DNA of 64,000 nucleotides from a virus. Lineage: Duplodnaviria > Caudoviricetes. The DNA lies in the IMG/VR virus record IMGVR_UViG_3300042291_001013; one strand, 5' to 3'. The position numbers were made by a program, and so were the translations under genes. The stretch's first letter is position 1; every line of letters starts with the position of its first letter. The notes beneath the pieces are model-generated. The model saw only the letters and a program-made list of their open reading frames with translations, made no database searches and had not been told where the DNA came from. Positions 1 through 64,000 of the stretch are shown in pieces.

Positions 1-2267
1 GTGAATGTGTTGGCTGTGGTTTGATCTAAAATAGCGCCAGTGGCATTCAATATGATTGAATTGTTGGCCTGTAAATTGTTGCCGGCCTGATGACCAATAG
101 CTACAGAAAACGTGCCTTGCCCATTAAGACCAGCGTAGGCTCCAAGAGCCACTGCACCAGCGCCTTGGCTGGTGCTGCCAGCTCGCAATCCAGCGGCCAA
201 TGCTTGAGTGCCTTGTGAGTTTTGTCCAGCCGCGTAGCCAATCCCTATTGAATAGGCACCTTGTGAGTTTTGTCCAGCACTACCACCAAGAGCCACTGCA
301 TCAGCACCTTGATTAGCAAATCCGGCAGCATCGCCAATGGCCGTAGCATAGGTGCCTTGGGCAGTATTGCCAGCAAGTCGACCAATGGCTATAGCGTTGC
401 CAACAGTGTTTTTAATTGTTGCACCGTTTGTGAGTGTGATCACGCCAGTATTGACATTACCACCTGTGATGTTGCCTGTGGTCACTATTGTGTTTGACCC
501 AAATGCGGCCAAGAATGTGGCCACTTGTGCATTGCCGTAAGTGGCCGGTAATCCTGTAAGTTGGCTACCATTACCAATAAAATATGCGCCACTAATATTG
601 GCTGTGGTAATGATGTTTGCGGTTTCTGTGCCGCTGGCCAAATAAGTTGAAACATCAGCATTGCCGTAAGTGGCTGGCAAGCCGGTAAGCTGGCTACCAT
701 TACCAATAAAATACTGACCAGCAATGTTACCTGCGGCAGAAACGTTGGCAGATGCGTTGATGTTTACTGCTACTGCATTGCCTGTGGCGCTGATTGTGGT
801 ACCTTGTACCAAGGCAGAACTAATGACATTGCCACCAGTTACATTGCCAGCAGCCGAAACATTGGCCAATGCTGTGATATTATTACCAGTAACCAATGCA
901 CTAGCAACAATATTGCCCTGAACACTGACCTGAGTTGGACTGATTTCAACAACACCAACCACACCGCTGATGTTGCCAACAATGTTGCCATTGGCCGCAG
1001 GAATGTTAAGTTCAGTTGTACCGTTTGAAATTTTTACTGCGGAACCAACGTTGGAGCTGGCAACGACCCCGGTCAAGCCAGCACCGTTACCAATAAAGAT
1101 GCCGCCTACTGAAACAATGTTGCCTGCGGCAGTCATTGCGCCGTTGCTGGTGATGTTGCCTACAATGGCATTGCCAGTAACAGACACAATACCTGTTAAT
1201 GACAAGTTGTTGCCTGACAAGTTGCCTGTGTAAGTAGGCAAGTATGCTTGTACGTTGGCGTTTGAATACTGTGCTGGTAAGCCAGTTAGCTGGCTACCGT
1301 TACCAATAATGTAAGCACCAGTAATGTTACCTGAAGTGGTTACAGGACCAGTTAGACTGACCAGATTACCAGTGTATGTGGGCAAGTAGGCCTGCACGTT
1401 GGCATTGCCGTAAGTGGCTGGTAAACCAGTTAGCTGGCTACCGTTACCAAGAATATAATTTCCAGTGACATTGCCTGTGGCAGAAACTGTTGAAACATTA
1501 ATGCCAGTAGGGGTAACCACCAATACATTGCTAGTTCCACCAATTGTGGCTGAAATATTTCCACTAGCAGCCGCAGTCATGTTGGTGGTACCGTTTACAA
1601 TGGCATTTGATGTGCCGCTGTAGGCCCCGTTACCACTTAGAACAAATGTTCCGCCCTGTTGGTTTGTGATAGTTACCGCAGTGGCATTGGATGTAATTGT
1701 TGAATTATTCAAGTACAGCGTGTTACCGCTTAGGTACAAGTCTTTCCAGGCCGCAGTTGCGCTACCTAGATTGTATGTTACGTTTGCCGCAGGCAGCAAA
1801 TTGCCCTTGAAAGTGGTATTGAAACGATTGAAAACTACTGTGTCACTGGTGCCTTGAATTGTAACTGTAGCATTGCTTGCATTAACTGCAATGTTGCTGG
1901 TTCCGTTGGCAATATACGGTGCGGCGGCCGCAACTACGCCTGTAAGCTGTGAACCATTACCCACAAAATATTGTGAATGAATAGTGTTTACGCGATAGTT
2001 GGCATCGCCAATGTTGAATACGCTGTCAATGCTGGGACGCATTGAACTGTTAAAAACTACGTTGCCAATACCGTTAGCTTGTAATATTAAGTTACCGTTG
2101 ATACCATTAATTGATATGGTATTGTTGGCGATAACAACATTGCTGTCAACCGGTCCCGCGGCGAAAATCTGGCTGAAATTGTTGTTTACGGCATCAAATG
2201 CCTGTCGCAACGGTTCACCAGTTCCATCATTGGCTGTTGCGCCAACGTCAATGATTTGTTGTGCCAT
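1..2267 (-). CDS. Tail fibre/adhesin-like protein, 3'-truncated by the window edge; gp9/gp10-like N-terminal anchor, repeated GNGSQLTG modules and 16-aa beta-roll-like repeats
   Basis: Not in the ORF track because its stop lies outside the window. Manual translation from ATG at 2267 gives MAQQIIDVGATANDGTGEPLRQAFDAVNNNFSQIF, resembling the T4 gp9/gp10 N-terminal DDGTGDxLR motif. TAAATA at 2289-2294 and AGAGG lie upstream. The frame was spot-checked, not exhaustively checked, to the left edge. Confidence 0.8.
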   Translation of the reverse strand, partial: MAQQIIDVGATANDGTGEPLRQAFDAVNNNFSQIFAAGPVDSNVVIANNTISINGINGNLILQANGIGNVVFNSSMRPSIDSVFNIGDANYRVNTIHSQYFVGNGSQLTGVVAAAAPYIANGTSNIAVNASNATVTIQGTSDTVVFNRFNTTFKGNLLPAANVTYNLGSATAAWKDLYLSGNTLYLNNSTITSNATAVTITNQQGGTFVLSGNGAYSGTSNAIVNGTTNMTAAASGNISATIGGTSNVLVVTPTGINVSTVSATGNVTGNYILGNGSQLTGLPATYGNANVQAYLPTYTGNLVSLTGPVTTSGNITGAYIIGNGSQLTGLPAQYSNANVQAYLPTYTGNLSGNNLSLTGIVSVTGNAIVGNITSNGAMTAAGNIVSVGGIFIGNGAGLTGVVASSNVGSAVKISNGTTELNIPAANGNIVGNISGVVGVVEISPTQVSVQGNIVASALVTGNNITALANVSAAGNVTGGNVISSALVQGTTISATGNAVAVNINASANVSAAGNIAGQYFIGNGSQLTGLPATYGNADVSTYLASGTETANIITTANISGAYFIGNGSQLTGLPATYGNAQVATFLAAFGSNTIVTTGNITGGNVNTGVITLTNGATIKNTVGNAIAIGRLAGNTAQGTYATAIGDAAGFANQGADAVALGGSAGQNSQGAYSIGIGYAAGQNSQGTQALAAGLRAGSTSQGAGAVALGAYAGLNGQGTFSVAIGHQAGNNLQANNSIILNATGAILDQTTANTF

Positions 2268-2316
2268 AGATAATCAAGGTCCTCTGTGTATTTACCAGAA
2301 ACCCAGGATTAGAGTT

Positions 2317-3825
2317 TTAGCCAATTCTAGTATAGGTCAGGTGAGAGCCAGATGCAACTGTGACGTTTGCAAGGCTGGTTTGCGCTCGAAGAATCACAGT
2401 TGTGTTGGCAGTATGGTAGAATGTGCCGTTGATTCTTACCGCACGTTGCGCAGTTGTGGCAGCCATGGACTGTGTGGTTCCTGTGGTATCAGACGTGCTG
2501 GAAGTTGCAGCCGCCCAAGATGCGGCAGCACCAGTTTGAGATTCCACTGTGTAATTACAGCTTCCACTGGGGAAGTTTACGGAAAATGCAGTGGTGGTTG
2601 ATGATCCGTTGGTGGTAAGATACATTAAACTTTCAAACTTATAGGCTTGATTTGCCAATGCACTGAATTGCAGTACCCCAATGTTAGCCATGCTGGCTGA
2701 GCTAATGTCAAACGACGCACTCTGCCACACAATGTTTTCAACACCAATACCTGCACCGTAGCTGTTGCCAGAAACGTTGGCATTAGCTGTTCGTAATTCT
2801 AGTCCCAGCAAGTTGCCAGTTGCGCTGACATAGCCCTGTGTTACCAAGTTTCCGCCAGCATAAACGTTGCCAGTAGCACTCATTTTGTCGTTGCTGTTGA
2901 CGTTACCGCCTGTGACGTTACCGGTAGCTGAAAAACCAGCAGTTCCAGCAGTTGCGCCAGTTAAAATAACAATGTTGTTGGCTGTGACGTTGCCTGTGGC
3001 ACTTACTGCGCCCCCAGTAACCAAATTTCCACCAGTGATGTTGGCTGTGGCAGACACCTGCCCAGCTGTGGTCAAGTTACCCGGAGTCACGTTTCCAATC
3101 ACAGTTTCTGTTCCAGAAACATAAGTGTTTCCAGAAACTGCAAAAGTGTGTAGAGGTGCTGTGTTGGCCACACCCACGTTGCCTGAAGCACCAATGATTG
3201 CTAGCCTAGTTGTGTTTGATCCTGCATTGCTTTGGAACAAGATATTGGCGTTACCGTTGATGTCCGAGTAAACAGCACGGATTGCGGCAGTTACACGAGC
3301 TGTGGCACCAGTTGCATCGCTGGTGAACCACTCAACTGCACCAATATTGGCACCCACTGTGGTTATAACAGTATTTGCATCACTGAATCTAATAGTTCGA
3401 TCACTGGCTGCATCTGAAGTTTGGCTGAGCAAAATATTGCCGCCGGTGTTGATGTTTGCACCTGTGATGTTACCGGTTGCTGTGATCAACCCGGCTGTGA
3501 CTAGGTTGGCGCCAGTAATGTTACCTGTGACGCTGACCAATCCAGTTACAAACTGACCAGTTGTGGCAAATACTGCCACATTAGACGTACCGCCAATGGT
3601 AATATTGGCATTTCCATTTGCCACAGGAATAGCAATACTGCTAGTTCCATTAAAGAGGTTGTCACCCGAAATGTTACCTGACAATGTAGCGTTGCCTGAA
3701 ACACTGAGGTTTCCGTCGATGATCACTGTAGCGGTGTTGGCAGTCACACCCTGAATGGTAATTGTATCAGTGTTCCCAATAGTTGTAATGACGACGTTGC
3801 CAGCAACACGCTTGTAGATAGCCAT
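2317..3825 (-). CDS. Tail fibre-like protein (502 aa) with GN(I/V)TGGN repeats and a probable C-terminal beta-sandwich receptor-binding domain
   Basis: Long ORF with G/N/T/A/V-rich periodic repeats; full TATAAATA late promoter at 3843-3850 and AAGGA just upstream. Confidence 0.7.
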   Translation of the reverse strand: MAIYKRVAGNVVITTIGNTDTITIQGVTANTATVIIDGNLSVSGNATLSGNISGDNLFNGTSSIAIPVANGNANITIGGTSNVAVFATTGQFVTGLVSVTGNITGANLVTAGLITATGNITGANINTGGNILLSQTSDAASDRTIRFSDANTVITTVGANIGAVEWFTSDATGATARVTAAIRAVYSDINGNANILFQSNAGSNTTRLAIIGASGNVGVANTAPLHTFAVSGNTYVSGTETVIGNVTPGNLTTAGQVSATANITGGNLVTGGAVSATGNVTANNIVILTGATAGTAGFSATGNVTGGNVNSNDKMSATGNVYAGGNLVTQGYVSATGNLLGLELRTANANVSGNSYGAGIGVENIVWQSASFDISSASMANIGVLQFSALANQAYKFESLMYLTTNGSSTTTAFSVNFPSGSCNYTVESQTGAAASWAAATSSTSDTTGTTQSMAATTAQRAVRINGTFYHTANTTVILRAQTSLANVTVASGSHLTYTRIG

Positions 3826-4413
3826 TTAGAGTTCCTTTGTGTTATTTATACGGTTTAAGAAGTCTTCCATGGGCATGTGAACCAAGTTTACAATACCCTG
3901 CAAGCTGGATAAATTTGCTGTGGTTTTTCCTTGAACTCTAAAAAATCCACATTTGGGAAAATCTTTCATGACTCGTTGCATCTGGCGTTCCCAATTGCCG
4001 GTGTATGTGGGGTTTGATGCGCTTTTTTTGTAAAATTCTGTGTCAGCATACACATTGTTGAACTTGCCTGTTTGAGTTGGACCCATGTCAAACCCAACAA
4101 GATAGATTGCTCTGTGTCCATCCAGCGCGGCTTGTCCCACAGCAATGGGTCCTGAGCTGTAGCCAAAATAGTCTTGAGCTATGCGTCTGGCGCCAGTATC
4201 GGGCAAGGGTTTTCTTGTGTAGTGTATGTGAGTTTGACTGTACCCATCTTGTTGGATACGCAAGCTAATGGGAGCATCAGTACTGATCAGCACATCTGGT
4301 TCAAACTCTTTGTAGATAGCGTTGCATCCGTAGACACGCCCGCAAGTTTTTAACACTGCTAAATCAACTTCTTTGCGGCTGATGCCGTTACCAAGTACAA
4401 ATGCTGGGCCCAT
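3826..4413 (-). CDS. DUF115/MptE-like (Maf-type glycosyltransferase-related) protein
   Basis: N-terminal AFVLGNGISR...VYGCNAIY..FEPDVLIS and later IYLVGFDM motifs match the GNGPS/xGxN/LxGxD pattern of that family; stop abuts the next start (TAAATG). Confidence 0.5.
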   Translation of the reverse strand: MGPAFVLGNGISRKEVDLAVLKTCGRVYGCNAIYKEFEPDVLISTDAPISLRIQQDGYSQTHIHYTRKPLPDTGARRIAQDYFGYSSGPIAVGQAALDGHRAIYLVGFDMGPTQTGKFNNVYADTEFYKKSASNPTYTGNWERQMQRVMKDFPKCGFFRVQGKTTANLSSLQGIVNLVHMPMEDFLNRINNTKEL

Positions 4414-4447
4414 AAAAAATCCTCCCAGTATGTAGCTGGGAGGAATT
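4413..4447 (-). terminator. Intrinsic terminator after the 249-aa gene
   Basis: Minus strand reads CCTCCCAG-CTACATA-CTGGGAGG followed by ATTTTTT, directly before the next ATG. Confidence 0.75.
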
Positions 4448-4461
4448 GGTTACTTGATAAA

Positions 4462-5211
4462 TTAAGAAGTAACGTTCTGTATCAAAGCCACGTTGATAGT
4501 GGTTTGTGCAGTACCAGACTTGATAACTGAGCCTTCATCAGTAAAGAAGTTGGCCACTTGACGTGTGTCAGCAACAACTTCTGCCGCAGTGAATCCATTT
4601 CCGCCTTCAAAGCCCAACAAGAATTTGTTGGACAACTTGGAAATAAACACTTCAGATGAAGCGTCATCAATATAGCTGATGCTCATCAATCCCACTGTTG
4701 GGGTTGCAGAATTTGTCAAAACACACACACCTACAGAATTAACGGTACCCGAACCTGCTCCGCCAACTGAACTGGCAGTGAACACAGTGCCTACACCAAA
4801 GTTACCGGGTGCGCCAGCGGCTGTCCAATCAGTGGTGCCCACAGACACAATTTGATAAGCCTGGCCAACAACAAAACTTCCGTCGTTGACACCAGTAACA
4901 TCACCCACTAGATATTTGCGAGAACCTTTTTGACGGATGATATAGCCTTGTGCCACACCAATACCTGTGCCCGAAGGGTTGGCAATGTTAACAGTAACGT
5001 CAACACGTGGATTGGTTGCGCTTGGGGTATCTGTAGGGCCTGCGCCGCCAACAACACCAAGATATTGAGTGCCGTTTAGAGTTTGAACTGGGCTGTTAAA
5101 AACAGGATTTGTTAAACTGTTGAAGTTAGGATAGCCAAGATCCACGCCAACGGCTGCGCCGCTGTTGCCTGATCCAGTGCTTGATTTTTGTATTTTTAGA
5201 GGACGACCCAT
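4462..5211 (-). CDS. Putative virion structural protein (249 aa), possibly head-associated
   Basis: G/T/V-rich beta-type sequence, strong SD (AGGAG), late promoter at 5304-5309, located downstream of the capsid gene; function not identifiable. Confidence 0.5.
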   Translation of the reverse strand: MGRPLKIQKSSTGSGNSGAAVGVDLGYPNFNSLTNPVFNSPVQTLNGTQYLGVVGGAGPTDTPSATNPRVDVTVNIANPSGTGIGVAQGYIIRQKGSRKYLVGDVTGVNDGSFVVGQAYQIVSVGTTDWTAAGAPGNFGVGTVFTASSVGGAGSGTVNSVGVCVLTNSATPTVGLMSISYIDDASSEVFISKLSNKFLLGFEGGNGFTAAEVVADTRQVANFFTDEGSVIKSGTAQTTINVALIQNVTS

Positions 5212-5295
5212 TTTGTTTTCTCCTTAAAGAAGTCCGATGCGAGTTCTAGTCGCTACGCTGTGGGTATTAGTCTCAGCATAAAACACCCTATTGTG

Positions 5296-5324
5296 TTGAC
5301 AAGTATTTAGCAAAAATGTAAAAT
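5296..5324 (+). promoter_or_regulatory. Sigma70-type promoter for the TPR-glycosyltransferase gene
   Basis: TTGACA (5296-5301), 17-nt spacer, TAAAAT (5319-5324); a late-type TAAATA follows at 5342-5347. Confidence 0.6.
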
Positions 5325-5352
5325 AGCATAGCCTAGGAGCGTAAATATCCCT

Positions 5353-6501
5353 ATGAATACTAACGAACTTATTGAAGCTGGCAACCAGCATCGTGCCAGT
5401 AACGAACCTGAAAAAGCCTTGCAATGTTATGCCATGGCCTTTGTGCAAGATCCTGACAGTGCGGCTGCGTTTAACAACTACGGAAACGTCATGCGTGAAA
5501 TGGGTCGCCCTGAAAGTGCTGTGCCGTTTTTACAGCATGCGGCTATTCTTGATCCCAAAAACGTCACAGCACATTTTAATCTTGCAGTGACTTATTTGCT
5601 CATGGGCGACTATCAACGTGGTTGGCCACAATACGAGCATCGTTGGGACTACGAGCACTTGGCTGGCACTGAGCCCAAGTTCTCACAACCTCGCTGGCGT
5701 GGCGAAGACATTCGAGACAAAACTATCTTGGTTGTGGGCGAACAAGGGCACGGGGACAACATACAGTTTTGCAGATTTATCTACAATCTGCATGCCATGG
5801 GTGCCCGAGTCAAACTGCAAGTAACCGACGGGATGATTCCATTGCTAAACACCAGCAACATCATGGAATGGGTTGGCGGGTACAACGATGACCCAGGTGA
5901 ATTTGACCTATGGGTTCCCATAATGAGTATCCCAGGTATCCTGGGAATTACCTTAGATAACTTGCCACCAATACAGAGTTATCTCAATGCGCTGCCTAAT
6001 CTTTCTCGAAACTGGCAGGAACGACTGGGGCCAAAACTTCGCATGCGTGTGGGCTTCTCCTGGAGTGGACGTAGAGACGCTTGGCTCAATCAACACAAAG
6101 GTGTGCCGTTCCCTGTGATACTGGAAATGATCAGAGCCAACCCTGAATACGAGTGGATCAACTTGCAAGTTGATGCTACTGATGACGAGGAGCTGGCCTT
6201 GAGTGATGCTGGTGTGACTCGTTATCCCGGAGCCATTACCAGCTTTGCTGACACAGCGGCCTTGATGATACACTTGGACGTGGTGATCAGTGTGGACACT
6301 GCTATCACACACTTGGCCGGTGCCCTGGGCAGACCAGCTTGGGTTATGCTCAATGCTTATGCCACTGACTGGCGTTGGTTACTCAAACGTGATGACAGTC
6401 CTTGGTACTCCAGTGCCAGACTGTTTAGACAGCCCCGGATAGGAGACTGGGAAAGTGTTACCAAGAAGATTGCTCAATATCTTTCATGGTTCAAAATTTA
6501 A
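5353..6501 (+). CDS. TPR-repeat glycosyltransferase with a GT9 (heptosyltransferase-like) C-terminal domain
   Basis: N-terminal TPR helices (AFNNYGNVMREMG, AHFNLAVTYLLMG), EQGHGDNIQF motif, and DVVISVDTAITHLAGALGRP typical of the GT9 GT-B C-terminal domain. Confidence 0.8.
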   Translation: MNTNELIEAGNQHRASNEPEKALQCYAMAFVQDPDSAAAFNNYGNVMREMGRPESAVPFLQHAAILDPKNVTAHFNLAVTYLLMGDYQRGWPQYEHRWDYEHLAGTEPKFSQPRWRGEDIRDKTILVVGEQGHGDNIQFCRFIYNLHAMGARVKLQVTDGMIPLLNTSNIMEWVGGYNDDPGEFDLWVPIMSIPGILGITLDNLPPIQSYLNALPNLSRNWQERLGPKLRMRVGFSWSGRRDAWLNQHKGVPFPVILEMIRANPEYEWINLQVDATDDEELALSDAGVTRYPGAITSFADTAALMIHLDVVISVDTAITHLAGALGRPAWVMLNAYATDWRWLLKRDDSPWYSSARLFRQPRIGDWESVTKKIAQYLSWFKI

Positions 6502-6585
6502 TATGATACCGCTACGATAGGTCGTTAAACTACATTATCAGCCCCAGCTTCTCCTCGACTGACCGACATGGATGCTGGGGCTTTA

Positions 6586-7566
6586 TTATGGCCGCAGTTG
6601 ATCCATTTGATGCATGATGCGTTTTCTAAATTCTTCGCTGTGAAAATATTGTTTGTTGCGTTCAATTCTAGGCAACATTGCTTGGTAAGTGCCCATGATT
6701 GTGCCACTGCGAACCCACCAGTCAACAAAGCTAGCAATGCTTTCCAGTCTCATTTGACTGTCAGTTTCGCTGTCCCAACTCTGCCAAGGCACAATGTCTT
6801 CAAACATGTCCAGGCCAATATCTTTAAGAAACTTGTTTGTACCAGCACCACACACCATGATGGGTATTTGTCTAGCCACAAAAGGCTTGCAGGCTTTTTC
6901 AGTTAGATACACTTGATCCACACTGGTTTCAGTCACTAGGTTTACTGCGGTTTCATGATAGATTTTTAAATCTACACCAACATCATTGCGTGTGGTATCC
7001 GGATCTTCCCCAGGCAACAACAGTGGACAAGGATAGCTGTAGGGTTTGCTGCCAGATTCTAGTGTGGCAAAACTATAAGTTAGCATGGAGATTGTGTTGC
7101 GGCGATTAAACTCTGCCCACAACCAAGTTCGATGCCAGCGTGGACGATTGTTAAGACACATTATTTCTCGTATCTTGTTTGAGCCTGCATCAAAACTAAA
7201 TGCGTTCCACCACAGGTGATTGCGTAAACTAAATGCCCAAAGAAATATAGGAAAGAATATCACACCTGCCCTGGGCTGATAATAATACTCACAATTGTTG
7301 GTCAAAATTGGCCTAGCAGGATCTGTTTCTAAAATGTGCGTAGGGAACACATTATGAGTCACATCAACCACATGCTTCTTGATTGGGTGCTGATCGATCA
7401 ACTGTTGCAGACGTTGACTTTCTGTTTGATCACCACGTTCACGATAGAGTTCGTTACGCAACGGCAATGTTTCATTGTCCACAATCACCATGACATCATC
7501 ATGAAACCACTGAGTAAGATAGTTACGATTTGAGTAGTAGCACAGTAGATCAAGGTTGTGTATCAT
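6586..7566 (-). CDS. Putative glycosyltransferase-like protein (GT10-like LTEK motif)
   Basis: C-terminal VNLVTET..VYLTEKACKPF...IMVCG...LKDIGLDMF resembles the fucosyltransferase-type YITEK motif; TAAGTA at 7573-7578 upstream. Confidence 0.45.
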   Translation of the reverse strand: MIHNLDLLCYYSNRNYLTQWFHDDVMVIVDNETLPLRNELYRERGDQTESQRLQQLIDQHPIKKHVVDVTHNVFPTHILETDPARPILTNNCEYYYQPRAGVIFFPIFLWAFSLRNHLWWNAFSFDAGSNKIREIMCLNNRPRWHRTWLWAEFNRRNTISMLTYSFATLESGSKPYSYPCPLLLPGEDPDTTRNDVGVDLKIYHETAVNLVTETSVDQVYLTEKACKPFVARQIPIMVCGAGTNKFLKDIGLDMFEDIVPWQSWDSETDSQMRLESIASFVDWWVRSGTIMGTYQAMLPRIERNKQYFHSEEFRKRIMHQMDQLRP

Positions 7567-7580
7567 GCGGAATACTTACC

Positions 7581-7610
7581 AAAGAAAAAGCCCCTTGCGG
7601 GGCTTTTCTT
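7581..7610 (-). terminator. Intrinsic terminator downstream of the major capsid gene
   Basis: Minus strand AAAAGCCCC-GCAA-GGGGCTTTTTCTTT (GNRA loop, U tract). Confidence 0.9.
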
Positions 7611-7639
7611 CCTTCCCATCCCTGGGTTGGATTCTCGGA

Positions 7640-8842
7640 TTAGGAGAATGAAAGGTTAGACACAGCGATCTCGCCAACATAGTCACCAGCATTGCCGAAG
7701 CTAGATGCAGTGTTTGTCAACTCGATGTAACCATAACGTGTCATGAATGACACAACTGGTTCGAATGTGCTTGGATCCAACACAACGCCTGAAGACATCA
7801 AAGGAATGTATGGGCAGTAGAATGCTGGAGCGTCTGCTTCTGAAGAACCTTTGTAACCGACCAACACAGGTGTTGTGTCGCTTGCATAAGAGTCAACGAA
7901 CACACGCATTGCGCCGTTCAATGTACCAACAAACTTGGTGTTTGTAGGTGCTTCAAATGTACCTTCTGTAGTACGTGCAAATGCGCTAGTTGTAGCACTT
8001 TGCAATACTGTCAAGGCAGCTGAAGATACAACAGCGTAGTTACCAGCGCCACGACGTGTGCGTTGGGCGATCAAGTTAGCAACACGGTTGATCAGAACTG
8101 CCAATGCGGCGTGTTCGTCACCAACGAATGTAGCTGTACCTGAAACAGTAGCTTGGTTGTATGTGAACTCAGTAGATGCCAATGAGCGCAAGCTCAAAAG
8201 AATCTCTTGGTCAATTTCAGCGGTAATCTCTTGAGCAAGTGCAGCCATGATTTCTGCTTCAACGTCAATACCATGCATGGCTTGTGCGTCTTGTGCAGAT
8301 TCAAATGTCCAACGAGCTTGTAGCTTACGTGTGCGAGCTTCAACAGCTTGCTTCAAGATTTGCACAGAGATCTGACGACCGCCTGTACCTTCCATGGTAG
8401 CTGTAGCACCGCCAGTGTAGCCAGTTGCAGTAGCACCGGCAGCACCGCTAGGAACTGTAGAGTATGCTGTGGCAATCTTGAATGGGCTCAATGCTTCTTC
8501 ACCAGCTGTAACGCTTGTAGCGGCAGCTGAAGAGTCTGTCAAACTGTTGGCATAACGCACACGCAGAGTGTGGATTTGACCAACTGGGCCTGTCATGGGC
8601 TGAACGCCAACCAACTCGTTAGCAATAACGGTAGGCATAACACGACGGATAACTGGCAAAATCACACGGTTAAGTGTGGCAATGTTGCCAGCGGCTGTTG
8701 AACCAGAACTTGCGTTCTCTTTCAAATACTTGCGAGTGTTTTCTAAGATAACACCCATGCTGTTGCGCTTTGAGCCGTTCAGACCTTCAAGCAGAGCTTC
8801 TTTGGTCTCGCCCCAGCGACTTTCTAATAGTTCTTGTGACAT
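7640..8842 (-). CDS. gp23: Major capsid protein (T4 gp23-like)
   Basis: RRVMPTVIANELVGVQPMTGPVGQIHTLR, LAQEITAEIDQEIL, FYCPYIPL and FMTRYG motifs; last gene of the portal-protease-scaffold series. Confidence 0.95.
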   Translation of the reverse strand: MSQELLESRWGETKEALLEGLNGSKRNSMGVILENTRKYLKENASSGSTAAGNIATLNRVILPVIRRVMPTVIANELVGVQPMTGPVGQIHTLRVRYANSLTDSSAAATSVTAGEEALSPFKIATAYSTVPSGAAGATATGYTGGATATMEGTGGRQISVQILKQAVEARTRKLQARWTFESAQDAQAMHGIDVEAEIMAALAQEITAEIDQEILLSLRSLASTEFTYNQATVSGTATFVGDEHAALAVLINRVANLIAQRTRRGAGNYAVVSSAALTVLQSATTSAFARTTEGTFEAPTNTKFVGTLNGAMRVFVDSYASDTTPVLVGYKGSSEADAPAFYCPYIPLMSSGVVLDPSTFEPVVSFMTRYGYIELTNTASSFGNAGDYVGEIAVSNLSFS

Positions 8843-8860
8843 TTAAGTCTCCTAAAAAAT

Positions 8861-9949
8861 TTATAGACCTGCCAGACGCTTGAGGTCGATCACATTACTG
8901 CGTTCTTCCGTAGCTGTACTGTTAACAGTTTTATTACCAGTTGCAACAGAAACTTGTTCGGTAATCACTTTGGTGGCTTTTACAGATCTGTCTTCTAACA
9001 CTGCTGGTAGATACTTTTCAAAAGCGTTTTTCAAACGGGTAGTTTGTACGCTTTCGAGCAAATTACGCATGACATCTGCTTTTTCCTTGTTTAAGGGAGC
9101 CAGCAACATTTCCAATGTGCTGTCACGCTCATTGGATTCTTTGATCATACGCAGTTCGCGTTCTTTTGACTCAACTACGACTTTCGCCTTTTCGGTGAGT
9201 TTAATGGCCTCGGCCAATTGTCCATCTTTAGATTCTAACTGTGCATACAGCTTACGAACTTCTGCTTTCTCATTGAGGTGAGTAGCACCAAATTCACTTG
9301 CGTATGCTTCAAAGATGCGACGACCAAAGTTGTTCTCACGAGCAACCTTGATATCTTCTTGTAACTGATTGAGCTCAGCCTTTAAATGACGGCTAACAGC
9401 TTGACTCATTTTCTCTGCACTTTCCTTAACGAAACGTGTCTTAAGAGTCTCAAGTTTTTCACGAGCTTCACGAACCAAGCGGACTTTTGTTTCCACTACG
9501 TCACGCTTGTCTGCGGCAAACTCTTGAATTTCACGAGCCAAAGCATGCACCATGAAGTTTTCTAGTTTTGCTAGACCTTCAGTGTGCATTTTACGATCCT
9601 TACGCAGTTCGCCAATTTCTTCTGCAAGTTTAGTAACCAAGAAGCCGTTAAACTTCTGTGCTGATTCTTTCATCTTGCTTTGGAACTTGACGCGATCTTC
9701 TGCCAGTGCTTGCTTTTCAGCGGCAACGGCGTGAATCTCTGCGGCTAGACCTTCTGTAACCATCTTATCTAAGGCTTCAACCATGACTGACTTGTCATGC
9801 TCATAGCGTTGTGCAAATTCCTCGCGGAGTTCTACACGGGCCTGTTCACGAGCTTCATTTAGCTTGGTTTCCCATGCTTCATTAATCTCTTGTCGAGTTT
9901 CCTCGGTGATCAGGTTACTATCAAGCAATGGTTTGATTGCATCTAACAT
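8861..9949 (-). CDS. gp22: Prohead core scaffold protein (gp22-like)
   Basis: Long charged coiled-coil protein between protease and capsid genes. Confidence 0.8.
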   Translation of the reverse strand: MLDAIKPLLDSNLITEETRQEINEAWETKLNEAREQARVELREEFAQRYEHDKSVMVEALDKMVTEGLAAEIHAVAAEKQALAEDRVKFQSKMKESAQKFNGFLVTKLAEEIGELRKDRKMHTEGLAKLENFMVHALAREIQEFAADKRDVVETKVRLVREAREKLETLKTRFVKESAEKMSQAVSRHLKAELNQLQEDIKVARENNFGRRIFEAYASEFGATHLNEKAEVRKLYAQLESKDGQLAEAIKLTEKAKVVVESKERELRMIKESNERDSTLEMLLAPLNKEKADVMRNLLESVQTTRLKNAFEKYLPAVLEDRSVKATKVITEQVSVATGNKTVNSTATEERSNVIDLKRLAGL

Positions 9950-9961
9950 GCCTGGTTCTCC

Positions 9962-10597
9962 TTATATTTTAAGATCCCGAATGAGTTTTACAACTTCATT
10001 CTTTAGGTATCTCTGTACCTTGCTGTCCTCGCCAGCTTCCCGAGCAATTTCAAGCAGTCTGTGACCATATTTCATGTTCATCATGCTTTCGTAAATTGCT
10101 TTGGGGTATGCATTAGGTGCACTGGGTTGGGCAACCACATCTATAGTAACTATTTCAAAGTCACTAACATGTCCTGTTCTATCGTCAACGTTGCCACTTC
10201 CGCGGCTTGAAACTCCCAATTTTACACCAGATGTCAACAGCGTCTTGATCAACTCACCCATGGGGGTTGGAAGAATCTTTAACTTGCCGCATCCAGTATC
10301 GCCATCCATCCACATACCTTCAACACTGTGGCACACACGGTCTAGATTAATCTTGAGATCATCAGGATGATCAACTTCACCTAAAACTGAGTTACCTTCT
10401 TTAATCTGTTGATTAATAGTGTTAACCGCTTTGCTGATTTCATGTAAGGGATATACCCGGTCATTTGCATTGCGCTTGTTGCCTTCAATGCAGATACCTT
10501 TGAGATAGAGATTCTTACCTTGCCCATCCGTGCTGGATTCTTCCAGCACCTGGATATTGGCTTGTGTAAAGGTAAGTTGTTCTCTTAGAGTTTTCAT
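9962..10597 (-). CDS. gp21: Prohead maturation protease (gp21-like)
   Basis: NANDRVYP, LGEVDHP, VSH-like VCH, GVSSRGSG and DVVAQPSAPNAY motifs. Confidence 0.93.
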   Translation of the reverse strand: MKTLREQLTFTQANIQVLEESSTDGQGKNLYLKGICIEGNKRNANDRVYPLHEISKAVNTINQQIKEGNSVLGEVDHPDDLKINLDRVCHSVEGMWMDGDTGCGKLKILPTPMGELIKTLLTSGVKLGVSSRGSGNVDDRTGHVSDFEIVTIDVVAQPSAPNAYPKAIYESMMNMKYGHRLLEIAREAGEDSKVQRYLKNEVVKLIRDLKI

Positions 10598-10604
10598 TGA
10601 CTAA

Positions 10605-11432
10605 TTAACTCTTTGCCACTGGGCTTCTGTTGTTTTGTCCGCTGGCTTGACCAAGTTGTGGCTTGGTAGCTGGCTTTGGACTTTGTGTGCCTTGAGCTGG
10701 TGTGTTACCAACTTTGCCAATCAGATCTTTTGTGTTGTTGCTGTAGGCTGGAGTGTCATGTCTGCCACCCATTTCGCCACCAGCGTGTACTGGCTTGACT
10801 GAGTTGCCAATTGGGCCTTTAGCACCTGCGTTAGCGGCTACAGTAGACTTCTTGTTGACACCGCCTTCTTCAGAAGTCACTGGCTTTGGGGCTGATTTTA
10901 GTGTTACAGCTTCCATCATGCCCATTTCTTCAGTGTCGTCCATTTCAATAGCGTCGCCGCCTTCTTCAGGACCAAAACCGTCGCCGTCGCCCATGTCATC
11001 ACCACCGCCCATTAGGTCTTCAAATTCGGCCATCAACTGGTCCAATTTGTCTTCCAAATTCATGATGTCGTCTTTGGATGCTGGCTCTGAACCGCCCATG
11101 TCGTCACCGCCCATGTCGTCACCGCCCATGTCGTCTCCGCCCATGTCGTCGCCACCTTCGTCGTCGCCACCAAAGTCTTCTTCGCCTTCCATGCTCATGT
11201 CTTGCTGTTCTTCAGCTTCAACATCATCAATCAGGTTATCGGCAGCATCACCGCCCATGTCGCCTTCTTCGATGTCTTCGTCGGCGCCTTCTTCGATTTC
11301 CTCAGCTTCTTCTTGCATGAGGTTTTCGTAAATCTCGCGTGACTTTTCTACAACAATGTCATGGAAAAGTTCTTTGGCTTTCGCCTCTTCATCATTAATC
11401 ACGTATTCGATTAATTGTTCAAATCTATTCAT
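10605..11432 (-). CDS. Highly acidic low-complexity prohead core/internal protein (275 aa)
   Basis: D/E/G/M-rich middle, position between portal and protease as for T4 gp67/gp68; TAAATA at 11462-11467 and AGGAG upstream. Confidence 0.6.
   Translation of the reverse strand: MNRFEQLIEYVINDEEAKAKELFHDIVVEKSREIYENLMQEEAEEIEEGADEDIEEGDMGGDAADNLIDDVEAEEQQDMSMEGEEDFGGDDEGGDDMGGDDMGGDDMGGDDMGGSEPASKDDIMNLEDKLDQLMAEFEDLMGGGDDMGDGDGFGPEEGGDAIEMDDTEEMGMMEAVTLKSAPKPVTSEEGGVNKKSTVAANAGAKGPIGNSVKPVHAGGEMGGRHDTPAYSNNTKDLIGKVGNTPAQGTQSPKPATKPQLGQASGQNNRSPVAKS
11092..11151. repeat. 15-bp coding tandem repeat x4 (GGDDM)
   Basis: ccgcccatgtcgtc(a/t/g) repeated four times inside the acidic ORF. Confidence 0.9.
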
Positions 11433-11525
11433 AGAAAACTCCTATAGGTAAAGTATGTGTTTATTTACCCAGTAGGAGAAAAAGCAGTGGTTTAAGGTGT
11501 GAAAAAGGCGAATATTTAGAATTTA

Positions 11526-11744
11526 TTACGCAGGCGGGGCAGGTGCGGGTGCATACTGCTGACGCACCAATTTTAATTTTTCTTTGTACTCAACAGTACG
11601 GACGTCGTTCATTTTGCGCAACTTGTTGAGTTGGCGCAGTGTAAGATGCGTTTTACGCAAATCGCCTAGTTGTGTTTGGCTGTTGTCGTTGTCAAGATCC
11701 TGATAGGCGCCAGGTTCTTTGTGCCAAAACTCGTTGAGTATCAT
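11526..11744 (-). CDS. Small basic/helical protein downstream of portal (72 aa)
   Basis: Fills the gap between portal and acidic protein; preceded by TATAAATA at 11750-11757 overlapping the portal stop codon. Confidence 0.7.
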   Translation of the reverse strand: MILNEFWHKEPGAYQDLDNDNSQTQLGDLRKTHLTLRQLNKLRKMNDVRTVEYKEKLKLVRQQYAPAPAPPA

Positions 11745-11752
11745 ATCAATAT

Positions 11753-13525
11753 TTATACAGCTGGCGGTGCCGCGCCAGGTGCGGCTCCAGGTGCTACACC
11801 AGCTACTTCAGCTGATCCAGGCATTGCACCAGCTGGCTCCATTTGTGACATTTCTTCACCAGTTTCAACGTCTGCCTCTAGGCCGCCGGGGGTTATGCCC
11901 ACACTGCGCAGATCTTGACCTTGAGTGGTTTGCATGTCAGGCTGGTCTCGCTCTTCGCGCCACATTTGTTCGTTTTCTTTGATTTCTTCTTCGGTCAATC
12001 CCAAGAAGCGTTCCAGCATAAAGCGTTTGCTCATGTACGGCAACGGTTCCATTTGCATGAATGCTTGAATTCTTGTGTTGTCTAGCTCGCTTTGACGATA
12101 GCTGGCAAAGTTTTGTGGAGCATTGAACTTGATTGAAAACAGGCCAGAGTCAATGTTGAACCCGCGCCACTTCAAGAACATCTTGAATTCGTCGTCTAGT
12201 TTTTGTGCAATCAACGCTTGTAAACGTTCACAATACTGGTTGAATCTGTACTCTTGTATCAGTGCTGTGCCTACTTTTCCGTCGCTCATGGCACGGTCTG
12301 AGTCGTCAGGACCAGTGGGCAAATAGCTTGAAGGCACACGCAGGCCACGAGCCATTTTGTTGTTGAAATACTTTAAATCGTCAATTTCGCCTAGGTTCTG
12401 GCCACCAGGCAGTGTTTCAACACTGCTTCCGCGACCGTCTTGTCCTTGGGGAAAGAAATAGTCTTCGTTGATGCTGAGTGGATTGTAGCTGGCATCCATC
12501 ATGTTGGTACCACCACCTGTTATTGTGGGAATACGTCGCTGATGCATTTCATTTTTTACACGTTCCACAAACTGCATGGCCAAGTGTGATGGCATGTTGC
12601 CCACGTCAATCTTGAAGATTCGTCGTTCTGGAGCACGTTGTACACGATAGATCAGCACAGCATCTTCCAGCAGTTCTTTTTGCTTGAATACTTTGTAAAT
12701 TTGCTCTAGTACACTGCGTCCAAATGGCCAAAACACGTCCAGGCCTTCGTTCAAGCTCATGTGTATCACGTGCTTGGCATCCAGGCAAGTTTCGTTCATG
12801 GCAGTCATAAAGCGACTGTTGCCCACACCACCACCTGTGCCACCGTTGGGCATGGTGTAGTTTGCGGCACCTGAAATTGACCCTGTAACCGGATTGGTCA
12901 TGTAGTCTGTGGTGGTCTTAGCAGCCACAGTCATGTTTTGGAAGTTGGGGTTGATGTCACGAATCACATACTGCTCAGGACGCTTGCCTTCGCTTTCGTT
13001 TACAATCACTCTAGCAACCTTGGTCATGTCTACCCAGTACATTTCAAATGTTTCTGGATCACGCACAAACACTTGATCACCGTACTTGATGGTGTTGCGG
13101 AACAGTTTGAATATGCGCTGATCCAGTTTGTTCAGTTTGACCCACTGCTGTAACTGTTTCTTGATAATGTCAATCTCGTGATCAGTGGGTTTGTCTTTGT
13201 AGTCTACGTCAAATGGCGTACCATTTGACTCATTCATTTGTGTAGAGAACTCAGCAATGATGTCTAGGCAAGCATTGATTTCTGAGTCCATGTCCATGTT
13301 TTCGTACTGATTATAACGTTCAACACGATTGGGATGGCCTGAGTACACTTCGGGCAGTCGGCTAGCATAGTTACGAAACACAAAGTCAGCTTGTGTTGCT
13401 TGCCCGTCGTTCTTTTCAAACCCTGGCAGGCCATAGCTGTTTCGTCCGTTGATAGGACTCATCACACCTGAAGTGTCTGCTACTTTAAAATACTTTTTCC
13501 AGCCGGGTTTATTTTGATCTGCCAT
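11753..13525 (-). CDS. gp20: Portal protein (gp20-like)
   Basis: LEDAVLIYRVQRAPERRIFKIDVGNMP, EDYFFP...GSSVETLPGGQNLGEIDDLKYF motifs. Confidence 0.95.
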   Translation of the reverse strand: MADQNKPGWKKYFKVADTSGVMSPINGRNSYGLPGFEKNDGQATQADFVFRNYASRLPEVYSGHPNRVERYNQYENMDMDSEINACLDIIAEFSTQMNESNGTPFDVDYKDKPTDHEIDIIKKQLQQWVKLNKLDQRIFKLFRNTIKYGDQVFVRDPETFEMYWVDMTKVARVIVNESEGKRPEQYVIRDINPNFQNMTVAAKTTTDYMTNPVTGSISGAANYTMPNGGTGGGVGNSRFMTAMNETCLDAKHVIHMSLNEGLDVFWPFGRSVLEQIYKVFKQKELLEDAVLIYRVQRAPERRIFKIDVGNMPSHLAMQFVERVKNEMHQRRIPTITGGGTNMMDASYNPLSINEDYFFPQGQDGRGSSVETLPGGQNLGEIDDLKYFNNKMARGLRVPSSYLPTGPDDSDRAMSDGKVGTALIQEYRFNQYCERLQALIAQKLDDEFKMFLKWRGFNIDSGLFSIKFNAPQNFASYRQSELDNTRIQAFMQMEPLPYMSKRFMLERFLGLTEEEIKENEQMWREERDQPDMQTTQGQDLRSVGITPGGLEADVETGEEMSQMEPAGAMPGSAEVAGVAPGAAPGAAPPAV

Positions 13526-13544
13526 AGTCTATTATTTACCGTGA

Positions 13545-16394
13545 TTAGCTTTGCATACGCAACATCTTGTTTGCTACACTAGTTGAATCCTTTTGAGCTT
13601 TTACCATTTCCTGCATCATAGCCAGCATTTGTTTGCTGTCTGATGCCATGTTTTCAAACAACTTTATAAAGTCTCCGCTGTTGTTTTGCATTGGTATCAC
13701 TGCTTCTTTGCCGTGTAATGTTGCTTGATATCCTTCGTCTGGCCCATCGGCTATCATACCTTTTTCACCAGACAACTGGAAGTGTACCGGGTCTTTGGGA
13801 ACTACTTGTCGCAACCCCTGATTATTCAACGCCTTGATGGCCGCAGGATCACTGTAGTTTTGAATATCTACTGCTAGTCCTTTTTCGTGTGAACTAGTAC
13901 CCGGGCGACCAACTGGCATACCAGTTGGGCCAATGCCGGGACGTCCAGCATCAATTGTTTCTTGATACAATCGTACTTGATCATCTGGGTCACGTTTGGC
14001 GCTGTTAATTTGGAGTTTATTACCAGTTAATGAATTATACTCGCTGGCAGCCAGCATCACAGCCTTTTCTAATCTGTCATCAAGTGCTTCAAAATTACTT
14101 GCTGAACCGCTATGACCTCCAAATCGTAAAAGATCATTTGGATTACCTGATCCAGCCGCGCCACCACCTCCCGTTAATCCTGATCCACCACCCATGCCTG
14201 GCGCCGCGGGCCTGCCGCCAGATTTTAATCCAGTGCCGCCGCCCATGATAGCTTGTTGTGCGGCACCGGTGCGCATGTTACCAGACTGGGCAAGCGCGGT
14301 GGCAGAACCAGCAGTACTCATATTACCGCCAGCCATCTTGTTCACAATATCCATGATCCCGCCAAGACCAGTTTTGCCTGCTGATTGTTGACCAAATGCT
14401 TGTCCCACTCCGGGCATGCCTTCGTTGTCAACTTCGTTTACTACATCATTCATGAATTCAGTAAGTTTGTTAAAGTATCGCTCTTCAACTTTGCTAAACT
14501 GTTGCATTTTTGTAGTTTGAGTGTCAATAGACTTTTGCTGTGCCTTGTAGTCTTTTAAGATTTCGTCTACTGATGATTTGATCTCTTGAGCTGAACGCTG
14601 TGTATACTCACTGACATTGCCGGCCATGTCCAAGGGAACAATGTTGCCGCCTGTGTCGGGCACAAACAGTTCAGGACCTTTTTCGCCTACAATATAAGGA
14701 ACACTGGAGTCAACCGGCCCGCCCTTTTCTCGTTTTTCAATATTTTTTAACTGCTGACGCAACCAGGCCTTGTCTCGTTCACTTACTCCTGGATCGTCCA
14801 AGGCAATGTTAGCATTATTAACTTCTTCTGGACTACTAGGGGCGTAGTCACGACCAACTGAGCTCATTTGGTTGGCTACAGGCTTGGCTGGCTCTTCTTT
14901 GTAAACGCCAGCCAGTCTTGCCAGAGCCTTTGCCGCTTTGAGCGAAGCTTCAGCTACGTCAATCATGCCTTGTTGTGCTGCCGGAATACCTTCAGCAACA
15001 AGTTTATTAATTTCTTGGTTGATTTCAATCTGTCGATCAACTGTGTCAACTTGACCTTTCAGCAACTTGTCATTTGACATTTTGCGTTTTTTGTCTTCTT
15101 CATCTTTAATGTATTTCTGCTTTTCTTCGTAACTCATGTTACTGAGAATTGAGGATTTTTCCATTTCAGCTGACGACAACTGTATGCCAGCACCAGCATT
15201 CAGTTTGCTCATTGCAATACCAATAGTTTTTTCGTGTCTAGCCACGCCCTTAGTAATACCAGTGAATGCTTGTGCGGCTGTTCTAGTTCCGTTGGCCATG
15301 CCCATGATTTCTTTTTGTGCTATGCCTGCTGTGGTAAAGTTTAATTTCTGTGCATCAGCACTGCGCAAGTTTCCAGTGACCATGGCTTTAAAACCTTCTT
15401 CCATGCCTGGACCAATTGCCGCAGCCATGATCAGACCTTCTTTCAATTGGGCGGCAGCAGCCAAACTTTCAGCATCACCTTTGAGTTCTAGTTCACGTAT
15501 CTTGGCGTTGAACATTTCACTACTCTTGGCACGATCCAGCACGTCCTGCTGTTGCTTGGCGTTCATACCTGTGAGTTCAGCCAGTCTGTTCTGTTGGAAA
15601 ATATATTCTGTAGCACTGGCTGCCAACTCCTTGTTGGTCATGTTTTGCGCACGACCAGTACGTGACATTTCTTTTAGGTATCTTGCTTGGCCTTCAACAA
15701 TATCCACTGTGCTCATGCCCATGGCCAAGAATTCTTTGCGACTGCCTTTCATGGCCTCGCCCATGTCACCCAATCGTTGAACACCCTGAGCGGCGCTGCC
15801 GCCTAACAATGCCAGTTCTTGGCTGTTGCCAGCCACAATGCCTGTCAAGTCACTCAGCTCGTCCATGGTCAAACTCAACTGATTGCTGAGTTTGAGCACG
15901 CCAGTCATGCCAGTAGAAGCTGCCGCTCCAGATTTGGCTAGATCACTGTAGCTTTTGTACAACTTGTCGGACATGGTAGCCGACATTTTCTGAAACTCTG
16001 CACGAGCCTGAATCACACCCACAGTGAGCGCAGTAAAGCCTGCCACTAGACCTTTGATTAACGGTCCACCCGGAATCAACATTGTCAACGCAATTGCCGC
16101 AAGACTTGCGGCTTGAGTCATGTGATCTAGGCCTTCGTTAAACGCCGCGGCACCTTTTTTGCCATCGGCCATGGCCTTGAAAGTAGACACTGCCCCTTTG
16201 GCCAATTCCCCCAGACCTTGTGCAGCCGTAGCAGTACTCTTGCTGAAATTGTCAATGCCATACTTGGACTTCATTTCGGCATCTTTTACCTTCTCAGCTG
16301 TGGCCTGCGTGATTTCGCCAAAAGCGGCCAGTTCTTTATTAACTTGTTGTAGTAACGCCGCTGTTTGTGCGGCTTCTTGATTTACGTCTGCCAT
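13545..16394 (-). CDS. Tape-measure-like protein with C-terminal M15-type (D-Ala-D-Ala peptidase-like) domain
   Basis: Ala/Lys/Gln-rich helical N-terminal two thirds; GGPV..YIVGEKGPELFVP motif; INSAKR...PGTSSHEKGLAVD zinc-peptidase signature. Confidence 0.7.
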   Translation of the reverse strand: MADVNQEAAQTAALLQQVNKELAAFGEITQATAEKVKDAEMKSKYGIDNFSKSTATAAQGLGELAKGAVSTFKAMADGKKGAAAFNEGLDHMTQAASLAAIALTMLIPGGPLIKGLVAGFTALTVGVIQARAEFQKMSATMSDKLYKSYSDLAKSGAAASTGMTGVLKLSNQLSLTMDELSDLTGIVAGNSQELALLGGSAAQGVQRLGDMGEAMKGSRKEFLAMGMSTVDIVEGQARYLKEMSRTGRAQNMTNKELAASATEYIFQQNRLAELTGMNAKQQQDVLDRAKSSEMFNAKIRELELKGDAESLAAAAQLKEGLIMAAAIGPGMEEGFKAMVTGNLRSADAQKLNFTTAGIAQKEIMGMANGTRTAAQAFTGITKGVARHEKTIGIAMSKLNAGAGIQLSSAEMEKSSILSNMSYEEKQKYIKDEEDKKRKMSNDKLLKGQVDTVDRQIEINQEINKLVAEGIPAAQQGMIDVAEASLKAAKALARLAGVYKEEPAKPVANQMSSVGRDYAPSSPEEVNNANIALDDPGVSERDKAWLRQQLKNIEKREKGGPVDSSVPYIVGEKGPELFVPDTGGNIVPLDMAGNVSEYTQRSAQEIKSSVDEILKDYKAQQKSIDTQTTKMQQFSKVEERYFNKLTEFMNDVVNEVDNEGMPGVGQAFGQQSAGKTGLGGIMDIVNKMAGGNMSTAGSATALAQSGNMRTGAAQQAIMGGGTGLKSGGRPAAPGMGGGSGLTGGGGAAGSGNPNDLLRFGGHSGSASNFEALDDRLEKAVMLAASEYNSLTGNKLQINSAKRDPDDQVRLYQETIDAGRPGIGPTGMPVGRPGTSSHEKGLAVDIQNYSDPAAIKALNNQGLRQVVPKDPVHFQLSGEKGMIADGPDEGYQATLHGKEAVIPMQNNSGDFIKLFENMASDSKQMLAMMQEMVKAQKDSTSVANKMLRMQS

Positions 16395-16405
16395 GGTTTG
16401 GTGCC

Positions 16406-16427
16406 TATAAGTAGTTTTATATTTATA
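16406..16427. promoter_or_regulatory. Overlapping divergent late promoters
   Basis: TATAAGTA on plus (16406-16413) and TATAAATA on minus (16420-16427) in the 42-nt gap between divergent start codons. Confidence 0.7.
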
Positions 16428-16436
16428 GGTGAAACT

Positions 16437-17282
16437 ATGTCACAAACTGCGAACCCGCTAAAACAATATTTTAGACAACCTGCAATCTATGTTAGATTGC
16501 CCAGCAACGGAGAATTCTGGGACGATGGCTCTCTCAACTTGCCAGTCAACAAGGAATTGCCAGTGTTGCCCATGACTGCCATTGACGAAATTACATATCG
16601 TACCCCAGACTCCTTGTTTAACGGATCTGCGGTAACTCGCGTGATTCAAAGCTGTGTACCTGATGTCAAGGATGCTTGGGTAGCCCCTGGCAGCGACATT
16701 CCCACTTTGTTGGTGTCTATTCGTATTGCTAGTTATGGACATGACATGGAGATGGCCAGTACCTGCCCTGAGTGCAACACCAGCGGAGAGTACACAATTG
16801 ATTTGCGAGCAGTACTAGAAGGAATTACCCTGGGCGACTACAAAACACCGTTGCAACACGGTGACTTGGAAATTTCTTTTCAGCCCATGAACTATCGTCA
16901 ACAAAACGATGTGAACCAACAACAGTTTGATCAACAACGCACCATTGTCAATGTACAGAACGATCCTGATCTTGACGACAATGAAAAAATTGCACAACTA
17001 AACCAGGCACTTGAAAACATCACCAAACTCACCGTGGGCGCACTAAAATACAGTGTGGCCAGCATCAAGACTCCCAGTGCCTTGGTTACCGAAACTGCTC
17101 ACATTGAAGAATTTTTGCACAACTGTGATCGCAAACTGTTTACTCAAGTTAGAGAAAAAATTGTAGACTTGAGAGAAAAAGGCGAGTTTAGACCCATTCA
17201 TGTCACTTGTGGCAACTGCAATCATGAATACGATCAGATGTTGAATCTAGACCAAACAAGTTTTTTCGCGCCCGCCTCTTAA
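16437..17282 (+). CDS. gp26: Baseplate hub assembly protein / tail assembly chaperone-like (T4 gp26-like), 281 aa from the ATG at 16437
   Basis: NPLKQYFRQP..Y+RLPS.G, PMTAIDE, LL+.IRIASYG and two CxxC motifs. Start moved from the track's 16365, which overlaps the divergent gene, to the ATG after AGGTGA. Confidence 0.75.
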   Translation: MSQTANPLKQYFRQPAIYVRLPSNGEFWDDGSLNLPVNKELPVLPMTAIDEITYRTPDSLFNGSAVTRVIQSCVPDVKDAWVAPGSDIPTLLVSIRIASYGHDMEMASTCPECNTSGEYTIDLRAVLEGITLGDYKTPLQHGDLEISFQPMNYRQQNDVNQQQFDQQRTIVNVQNDPDLDDNEKIAQLNQALENITKLTVGALKYSVASIKTPSALVTETAHIEEFLHNCDRKLFTQVREKIVDLREKGEFRPIHVTCGNCNHEYDQMLNLDQTSFFAPAS

Positions 17283-17308
17283 ATTCTAAGCCTGAAGAAA
17301 TATCTTCA

Positions 17309-17497
17309 ATGGTAGATGCCATGGAGAAAGAGGCCAATAACATCAAGGCACAGTGTCTCAAGATGTCATGGTATCTCCGTGGTGGTGGCACATACGAAGA
17401 CGTGCTGAACATGAGTTACAAAGAACGTACACTTATCAATGAACTCATTAAAGAAAACATGGAAACCACTCAGAAAAGCAAAATGCCACACTTCTAA
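17309..17497 (+). CDS. gp51-like baseplate assembly protein; probably also or mainly made as a -1 frameshift extension of the upstream ORF
   Basis: W.LRGG..Y.DVLNMS..ER pattern; no clear SD; its frame is open back to the slippery site at 17261. Confidence 0.65.
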   Translation: MVDAMEKEANNIKAQCLKMSWYLRGGGTYEDVLNMSYKERTLINELIKENMETTQKSKMPHF

Positions 17498-17997
17498 TGG
17501 AACTAGAAACTGTACGCCAAGACATAGAAAACTGGATAGCGAACTTTTTAGAAGTTCCACATCCGGCCTTGGGCGGCTTTTCTCCGTGCCCATATGCAAG
17601 ATCAGCACGACTAAAAAAAAGCTACGCAGTATATCTTGGTGCTGACCCCTACTACGATTTGAAAAATCGTGGGCGCCAAGGCATGGGCAACTGGGAAGTT
17701 GTTATCTATGTTTATGATCCCAAAGAGTGGAATCATGACATGTTGTCTGGCAGCATTGAACTGGCCAACAAGGAAGTGTTGTTGCCCAGAGACATGATTG
17801 CCTTGGAAGATCATCCTGATGACGCAGAAATAGTCAATGGTGTGTGCATGAACCAAGGAACTTACGCATTGGCATTGGTGCAGAGTCTAAGTGATCTAAA
17901 CACCAAGGCCCGGCTAATGGCCAGCAAAGGATTTTATCATAACTGGCCAGAAGAATACTTGCAAGGCTTGTTTCGTCACAGACAGGATCCCAGATGA
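17497..17997 (+). CDS. Hypothetical protein (166 aa), DUF1415-like N-terminal CPYA motif
   Basis: TAATG and ATGA overlaps with neighbours; W...FLEVPHP..GGFSPCPYAR motif. Confidence 0.6.
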   Translation: MELETVRQDIENWIANFLEVPHPALGGFSPCPYARSARLKKSYAVYLGADPYYDLKNRGRQGMGNWEVVIYVYDPKEWNHDMLSGSIELANKEVLLPRDMIALEDHPDDAEIVNGVCMNQGTYALALVQSLSDLNTKARLMASKGFYHNWPEEYLQGLFRHRQDPR

Positions 17998-26426: not shown

Positions 26427-27321
26427 TTGTGTCTAAACTGCTTGTAACCGTTCCGCTCATGGCCGCCATTGAATGTTTGCCAGAGTTCTGTCTGGTCCAT
26501 GAAGGATTCAGTCCGTTCATTTCCAGAATGTCATCACGGATGTTTTGATTTTTCTTTTCAATGTTCAAGATACGAGTAAAGCTATTAGTGATAGCGGCAG
26601 TATAATACGCAAAAGGGTTCTGCGATTTTGACTCGTCAAATTGCAATCCAATTTGGCTGAGCTGTAACAGGGCCTGTCCCCGCATTTCTTCGTTGTATGT
26701 GTATCCACGCCAGTTACTCCTTGTAGCATATCTTTCGCACAGTTTCATAAACATCATGGCCAGCTTGCGGGTCATGTTGCCATGTTCTCTACTGAACTCA
26801 CCAGTTTGTAAATCGCCTTTCCAGTGACTACGTCCCACAATAAACGGGACTTTATCTTTGTCTAAGCGATAGTGTTCAAATGGGGGGAAATTTAATCGCA
26901 CATGATTCATGTCCAGCACAGGCTCTTCAACCAGGTCAGCCAGTGGATCATCTTCTGTAGCGTCATCTAGATCTAGAATGTCTTCTAGTTTTCTGCGCTT
27001 GGCCTCGGCCTTGGTAATTTTTTTAGGCGCCTTGGGAATATGATCCCAGCAAGTGATACGAAACACAATGTCTGCGTTGGGTATTTTTTTGGGGTCTACT
27101 ATGGTACCTTCACGCTTGAGTCGGTCAGCACGATTGCGACGTGCTTCGGCCACAGTGCGTTGATTGATTTTGTCCAGGCTGGGTAAAATCATATCATACT
27201 GATGATCTAGTTCTCGATCCTGGTACCAACAGTATGTGTTTTTGCTGTGATGTATTTCTTTTAAGATATCTCTGTTGTTGAGATAGTTCACGCGAGGTGC
27301 AGTTTTTGGCAATAAAGTCAT
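26419..27321 (-). CDS. gp55: Late transcription sigma factor (T4 gp55-like)
   Basis: NYLNN..+L.EI, NWRGYTYNEEM, FDESKSQNPFAYYT...NSF.RIL..EKK motifs; conserved 55-47-46 order. Confidence 0.85.
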   Translation of the reverse strand: MTLLPKTAPRVNYLNNRDILKEIHHSKNTYCWYQDRELDHQYDMILPSLDKINQRTVAEARRNRADRLKREGTIVDPKKIPNADIVFRITCWDHIPKAPKKITKAEAKRRKLEDILDLDDATEDDPLADLVEEPVLDMNHVRLNFPPFEHYRLDKDKVPFIVGRSHWKGDLQTGEFSREHGNMTRKLAMMFMKLCERYATRSNWRGYTYNEEMRGQALLQLSQIGLQFDESKSQNPFAYYTAAITNSFTRILNIEKKNQNIRDDILEMNGLNPSWTRQNSGKHSMAAMSGTVTSSLDTND

Positions 27322-27344
27322 GGTTGACTGTGTCTCCTAATGTG

Positions 27345-27377
27345 TACTTATTGTAGCAGAAAAACAACATTTGTCAA
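27345..27377 (-). promoter_or_regulatory. Sigma70-type promoter overlapped by a late-type TAAGTA box upstream of gp55
   Basis: TTGACA (27377-27372)-N16-TACAAT (27355-27350) with extended TG; TAAGTA at 27350-27345; AGGAG SD follows. Confidence 0.65.
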
Positions 27378-27435
27378 CCTTTTTGTTAAACTACGCCGAA
27401 AAAGATTGGGTTAAATAAGGTATAGGAACACAATC

Positions 27436-30400
27436 ATGGCACAGGGATACGATCCAGCAAAAGCGGCAGAAGTAAACAGACTTATAGCACAAGGACAAAC
27501 TCCTCGCGATGCCTTGGCACAGGCTGGTATCACTCAAGAAGAATTTGGCAACTACAACTATGATACTGAAACCAGTGTGCTTGGGCCGCAAAATGGGCCG
27601 CCCAGTAACGAACAATCAGTTAGTCCAGCTAGCGATCCCAGTCAATTTCCTGCATATGATGATGATGGCAATCTACAACCGGGCTTTGCCATCAATGATG
27701 AAAACGGCGAGCCATACTATCGTGGCTACCCGTCACAGGATGTGACAAATCAGCCAGTTAATCCGGCCTTTGATCCCAGTCAATTTCCTGCATATGATGA
27801 TGACGGCAACCTACAACCAGGATTTGCCATCAATGACGAAACAGGTGGCACATACTATCGTGGCCTAGGCCCACTGACACAACAGACTTCAGGCTTTGAT
27901 CCAAATTTTAATGAGTTTGGGGGATTAGATGAAGCCATTGCCGCTCAACAAAATGCAACACCAATTAACAATCCCTACTATGGATTAACTCCCACACAAT
28001 TGCAAGACCTTGGTGGAGCAGATCCTACAGATCCGTACATACGTGCTAGACTAGGTATTCCTCAATTGCCAGGATCCACGCTATTTGCCACTGGCGGATT
28101 TGGCACAATCAAAACTGGGGTTCCTTTGATTGACACAGCACTGGGCATTGTGGGAGGTATTGCTGGCGGTATTGGTTCAGTGTTTAGTAATTTTGCATCT
28201 GCCATTGGTGGATTGTTTGGGCCCAAGCCCACAGCATCAACTACTGCGGCCACTACAGGTCTGGGATTTGCGGCATTGGCGGTACCAGTTGTAACACCGC
28301 CCAAGACAGACACACCTTTGCCAACCACAGCAGATCCCAGTCAGTTTCCAGCATATGATGATGATGGCAACCTACAACCGGGCTTTGCTATCAATGACGA
28401 AAACGGCGAACCATACTATCGTGGCTTCCCTAGTCAAGACGCTCAGGACACTCCAGTCAACCCTGCCAGCGATCCCAGCCAGTTCCCTGCATATGATGAT
28501 GATGGTAATTTGCAACCTGGTTTTGCTATCAATGACGAAAACGGCGGTACCTATTATCGTGGCTTTGAAAGAAACACAGACCAACCACTGAGTGTTACCG
28601 CGGATCCCAGCCAATTTCCGGCATATGATGACGATGGCAATCTACAACCTGGCTTTGCTATCAATGACGAAAACGGCGAACCATACTATCAAGGGTTTGA
28701 ACGCAATACTGATCGACCTCTAAGCCCAACAGCAGACCCCAGTCAGTTTCCGGCATATGACGATGATGGCAACCTACAACCTGGCTTTGCTATCAATGAC
28801 GAAAACGGCGAACCATACTATCAAGGATTTGAACGCAGTTACGACGTGCCGTTCAACCCAGACGAAGATCCGTTTGAACAATCCCGTTATGAAGCTGAAC
28901 TGGCATACAATGCTCAAGAGCCGTACGAGTTTGGGGCCGCCAACATCAATGATCCGTATTATGGATTGTCACCAGACCAGTTACAGGCTCTAGGTGGTGC
29001 AGACCCTACTGACCCTTACATACGTGCTAGATTAGGTATACCTCAGTTACCAGGCGAGACACTGATGGCTACCCCGGGGTTTGGCACAATCAAAACTGGC
29101 ATACCATTAATTGACAATGCATTGAGTTTCCTTGGCGGCCTATTTGGCAGCCCAACTCCGCCCCCTACACCTGCGGCTGTTCCAGTAGCACCCACTACGG
29201 ATCCCAGTCAGTTCCCTGCATATGATGATGACGGCAATCTACAACCTGGCTTTGCCATCAACGAAGAAAACGGCGAACCTTACTATCAAGGGTTTGACAA
29301 AAACACAGATCAGCCAGTTAACCCTGCTAGTGACCCCAGCCAGTTCCCGGCATATGATGATGACGGCAACCTACAACCAGGCTTTGCCATCAATGATGAA
29401 AACGGCGAGCCATACTATCGCGGTTTTGAAAGAAACACAGACCAGCCAGTTAATCCTGCCAGCGACCCCAGCCAATTCCCTGCCTATGACGATGATGGCA
29501 ATCTACAACCGGGATTTGCTATCAACGAAGAAACTGGCGAAACATATTTCCAAGGTGTGGGTCCTGCTACAGGCACAGATTCAACAACACTAAGCGCAGA
29601 ACAAGCGGATGCGTTCTACAATGGAACTGGTACTCCAACTGCCGCACAACAAGCAGAAACCAATGCAAAAACCGCAGCCGATGCGGCAGCATTGTATCCA
29701 GGAACAGATAACACAAACTTAAAGAACATCAACGAAGCATCAGGAGCCATTGCACAAAACGAAGCTGGCATTGCCAACGCTCAAAGTATCATTGATCAAA
29801 ACAATGCTGAACTAGCAGATCCTGATATCAGCGACGAACGCAGAGCAGAGTTAGAAGCCAACAATGCCGCTCAAGAAAACTATATTAGACTAGCAGAAGA
29901 TAATACTGCTGAAAATGAGTTAGTGATTGAATCCAATGCAGACGCATTTGCGGCAGGTGGTGGCGACCCTGACAGTGGGCAAAGCCCCGATGAAGTTGCG
30001 GCTTTGGAAGATCCTGGCCTACAAGAAAATGTATTTGATCCTGGCGAAACAGTTAATGCCAACGGTGAATCAGTGTTTGATCCTGAAAATGTTGAGCCTA
30101 ATTCAGATCCGTTTGAGCAAGCAAGATTTGAAGCAGAACTTGCGGCTGAGGTGCCTGTTGAAGACATTGTGTTAACTCCAGACGAACAAGCAGCCGCGGA
30201 TGATCCGTTTGAACAACGTCGTCTTGAACTTGAGCAAGAAGCAAATCGTGAAGAGTTGGCCATGGAAGCCACAGATGTTGAGCCCGGGCTGTTTACAGGC
30301 CAGACTGATGAGTTTGGCGGTGTAGATGAAGCAGTGGCTATAGAACAAGCTGACATTGACACACGCAATGATCCTGCGTTGTCTGAAGAAGAAATTCAAG

Positions 30401-31449
30401 CTGAACTTGATCGAGCTGTTGAAAACAATGATGCCGAAGACGTTGAACCCAGTCCAATTGATGTAGATGCTGAAATAGAAAGAGCCGCAGCCGAAGGTGC
30501 TGAACAATATGAAGCCACAGACGTTAATTCAAGTGATGACGAAGGATTGCCAAAAGAAGGTGGTGGAGATCTTGCTAATGAACGTGATGATGCTGCCGCA
30601 GTTGATGCCGCATCTCAAAATGCCACAGTGGCCAAGGCCAAAGAACAAGCAACACTGCAAGCAAGATACAAACAGCCAGGCGTGACAGATTGGCGTGTGC
30701 GTTTGGTCTTGGCCGAGAACAGCGATTATCTTTACAATTCAGACGATGCTGACATTTTAAAACCTTTGAAAGGCAGTAACGGGGTGATATTCCCTTACAC
30801 TCCAAACATCACCACGTCATACACGGCCAATTATGAGCAATACAATCTCATACACTCAAACTATCGTGGCTTGTTCTACAAGAACAGTAACGTGGGTGAT
30901 GTACAAATTCGCGGAACGTTCACAGCACAAGACACACAAGAAGCACAGTACCTGTTGTCAGTAATACACTTTTTTAGATCAGTTACCAAAATGTTCTATG
31001 GCAAAGATGCACAACGTGGTACGCCACCACCCTTGGTATATCTAGTGGGCTACGGTGATTGGCAGTTCTCTGGACATCCTTGTGTGGTAGGATCTTTTAA
31101 TTACAATTTGCCCAATGAAGTGGACTACATACGTGCCAGCAGTCCCAACAATTACGGAACCAGTTTGTTTAATCGCAGAACTCCAGTGGCATCCAATTCA
31201 GGTGGCACAAACTACAGCGGAGCCATTAGATTGGCCAATGCACTGTTGCCACAAGGCGCACTACCACAAGTACCATCGCCAGGGCCTTTACCACAAGCAG
31301 TTTCCAACACTAATAGAGCATCATACGTACCAACCAAAATGGAAATTGACATCACATTGATACCAGTGCAAACACGCGAACAAGTTAGCAAGCAGTTTAG
31401 CCTCAAGGCATTTGCCAATGGTAATCTGCTCAAAGGAGGTTATTGGTAA
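27436..31449 (+). CDS. Baseplate tail-tube initiator/cap-like domain (gp48/gp54-like) fused to a ~1080-aa acidic repeat region
   Basis: C-terminal DWRVRL...GVIFPYTP...HSNY...TFTAQ...HFFRSVTKMFYG...PPP domain immediately upstream of the gp53-like gene; TAAATA at 27412-27417. Confidence 0.6.
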   Translation: MAQGYDPAKAAEVNRLIAQGQTPRDALAQAGITQEEFGNYNYDTETSVLGPQNGPPSNEQSVSPASDPSQFPAYDDDGNLQPGFAINDENGEPYYRGYPSQDVTNQPVNPAFDPSQFPAYDDDGNLQPGFAINDETGGTYYRGLGPLTQQTSGFDPNFNEFGGLDEAIAAQQNATPINNPYYGLTPTQLQDLGGADPTDPYIRARLGIPQLPGSTLFATGGFGTIKTGVPLIDTALGIVGGIAGGIGSVFSNFASAIGGLFGPKPTASTTAATTGLGFAALAVPVVTPPKTDTPLPTTADPSQFPAYDDDGNLQPGFAINDENGEPYYRGFPSQDAQDTPVNPASDPSQFPAYDDDGNLQPGFAINDENGGTYYRGFERNTDQPLSVTADPSQFPAYDDDGNLQPGFAINDENGEPYYQGFERNTDRPLSPTADPSQFPAYDDDGNLQPGFAINDENGEPYYQGFERSYDVPFNPDEDPFEQSRYEAELAYNAQEPYEFGAANINDPYYGLSPDQLQALGGADPTDPYIRARLGIPQLPGETLMATPGFGTIKTGIPLIDNALSFLGGLFGSPTPPPTPAAVPVAPTTDPSQFPAYDDDGNLQPGFAINEENGEPYYQGFDKNTDQPVNPASDPSQFPAYDDDGNLQPGFAINDENGEPYYRGFERNTDQPVNPASDPSQFPAYDDDGNLQPGFAINEETGETYFQGVGPATGTDSTTLSAEQADAFYNGTGTPTAAQQAETNAKTAADAAALYPGTDNTNLKNINEASGAIAQNEAGIANAQSIIDQNNAELADPDISDERRAELEANNAAQENYIRLAEDNTAENELVIESNADAFAAGGGDPDSGQSPDEVAALEDPGLQENVFDPGETVNANGESVFDPENVEPNSDPFEQARFEAELAAEVPVEDIVLTPDEQAAADDPFEQRRLELEQEANREELAMEATDVEPGLFTGQTDEFGGVDEAVAIEQADIDTRNDPALSEEEIQAELDRAVENNDAEDVEPSPIDVDAEIERAAAEGAEQYEATDVNSSDDEGLPKEGGGDLANERDDAAAVDAASQNATVAKAKEQATLQARYKQPGVTDWRVRLVLAENSDYLYNSDDADILKPLKGSNGVIFPYTPNITTSYTANYEQYNLIHSNYRGLFYKNSNVGDVQIRGTFTAQDTQEAQYLLSVIHFFRSVTKMFYGKDAQRGTPPPLVYLVGYGDWQFSGHPCVVGSFNYNLPNEVDYIRASSPNNYGTSLFNRRTPVASNSGGTNYSGAIRLANALLPQGALPQVPSPGPLPQAVSNTNRASYVPTKMEIDITLIPVQTREQVSKQFSLKAFANGNLLKGGYW
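27620..29560 (+). repeat. Nine copies of a ~45-aa (135-bp) coding repeat plus two copies of a ~60-aa repeat
   Basis: DPSQFPAYDDDGNLQPGFAIN(D/E)E(N/T)G..Y counted 9 times in blocks of 2, 4 and 3, separated by PYYGL...GGADPTDPYIRARLGIPQLPG...GFGTIKTG x2. Confidence 0.95.
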
Positions 31450-31748
31450 TGGCTGAATACTCATCAACCAGTCCCTATTATCAAACGGGCTACAGTCAAT
31501 TCTTTTTAGATGTCATGGTCAATAGACCCATACCCAAAGAAGATGATGACCTAACATTTACTATCAACCAAACTTATCAGTACAGACCTGATATGTTGGC
31601 TTATGACCTGTATCAAACTTCCACGTTGTGGTGGGTGTTTTATCAACGCAATCCCAACACACTGCAAGCACCGCCCTTGGACTTTACTGTGGGCAAAATA
31701 ATTTATTTGCCAAAAATTTCAACGCTGAAAACAGCACTGGGATTCTAA
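31449..31748 (+). CDS. Baseplate wedge protein, gp53-like (LysM-related fold), 99 aa
   Basis: YQYRPDMLAYDLY....LWWVF...NP...IYLP motif; TAATG overlap gives the start at 31449. Confidence 0.7.
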   Translation: MAEYSSTSPYYQTGYSQFFLDVMVNRPIPKEDDDLTFTINQTYQYRPDMLAYDLYQTSTLWWVFYQRNPNTLQAPPLDFTVGKIIYLPKISTLKTALGF

Positions 31749-31751
31749 CAC

Positions 31752-34700
31752 ATGGCTAGAACTGTTGCAGAAATAGAAGCAGAAATTGCCAAGCTTCAGG
31801 CAGAATTTGATGCGGTGCAAGCAGCCGCAAGAGCTTCTGGTGATATTAATAGTCCTCTTCTAAACACAAGAGAACAATTAAGAGCTCAAATAGCTCAACT
31901 TCGACGTGAGTTAAGAACCGCAGTTGCACAAGAAAATGGCACACAACCTCAACCTCCTGCCACTGCCAGCCAAACTGCACAAGACGATGGTAGTCAAGGT
32001 CCTAACAAACCCGCCGCACAACAAATTGACACCAGCGGCAGAGTAGTTACACCACCTGATACAACTGCCCCAACCAATGCTGAAAAACCCACAACCACAG
32101 ACGCTGGTGGTGGTGACACTGGCACCCAAGAGCGCACTCGTACTCTGTCAGAAACACAGGCCACAGGTCCAACAACTCCAGGTCCTATTTCAGAACCACC
32201 ACCCGCTGTCACAGCCAACAGCCCCGCAGGTGCGGCTGGAGAACAAGCAAGAATTTCTGCAGACTCGCCAACCCTGGCCACTGCCCCTGGCGTTGGCGCA
32301 GCCAATGATGATGCTGCCAAAAACTCTGCAGAATCTGCACAGGTAGACGTTAATGCTACCAACACCACAACTGTCTATGTCAAGCCCAGAACAAATACAC
32401 TAGATAAGTTTTTCAGCTACACTTATTCAGTGTCAGTGTATATGCTTACGGTCAAACAATATCAGTCCTTGATGTACAGCAAAAACAAAAAGATTGACGG
32501 ATATTATCTTTTGTTTCAAAGCGGCGGCGCAGCCAACAACGTGGGGGGTGTGCGCAACCTTGACGGCTTTGCGCCCAGTAACACACAATATGGTGCATTT
32601 GGTGAAGAGCCCACAGCCAGCCCACCGCCAGCAGATGGTGGCCGCAACCCATTTTTTCCGCTAGACTACTACATTGACAGTGTGACATTGGACACTAGCC
32701 CCTTGGGCAGGGCCACTGGTGCCAGTCACATGACTGCTAGTTTAAAATTTACTGTGCAAGAAACAATGGGTATTACCTTGATTGATAATCTCAATCAAGC
32801 CGCAAGAAATATCAGTGCCGTTGACGAAGGCACAGGCCAGCCCAACTATACCAATACTGATTATCTCATGATCATACGTTTTTATGGCTATGATCAAAAT
32901 GGCAAGCAAGTAGAAATACGTGGCGGCGTTAACAACACCTTGATTGAAAAATACATTCCCTTCAAGGTCAACGCAATCAACTGGAGTGTGGGGTCAAAGT
33001 TGATTAGCTATGACTGGGACTGCACACCACAAGGTCAACAAATTGGCGGGTTCACTGCTCGTGGCGCAGTGCCATATGATGTGCAGTTGGTAGACAGCAC
33101 TGTAGAAGGATTACTAGCAGGAAGTTTAACTTTTGCTGGGGGAGCAACGCAAGCAGCCAATCCTGGAGCATCAACCACAGCCAATGCCAATGGTGCATTC
33201 CGCGGTCAAAGATCTGACGTACCAGCTACAGCCTCAACACAGGCACCACAAAAAGCCATTGCGGCACCAACGTCAAAAACCACAATAACCAGAGGCTTGA
33301 TGGATGCCATGAACAAGTTTCAAGATGACCTAGTATCACAAGGCATCTACAAAATTCCTGACAGGTATTCAATTGAATTTATTGGCACCGACAAAACATC
33401 AAGGGCAGACATTGCTGATGCCAAGTTACAGTTGCCAGCTACCAAGGTAGACAAAGCAAAAACGGCAGGCGGGAAAACAGCAACACAGGATACCAGCAGC
33501 CTCAAGCCAGAAACAAACGCAGTTGACATGATCAGTCGTAGTTTTAGTATCACAGCTGGCCAGATGCTAACACAGGCAATTGAACTTGTGATTCGCAACA
33601 GCAATTACATTACTGATCAAGCCATTGTGGTTTTGCAACCAGACGGAACATATTTGCCAAACCCCCAGGCCAAGGATGAAGTATCTTGGTTTACCATCAT
33701 GATGAGTGCTACTGAGCGCCCTGGCGGTATTGACACACAGCGCAATGACTATGCCTATGACATTAGGTACACTGTGGCTCCATACATTGTGAAAAATGTG
33801 GCCAGTCAGTACTTTCCGGTTAGCACTTTTTCTGGAATACACAAAAGCTACCCCTATTGGTTTACCGGACAAAATACTGCGGTGCTGGAATATCAAGAAC
33901 AGCTCAACGCATTGTACAGCCTTACAGTGAGTGGTGACAATCCCAAATACAGTGCTCTAGCAGAAGAACGCAAAAACTTCTCATCCAGCATGAGAGATAT
34001 TGTAAAATACAACTATGCTCCGCGCAGTACAGAAAGCAGTTCAGGCGCCGACGGCAAGAGTAATGAGATTGGTGCCAACTTGACAGAAGACCTTATGAGT
34101 CCAGGAGATCTTGCCAATTGCAAAATCAAGATTATTGGCGACCCAGACTGGATTCAGCAAGGCAGTTTGTTTCAACCAGTCACACCAGGCTCATACAATG
34201 TTGAGGCCACCACTGGCTGGAATGAAGATGGCAGTATTGGGTTTGATTGTGGTGATGTGTTGTTTGAAATTGTGTGGCAACGCCCTGAGGATTATGATCT
34301 GGCCACTGGCCTTGCAGACCCCTATGCCGTGACACAGAAAAAATACGGCAATCGCGAGCCCATACAAAGCCGTGTGTATATCTGTACCAAGGTCATTAGC
34401 GAATTTAGGCAAGGCAAGTTTGAACAAACAGTTGAAGGCACCCTATATAGATATCCCAAACCTGATGGCACCAATGCCATTGCTCCTGTACAGGACAACA
34501 AAACCAGCGAGCGTGGCCAGGCCAGCACCGCAGGTGCGAGCGGGACACCAGATGAGTCTAGCGCAGAAACTGCAAGACTCAAGGCACAAAGCAAGCGTCT
34601 AAAAAGCGCGGCTGAAACACCAAAGCCAACGTCAACAACTGGAACAACACCTACATCGTCAACGGCCCAAGGTGTTCAACAACTACTGAACCCACCTACT

Positions 34701-35006
34701 ACCTTGGCTAATCCAACGCTGACTCAGTTGCAATCTAGCCCAGTATATAATGCGGCAAGACGCAGTGGGCAAACACCACAAGCATCCTTAGATGCGGCCA
34801 GACAGGCATTTGCTGCCACTGCTGGCGGAAGTCCGGTAACTAGTAATGGGCAGGCAGTGTCCACGTCACAGGTAGGCGGGCCACCCAAACTTGGAGGGGG
34901 AGGTGCAGGATTGTCAGCAGATCAGGCTAGACAAGCACAGAATATTCCGCAGAATCCCACAAACAGCACTAACCCAAGCGAACAAACTATGGCAAGAACT
35001 ACTTAA
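31752..35006 (+). CDS. Putative baseplate hub protein (gp27/gpD-like position) with low-complexity N- and C-terminal tails
   Basis: Lies between gp53-like and gp5-like genes; folded core with KIKIIGDPDW..Q and Y....V.S.F..G.F.Q patterns; assignment mainly from synteny. Confidence 0.45.
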   Translation: MARTVAEIEAEIAKLQAEFDAVQAAARASGDINSPLLNTREQLRAQIAQLRRELRTAVAQENGTQPQPPATASQTAQDDGSQGPNKPAAQQIDTSGRVVTPPDTTAPTNAEKPTTTDAGGGDTGTQERTRTLSETQATGPTTPGPISEPPPAVTANSPAGAAGEQARISADSPTLATAPGVGAANDDAAKNSAESAQVDVNATNTTTVYVKPRTNTLDKFFSYTYSVSVYMLTVKQYQSLMYSKNKKIDGYYLLFQSGGAANNVGGVRNLDGFAPSNTQYGAFGEEPTASPPPADGGRNPFFPLDYYIDSVTLDTSPLGRATGASHMTASLKFTVQETMGITLIDNLNQAARNISAVDEGTGQPNYTNTDYLMIIRFYGYDQNGKQVEIRGGVNNTLIEKYIPFKVNAINWSVGSKLISYDWDCTPQGQQIGGFTARGAVPYDVQLVDSTVEGLLAGSLTFAGGATQAANPGASTTANANGAFRGQRSDVPATASTQAPQKAIAAPTSKTTITRGLMDAMNKFQDDLVSQGIYKIPDRYSIEFIGTDKTSRADIADAKLQLPATKVDKAKTAGGKTATQDTSSLKPETNAVDMISRSFSITAGQMLTQAIELVIRNSNYITDQAIVVLQPDGTYLPNPQAKDEVSWFTIMMSATERPGGIDTQRNDYAYDIRYTVAPYIVKNVASQYFPVSTFSGIHKSYPYWFTGQNTAVLEYQEQLNALYSLTVSGDNPKYSALAEERKNFSSSMRDIVKYNYAPRSTESSSGADGKSNEIGANLTEDLMSPGDLANCKIKIIGDPDWIQQGSLFQPVTPGSYNVEATTGWNEDGSIGFDCGDVLFEIVWQRPEDYDLATGLADPYAVTQKKYGNREPIQSRVYICTKVISEFRQGKFEQTVEGTLYRYPKPDGTNAIAPVQDNKTSERGQASTAGASGTPDESSAETARLKAQSKRLKSAAETPKPTSTTGTTPTSSTAQGVQQLLNPPTTLANPTLTQLQSSPVYNAARRSGQTPQASLDAARQAFAATAGGSPVTSNGQAVSTSQVGGPPKLGGGGAGLSADQARQAQNIPQNPTNSTNPSEQTMARTT

Positions 35007-35015
35007 GGAAAATAA

Positions 35016-36533
35016 ATGGCAGAAAGTTATCAACGCAGTCGAGGAAGAGCACAGAACTACAAGCTAGATCGTGGTGGTGTTCCCGCAGAGTTTGGGCCAT
35101 TTACTGGTGTTGTAATGAGCACTGTGGATCCCACACGCAGTGGTCGCCTTCGTGTGTTTATTGAAGCCTTTGTTGATGGTGGCCCAGAAGCCATGGAAGA
35201 TGAATCAAAATGGACCACGGTCAGCTACATGCCATCCTTTTATGGCAACACGCCCATGACCGAAACTGAAGGAGCAACCAGCACGTATGGAACCTATCCA
35301 GGCAACTCCAACAGCTATGGCATGTGGTTTACCCCGCCAGATATTGGAATCACAGTAATTTGTATCTTTGTCAACGGGGATAGATCGCAAGGATTTTACA
35401 TTGGTGCAATTCCTGAACAGGGTCTGGGCAACATGATTCCGGCCATTGCTGCCAGCACCAAATATGAAGTTGGCAACGCAAATCAAAAAGAATATTTTGC
35501 CAAGGCCACAAGACTACCAGTAAGCGAAATCAACCTCAACAACATTGAACTCTTTAATGATCCTAGATTTTTTGATGCAATAAAACCAGTGCATGGTTAT
35601 CTAGCTCAGGCATTATTTCAGCAAGGCTTGATTGAAGATCTAGAGCGCGGCACCATAAGATCCAGCAGTCAACGCGAAACCCCATCAGCAGTGTTTGGCG
35701 TTTCAACCCCAGGCATACCAATCTATCAAGGCGGCATGAGCCCCAATGACATTAGAACCAAACTTGACGCCGGCGAAATCAAGCCCAGTCAGGCCAAAGT
35801 GATTGGTCGCGTGGGTGGCCACAGTCTAGTCATGGACGATGGCGACCTAGATGGCGACAATGCTCTGTTTAGATTGCGCACAAGTCTGGGCCATCAAATC
35901 ACCATGAGTGATACTGGTAACTTCTTTTACATTGTGCATGCTAATGGGCAAGCATGGTTGGAGTTTGGGGTAGAAGGCACAGTAGATGTGTACGCCACAA
36001 ACTCAGTAAACATTCGCACCAAGGGCGACATTAATTTTCATGCAGACCGAGATATTAATATGTTTGCTGGGCGCAATGTCAATACCAAGTCTGTGGAAAA
36101 TACACACATTGAAGCCATGAAGGACATGACAATCACCAGTCAAGGTGCTTGGACAGCCTACAGCAAATCAACCATTGGAGTCAAAGCCGACGGCACACTG
36201 ACATTAAACAGTGCTGGCGGTTCATGGGGTGCTGGCCCCAGTTTGGTCTTGCAAGCTGGCGGCATTGATCTTAACGGCCCCAGTGCTGATCAAATTGAAA
36301 CGCCCAATCCTCTAACAAAAACACTGCTGGACGAAACAGAGTTTGATACCAGCAAAGGATGGATTGTGGTTCCTGAAGGGATTGAAAGTATAGTAACTCG
36401 TGCGCCCACACACGAACCATACCCGTATCACAACAAAGGTGTTGATGTCAAAATTCAATTTGAGGAAGGACAACCCAGTCCGCCTCCAGGCGCAGTGCCT
36501 GTTCCCCCAGGCGTGGAAATAGTGGCCAAATAA
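35016..36533 (+). CDS. gp5: Baseplate central spike (gp5/VgrG-like OB-fold plus beta-helix)
   Basis: GVVMSTVDPTRSGRLRVFI, YGMWFTPPDIG.V+C.F..GD OB-fold motifs; GHSLVMDD, GHQITMSD and short beta repeats; no lysozyme domain evident. Confidence 0.75.
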   Translation: MAESYQRSRGRAQNYKLDRGGVPAEFGPFTGVVMSTVDPTRSGRLRVFIEAFVDGGPEAMEDESKWTTVSYMPSFYGNTPMTETEGATSTYGTYPGNSNSYGMWFTPPDIGITVICIFVNGDRSQGFYIGAIPEQGLGNMIPAIAASTKYEVGNANQKEYFAKATRLPVSEINLNNIELFNDPRFFDAIKPVHGYLAQALFQQGLIEDLERGTIRSSSQRETPSAVFGVSTPGIPIYQGGMSPNDIRTKLDAGEIKPSQAKVIGRVGGHSLVMDDGDLDGDNALFRLRTSLGHQITMSDTGNFFYIVHANGQAWLEFGVEGTVDVYATNSVNIRTKGDINFHADRDINMFAGRNVNTKSVENTHIEAMKDMTITSQGAWTAYSKSTIGVKADGTLTLNSAGGSWGAGPSLVLQAGGIDLNGPSADQIETPNPLTKTLLDETEFDTSKGWIVVPEGIESIVTRAPTHEPYPYHNKGVDVKIQFEEGQPSPPPGAVPVPPGVEIVAK

Positions 36534-36534
36534 C

Positions 36535-38418
36535 ATGAGCAGTTTTACATTTAATCTTGACAGTTTGAAATCCAGCGTTGGCTCAGGAACTGCCAGTGTT
36601 GAAAGTGGCCTTTATTCCAAAACAAAAGATGAAGACTTGATCTACAAAGGAGCAGATACCATTGTATGGGATCGCTCCAATGCTGAACGACTACGCAGAG
36701 GACTTCCAAGTTTAACTGATATTGGATATCCAAGACCTCCTGAAGACACGCCTGCAGAAACTGCACCAGCCACAGCGGCTGACGGCTCTGCAAAAACATT
36801 TGAAATAAAAGGCCCTCCAGGAATGACTCGAGAGCAGGCCCTGGAAATTTTTAAAAAACAAGCTGGCACAGGTGGCCTAGTAGGATTTAAATCTGGCGAC
36901 GTACTCAGTGCCGCAACACAGTCTGCTGATGGACTAGAGTCAGCTCAGGCATCGTTACAACAATCTTTAGCTGGAGTTGGTGGCAGTTTAGGCGGCGGCC
37001 TAGGCGGCATCAACGTTGGGCAAGTACAAAGCGGTATTGCACAAGCAGGTGGTGCTCTGGGAGGATCACTGGCAGGAATTGCTCCAGGACTGACTGCCTT
37101 GGTAGGTCCCGCAGTGAGTTCAATTGCTGGCGGCGCAGGCGGAATAGTAAACAGCGCAAAAGCACTGGCCGGCGGCAGCATAGTATCTGAACTAGCCGGG
37201 CTCAGTAGTGGCATTGGCAAAGCACTAACTGGTGGCGCTGGAATGGTAGGATCTATTGCAGCCACTTCTATCAGCACAATCAACAAAGTAATAACCTCAG
37301 TACCAGTAACCAACCCCATCAACGTTGCAAATTTTGCCACAGCTACCACAGCACTTGGTCCCATTGGATCAATGAATACCAGCCAAGTCACTGCCACTTT
37401 GGCTCAGGCCAGCAAACTAACTGGACAAGCATTTAGTTCTGTTAGTGCCACAGGTGCAGGCGGGTTTGGTCTAGACGTAAGTCAATTGGAAACATCAGGA
37501 TTTGTCAAGCCAGGAACCAGTAACTTTATATCAGACGCTTCTGCATCAGTCAACAGTGTGTTAAAATCGCCATCTGTGTGGACTGGAAAAGAAGGTGTTG
37601 GTAGTTTGTCAAGTCTGCTGAGTAACCCTGGCGCACAGAGTAAAATTCAACAGGACTTGATGGCCAAAGGTGTTGCTGGCCTAGGCGCAGTGGGTGTTCC
37701 AGTTGGGGCTCTTTCAGCACAGGGTCTGGCTGGAATGAGTCTCAACGCCGCAAAGAGCTTGCCCGGCGCAGAAGCGTTTGCCAAAGGATTACCAATTCCA
37801 GGTGACGTTAGTGGTGCAATCAAAGCTGGGTTTGATACCAATGTACGTGACGCGGCATTTGCAGTAAATTTAGCTGACGTCAAAGTACCTGAACCATTCA
37901 AAGCTATTGATATTCCAATACCCAAAAACAACACAGTGTCAAGAGCCACTGTGGATGCGGCTTCTAGTCGCATTGCAGGCAATGAAAAAATACCCACACC
38001 TAACTATGGACCGCCTGCTCCAGCTGACGAATCTGTAGCAGTACAACAGCTCAAGGAACTACAGGCTTTGTTGATTGAAATTGTCAATGACTTAAACAAA
38101 CGACTGAAAGAAATATATACTACTGAGGATCAAGTCAAGGCCTTGCAAAATCAACAGCAAATTACTTCTAATGAATGGAGTGCAGTAAACTCTGAATATC
38201 AAACCGGCAGAAATTACTACAACGACACTGTGGTACCAAAACTGGCTAACTTTACAGAGGTGTACAATCGTGCCGAAAACAATGTGAGAGTGATACTCAG
38301 CGGAGATTACAAAACCCTGGAAAAATTTCTTACGCTCGGTGTAACCCGCAGTCGAGCAGTGAGGGAACAGCTGATGTCCCTGCAATATAAAATAGCAGGC
38401 TACGGTCCTGAAACGTAA
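36535..38418 (+). CDS. Hypothetical baseplate-associated protein (627 aa), G/A/S-rich middle, C-terminal coiled coil
   Basis: Long ORF tightly packed between gp5-like and gp25-like genes. Confidence 0.55.
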   Translation: MSSFTFNLDSLKSSVGSGTASVESGLYSKTKDEDLIYKGADTIVWDRSNAERLRRGLPSLTDIGYPRPPEDTPAETAPATAADGSAKTFEIKGPPGMTREQALEIFKKQAGTGGLVGFKSGDVLSAATQSADGLESAQASLQQSLAGVGGSLGGGLGGINVGQVQSGIAQAGGALGGSLAGIAPGLTALVGPAVSSIAGGAGGIVNSAKALAGGSIVSELAGLSSGIGKALTGGAGMVGSIAATSISTINKVITSVPVTNPINVANFATATTALGPIGSMNTSQVTATLAQASKLTGQAFSSVSATGAGGFGLDVSQLETSGFVKPGTSNFISDASASVNSVLKSPSVWTGKEGVGSLSSLLSNPGAQSKIQQDLMAKGVAGLGAVGVPVGALSAQGLAGMSLNAAKSLPGAEAFAKGLPIPGDVSGAIKAGFDTNVRDAAFAVNLADVKVPEPFKAIDIPIPKNNTVSRATVDAASSRIAGNEKIPTPNYGPPAPADESVAVQQLKELQALLIEIVNDLNKRLKEIYTTEDQVKALQNQQQITSNEWSAVNSEYQTGRNYYNDTVVPKLANFTEVYNRAENNVRVILSGDYKTLEKFLTLGVTRSRAVREQLMSLQYKIAGYGPET

Positions 38419-38438
38419 AAATACCCCATAAATACTGT

Positions 38439-38816
38439 ATGGCAAAGACATTTATTGGTTTTAATACTCAAGGACAATACAAAAAATTTACCTTGACTGG
38501 GTTTGAGTTAATCAAACGCGATCTTCTCAACGCCTTTAACATACGGCAAGGGCAGTTGCCTGGCCGCCCAGAATACGGCACTATTCTCTGGGATTACTTG
38601 TTTGAAAATCAACTTGAAGAATTACAAAACAGTATCACTCGTGAAGTGCAACGTGTGGCTGGCGGCGATCCTCGAATCTACATCAGTGACGTACAAACTT
38701 TCCCCCAGGAAAATGGCATTTTGATACAGGTTGAACTTGCTGTAATACCGTCTACTGATGCCGAGCGACTAAGTATTTTTTTCAACAACACAACTCGCAC
38801 AGCCTCCTACGTATAA
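38439..38816 (+). CDS. gp25: Baseplate wedge subunit (gp25/GPW-like)
   Basis: LIKRDLLNAFNIRQG...GRPEYGT.LW..LFE...DPRI motif; TAAATA at 38429-38434. Confidence 0.85.
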   Translation: MAKTFIGFNTQGQYKKFTLTGFELIKRDLLNAFNIRQGQLPGRPEYGTILWDYLFENQLEELQNSITREVQRVAGGDPRIYISDVQTFPQENGILIQVELAVIPSTDAERLSIFFNNTTRTASYV

Positions 38817-38862
38817 CCTAGCCGTTTTTGATGCCGATAAATAAAACATAGAGGCTCTAACA

Positions 38863-41800
38863 ATGGCAACCACAACAAGACAAACAGCAATATTTGGTGT
38901 AGAAGACTGGAAACAGATCTACCAAACCTATCGCGAAGCAGACTTCCAAAGCTACGACTTTGAAACCCTGCGCAAAAGTTTTGTAGATTATCTGCGTTTG
39001 TACTACCCAGAAACTTTCAATGATTATATTGAAAGTTCAGAATTCATTGCGTTGTTAGACGTCATTGCTTTTATGGGCCAGGCCATGGCCTTCCGCACAG
39101 ATCTAAACACTCGCGAAAACTACCTGGACACTGCTGAACGTAGAGACTCAGTGATCAAATTGGCTAATCTTGTAAGCTACACAGCCAAGCGTAACACAGC
39201 CGCCCAGGGTCTGCTCAAAGTTCTCAATGTTACCACAACAGAAAACGTGGTTGATTATCAAGGCGTAAATTTGGCCAACGTCACTGTGGATTGGGCTGAC
39301 CCCACAAATCCTGACTGGCAAGAACAGTTTACAGCAATTATCAATGCTTCACTGTTGGATACTCAGCGCATTGGTCGTCCAGGCAATCGTCAAACCATGC
39401 TGGGTGTTAGAACTGACGAGTATGGTATTAACTTGGTGCCTGGCTATTTGCCCATTGTTCCGTACACGGCCACAGTTGACGGCATTTCAATGCCGTTTGA
39501 GGCCATGAGCTCAACCAGTGTTGGTCGAGATTATTTGTATGAGCCCAGTCCCACTGTTGGCAACCCATTTAATATTTTGTTTCGCAATGATCAGTTGGGG
39601 TTCCAAAGCGCCAACACTGGTTATTTCTTTATGTTCAAGCAAGGTGTTTTGCAAAATCAAGATTTTAACCTAGCTGAAAAAATTTCTAATCGCACAGTAA
39701 ACGTCAATATTGAAGGCATCAACAACGAAGATCATTGGTTGTTTCAGCTTGACAACGTGGGCAATGTGTCACGTGAGTGGAAATATACTGAAAACATTTA
39801 TAGTGCGGCAGCTGAACAAATTGGCACAGACCTAAGTCCCATTTATACAATTACCAGTAGAACCAACGATCAAATCACCATGGTGTTTGGCGATGGTGTG
39901 TTCTCAGAAATTCCAGTGGGCACATTCCGTGCCTATGTTCGTGCGTCAAACGGTTTGCAGTACATTATCAACCCTGAAGAAATGCAAGCTGTGACCATTC
40001 CCATCAGCTACATCAGTCGTAGCGGTAACTTGCAAACCATCACCTTCACTTGCGGCATTACTCGTCCAGTAAGCAACAGTCAAGCACGTGAAAGCGTTGA
40101 AGCAATCAAGCAACGTGCTCCTGCTCGCTACTACACACAAAACCGCATGGTCAACGGTGAAGACTACAACCTCTTCCCATACACACAGTACAATTCAATT
40201 GTAAAATCAAAAGCATTGAACCGTTCGTCAATTGGTACCAGTCGTTATCTGGACTTGATTGACAACACTGGCAAATATTCAAGTATCAACACCTTTGGCA
40301 GTGATGGCGGATTGTGGGAACAAAATATTCTTCCTACTATCCTGTTCTCTTGGACCAGTCGAAATGAAATTGCCGACGTTGTGACCAATCAGGTGCAACC
40401 GCAACTGGCTGACTCTACCATGCGCCAGTTTTATTATGGTAACTTTCCAAGGGTCACAGAAACAAACTTACCTTATGCCACCACCTGGTTAACAGGAACC
40501 ACCTGGCAACAAAGCACTACTTTGGCCAACGAGACCACCGGCTATTTTGTCAATGGTTCAGGCGTACCAGTACCTGTAGGCAACACCACAACCACAATGT
40601 TGAAATATGCAGCCGTGGGAGCATTGATTAAATTTGTTGCACCCACTGGTTATTACTTTGATGGCAATAACAAACTGCAACAGGGCACTGCAACTCGAGC
40701 TGACGAAACCACAGAAATTTGGGCTAGCCCACTGCAAGTTGTTGGCGATGGCTACAACAACGGAATTGGCAATCTGAGTTCAGGTGCCGGACCAATCACA
40801 ATCAACAACTTTGTGCCTACGGGCGCCATTGTTGACACACTGATTCCGTTGTTTGTAACTGATTTGCCCTTGGACCTTGAACAGGCCATGGCTGAACAAA
40901 TCTTGTTGTATCGCAACTTTGGTATTGGCTATGACAGTAACGGCAGTTTACCAATTACAAATTATACCCCAGGCTCCTGGTACTTGATTACCAGCACTAA
41001 CCTGGCACAAGATGCTACTTGGAGTCAACAGTACGCTGGTAACACTTCGGGCGCTAACCTTGACGCCAGCTGGCTGGTACAGTTTACAACAGAAAATCAA
41101 AACTATACCATTAGTTTTCGCGGCCTGGCCTATTACTTTGGATCAGTGTTACAAACACGATTCTTCTTTTATGGTGACCAACAAGTATATGACAGCCGTA
41201 CTGGCACAGTGATCAAGGACTTTATCAATGTGTTGGCAGTGAACACACAACCTGACAGCACTGCTACCTTGCCTGGAAACATCTATATGACCATCACAGG
41301 ACAACCGGTAGAAAGCGACGGCTATGTGGATGACTTCCAGGTGCTAGTAGGCTACCGAGACAGTGACAATGACGGTGTTCCAGACAATCCAGATTTCTTT
41401 GACGAAATTGTTGCACCCACAGTTGATGCCAATCAAAAGTTGATATTTTTGCAAAAGACCATAGACTTTGATAACCTGCAACGTTTTCTACTGGTTGAGC
41501 CAGGCGTTGTCAACAGCGACTATCCCACCTATGATGATTTAGAATTGGTAAAACTAGAGTGGAGCCCAGGACAGGTATTTTATGCCTACGCTGACGAAGA
41601 TTTTTATCAACTGTCTGTTGGTACCACTGGTGTGCGCACCTTGATTGATGTCAGCAACGAATGGATTGCCAGAACTGGCCGCCAGGCTCTGTACTATCAG
41701 TATCGCCACAACTCACCACTAACCAATAGAATTGATCCAGGCACAACCAACATCATTGACTTGTATGTTGTGACCCTGGCCTATTATACAGCATACCAAA

Positions 41801-42321
41801 ACTGGATTCGTGACACAACTGGCACTGTGACTGAGCCTGCACAGCCCACAATTGATGAGCTTTCAACAGCGTATCAAGGACTGAATGATTATAAAATGTT
41901 GAGCGATAATATTATTTTAAATTCCGTAACATTTAAACCGTTGTTTGGAGAAAAGGCTGCAAGTAGTTTACGAGCCACAATCAAAGTTATTCGTGCTTCA
42001 AATTCCACTGCCAGCACCAGCGAAATAAAAAGCGCAGTTGTGGCAGCCATGAACGATTATTTCTCAATTGACAAATGGAACTTTGGAGACACTTTCTACT
42101 TCAGTGAACTTGCGGCTTACTTGCATCGTACACTGGGATCAATTATTAGCTCAGTGGTACTAGTACCACTGGACACACAAAAATACTTTGGAGACCTTTA
42201 CGAAATTCGTTCAGAACCCAATGAAATTTTTGCCAACGGTGCCACAATCAACAACATTGATGTGATTGAAGCATTGACCAGTACCAACCTGCGTACTGCA
42301 CCAGGTAGCGGAGTAATTTAA
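38863..42321 (+). CDS. gp6: Baseplate wedge protein (gp6-like)
   Basis: DFETLRKSFVDYLR, FNDYIESSE...LLDV+A, EN+LDTAERRDSV..LA..+.Y, RMVNGEDY motifs; TAAATA at 38838-38843. Confidence 0.85.
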   Translation: MATTTRQTAIFGVEDWKQIYQTYREADFQSYDFETLRKSFVDYLRLYYPETFNDYIESSEFIALLDVIAFMGQAMAFRTDLNTRENYLDTAERRDSVIKLANLVSYTAKRNTAAQGLLKVLNVTTTENVVDYQGVNLANVTVDWADPTNPDWQEQFTAIINASLLDTQRIGRPGNRQTMLGVRTDEYGINLVPGYLPIVPYTATVDGISMPFEAMSSTSVGRDYLYEPSPTVGNPFNILFRNDQLGFQSANTGYFFMFKQGVLQNQDFNLAEKISNRTVNVNIEGINNEDHWLFQLDNVGNVSREWKYTENIYSAAAEQIGTDLSPIYTITSRTNDQITMVFGDGVFSEIPVGTFRAYVRASNGLQYIINPEEMQAVTIPISYISRSGNLQTITFTCGITRPVSNSQARESVEAIKQRAPARYYTQNRMVNGEDYNLFPYTQYNSIVKSKALNRSSIGTSRYLDLIDNTGKYSSINTFGSDGGLWEQNILPTILFSWTSRNEIADVVTNQVQPQLADSTMRQFYYGNFPRVTETNLPYATTWLTGTTWQQSTTLANETTGYFVNGSGVPVPVGNTTTTMLKYAAVGALIKFVAPTGYYFDGNNKLQQGTATRADETTEIWASPLQVVGDGYNNGIGNLSSGAGPITINNFVPTGAIVDTLIPLFVTDLPLDLEQAMAEQILLYRNFGIGYDSNGSLPITNYTPGSWYLITSTNLAQDATWSQQYAGNTSGANLDASWLVQFTTENQNYTISFRGLAYYFGSVLQTRFFFYGDQQVYDSRTGTVIKDFINVLAVNTQPDSTATLPGNIYMTITGQPVESDGYVDDFQVLVGYRDSDNDGVPDNPDFFDEIVAPTVDANQKLIFLQKTIDFDNLQRFLLVEPGVVNSDYPTYDDLELVKLEWSPGQVFYAYADEDFYQLSVGTTGVRTLIDVSNEWIARTGRQALYYQYRHNSPLTNRIDPGTTNIIDLYVVTLAYYTAYQNWIRDTTGTVTEPAQPTIDELSTAYQGLNDYKMLSDNIILNSVTFKPLFGEKAASSLRATIKVIRASNSTASTSEIKSAVVAAMNDYFSIDKWNFGDTFYFSELAAYLHRTLGSIISSVVLVPLDTQKYFGDLYEIRSEPNEIFANGATINNIDVIEALTSTNLRTAPGSGVI

Positions 42322-45300
42322 TGGCAACAGTTCGTAGTGTTGATTTTCTTCCTGAAATTTTTCAGACTGATGCCAACAAGCAATTTTTAAGAGCCACTCT
42401 TGATCAGTTGATTCAAGAGCCCAAGTTTAAAAAGACTCAAGGCTTTATTGGGCGCACAGTGGGCCCAGGTGTAAATCCCAACGACAAATATGTAGTTGAA
42501 CCCACAGATACTCGAGCCAACTATCAACTTGAGCCTGGCGTTATTAGTTTGGTTCCAGACACTGACACTATTCAAAATGCAATCACATATCCAGGCTTGA
42601 ATGATGCTATTGGATTCCAGGGTGGCAACAACGGCAGACCAGATCGCTTGTACGAAAGTGAATATTACAGCTGGGATCCGTTTGTTGACTTTGACTCATT
42701 TGTAAACTTCAGTCAGTATTTTTGGTTGCCCAACGGACCCGAAGTGGTTGACGTAGCGGCAACAGGCGTAGCAACATCAGACAATTTTATAGTAGATCGC
42801 GAAAATGGTGTGTATACTTTCTCAGGCGTGGCTGGAGAAAATCCTATTATTGAATTGGTGCGTGGCGGCAGTTACACATTCCAAGTTGCGCAAAACAACA
42901 AAGAAACTGTGAACTATCGTGTGCGCAACCAAGGCATTAGTTCATATGTGATTGACTTCCAGAACAACCCAACACTGACTTTGTCTCGTGGTAACACCTA
43001 TGTGTTTAACCTGACACTAAACGGCGACTTCCCATTCTGGATTAAAACTGCGCCAGTCACTGGCCTTGGCAGTCCCTACAACAGCGGTGTTAGCCGCAAT
43101 GGTGCAGTGACTGGACTTGTGACATTTACTGTGCCACAAGACGCACCAGATACTTTGTACTACATCAGTCAAACACAAAGCAACATGCAAGGCGAGTTGA
43201 ATATTGTGGACGGCGTACCGGGTACAGGTCCAGGATTTTGGATTCAAGCCGCCCCTGGTGTGAGTGGTCTCATACCCACAACACCCAATATCAGCAGTCG
43301 CGATGTGTTTGGTGTAACTGGCAACGGTGAAGATTTGGGCACTATTGTTTTCAACGTGCCCAGTAAAACAGCGCAGAGTTTTTACTACGATCTCAACCCC
43401 ATTACTTCAATTGACTTGATAACTGGACTAAAGTTTGATGAAATCAACAACCAACCAGTTGATCAATTTATTTTACAATACGGCGGCATTGACGGCATCA
43501 CAAACTTGAATGGCCGCACACTGATATTCACTAATCCTCTTACAGATGACACTGATGGCGGATGGCTACGCACAACGTTGTTTGATCCTTTAGAGCCTGG
43601 CGCTGCCAACAATGGCCTAGCAGGCAGTTTTGACTCACTACCATATGACCAAACTCTGATAATTGAACCTGAACAACGCTATCAGCGTTGGCAAATTTCT
43701 TATGTCAACGTTGCTGGTACAAATTATCTTTACTGTTCCAAGATTGCTGACATTGCGCCCTTGGACAAGTTCAACATTGGGTACGGCAATACGTACAGTA
43801 ATACTCAATGGTACAAAGACGCTACTGGCACATTCAAACAAGTTCCATTGTTGACAGCAGTACAAGATACCTTGTACTATCAAGACGGAACTGATCCTGA
43901 AATCTTTGGCACTATCAAGTTGCTTGAGCAAACTGGTGCGTCTACTTTGTTTGTGGATCAAATTTTGGGACGTAAAACCTACACCAGTCCCAACGGAGTT
44001 GAATTTAGCAATGGTCTCAAAGTTAGATTTACAAGCGACGTAAGTCCAGCCAGTTATGGATCAGGCACTACTTCAATTACCTATACCGAAACTGAATCAG
44101 GCACAAATTATATCACGTCTAACAGCAGTAATAATTTGTATGTAGGGGAACAAATTGTATTCAATAGCCCAAGCCTTGGAGGCCTGTTGCCTGGTCAAAC
44201 TTATTATGTGCGAAGCATAGCGGCCAGCGGGTTAAAATTTACAGTCAGCACCGTGGACGGCGGCCCAGCAGTTTCTTTATTGACTGGAACTGGCACGGCC
44301 TTTGCAACCTCAATCAGCAATGTAGAATATTATGTTAGCGGTGTTGGCACCAGCATTGAACTGTTGCCAGTAAGAGATTTTACCACACCAGAAACCTATG
44401 TGGTTGACGCATTTGACAGTACCATTGCCACAGAACCTGACCAACTGGACTATCTCACAATTAGCCGAGCCAGCAAAGACCTCAACGCATGGACACGTAG
44501 CAACCGCTGGTTCCACATTGATGTGATCAATGCCACAGCTGACTACAACAACTCTGTGGCTGTGTTGGACAACAACTATCGAGCCAAACGCCCAGTTATT
44601 CAATTCCGTCCAGGTATTAGACTCTGGAACATGGGCACCAGCGGCAAAGCGCCAGTTGATATCATTGACTTTGATGAAACTGATGCCTTTAGTAATATTG
44701 AAGGATCAACCAGTTACAGCACAGATGGTTACACTTTTGTAGAAGGCACACGAGTAATCTTTGCCGCAGACACAGATGCAGACGTGCGAGACAAAATTTA
44801 CATTGTGAGTTTTGTAACCCCTGACACTGTTGCTCCACTAATAGCACAACCTATTATTGTGTTGACCCTGGCTGCTGATGGTTTGATCAGTCTTGATCAA
44901 AGCACTGTCTGCTTGTATGGCAACAGCTTGCAGGGTCTAACCTTTTGGTATGATGGCACTGAGTGGACTCAAGCACAGCAAAAAACTGGTGTACAGCAAG
45001 CCCCATTGTTCAACGTGTATGACCCCCAAAGCGTAAGTTTTGGCGACGGAACCAAGTATCAGTCTACAACTTTTGCAGGCAGCAAACTATTCAGTTATGC
45101 TGTGGGCGACAGTTCTATATTGGATCCAGTACTGCAATTCCCCCTGCAATACTTGAACATCAACAACGTTGGTGACATTGTGTTTGTCAACAACTTGTAC
45201 AATGACACATTCTTGTATGTGGTTGACAACGTTTCTGTAACCAGTGACATCAGCTCAGGCTCAGTGCGAGAATATACCACACGAGAAACTTATCAAAAGT

Positions 45301-48300
45301 TGTTGGGTTGGCAAACTGCCATCTCAGACAGCAAAGTTTACCAACAGTTTAAATTTAGTTACAGTGGCACCACACTAAAACTTGACGTGTCTGTGTTGAA
45401 TCAAGTAACTTCCGCTGTGCCTGTGATCAAAGTCTATTTTGGTAGTGAGTTCCAAGATCCAGGAACATACACTTATATTACCACTAGTAACAGTACCACA
45501 ATCACTTTGAATGGTACCTATGTGCTTGGCGACATCATTGAAGTGTTGGCTCTAAGCAATCAAACCAGTCAAGCGGCGTTTTATCAGGTGCCCAATAATC
45601 TTGAATCAAATCCGCTTAATGCCAACAGCCCCAATTTTACCTTGGGTACTATTCGCCAACACTATCAGAGCATTTGCGAAAACTTGCTGACCTTGAGAGG
45701 TCCGGTAAACGGCGCCAACAACACTAGGGACCTTGGTGATATCATACCTTATGGTCTTACAATTTTACAACAAAGCTCACCACTGACTCTGGCAGGTTAT
45801 TTCATGCGCAGTCAAGACTACAATATATTTGCGGCGTTGCAATACAACAGCCAAGAGTATTTGAAGTTCAAAGCACAGATGTTAGACTCAGTAATCAGTC
45901 AAAACATTGGGTTCAATTCAACCGCACAGATTCTTGACACTGCAATTCAAAATATCACGTTGGGCAAGCTGGATAGTCAGCCATTCTATTGGGGTGACAT
46001 GATCCCACAAGGGGTCACAACCTACAGCAACAGCTACACTGTGAGTTTTATTACTCGTCCCACATTTGACACTGTTCAAGTGTATAACTTTGAATCAGCA
46101 AATTATCTTGGCCTTTGTGTATACATCAACGATGTAATTCTGGTACGTGGAGTAGACTATGATGTTGCCACAGATGGCCCACGTCTTACTATCACCCGCA
46201 CATTGAATTTGGGTGACATTGTGTTGATCAACGAGTATTCAGAAACTTATGGTGCATTTGTTCCCAACACACCTACCAAAATGGGATTGTACCCAGCCTA
46301 CATTCCTGTTATCACTGATCAAGTAACCAGTACTGGAACCGAAACTGTTATTATCGGGCACGATGGCAGTGTTACCAAAGCGTTTGGCGACCTGCGTGAC
46401 GAAGTGCTGTTGGAGTTTGAAAAACGAGTTTACAGCAATCTCAAGTTGGATGGAAATCCTGTACCAATAACAATTGAAGAAGTATTGCCCGGTGAGTTCC
46501 GCGAAACTGGATTTACATTTGAAGAAATCAATACTATTTTTGCTCAAGACCTATTGAGCTACTGTGGCTGGAACAAACTGGATTACAAAACACAAAACTT
46601 CTCGGCCAATAACGAGTTCACGTGGAATTACAGCACTGCTACCAACAAGCTCAATAATGAAAATTTATTGGGTGCCTGGCGCGGTATCTATCGCTATTTC
46701 TATGACACACAACAGCCAAGTCTGAGTCCTTGGGAAATGTTGGGATTGGCAGAGAAACCACTGTGGTGGGAAGGTCGCTATGGCACAGCGCCATACACAT
46801 CAGACAACTTGGTTTTATGGGATGACCTAGAAGCCGGCTATGTTGCTGATCCTGTGGCCCCATTCTATCGTCCTGAGTATGCTCGTCCAGGCTTGACCAA
46901 GGTAATTCCAGTTGATGATCAAGGCAACTTGGTCAGCCCATTTGTCAGTGTGGTCAGCAACTATCAAGAAAATCAATTCCAGAAGTCGTGGGCCATTGGT
47001 GATGGCGGCCCAGTTGAAGCGTCATGGTGGAACAGCAGTGCATATCCTTTCTCAGTAATGCATGTGCTTGCAGTCACACGCCCAGCCAAGTTCTTTGCAC
47101 TGTTTGCTGACCGCGATCGATACAAGTATAACGAAGATTATCAACAATATCTGTACGACAATCGTTACCGCCTGGATGCCAATGGAGTTCAAGTGTATGG
47201 CAATGGTGTCAGCAAAGCCAGTTTCATGGACTGGATTGTGGACTTTAACCGTCAGACTGGTATTAATTCTACTGATGCATTACAAGCAGACCTCAAGAGT
47301 CTTGACGTAAGACTGTGCTATCGCATGGCCAGCTTTAGTGACAAACAGTATATTAAACTTTACACTGAAAAGTCCAGTCCCAACTCTACCAATACTGCGT
47401 TGCAGATTCCTGATGAGAGTTACAATGTATTGCTGTATAAGAATCAGCCGTTTGATCGAGTAATTTACAGCTCAGTTGCAGTGCAAAAAGTTGCAGGCGG
47501 ATATGCAGTATTTGGTTATGGTAACAGCCAGCCTTACTTCAACATCCTGGAAAGCAAGGCAGTGGGCAAAATGCAAACAATTACCACGTCAGGCATTACT
47601 ATCAAAGTGCCAACATTTTACACTGATAACGTTGTACAAGTTCCATACGGATTTATCTTTACCAACGCAACCAGTGTAGCAGACTTTTTGTTAAGCTACG
47701 GACAATTTTTACAGCGTCAAGGACTGGCATTTACCAACATTGCCAATGGTTATGTGCTGGACTGGGGCAGAATGGTCAACGAATTCCTGTACTGGACTGC
47801 ACAAGGCTGGGGCGAAGATGCTATCATTAATTTGAATCCCTTGGCAGCAGGATTGGATATCACACGACCACAAGCTATTGTGGACAGCGTCAACGCTGAA
47901 ACTACTGAGAATTTAATACTGGATCAAAACTCACGCGAAATATCCAGCCGCAATCTCAATGTTGTGCGCCTGGGCAACTACTTTTCTATCCAGCCCCTGA
48001 GCACACAAAGTCTCAGCTACATTGATCTGCGCTACACCAACTATGAACACATGATTGTGTTGGACAACCAAAGTGTGTTTGGTGATTTGATTTATGATCC
48101 AATCACTGGCGCTAGACAAAGTCGTTTGAATTTGATTGCGGCCACTAGCGATGAATGGAACGGCAGTGTTGACGCTCCGGGCTTTATTTTAAATCAAGAC
48201 AACGTTGAAGAGTGGACTGGCCTGCGCACTTACACCAAAGGCGAAATTGTCAAATACAAGAACGTGTACTGGTCAGCATTGACCATTGTACAACCAACAG

Positions 48301-51300
48301 ACAAGTTTGATTTTAATGTTTGGACACAGAGTGACTTTACTCAAACTGAAATAGGTCTGTTGCCAAACTTGGCCAACAAAGCAAATCAATTGGCCAACAG
48401 CTATGATATCAATCAAGCCAACCTTGAAGGCGACAATGACTTGCTCAGTTATGGCTTGACTGGATTTAGACCACGACAGTACATGTCTGCTTTGAATCTT
48501 GATGATGTAAGCCAGCTCAATGTGTATAGACAGTTCATTGGGGACAAAGGTTCTGTATTGTCAGCTGAATTGTTTAAATCAGCTAACCTGGGCAAAGAGT
48601 CTGCTGACTACGACATTTTTGAAAACTGGGCAGTTCAACGTGCTGTGTATGGCGCCAATGCCAACCGCAGTTTCTTTGAATTGCGTTTGAATCGTGCGCT
48701 ACTAAATCCAAACCCCAGTCTGATACAAGTGGTGATTCCACAACAACAAAGTTCAGCTGACCAACAAATTTTACTGAGTGCGGTGTGGAGACAAAGCTAC
48801 AAACTCACAAGCCCTGATATTCTGCCCACCACCATAGAATTGCCAACCGACATTGGTTTGCCCACAGCTGGGTATGTAAATCTTGATGATGCAGATATCA
48901 CAGTGTTTGACATCAACAATCCAGCCAGTCTCAATGCCAACATTGACAATATTGAAGTTGGTACCAGTATCTGGGTGGCCAAAGTCAACAGCTATGACTG
49001 GAACATCTATCGAGCACAGGCAGTGCCAGGAGTAATTCAGCACGTATGTGACAACTTGAATGGCACCAGCCGAGTAATTTTTAGTCAAAATCACGGACTT
49101 GTTGCGGGTAACAAACTGATTATCAAATTCTTTGACACTGAAATCAACGGTGTTTATCAAGTGCTGTCAGTGTCTAATCTAACCACAGTAAACATTAGCT
49201 TTAGATTCACTGGTAGTCGCACAGTGGCCAACGGATCTGGCCTGGGATATACTTTGCAAACCATGAGGGTATCACAAGCCAGTGACGTTATTAACTTGCC
49301 TTACGCAAATAACATTTTGCCAGGTGCTAAAGTCTGGGTTGATGACAACGGTCAAGGTTTGTGGGAAGTTCTTGAAAAGAACGAAGTATTTTCAGATGTC
49401 ACAAGCCTAAGTCCAATACTGCTAGACGCAGGCGAACAGTATGGCTCAAGTGTGGCACAGGCACAGAATAGATTGGCTGCCTTGGTTGGTAGTCCACGTT
49501 ACGGTTTTGGCAATGTGTCAGATCCCGAGCTTGCTCAAGGTGCATTGTACCTATACGTTAAAGCCTACACTGATCAATATCAACCAGTGACTCCGTTGGG
49601 AAATACTGACGCTGTATTCAAACTTGATGCTACTGGCATTCGTGGTTATGGCAATGCTGTGGACTTTGGGAATCAAGCCTGGGCTATTGCTGGAGCCAGC
49701 AACAGTACTGACCAACTCAGCATGTCAATCATTGCCGCAAGTGGCGATGGGTCAACAGTCACAATCACATTCCCTACAATGACCAGTGCACCTTTTAGCA
49801 TTGGCGATTCAGTAGTGATTACTGGGGTTAATCCAGACAGTTACAACGGCACTTGGACACTGACCAACTGCACTTCTAGCCAGTTGCAATTTGCTAGTAC
49901 CAACACCAACATTTACTTGTCGGGCGGCAAAATCACACAAAACAGCAACTACAGCACACAAGTTGGTACTGCCTGTGTTATCTATCGAGATCCTGCACTG
50001 GGTCAGCCTGGCGCAGTGCCTTTCGCACAGTGGCAATTGTTGACACCACCTGCTGTAACCAGTCCATTTGGAGCACCTGGCACTAGAGAATTTGGCTACA
50101 GCGTGGCCATGAGTCTTGATGAACGTTGGGCTTATGTAGGATCACCTGCCACAAACGAAGTTCATGCTTATGGACGAGTTGATTATGAAAATCAATTTGC
50201 TCGAGCACGTGGAGATGGTGTAACTAAAACCTACAACATTGCTGATCGAATTCAAATCAATGCTTCAACACAGCTCAAGATCACAATTGATGGAACTATA
50301 CAAACCCTAGGAACCAACTATACTGTTGCACCATCCCTTGGCTCAGTGACATTTACAATTGCCCCGCCTGCTGACACGCTGATAGATATTCAACGAATTT
50401 TCACGCAACAGCTTGACGCACAAAACTATTATGATGTGATTCAAAGCGCAACCTCAGGTTCAGGCACTGGCGCCAAGTTTACTATTGTGCGTGTGCGTGG
50501 CCAAGTGGGCCAAACTCCTGGCGGCGAAGGCAGCGTGGGTACTACCAGTTTGGGTTCAGGATATGCAGTAAATGACACTATTGATATTGCGGCATCAACA
50601 TTTGGTGGCGGCTCAAGTCCAGCAAACGACATTGTGCTTACAGTGTTGACTGTGGGCACTGGCGGTGCGTTGGGATTATTCTCAATTGCTTACACAGCCC
50701 CCACATTGACCAGCACATTCTCATTAAACGAGTATTTCTTTACAGCAACAACAATCAACAGTTTCAGCGTCACAGTTGATGATGCGTTACAAAGACCAAA
50801 TCTTGACTACACATTCAACACCACAACTGACGATTTACGATTTGAAAATGTTCCGCCTGCTGGTTCTGTGATTATTGTCAACGCTCAGGGCTACTTTGAA
50901 TATGTGTCCACGATTGACACTTCTGACGTACCTGGTGGATTGGTAGCAGGTGATAGATTTGGCGAAAGCATTGCTATAACCACAGACGGGCGACAGATCA
51001 TGGTTGGTGCTCCTGATAGTGGTATCAATGGTGAAACTGAGTCTGGTGCAGTGTACATTTTTGATCGAAACGTACAGAAGTTTATCTACAATTCAGATAA
51101 TTCCACAATTTCTGGTTATGAATTTACCTTGCTTGGTACCCCAGTTGGTCCTATCAGTGTGATAGTAAACAATGTGTTCTTGCAAAATGAATACACAACA
51201 CTTCCAAGTGCTCCTAACACGTTTGAGTGGAACGGTGCAAACACAGTAACAATTAATGCAGAGCTACAAACTGGTGACATAGTTGAAATTGAAACTAATC

Positions 51301-54300
51301 AATTTAGATTTGTGCAACGAGTAGATCAAGAAACTGCGGCTGAGTTTTCCAACTTTGGTCAAGCTGTTGACATTTGCCCGTACAACTGTAGTCTCTATGT
51401 TGGTGAACCCAACAGCAGTGTACAAGTATTCAAGGGTGGTATTGTTGAACGCAATGTAAACCAAAGCCGTATCTATGGTACGACCACTGCTACAACTGCT
51501 AACCCAACATTAGCGGCGGCCAGCACAATTCGTGTCAATGACATGGATGTATTGGTACCCGGCAGCTGGTCTAGTGCCAGCACTTATCCAGTTAACACTG
51601 TGGTAACCAATACTGTTGGCAGTACAACAACTATCTATCTAAGTTTGCAAGCAGTTCCTGCACTGACTTTGATTACCAACACTTCGTACTGGCAAGTAAT
51701 TACATCAACCACGGTACTTGCCAGCGTAAATGTGCGAGCACTTGCCGCGCAGATCAATGTGTCTGTGCCAAACGTTAGTGCCACAGTTGATGTCAACGGA
51801 TACATGACTATTGCAGTCAAGAACAATGATGCGGCAGCTGAATTTAACAAAGTACAAGTTGCTCCTGGGTCAGGTTCAGGAACATCATTCAATAATCTAG
51901 GGTTTGAAACATTTGTTTGGACACAAAATATTTTAAGCCCGTACCCTGTTGATTATGCACAGTTTGGCGGCAGCGTCAGCATTGATGATTCAGCAGTGAA
52001 TCTTGTGGTAGGTGCGCCCAATGGTACCTTGTATCTAGAAACTGTGTTTGACGATGGTACAACATTCTTTGATTCTGGCAGTACCATATTCTTTACAATT
52101 ATTGTACAGAGTGGTGCCGCATACACGTTTGATTATTTGCCAAGTTCTAGTTTGGTAGTGACTAACCCAGGCAAATTTGTATTTGGACAACAGGTCAGCA
52201 ACAGTGAAGTACAATCGTTAGACTCATTTGGTGTGGCAGTAAATTACACTGGTGGTGTGCTCATGGTGGGCGCACCCAAGAACGATGTTGGTGATTCAAC
52301 TTCAGCGTTTGGTGCTGTATTTGTGTTTGAAAACCCCAATCGTTTACCTGCTTGGACAATACAAACAATAGAACAACCAGTAGTGGATGTGCGGTTGTTG
52401 AACTCGGTATTCTTGTATGATAGAATTTCCAGTGCAGTTACTGAACACCTGGATTGGCTCAACCCGTTACAAGGCAAAATACTAGGCGCCGCAAGACAAA
52501 ACATTGACTATATTGGTGCTGTAGATCCTGCCAGTTACAATGTTGGTCCTCTCAACGTTAGAGGCACAACTTGGGTTGGTGGCCACCTGGGAGAAATTTG
52601 GTGGGACACTAGTTCTGTAAGATTTATTGACCCCAATCAAGACGACATTACCTATGCGGCTCGACGTTGGAGCCAAGTGTTCCCTGGCAGCGAAATTGAT
52701 GTCTATCAATGGATTGTAAGTTCAGTACCACCGGCGCAATACATTGGCGAAGGCGTGATTAAAGATACGCTGAGCTACGTTGTAAATTCTCGCTTGACCA
52801 AAGATGGCACCATTGCTACCGATTACTATTTCTGGGTTCGTGGTATTACTGTGACTGCAACAGCACTGGGCAAAACATTGCCAGCATCTACTGTTGCCAA
52901 CTATATTGAAAACCCAAGAGCCAGTGGAATACCTTATGTTGCACCAATCAATGCCAGCACAATTGCTATCTATAATTCGGGTGATTACATTGAAGCTCAA
53001 GATACAATTATTCACATTGAATTTGATCGTGAACTTACCAATGATAATGTACACGTTGAATATGAACTGATCCCACAAGATCGTGCTGATGGCTTCTTGA
53101 GTGGCAATCTTTACCGCAAACTGCAAGACAGTTTCTGCGGTGTTGACAGTTTTGGTAACCTTGTACCTGACCCTAATCTCAGCATAGCTGAACGTTATGG
53201 CGTACAGTTCCGTCCACGTCAATCTATGTTTGTGGATCGATTTGCGGCTCTTAAAAACTACCTGAATCGATGCAATACTGTGTTGGCACAGTATACCATT
53301 GCTGAAAGCCGCAGTTTTAATTTGCTTAACAGTGCAGAGCCAGAACCAGGATCTAGTACTGGCTTGTGGAACTTGCGTGTGGCCAACTTGGAAATCTTGG
53401 GATTCCAGAATATCTATACAGTGCCCTTGGGTTATCGATATCTTGTGGTCACTGACAGTAGCAACCGTGGTTTGTGGACAATCTACACTGTAGAAAACAG
53501 TGACCAAATCCCAGGTGAACGAGCGTTGATTCTAACACGAGTTCAGGGTTACAATACCCCAGACTACTGGAGTTACATTGATTGGTATCGCCCTGGGTAC
53601 AATTCCAGCACCAAGGTCATTACGGAAGTTCCAGTATTCAGCTCATTGACCACACTGGAAGTTGCTGTTGGCAGCAGTGTCAAAGTCACAGCCAATGCTC
53701 AAGGCAAGTGGGAAATTTACCTGCGCACTGATCTTGGTTATGAACGTGTGGGCTTGCAAGATGGGACCATAGAGTTTTCTGCAGAGCTTCATGATTATGC
53801 TCTGGGACGTTTTGGTTTTGACGTTGAAGTTTTTGACGCTCAATACTATGACCAAGAGCCTGTGATTGAAACACGCAAAGTTATCCAGGCCATCAACGAA
53901 GAATTGTTTGTTGACGACCTGGCAATTCAACGCAACAAAGCCCTGGTGCTGATGTTTAACTATGTGTTGAGTGAATTCTCAGCGCCAGAATGGTTGGTCA
54001 AGACCAGTCTGATTGACGTTGATCATAGAATTCGTGATTTGGTTCCGTACCAAAACTACGTGCGTGATAACCAAGAATTTGTGTCAGACTATATTCAAGA
54101 AGTCAAGCCTTATCACGTGAGTGTGCGCGAGTTCAACTTGAAATACACTGGCTTTGATGAATTCTTTGGCGACATGAGTGACTTTGATGTGCCAGCATAC
54201 TATGATGTTTCTTTAGAAGTTCCGCAGTATGTGAGCCCAATTTTGTTACCATACTATCACAGTGACAGCTTTAATGCGGCGTTTAACACCAAGAGCGACG

Positions 54301-57300
54301 TTCCTGCCAACAGTACAGTATGGACATCATGGCCATGGAGTCAATGGTATAACAATTATTTGTTAACACTTGACGACATTAGAATGATTGAATTTGGTGT
54401 TGGGTATACTGAAGCACCTCAAGTGGTTATCACTGGCTCGGCTACTGTGCCTGCCACGGCTGTGGCAGTGATCAACAGCGTAGGACAAGTGGTAGCAATC
54501 AACATTGTTGACGCAGGCTCTGGCTATAATGCAACGCCAACTGTGACATTTAACGGTGGTAACGGTTCAGGCGCCAAGGCCTATCCTATCATGAACTATG
54601 ATGCGGTAACTGACACACCCACTGGTCTAGTGCGTAGCTTTAAAACTGTGATCAAGTATGACCGATTCCAGTATGTCAGCAGTGTGCTTACATGGAGTCC
54701 TGATGGCACCTATCAAGACGGTACCTTGGTTCGTTACGAAGATCGTGTGTGGCAAGCGTCAAGCCCAGATTCAACCGCAGTGGTTGGACCTGATTTTAAT
54801 CTAGAAGACTGGACCCCAGTCAACGCTGGAACCTACAACAACGGCCTGGGACTAACTGGTGTTGATCGTACCATGGGCTTGTATGTTGCAGGGGTGAACA
54901 ACCCCGGGCTTGAATTGCCTTTGTTGATTGATGGCGTTGACTATCCGGGTGTGCAAGTGTATGGTGATTACTTCCTTGGCAATCCCACATTTGTAGACGC
55001 AGAATACACAAGCGAATTTACAGACGCTACCTTGGGTGATCGATTCAGCGACATCAACGCAGACGGTGGCCAGTTTATTGGTCCTTACGAAGGACATGCA
55101 CCAGAAGAACTGGTAAACGGATCAGAATACGACACCTTGGATTTCCGAGTGTACACACGCCCAGGCTCAGATTGGAGCTTTGATGGACATGGATTCCAAC
55201 TGGGAAGTCGTCGATTCATCTTTACTCCTGCGTTGACCAGCACATTTAGTTGGGCTGACGTGGTTGATCGTCCTGTGGAAATTGTTGTTAGCAATCAAAC
55301 ACAAGGCGTTGATTTAAGAAAAAATATTGACTACAGTGTTGACTACAACGAACAAACAATCACCATCAACACTGGTGTAGCCGATGGTGAAATTATCAAT
55401 ATCACAGTTTACGAATTGGGTGGCGGTAGCCAACTGTTTAGAAACAACTACAACGGTGGTGATGTTGGAGACAGCGTTGTAATTCCAGTAAACAGTGTAG
55501 AAATAACTGACATTGCAGTGTTCTCAAATGGCGAGTTAACCACTGGCATTAGTTGGGAACCCTATGTTGACAGTGTGACCTGGGACATTGTTGATCCCTA
55601 CAGCAAATTTGACACAGTGAAATCCACAGCGGCATTTGCCGGATCAGTGACTGGAACAACATTGACCGTTACCGCAGTGACTTCAGGAACAGTGATAGCT
55701 GGACAATTCATCACAGGTGCTTATGTAGAATCCAACACATTTGTTGTTGATCAAATTGAGCCATTGTTGTTTGGTGAAACCCTGGGCGGCATAGGACGAT
55801 ACAATGTAACAGTATCTCAAACTGGATTCCCAGGCAACATTGTGGGTGCTAGTTTCTATCGTGCGCTTCAAAATGTGCCAGCTGGTACCAATATTACTGA
55901 AACTTTGTATTGGTTTAAATTTGTACCAACACTACAAACTCTTGTGAATTTTGGAACAACCTATACTGGCGCTGAAGGCTTGGCCTTGGTGGCATTTAGT
56001 CTTACCACTGTGAGTGCTGGGAACTTTGCTGTTGGCAACACCTACACTATTGCGTCACTTGGCACAACAAATTTCACAGCAATTGGCGCGGCATCAAACA
56101 CCGTGGGCACACAATTTACAGCTACTGGTGTTGGCACAGGCTCTGGCACAGCAACATATGATTACAGTTGGAGTACCCCGCAGGTACAATATTTTGTGGT
56201 TGATAACAACACAGTGTCAACCAAGACTTTTATCTTGACCAACAGTTTGCAAGGGTCAAACAACGCCAACATGATTGTCACAAGAAATGGCTTGCGACTA
56301 CGCCCATACGAAGGAATTGAGTGGTTTGGTGACGGATCCAGTACCGAGTTTGGATTGCCGCAACGTGGTGGTTTTGGCCAAGACATTATTGATGCACCCA
56401 ACGATATATTTGTTTGGGTTGATAATGTATTGCAACCACAGAGTTTTGGTGCACAATCAGGCACCTACAGTGTCAGCAATTATACTGGTTCCAACACTCC
56501 TGGTCGTCAGGTGGTGTTTAACGATCCTCCGCCAGCAGGTGTAAGAATCTTGATTTCGGTTGATACCCAAGCTGACTATACCATAATAAGCAATCAATTA
56601 CAAATCATTACCTCAGTTAACGTAGGCGACAGCATTGCAGTTACCACATGGAACGATACTGCGCAACAGGCTCCGTTGACTTTGGTATTCCAAGGTCCAA
56701 TTGTTACTGGTGTAACTGTTGCTGAAGGTTACGACAGCACAGTATTTGATGCGGCAGCTATTTCAGAAACGCCAGGATCATTTGACTTCTCAACAGGTAC
56801 TGCGGTGGCTAACAATGACTTCTGGCTTGAACGTGCTGGGGTTGAGGCCAGCAGACTTTGGGTAACACTGGATGGTCAACGACTGTTTGAAGGTCAAGAC
56901 TTTGTGGTTGCCGGTGAGTATCTTGAGCTCAGTAGCGGCGCTATTGGCACCTTACAAATTCTAGCAGTTACTGAATTTACCAGCAGCCTAGTTCCAGAAG
57001 CCATGGCATTCCGCATATTCCAAGACATGCGCGGCGTGCAAGCCACCTATAGAATCACTGCGGCCACTAGTACATTTGTGGCGCAACCTATTGGTCAAAC
57101 TGACAGTGTGATCTACGTAGACGACGTAAGAAAACTCAGTGAACCAGCTCTTGACGTTGGTATTTTTGGTGTGGTTACAATCAACGGTGAACGCATCATG
57201 TACCGCACTGTAAATTATGACAACAATTCTATCACTGGACTGTTGCGTGGAACTGCTGGTACTGCGGCTGCTGATCATGACGTGGGCACAGACGTATACG

Positions 57301-57728
57301 ATACTGGACGCGGAAACTTGTTGCCAGAGCAGTATCAAGACTATGTGGTCAAAGACAACAGCATGGGCGATGGTACAACCACTGTGTTCTACGCTCCAAG
57401 TATTGTGTTTGAAGATTTCTTGGACTCCAGCAGTGAGCGTCCTGCAATTGAAGTTTATGTGGGCGGCACCCGTCAATACGCTTATAGTGATACTAGCGCA
57501 ACTTCAAAGTATCGATATTTTGTAACTGACTTTGACCCACTGGCGGTGGACTTTATTGTGGATAACAATGTAATACCTCCACTCACAGCCCCAGCAGCCG
57601 GCGAAGAAGTAACGATCTTGGTACGTCAAGGAATCAGCTGGTATCAGCCAGGACTAACCACTGCTAGCGACGGTATTGCCCTGCAAGATACAGAAACGTT
57701 CCAGGCAAGGTTCTTGCGTGGTCTATAA
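42321..57728 (+). CDS. Giant virion structural protein (5135 aa), probable gp7-like wedge fused to multi-domain fibre/adhesin modules
   Basis: 15.4-kb uninterrupted ORF coupled to gp6 by TAATG; FG-GAP-like, CBM5/12-like and GDG.T..F beta modules; HVSVREF-type motif in the C-terminal third. Confidence 0.75.
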   Translation: MATVRSVDFLPEIFQTDANKQFLRATLDQLIQEPKFKKTQGFIGRTVGPGVNPNDKYVVEPTDTRANYQLEPGVISLVPDTDTIQNAITYPGLNDAIGFQGGNNGRPDRLYESEYYSWDPFVDFDSFVNFSQYFWLPNGPEVVDVAATGVATSDNFIVDRENGVYTFSGVAGENPIIELVRGGSYTFQVAQNNKETVNYRVRNQGISSYVIDFQNNPTLTLSRGNTYVFNLTLNGDFPFWIKTAPVTGLGSPYNSGVSRNGAVTGLVTFTVPQDAPDTLYYISQTQSNMQGELNIVDGVPGTGPGFWIQAAPGVSGLIPTTPNISSRDVFGVTGNGEDLGTIVFNVPSKTAQSFYYDLNPITSIDLITGLKFDEINNQPVDQFILQYGGIDGITNLNGRTLIFTNPLTDDTDGGWLRTTLFDPLEPGAANNGLAGSFDSLPYDQTLIIEPEQRYQRWQISYVNVAGTNYLYCSKIADIAPLDKFNIGYGNTYSNTQWYKDATGTFKQVPLLTAVQDTLYYQDGTDPEIFGTIKLLEQTGASTLFVDQILGRKTYTSPNGVEFSNGLKVRFTSDVSPASYGSGTTSITYTETESGTNYITSNSSNNLYVGEQIVFNSPSLGGLLPGQTYYVRSIAASGLKFTVSTVDGGPAVSLLTGTGTAFATSISNVEYYVSGVGTSIELLPVRDFTTPETYVVDAFDSTIATEPDQLDYLTISRASKDLNAWTRSNRWFHIDVINATADYNNSVAVLDNNYRAKRPVIQFRPGIRLWNMGTSGKAPVDIIDFDETDAFSNIEGSTSYSTDGYTFVEGTRVIFAADTDADVRDKIYIVSFVTPDTVAPLIAQPIIVLTLAADGLISLDQSTVCLYGNSLQGLTFWYDGTEWTQAQQKTGVQQAPLFNVYDPQSVSFGDGTKYQSTTFAGSKLFSYAVGDSSILDPVLQFPLQYLNINNVGDIVFVNNLYNDTFLYVVDNVSVTSDISSGSVREYTTRETYQKLLGWQTAISDSKVYQQFKFSYSGTTLKLDVSVLNQVTSAVPVIKVYFGSEFQDPGTYTYITTSNSTTITLNGTYVLGDIIEVLALSNQTSQAAFYQVPNNLESNPLNANSPNFTLGTIRQHYQSICENLLTLRGPVNGANNTRDLGDIIPYGLTILQQSSPLTLAGYFMRSQDYNIFAALQYNSQEYLKFKAQMLDSVISQNIGFNSTAQILDTAIQNITLGKLDSQPFYWGDMIPQGVTTYSNSYTVSFITRPTFDTVQVYNFESANYLGLCVYINDVILVRGVDYDVATDGPRLTITRTLNLGDIVLINEYSETYGAFVPNTPTKMGLYPAYIPVITDQVTSTGTETVIIGHDGSVTKAFGDLRDEVLLEFEKRVYSNLKLDGNPVPITIEEVLPGEFRETGFTFEEINTIFAQDLLSYCGWNKLDYKTQNFSANNEFTWNYSTATNKLNNENLLGAWRGIYRYFYDTQQPSLSPWEMLGLAEKPLWWEGRYGTAPYTSDNLVLWDDLEAGYVADPVAPFYRPEYARPGLTKVIPVDDQGNLVSPFVSVVSNYQENQFQKSWAIGDGGPVEASWWNSSAYPFSVMHVLAVTRPAKFFALFADRDRYKYNEDYQQYLYDNRYRLDANGVQVYGNGVSKASFMDWIVDFNRQTGINSTDALQADLKSLDVRLCYRMASFSDKQYIKLYTEKSSPNSTNTALQIPDESYNVLLYKNQPFDRVIYSSVAVQKVAGGYAVFGYGNSQPYFNILESKAVGKMQTITTSGITIKVPTFYTDNVVQVPYGFIFTNATSVADFLLSYGQFLQRQGLAFTNIANGYVLDWGRMVNEFLYWTAQGWGEDAIINLNPLAAGLDITRPQAIVDSVNAETTENLILDQNSREISSRNLNVVRLGNYFSIQPLSTQSLSYIDLRYTNYEHMIVLDNQSVFGDLIYDPITGARQSRLNLIAATSDEWNGSVDAPGFILNQDNVEEWTGLRTYTKGEIVKYKNVYWSALTIVQPTDKFDFNVWTQSDFTQTEIGLLPNLANKANQLANSYDINQANLEGDNDLLSYGLTGFRPRQYMSALNLDDVSQLNVYRQFIGDKGSVLSAELFKSANLGKESADYDIFENWAVQRAVYGANANRSFFELRLNRALLNPNPSLIQVVIPQQQSSADQQILLSAVWRQSYKLTSPDILPTTIELPTDIGLPTAGYVNLDDADITVFDINNPASLNANIDNIEVGTSIWVAKVNSYDWNIYRAQAVPGVIQHVCDNLNGTSRVIFSQNHGLVAGNKLIIKFFDTEINGVYQVLSVSNLTTVNISFRFTGSRTVANGSGLGYTLQTMRVSQASDVINLPYANNILPGAKVWVDDNGQGLWEVLEKNEVFSDVTSLSPILLDAGEQYGSSVAQAQNRLAALVGSPRYGFGNVSDPELAQGALYLYVKAYTDQYQPVTPLGNTDAVFKLDATGIRGYGNAVDFGNQAWAIAGASNSTDQLSMSIIAASGDGSTVTITFPTMTSAPFSIGDSVVITGVNPDSYNGTWTLTNCTSSQLQFASTNTNIYLSGGKITQNSNYSTQVGTACVIYRDPALGQPGAVPFAQWQLLTPPAVTSPFGAPGTREFGYSVAMSLDERWAYVGSPATNEVHAYGRVDYENQFARARGDGVTKTYNIADRIQINASTQLKITIDGTIQTLGTNYTVAPSLGSVTFTIAPPADTLIDIQRIFTQQLDAQNYYDVIQSATSGSGTGAKFTIVRVRGQVGQTPGGEGSVGTTSLGSGYAVNDTIDIAASTFGGGSSPANDIVLTVLTVGTGGALGLFSIAYTAPTLTSTFSLNEYFFTATTINSFSVTVDDALQRPNLDYTFNTTTDDLRFENVPPAGSVIIVNAQGYFEYVSTIDTSDVPGGLVAGDRFGESIAITTDGRQIMVGAPDSGINGETESGAVYIFDRNVQKFIYNSDNSTISGYEFTLLGTPVGPISVIVNNVFLQNEYTTLPSAPNTFEWNGANTVTINAELQTGDIVEIETNQFRFVQRVDQETAAEFSNFGQAVDICPYNCSLYVGEPNSSVQVFKGGIVERNVNQSRIYGTTTATTANPTLAAASTIRVNDMDVLVPGSWSSASTYPVNTVVTNTVGSTTTIYLSLQAVPALTLITNTSYWQVITSTTVLASVNVRALAAQINVSVPNVSATVDVNGYMTIAVKNNDAAAEFNKVQVAPGSGSGTSFNNLGFETFVWTQNILSPYPVDYAQFGGSVSIDDSAVNLVVGAPNGTLYLETVFDDGTTFFDSGSTIFFTIIVQSGAAYTFDYLPSSSLVVTNPGKFVFGQQVSNSEVQSLDSFGVAVNYTGGVLMVGAPKNDVGDSTSAFGAVFVFENPNRLPAWTIQTIEQPVVDVRLLNSVFLYDRISSAVTEHLDWLNPLQGKILGAARQNIDYIGAVDPASYNVGPLNVRGTTWVGGHLGEIWWDTSSVRFIDPNQDDITYAARRWSQVFPGSEIDVYQWIVSSVPPAQYIGEGVIKDTLSYVVNSRLTKDGTIATDYYFWVRGITVTATALGKTLPASTVANYIENPRASGIPYVAPINASTIAIYNSGDYIEAQDTIIHIEFDRELTNDNVHVEYELIPQDRADGFLSGNLYRKLQDSFCGVDSFGNLVPDPNLSIAERYGVQFRPRQSMFVDRFAALKNYLNRCNTVLAQYTIAESRSFNLLNSAEPEPGSSTGLWNLRVANLEILGFQNIYTVPLGYRYLVVTDSSNRGLWTIYTVENSDQIPGERALILTRVQGYNTPDYWSYIDWYRPGYNSSTKVITEVPVFSSLTTLEVAVGSSVKVTANAQGKWEIYLRTDLGYERVGLQDGTIEFSAELHDYALGRFGFDVEVFDAQYYDQEPVIETRKVIQAINEELFVDDLAIQRNKALVLMFNYVLSEFSAPEWLVKTSLIDVDHRIRDLVPYQNYVRDNQEFVSDYIQEVKPYHVSVREFNLKYTGFDEFFGDMSDFDVPAYYDVSLEVPQYVSPILLPYYHSDSFNAAFNTKSDVPANSTVWTSWPWSQWYNNYLLTLDDIRMIEFGVGYTEAPQVVITGSATVPATAVAVINSVGQVVAINIVDAGSGYNATPTVTFNGGNGSGAKAYPIMNYDAVTDTPTGLVRSFKTVIKYDRFQYVSSVLTWSPDGTYQDGTLVRYEDRVWQASSPDSTAVVGPDFNLEDWTPVNAGTYNNGLGLTGVDRTMGLYVAGVNNPGLELPLLIDGVDYPGVQVYGDYFLGNPTFVDAEYTSEFTDATLGDRFSDINADGGQFIGPYEGHAPEELVNGSEYDTLDFRVYTRPGSDWSFDGHGFQLGSRRFIFTPALTSTFSWADVVDRPVEIVVSNQTQGVDLRKNIDYSVDYNEQTITINTGVADGEIINITVYELGGGSQLFRNNYNGGDVGDSVVIPVNSVEITDIAVFSNGELTTGISWEPYVDSVTWDIVDPYSKFDTVKSTAAFAGSVTGTTLTVTAVTSGTVIAGQFITGAYVESNTFVVDQIEPLLFGETLGGIGRYNVTVSQTGFPGNIVGASFYRALQNVPAGTNITETLYWFKFVPTLQTLVNFGTTYTGAEGLALVAFSLTTVSAGNFAVGNTYTIASLGTTNFTAIGAASNTVGTQFTATGVGTGSGTATYDYSWSTPQVQYFVVDNNTVSTKTFILTNSLQGSNNANMIVTRNGLRLRPYEGIEWFGDGSSTEFGLPQRGGFGQDIIDAPNDIFVWVDNVLQPQSFGAQSGTYSVSNYTGSNTPGRQVVFNDPPPAGVRILISVDTQADYTIISNQLQIITSVNVGDSIAVTTWNDTAQQAPLTLVFQGPIVTGVTVAEGYDSTVFDAAAISETPGSFDFSTGTAVANNDFWLERAGVEASRLWVTLDGQRLFEGQDFVVAGEYLELSSGAIGTLQILAVTEFTSSLVPEAMAFRIFQDMRGVQATYRITAATSTFVAQPIGQTDSVIYVDDVRKLSEPALDVGIFGVVTINGERIMYRTVNYDNNSITGLLRGTAGTAAADHDVGTDVYDTGRGNLLPEQYQDYVVKDNSMGDGTTTVFYAPSIVFEDFLDSSSERPAIEVYVGGTRQYAYSDTSATSKYRYFVTDFDPLAVDFIVDNNVIPPLTAPAAGEEVTILVRQGISWYQPGLTTASDGIALQDTETFQARFLRGL

Positions 57729-57747
57729 CCTAGGTAAATAAAATATC

Positions 57748-57897
57748 ATGTCAACTACCCCGCAAAAACAGACCGCACAACCCGCCCCACAGGCCAAACC
57801 GCGCCGACCCAACGAAACTGGGTCGATCAGCGTACAAGCTCACATGCGTATTTTTGATCCAAAAACACAGAAAACATACGTGGAGGGACGAGCATGA
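57748..57897 (+). CDS. 49-aa micro-protein absent from the ORF track
   Basis: TAAATA at 57735-57740 just upstream; MSTTPQKQTAQPAPQAKPRRPNETGSISVQAHMRIFDPKTQKTYVEGRA; ATGA overlap with the next gene. Confidence 0.7.
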   Translation: MSTTPQKQTAQPAPQAKPRRPNETGSISVQAHMRIFDPKTQKTYVEGRA

Positions 57898-58499
57898 TAG
57901 TACCCGGATTGTGCAAGATTGAGGGATTTGTAAAGATACACAACCCCAAAACTGGTGAAGTTCTAGTGGACAAAAAGAACGCAATTCACTATGAAAACAT
58001 TTCAGTGGCCATGGCACAAACTCTTAGTGATCGTGGCCTGGGATACATATACGAAATGGCATTTGGCAACGGCGGTAGCTCAGTAGACCCCACTGGCGTT
58101 ATCACATACTTGCCCCCAAACACCACAGGCCAAAACGCTGACCTGTACAACCAAACTTATTCTAAAGTTGTAAACGATAACTCTGCGGCAGACACTGACC
58201 CGGCCAACAACAAAATGACAGTTTTGCACACAGCCGGCAATGTTTATACAGATATCTTAGTAACTTGTTTGTTGGACTATGGCGAGCCCCCAGAACAGCA
58301 GGCATTTGACAACTCAACCAACTTCAACGGTGAGTTTGTTTTTGATGAACTTGGGCTAAAATCATGGAACGGGGCCGCAGATAATTTGCGCTTGATCACT
58401 CATGTGATTTTCCACCCCGTACAAAAGAGTTTGAACCGTCAAATTCAAATTGACTACACATTGAGAATTCAGACGTTGAGCAATATCAACGCTGTATAA
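57894..58499 (+). CDS. Putative virion structural protein (201 aa)
   Basis: In the late structural operon; MAFGNGG and FDELGL...LITHVIFHPVQKSLNR beta-rich motifs. Confidence 0.6.
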   Translation: MIVPGLCKIEGFVKIHNPKTGEVLVDKKNAIHYENISVAMAQTLSDRGLGYIYEMAFGNGGSSVDPTGVITYLPPNTTGQNADLYNQTYSKVVNDNSAADTDPANNKMTVLHTAGNVYTDILVTCLLDYGEPPEQQAFDNSTNFNGEFVFDELGLKSWNGAADNLRLITHVIFHPVQKSLNRQIQIDYTLRIQTLSNINAV

Positions 58500-58526
58500 A
58501 TATAGAAATAGGAACAGGTAACTGAC

Positions 58527-60317
58527 ATGGCTTATGTAATTAACTTAACTGACGGCAGCACGTTTGCAACAATCGCAGACGGTACCGTCAACACTGCCAG
58601 TAGCATGATATTGGTGGGTAAAAACTACGCCGGTTACGGCGAGTTTTTAGACGAAAACTTTATTCACTTGCTAGAATGTGGATCAAACACCACAGCACCG
58701 GCAGCACCGCTGACTGGGCAACTGTGGTGGGACAAGACCAACAACTTGCTCAAAGTCTATAACGGCACAACATTTAAAACAATTTCAGCGGCAACTGCAA
58801 GTGCAACAGCACCTACTTCCAACGTTGCTGGTGACCTGTGGTACGATTCAGTTAACCAACAGTTGAAAGTCTACACTGGAGCGGCATTTATTGTAGTTGG
58901 TCCAGCATTCACAAGCTCACAAGGTACTACTGGTGCTATTCCTGAAACCATTAATGACTCTGGTTCCACCCCGCACTTTATTACCAGCTTGTATGTTAAC
59001 TCAACACGAGTAGCTATTGTTAGTAAAGACGCCAGCTTTACCCCAGCGGCACCTATTAACACAACCTTTCCCACAATCTTTTGCGGTATCACACTGGCCA
59101 GTTCTGGTCTGGGTGCCACTGCTGTGTTTGCTGGTAGTGCAACCAACGCCCAGTTGCTTGACAACTTGGACAGCACTGACTTCATGCGAGCCACAGCCAA
59201 CACTGCAACCACTGGTACTGTCAAGGTATTGAATGACACTGGTTTCTTTGTTGGTACAGCCAACGTATTCAACGTCAACACCACAGCCACTGATGCCAAT
59301 ATCAAGAGTGATATTTCAGGCGGTAACTTGCGTATTCAAGCCAACGTGGGCGGAACTACATTTACTGTGGCTCAGGCCCTGGGTGCCACTGGTGTATTTG
59401 CCGTGAGCAATGCAATGACCGTGGGCACCACAGCCAGCGTGACTGGTAACATCACTGGCGGTAACATTGTCACTGCTGGTTTGGTAACATCAACTGGTAA
59501 CGTTCGTGGTGGTAACATTGTTAGTGTTGCAACAGTTTCGGGCGTTAGTATTGTGGCCAGCGGTAACGTTGACGGCGGTAACATTCAAACTTCTGGTTTG
59601 GTCAGCGCCACAGGTAACGTTACATCAGCCGCTAATATTGCTGGTACATATTTCATTGGTAACGGTTCGCAACTGACAGGCTTGAGCTTGGGTGTTAGCG
59701 TTACCAAATTCGTTAACGGTACCACTGAAGGTAACGTTGGTGCCACAAACGGTAACATCAACTTCAACGTGGGCGGTGTAGCCAACGTTGTGGTAATTGA
59801 CACAAACACTGTGTATGCCAACATTGTTAGTGTGCGATCAATTGCCAAGACTGGTACCAACGCAGTTGGTAACATTGGTTCTAGTTCCAACTACTTTAAC
59901 CAAGTGTTTGCCACAGCCACAACAGCCTTGTACGCTGACGTTGCAGAACGCTTTGAAGCTGATGAATTGCTTGAGCCTGGCACAGTTGTTGAACTGGGCG
60001 GTGTCAAAGAAATCACACGTTCCACAACTGATTTGAGTGAAAATGTGTTTGGCGTGATAAGTACTAGACCAGCATACACCATGAACGGTGGCGCAGGCGA
60101 AGATGACACTCACCCCAAGGTAGCTATGACTGGTCGAGTACCAGTAAAAGTCATTGGCTACATCAAGAAAGGCGACAGATTGGTGTCTGCAGGTGAAGGC
60201 CTAGCAAGATCTGCCGCACCTGGTGAAGCAACAGCTTTCAACACAATTGGCCGAGCCTTGGTTGACAAACACACCCCAGAATCAGGTACAATTGAAGCTA
60301 TTGTAACAATAAAATAA
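58527..60317 (+). CDS. Tail fibre-like protein with C-terminal peptidase G2-like intramolecular chaperone
   Basis: GN(I/V)TGGN and GNGSQLTG repeats; ADVAERF...GVIS..PAY...GRVPVKV...KGD.LV C-terminus; TATAAATA at 58495-58502. Confidence 0.7.
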   Translation: MAYVINLTDGSTFATIADGTVNTASSMILVGKNYAGYGEFLDENFIHLLECGSNTTAPAAPLTGQLWWDKTNNLLKVYNGTTFKTISAATASATAPTSNVAGDLWYDSVNQQLKVYTGAAFIVVGPAFTSSQGTTGAIPETINDSGSTPHFITSLYVNSTRVAIVSKDASFTPAAPINTTFPTIFCGITLASSGLGATAVFAGSATNAQLLDNLDSTDFMRATANTATTGTVKVLNDTGFFVGTANVFNVNTTATDANIKSDISGGNLRIQANVGGTTFTVAQALGATGVFAVSNAMTVGTTASVTGNITGGNIVTAGLVTSTGNVRGGNIVSVATVSGVSIVASGNVDGGNIQTSGLVSATGNVTSAANIAGTYFIGNGSQLTGLSLGVSVTKFVNGTTEGNVGATNGNINFNVGGVANVVVIDTNTVYANIVSVRSIAKTGTNAVGNIGSSSNYFNQVFATATTALYADVAERFEADELLEPGTVVELGGVKEITRSTTDLSENVFGVISTRPAYTMNGGAGEDDTHPKVAMTGRVPVKVIGYIKKGDRLVSAGEGLARSAAPGEATAFNTIGRALVDKHTPESGTIEAIVTIK

Positions 60318-60330
60318 GTAGGAAACAGGA

Positions 60331-61287
60331 ATGACATACGTATCCGCAGGATTAATACAGGCCACAGACTACAATGGTTTTGTAAGTACCAATGGCGCCA
60401 ACGTCAATGCTATTTGGAGTACCGGCACTAGTGATCGTGGATATGGTCAATCTGCTATTACCACGGTAAGCGCCGCAGGAACAGTGTCAGCTACACAATG
60501 GGCCAGTTTGGTAAACACATTGGCTTCAATTGGCAGTCAGCAAAACACATCAATTGTTCCTAGAACAGCACCAACTACCGGTACGCTGGTTAGTATTTTG
60601 CCCACTATCAGCACTGACATCACCAACCTAACAACGTTAAGAAACAATGCTGTGGCAGTGGGTGCTCAATTTACCGGCTGGTCAGGAACAAACTCAAAAA
60701 CAGCCGCAACATCGGGCGCTACCTGGACCATTACTTTTACCAATACAATTACCTGGGCCAGTGCAGATGCCGCACGTTACTTCTTCAACGCTGGCGGATT
60801 GGTCAAACTAGATGTAAGCAAAACTGCTACTGGTGCGCTGGGCGATCCTGAATGGAACGACTTGGCCAACACGCTTTGCGGTGATATCTATATTTCTGGC
60901 GCGGCAGCCAGCCATACCATTGCTGGCACAGCATACACCGGCGTGACCAAGGTTGGTGGTGCTGGTTTACCAAACACCCTGGCAACTACTCTGGGTTGGT
61001 ACAACCTTACGACAACAAACCAAATTATCTACAAGCAGTTTGCTGACACAGCCCCATACACCAACAACTTTATCCAACATTCAGCACGTACAGCTGGAAC
61101 AGGTACACAGTTGATCATAACCACATTATGGTCAGCTAGTGACGGTGATGCAATTTCGGGTGGTACTGCAAGTTCGGGTGCAACACCTGGCACAGCACCA
61201 ACAACCATTGCCACCTATTTCCCGCCCAGCACAACTTATCTAAGCAACAGCTGGGGCACACCCACTGTAGCGGCAACAACAACTTAA
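60331..61287 (+). CDS. Thr/Ala/Gly-rich virion structural protein (318 aa)
   Basis: Follows the fibre gene; TAAGTA at 60315-60320 overlaps the upstream stop; followed by a terminator. Confidence 0.6.
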   Translation: MTYVSAGLIQATDYNGFVSTNGANVNAIWSTGTSDRGYGQSAITTVSAAGTVSATQWASLVNTLASIGSQQNTSIVPRTAPTTGTLVSILPTISTDITNLTTLRNNAVAVGAQFTGWSGTNSKTAATSGATWTITFTNTITWASADAARYFFNAGGLVKLDVSKTATGALGDPEWNDLANTLCGDIYISGAAASHTIAGTAYTGVTKVGGAGLPNTLATTLGWYNLTTTNQIIYKQFADTAPYTNNFIQHSARTAGTGTQLIITTLWSASDGDAISGGTASSGATPGTAPTTIATYFPPSTTYLSNSWGTPTVAATTT

Positions 61288-61290
61288 TCC

Positions 61291-61318
61291 AAAAAGGGGC
61301 AATTGCCCCTTTACTTTT
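61291..61318 (+). terminator. Intrinsic terminator ending the structural operon
   Basis: AAAGGGGC-AATT-GCCCCTTT palindrome followed by ACTTTT. Confidence 0.8.
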
Positions 61319-61338
61319 CCCTGAAATTTTGTTATAAT
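61310..61338 (+). promoter_or_regulatory. Sigma70-type promoter overlapping the terminator
   Basis: TTTACT (61310-61315)-N17-TATAAT (61333-61338) with extended TG. Confidence 0.6.
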
Positions 61339-61343
61339 ACAGC

Positions 61344-61652
61344 ATGGATACCAATGCCTTGATTGCTCACGCACGAGCAAGATTTAATCATGCGGCTTCA
61401 AAACGGCTGCTCAAAGAAAAGTACGAAGCTCGGATGCTGTTTGCCTATGCTGGCGGCATGTGGCGTGCTGGCCCAGAATTACTGGCCCTGCTACAAAGTG
61501 TGCCTGTTGAAGATGATATTGTGTTACTGGACTTGTATGAAAATCCTGTAAAAGTATCACCACTAGAACTACAACACCTAGCAATGCAACGTTGGCAAGA
61601 GCAAATGAATGCTTGGTTAGTAGAACATGAAGAAAATGCTAGCAAACGATGA
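61344..61652 (+). CDS. Hypothetical protein (102 aa)
   Basis: First gene after the promoter; ATGA overlap with the next gene. Confidence 0.65.
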   Translation: MDTNALIAHARARFNHAASKRLLKEKYEARMLFAYAGGMWRAGPELLALLQSVPVEDDIVLLDLYENPVKVSPLELQHLAMQRWQEQMNAWLVEHEENASKR

Positions 61653-62479
61653 CTACTGGCGCACTGATATTTGCATTCGACAATGAACAAACCGATTATG
61701 TTGCTATGGCTGGATGGAGTGCTGAAAACATTCACCGGCACCTTGACATTCCAGTGGCCGTTGTTACCAATGCCCCAGACCAAGCACGAGCGTACTCAGG
61801 AATTGATAGAGTCATTGAAGCGGTACCTGAATCTGGGGGAACCCGTTATTTTGAGGATTATCAAAGTACTGTTACATGGCACAACGCTGGTCGTGTGGAC
61901 GCCTATGCGCTTTCGCCGTGGGAACGGACCTTGGTACTAGATGCTGACTATGTTGTGGCCAGTTCACAGCTACGTCCAGTTCTAAACAGCAATCAAGAAT
62001 TTTTGTGCTACAAAAATGCCATGAGTGTAAACGGTGATCTAGACGGGCTCAATGTATTTGGGCAACATCGTTTTCCCATGTGGTGGGCTACAGTAATGTA
62101 TTTTCAAAAATGCAACCATGCCAAGTTTGTATTTGACAGCATGAATATGATAAGACAAAACTGGCAACACTACCGTGATATATATGGCATTGATCGCAAA
62201 ACATATCGCAATGACTTTGCGCTGAGTATTGCACTGGGAATAGTAAGTGGGCACACTCTGGACGTAGATGAGATTCCTGGGTCTTTGGTCAGTGTCATGC
62301 CTGAACATAGATTAACAAAACTAGACAAGGATTTTTATCAAGTACAGTATGCTGACACCCAAGGAAAGCCACAACGTGTGGGCCTGGCAGGCATGGATTT
62401 TCATGCCATGGGCAAACGAGATTTAGGAGAGATAGTTGAGACCGATAGCAGAACAAGGCTTCTTGATAGTTGCCATTAA
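61649..62479 (+). CDS. GT-A fold glycosyltransferase-like protein (GT8-like)
   Basis: YALSPWERTLVLDAD (DxD) and NDFALSIAL motifs. Confidence 0.6.
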   Translation: MTTGALIFAFDNEQTDYVAMAGWSAENIHRHLDIPVAVVTNAPDQARAYSGIDRVIEAVPESGGTRYFEDYQSTVTWHNAGRVDAYALSPWERTLVLDADYVVASSQLRPVLNSNQEFLCYKNAMSVNGDLDGLNVFGQHRFPMWWATVMYFQKCNHAKFVFDSMNMIRQNWQHYRDIYGIDRKTYRNDFALSIALGIVSGHTLDVDEIPGSLVSVMPEHRLTKLDKDFYQVQYADTQGKPQRVGLAGMDFHAMGKRDLGEIVETDSRTRLLDSCH

Positions 62480-63221
62480 CACACCCGAATGTAACTATGT
62501 GAATTGCGCCGATTCCTTGGCCAAGAGCATCAAGTACTATCATCCTGACGCTCAGATTTGCCTGCTTACAAATGAAGATGTGCAACCAAGCAAGATGATT
62601 GATTATGTTCGCCCGTTTCCCTATCCCTTGGTAGAGGATGCTTGGGCCAATGACTGGCAAGTGTTCCGTGCCAGTCCTTTTAGAGAAACAATCAAACTAG
62701 AAGCAGATATGCTGATCACCAGACCCGTGGATTACTGGTGGACTATCTTGCGCAACCGTGATGTTGTAGTAAGCACAGGCTGTAGAGATTGGCAAAACCG
62801 CCGTGCCAGTTCGCGTCACTATCGTCAGGTGTTTGATGCCAACAACTTGCCTGACGTTTACAACGCTATTACATACTGGAGACTGAGCAAAACTGCACAG
62901 GAATTCTTTGACACAGTGCGCATGATCTTTGAAAATTGGGCGGACTATCGTGCGCTGTTGAAGTTTCCTGAAGAAAAAGCCAGCACAGATGTTGTCTACG
63001 CTATGGCGGCCAATATTATTGGTCCTGAACGTTGCACCATGCCCTTTGCCAGCTACCCACAAATTGTACACATGAAGCGCCATGTCATTGCCGGCCAGCG
63101 AGAAAAATGGCAAGATGAATTGCTGTGGGAATACAATGATTACATCATGCGTATCAATACCATAATGCAGTGGAATCCATTTCACTATCATCACAAAGAA
63201 TGGATCAATGACACAAGATGA
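62436..63221 (+). CDS. GT8-like glycosyltransferase paralogue (TTG start)
   Basis: ASPFRETIKLEAD aligns with LSPWERTLVLDAD of the upstream gene; STDVVYAMA corresponds to RNDFALSIA; AGGAGA SD before TTG. Confidence 0.55.
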   Translation: MRPIAEQGFLIVAINTPECNYVNCADSLAKSIKYYHPDAQICLLTNEDVQPSKMIDYVRPFPYPLVEDAWANDWQVFRASPFRETIKLEADMLITRPVDYWWTILRNRDVVVSTGCRDWQNRRASSRHYRQVFDANNLPDVYNAITYWRLSKTAQEFFDTVRMIFENWADYRALLKFPEEKASTDVVYAMAANIIGPERCTMPFASYPQIVHMKRHVIAGQREKWQDELLWEYNDYIMRINTIMQWNPFHYHHKEWINDTR

Positions 63222-63543
63222 ATTTTTAAACATCTGGCTGGACGTTCCCAAGCCCCAGCCAGTGTTTTATCGACTGTATCACGACAGCACTGGTGTGCCG
63301 TTATTCTACAGCATGGAAGATAGCCCCGGTACATACATTGAAATAGATCAAGCGACCTTTGCTCGCAATCAATTCAACGTGCGAGTACGGGACAGCAAGC
63401 TGGTAGAAATCACCTGGAAGACTTCTGCTAAGTTAGTGCCCAGTGATACAGGAACACCGTGTCATCCACAGGATGTCACAATAGTTGTTGGTGAAGACAA
63501 CCCACATCAAAAATGGAGCAAGAGAATATATGAAGGAAATTGA
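63208..63543 (+). CDS. Hypothetical protein (111 aa)
   Basis: Overlaps both neighbours in the same operon. Confidence 0.6.
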   Translation: MTQDEFLNIWLDVPKPQPVFYRLYHDSTGVPLFYSMEDSPGTYIEIDQATFARNQFNVRVRDSKLVEITWKTSAKLVPSDTGTPCHPQDVTIVVGEDNPHQKWSKRIYEGN

Positions 63544-64000
63544 CGTTGCAGACCTAGACTGCATCTATCTAAGCTATGATGAACCTAACCGAGAAGAATT
63601 TTGGGTCAAGATTAAAAACATGGTTCCCTGGGCCAAGCGTGTGGATGGCATCAAAGGATCAGACGCCGCACACAAAGCAGCCGCCAGGGCCAGTGACACT
63701 GATCGTTTTGTTCTTGTTGATGGCGATAACATCCCTAACGGAACTTTTTTTAATCAAACGCTGGTACTTTCTACGCCGGAACATGAGAATGCTGTGTTCC
63801 GCTGGCGTGCTCGTAATCATATCAACGGATTGATGTATGGCAATGGTGGCCTCAGTAGTTGGACACGAGAATTTGTGTTGAACATGAAAACACACGAAGC
63901 CAGTGACGGAAGTGTTGACACCCAAGTTGAGTTTTGCTTTGATCCCTTGTACTGGGCCATGCATGATTGCTACTCAACAACATATCCCAATGGATCCCCA
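63530..64000 (+). CDS. Putative GT-A fold nucleotide-sugar transferase, truncated at the right edge
   Basis: Manual translation MKEIDVADLDCIYLSYDEPN...AKRVDGIKGSDAAHKAAA...FVLVDGDN (DxD motif); not in the ORF track because its stop is outside the window. Confidence 0.55.
   Translation, partial: MKEIDVADLDCIYLSYDEPNREEFWVKIKNMVPWAKRVDGIKGSDAAHKAAARASDTDRFVLVDGDNIPNGTFFNQTLVLSTPEHENAVFRWRARNHINGLMYGNGGLSSWTREFVLNMKTHEASDGSVDTQVEFCFDPLYWAMHDCYSTTYPNGSP

Follow-up and report, generated by a model that had tools for sequence, protein, structure and literature searches.

A probable programmed -1 frameshift joining gp26-like and gp51-like reading frames in a T4-like jumbo phage

Genes and reading frames at the locus

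The window, i.e. the whole stretch of 64,000 nucleotides that was analysed, is part of a T4-like jumbo phage that is present in lake-water metagenomes. The features considered are as follows.

7640-8842: major head protein, by profile match (phrog_138)
11753-13525: portal, by profile match (phrog_213)
13545-16394, minus strand: tape-measure-like gene, 949 aa, with a VanY-type peptidase domain, divergent from the putative chaperone gene
16406-16413, plus strand, and 16427-16420, minus strand: two overlapping, oppositely facing T4-late-type boxes, TATAAGTA and TATAAATA respectively, by consensus match only
16437-17282, plus strand: gp26-like gene, predicted short form (TAC-N or G), 281 aa, 31.6 kDa, with two CxxC pairs
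17261-17267, plus strand: T TTT TTC, the slippery heptamer, with an invariant G next to it at 17268
17261-17497, plus strand: Gp51_C-like extension in the -1 frame (TAC-C or T), running for 78 codons counted from the shift site
17274-17280, plus strand: GCCTCTT, the 5' strand of a predicted stem of 7 bp that begins 6 nt past the heptamer and is a candidate frameshift stimulator
17309-17311, plus strand: ATG taken as the small-ORF start in gene calling but probably an internal Met codon
17328-17334, plus strand: 3' strand (AAGAGGC) of the predicted stem; the partner used in another clade lies 21 nt further on

The gp26-like ORF extends from the ATG at 16437 to the TAA at 17280-17282 and ends with the codons AGT TTT TTC GCG CCC GCC TCT TAA. 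The -1 frame is open for 16 codons from 17261 to the ATG at 17309 and onward to the TAA at 17495-17497, and the predicted fusion has 353 aa (277 + 76) and a mass of 40.2 kDa. The heptamer, the open -1 frame, the distance to the ATG and the length of the fusion had all been given in the original prediction and were confirmed from the sequence, as was the absence of a clear Shine-Dalgarno (SD) sequence before the ATG at 17309, for which the anti-SD duplex is -1.0 kcal/mol, as against -3.7 kcal/mol at the gp26-like start. An in-frame heptamer of the form X XXY YYZ within the last 10 codons occurs in only three of the 86 long ORFs of the window, among which the gp26-like ORF has the longest -1 extension. 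There is a second T TTT TTC in the window at 34343 on the minus strand, near the end of a 100-codon stop-free stretch and with a 50-codon -1 frame, but it is antisense to a 1084-aa gene and probably arose by chance. No tRNA genes were found in the window.

The two predicted products could be told apart by their tryptic peptides. The junction peptide first proposed would be cut by trypsin after Arg; the predicted diagnostic peptide instead ends ...DQTSFFR in the long form and ...DQTSFFAPAS in the short form, with LLNSKPEEISSMVDAMEK as a further predicted peptide of the long form.

Protein families and natural fusions

The short form, G, matches PF12322 (E 7e-15) and positions 4-233 of the 282 positions of phrog_150 (E 5e-17). 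On the same profile T4 gp26 spans 14-235, gp51 spans 13-280 and the -1 peptide of cyanophage P-HM1 spans 231-281, and therefore gp26 corresponds to G and gp51 to G+T. An AF2 model of G (pLDDT 86) matches predicted models of gp26 and of baseplate hub chaperones in BFVD. A search of the model against PDB folds gave nothing clear, and comparison with solved TAC structures gave generic helical-hairpin matches only, results that are compatible with kinship.

The T part is predicted to be helical and is a Gp51_C look-alike in the Atlas (0.93, 181 shared features). There was no real match to the T part or to its alignment in scans of Pfam, PHROGs and NCBIfam, and a fold search of T against BFVD likewise gave no match, which is also compatible with kinship. 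The T part of the window matches the cyanophage-type T parts at a profile E of about 1e-3, these in turn match gp51 positions 200-243 at E 3e-5, and the direct comparison of the T part with T4 gp51 gives E 0.04. By sequence the link to T4 gp51 is indirect and weak, chained through the cyanophage-type T parts; taken with the Atlas match and the natural fusions to phrog_150 domains described next, it supports homology of the T part to the gp51 tail.

Longer homologs of T were not found by a word-index search, but a full HMMER search then revealed about 20 natural in-frame fusions of 320-351 aa, in which a phrog_150 domain is followed by T positions 2-78, linker included. The junction of these proteins, xxF-R, is in the same register as the predicted FF-R, while the junction codons are non-slippery, and the conceptual fusion from the window aligns with them from end to end at 29-32% identity (E to 1e-63). 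The natural fusions are the strongest support for the protein assignment. In all six loci looked up, the fused gene lies directly behind a short PF12322 paralog, as in the case of T4 genes 26 and 51, and in five of these six a divergent gene lies on the other side of the pair. Uncultured jumbo phages (loci L344-L350) carry such pairs of PF12322 genes in tandem, the short one of 276-319 aa and the long fused one of 320-351 aa, and two of the short paralogs still end in T TTT TTC, although their -1 frame closes at once.

Neighbourhood of the tape-measure-like gene

A long divergent ORF of 694-1246 aa adjoins G head to head in 74 of 74 loci, mostly at a distance of 39-42 bp. The 949-aa gene of the window looks like a tape measure on the basis of its Atlas matches to tape-measure families (0.84-0.91), the length range of its counterparts, and the RaK2 record, in which the counterpart is annotated as similar to a tape measure. 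A VanY/M15-type peptidase domain near the C-terminus of the tape-measure-like protein is a candidate cell-wall-cutting domain.

The 42-bp gap between the two genes holds the opposed late-type boxes, full versions of which are present on the plus strand in 47 and on the minus strand in 56 of the 74 loci. The divergence of the gp26-like pair from the tape-measure gene, as originally proposed, holds, whereas the single promoter that they were thought to share is replaced by two late-type boxes facing in opposite directions. Other perfect late-type boxes are found in the window at 3843 and 11750 on the minus strand and at 58495 on the plus strand. Behind T, at 17497-18766, are three coupled genes, DUF6875-like (weak), ATE_C-like GNAT (weak) and DUF6614 (strong), and a 5135-aa ORF at 42321-57728 on the plus strand lies in a run of large, probably structural genes.

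One alternative explanation accepts the frameshift but takes its products to be baseplate-hub parts or hub-specific factors, rather than chaperones of the G/GT kind that bind the tape measure and the tube. This would agree with the 'baseplate hub' annotation of gp26-like genes and with genetic reports, cited in the T4 review, that place gp26 in the T4 hub; the same review, however, lists gp29, the T4 tape measure, as itself a hub component. The adjacency to a tape-measure-like gene in every locus also argues for chaperones, as does the gene order, which is tube, gp26-like gene, small ORF and tape measure in the Bacillus phages SP-15 and HSE3 and the same without the tape measure in phiM19 and pf16; in the window the gp26-like gene is divergent from the tape-measure-like gene and does not lie between tube and tape measure. 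Further, the PA5oct record carries a virion MS note on the neighbouring gene and none on the gp26-like gene. A hub role for the products is accordingly considered unlikely, and the interpretation as G/GT-like chaperones is preferred.

Conservation of the heptamer and the -1 frame

Approximately 330 loci were fetched together with 22 annotated phage records besides T4, and the main conservation set consisted of 94 non-redundant loci less than 85% identical to each other. Within the first locus set the heptamer was present in 147 of 150 distinct junctions, the three exceptions being a broken gene and two Bacillus phages in which the arrangement is +1, and all complete -1 frames among the 150 junctions were 64-84 codons long. 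In the main set T TTT TTC G was kept in 94 of 94 loci. By comparison, TTT-TTC was the choice for only 18 of the 64 Phe-Phe pairs elsewhere in these genes and, at the end of the T part, for 14 of 78, and silent sites elsewhere are saturated. The codon before the Phe-Phe pair is one of six different codons, the final base of which is always T. Over the nine linker codons that lead from the frame-0 stop to the annotated ATG, stops occurred in none of the 94 loci in the -1 frame, in 26 in frame 0 and in 78 in the +1 frame, and variation within the linker peaks at the third positions of the -1 frame. The homolog alignment called for in the original prediction thus came out in its favour; formal p-values overstate independence here because the loci are related.

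The site was also present in 70 of 70 loci chosen by their T part, and in 65 of 66 loci of a divergent clade. Among cultured jumbo phages a T TTT TT(C/T) site with an open -1 frame was found in all 11 examined, and among other T4-like phages in eight of nine, namely the cyanophages S-PM2, S-CAM7 and P-HM1, and phiM19, pf16, ValKK3, Aeh1 and Mendera. The closest cultured relatives of the gp26-like protein (25-32% identity) are in Atu_ph07, Phosso, PA5oct, 121Q, RaK2, GAP32, XacN1 and similar phages of 290-490 kb.

There were several variant junctions. Vibrio phage K369 (L185:2060-2300) has CTT TTC AAG in place of T TTT TTC, with a -1 frame open into a T-like ORF. In SP-15 (L175:3190-3217) and HSE3 (L177:3185-3208) it is the +1 (or -2) frame, not -1, that is open for the T-like ORF, starting from TTT TTT CAC and TTC TTT CGT respectively, and these two phages are likely +1 or -2 variants within this protein family. 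One locus with 28% identity (L341) has neither the heptamer nor a T ORF in the -1 frame, and another (L165) has a premature stop inside the gp26-like gene.

Start codon of the small ORF

Across the 94 loci the second ORF is open and coding-like from the shift site onward without a conserved start. The ATG at 17309 is present in 32 of the 94 relatives, the ATG at 17321 in 82, with Leu codons in the remainder, and in five loci there is no ATG, GTG or TTG in codons 1-33 of the T ORF. SD pairing before the small-ORF starts is weak compared with that at the gp26-like start.

These observations bear on the possibility that there are two separate genes, the small ORF being translated from its own ATG (17309 or 17321), with the help of an SD or through re-initiation once the gp26-like ORF has been terminated, with the Phe-Phe pair kept for protein reasons. 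The retention of the ATG at 17321 is in keeping with this, as is anti-SD pairing slightly above that of internal ATGs (26% as against 7% at or below -3.5 kcal/mol), and the databases do annotate a separate small gene. T4 gp26 also ends in FF without a slippery run, which suggests that FF has a role in the protein. Such a role, however, could hold neither the synonymous codons constant in every locus of the main set nor the -1 linker stop-free and coding-like; moreover, some loci lack any start codon, and the natural fusion proteins contain the linker. Two independently translated genes are thus very unlikely, although some additional initiation at the ATG at 17321 may occur alongside the frameshift. 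There was no clear signal of an upstream stimulator of the SD type, 23% of loci being at or below -3.5 kcal/mol.

Candidate RNA stem downstream of the site

The 70 nt past the site fold better than shuffled sequences (mean z -2.1, with flanks at about 0), and for the window z is -2.4. The near-invariant GCCUCCU that lies 6 nt past the heptamer finds its AGGAGGC partner at +67 to +73 (register 1; 68 loci) or at +88 to +94 (register 2; 28 loci). At least six of the seven pairs form at one of the two registers in 90 of 94 loci, and the registers nearly exclude each other (62 loci with the first only, 22 with the second only, 6 with both and 4 with neither). A Glu codon at the paired place is GAG in 61 of 62 and 21 of 22 loci, respectively, and mostly GAA where unpaired; GAG makes up 27% of the Glu codons elsewhere in T, and the GAG at the paired place flips with the register. 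Position +18 covaries from C-G to U-A, the window carrying U-A, and over all 94 loci 87.7% of register 1 cells are paired, as against 39-63% for slid partners. The 5' strand of the stem is also under a double coding constraint. The attempt to fit one consensus fold to all loci failed because the 3' partner differs among clades.

Strong stems at 2-6 nt from the site were also found in Atu_ph07, Phosso, XacN1 and several T4-like phages, and a strong stem after the site was absent from RaK2, Munch and GAP32. The sister clade represented by L003 has no stem (mean z -0.06), and the stem is thus not required family-wide. In the window's clade only, the stem has the spacing (5-9 nt past the heptamer) and the covariation support expected of structure-stimulated -1 frameshifting. 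Taken together, the pairing data indicate a stem that is likely real in this clade and not universal, and that probably stimulates frameshifting. The AGGAGG of the 3' strand was also considered as an SD for an inner start; this was rejected for register 1, where a start codon lies 4-10 nt downstream in only 10 of 68 loci. For register 2 an ATG follows AGGAGG in 14 of 22 loci, and there the motif may serve as such an SD.

The position of the stem is also relevant to the source of the shift, which could in principle be transcriptional, i.e. RNA polymerase adding one U within the T6 run. The run consists entirely of T and reaches T7 or more in four or five distant phages, but transcriptional slippage by realignment is named for T>8, so that a T6 run makes this explanation improbable. 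The run also keeps one phase, X XXY YYZ, in which the C never varies, and a 3' stem at 6 nt fits pausing of the ribosome, as expected of translational frameshifting. Lastly, splitting of a single fused gene by a homopolymer error in assembly, suggested by the position of the junction in a T run, is in effect refuted by conservation, since more than 200 independent contigs and finished genomes show the gene split in this way, and four public lake-water assemblies (which may be near the source sample) carry the junction with no indel and no substitution.

Comparison with known systems

The two T4 genes in the published account of TAC-N and TAC-NC are reportedly 26 and 51. That account assigns gp26 and gp51 of T4-like phages to these chaperone types (Vladimirov, Gautam, Davidson, Virology 2022, 566:9, pmid 34826709), and the proteins of the window belong to the same families, PF12322, phrog_150 and Gp51_C. 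As cited elsewhere, it reports that in the frameshifting groups the gp26-like gene carries a poly-T -1 site at its end (PMC12846349) and that some groups have a two-gene arrangement, short plus fused (PMC10885494). Since gp26/gp51 proteins were published as frameshift chaperones in 2022, this is not a new inference. The T part of the window is about 15 residues longer than that of the cyanophages. T4 gp26 (208 aa) corresponds approximately to the span of G and gp51 (249 aa) to that of G+T, and T4 gene 26, like the window gene, is divergent from an operon (51-27-28-29) that contains the tape measure gene, 29. In T4, however, there are two genes, the first of which ends in TTC TTT (not slippery), whereas the window has one. 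The T4 review lists gp26 and gp51 as hub assembly chaperones, with gp51 absent from the particle.

The conserved G-T frameshift of lambda (Levin 1993; Xu, Hendrix, Duda 2004, 2013, 2014; reviewed in PMC5009743) similarly gives a short and a long product, gpG and gpGT, of one gene through a -1 slip near the stop, adjoining the tape-measure gene, a likeness without evident sequence similarity. Unlike in lambda, G of the window is 281 aa long with zinc-ribbon-like CxxC pairs, its gene is divergent from the tape measure, and a conserved 3' stem is predicted. The ratio for lambda is 30:1, with a frameshift rate 2-3 times higher in P2. In Vandenendeviridae and Andersonviridae, TAC loci have an invariant GTTTTT -1 site and resemble the window in their poly-T site, their stop-free -1 frame and the misannotation of the small ORF as separate; they belong to other families and, unlike the window, are co-oriented with the tape measure, and the evidence for them is bioinformatic, the same kind as that for the window (PMC12846349).

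Proposed mechanism and implications

These results make it very probable that the locus encodes tail assembly chaperones of the G/GT (TAC-N/TAC-NC) type through a programmed -1 frameshift. The interpretation draws support from a heptamer and an open -1 linker that are both conserved, from a small ORF that has no conserved start, from natural fusions that share the register, and from the mapping of the two parts onto gp26 and the gp51 C-terminus. The broader proposal that gp26/gp51-type proteins of this lineage are frameshifting tail chaperones is upheld on the same sequence-based grounds, i.e. conservation, fusions and mapping.

Under this model one late mRNA would give two tail assembly chaperones. 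The majority of ribosomes would stay in frame on UUU UUC, terminate four codons further on and so yield the 281-aa short form (G or TAC-N, T4 gp26-like). A minority would slip back one base on U UUU UUC, with two tRNA-Phe re-pairing on UUU UUU, and would read 76 more codons to give the 353-aa long form (GT or TAC-NC, T4 gp51-like). A tandem slip of this kind accords with established decoding rules. In the window's clade the stem 6 nt past the site probably makes the ribosome pause and thereby determines the rate, which by analogy with lambda or P2 would be low. By analogy with lambda, the tape-measure protein encoded by the divergent neighbour would be coated by the short form and joined to the tail tube protein by the rare long form, with neither form staying in the virion; the chaperone role is drawn from lambda and T4 gp26/gp51. 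The slip, its rate, the role of the stem and the chaperone activity are thus all inferred.

The concept is already known; what is added here is a 7-bp stem with a 3' partner that switches between two positions among clades. In a quick tree the group with two genes nests inside the window's clade, away from T4, and an AU test does not reject a single clade of this group with T4 gp51 (p 0.135). The balance leans slightly towards the combined proposal that frameshifting in this clade is tuned by a long-range stem, the invariant 5' strand of which has switched between two 3' partners spaced by one helical heptad (21 nt), and that in a sister group a T4-style gene pair (short plus hard-wired fusion) has taken the place of the frameshift, possibly independently of T4. 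If this is true, there would be a natural series for control of the G:GT ratio, comprising slippage with a stem, slippage without a stem, and two genes.

The natural fusions, being in the exact register, support the published model of gp26/gp51 as G/GT, and culturable relatives and a candidate stimulator are now on hand for a first experimental test. The chaperone interpretation also points to the divergent gene of 700-1200 aa as the tape measure. In jumbo phages like RaK2, 121Q, PA5oct and Atu_ph07, the gene annotated as 'baseplate hub' most likely forms, together with the small ORF that follows it, a single chaperone gene that is read by frameshifting. The T ORF is unannotated in the records of PA5oct (L006), RaK2 (L008), RsoM2USA (L173) and Aeh1 (L183) though the -1 frame is open.
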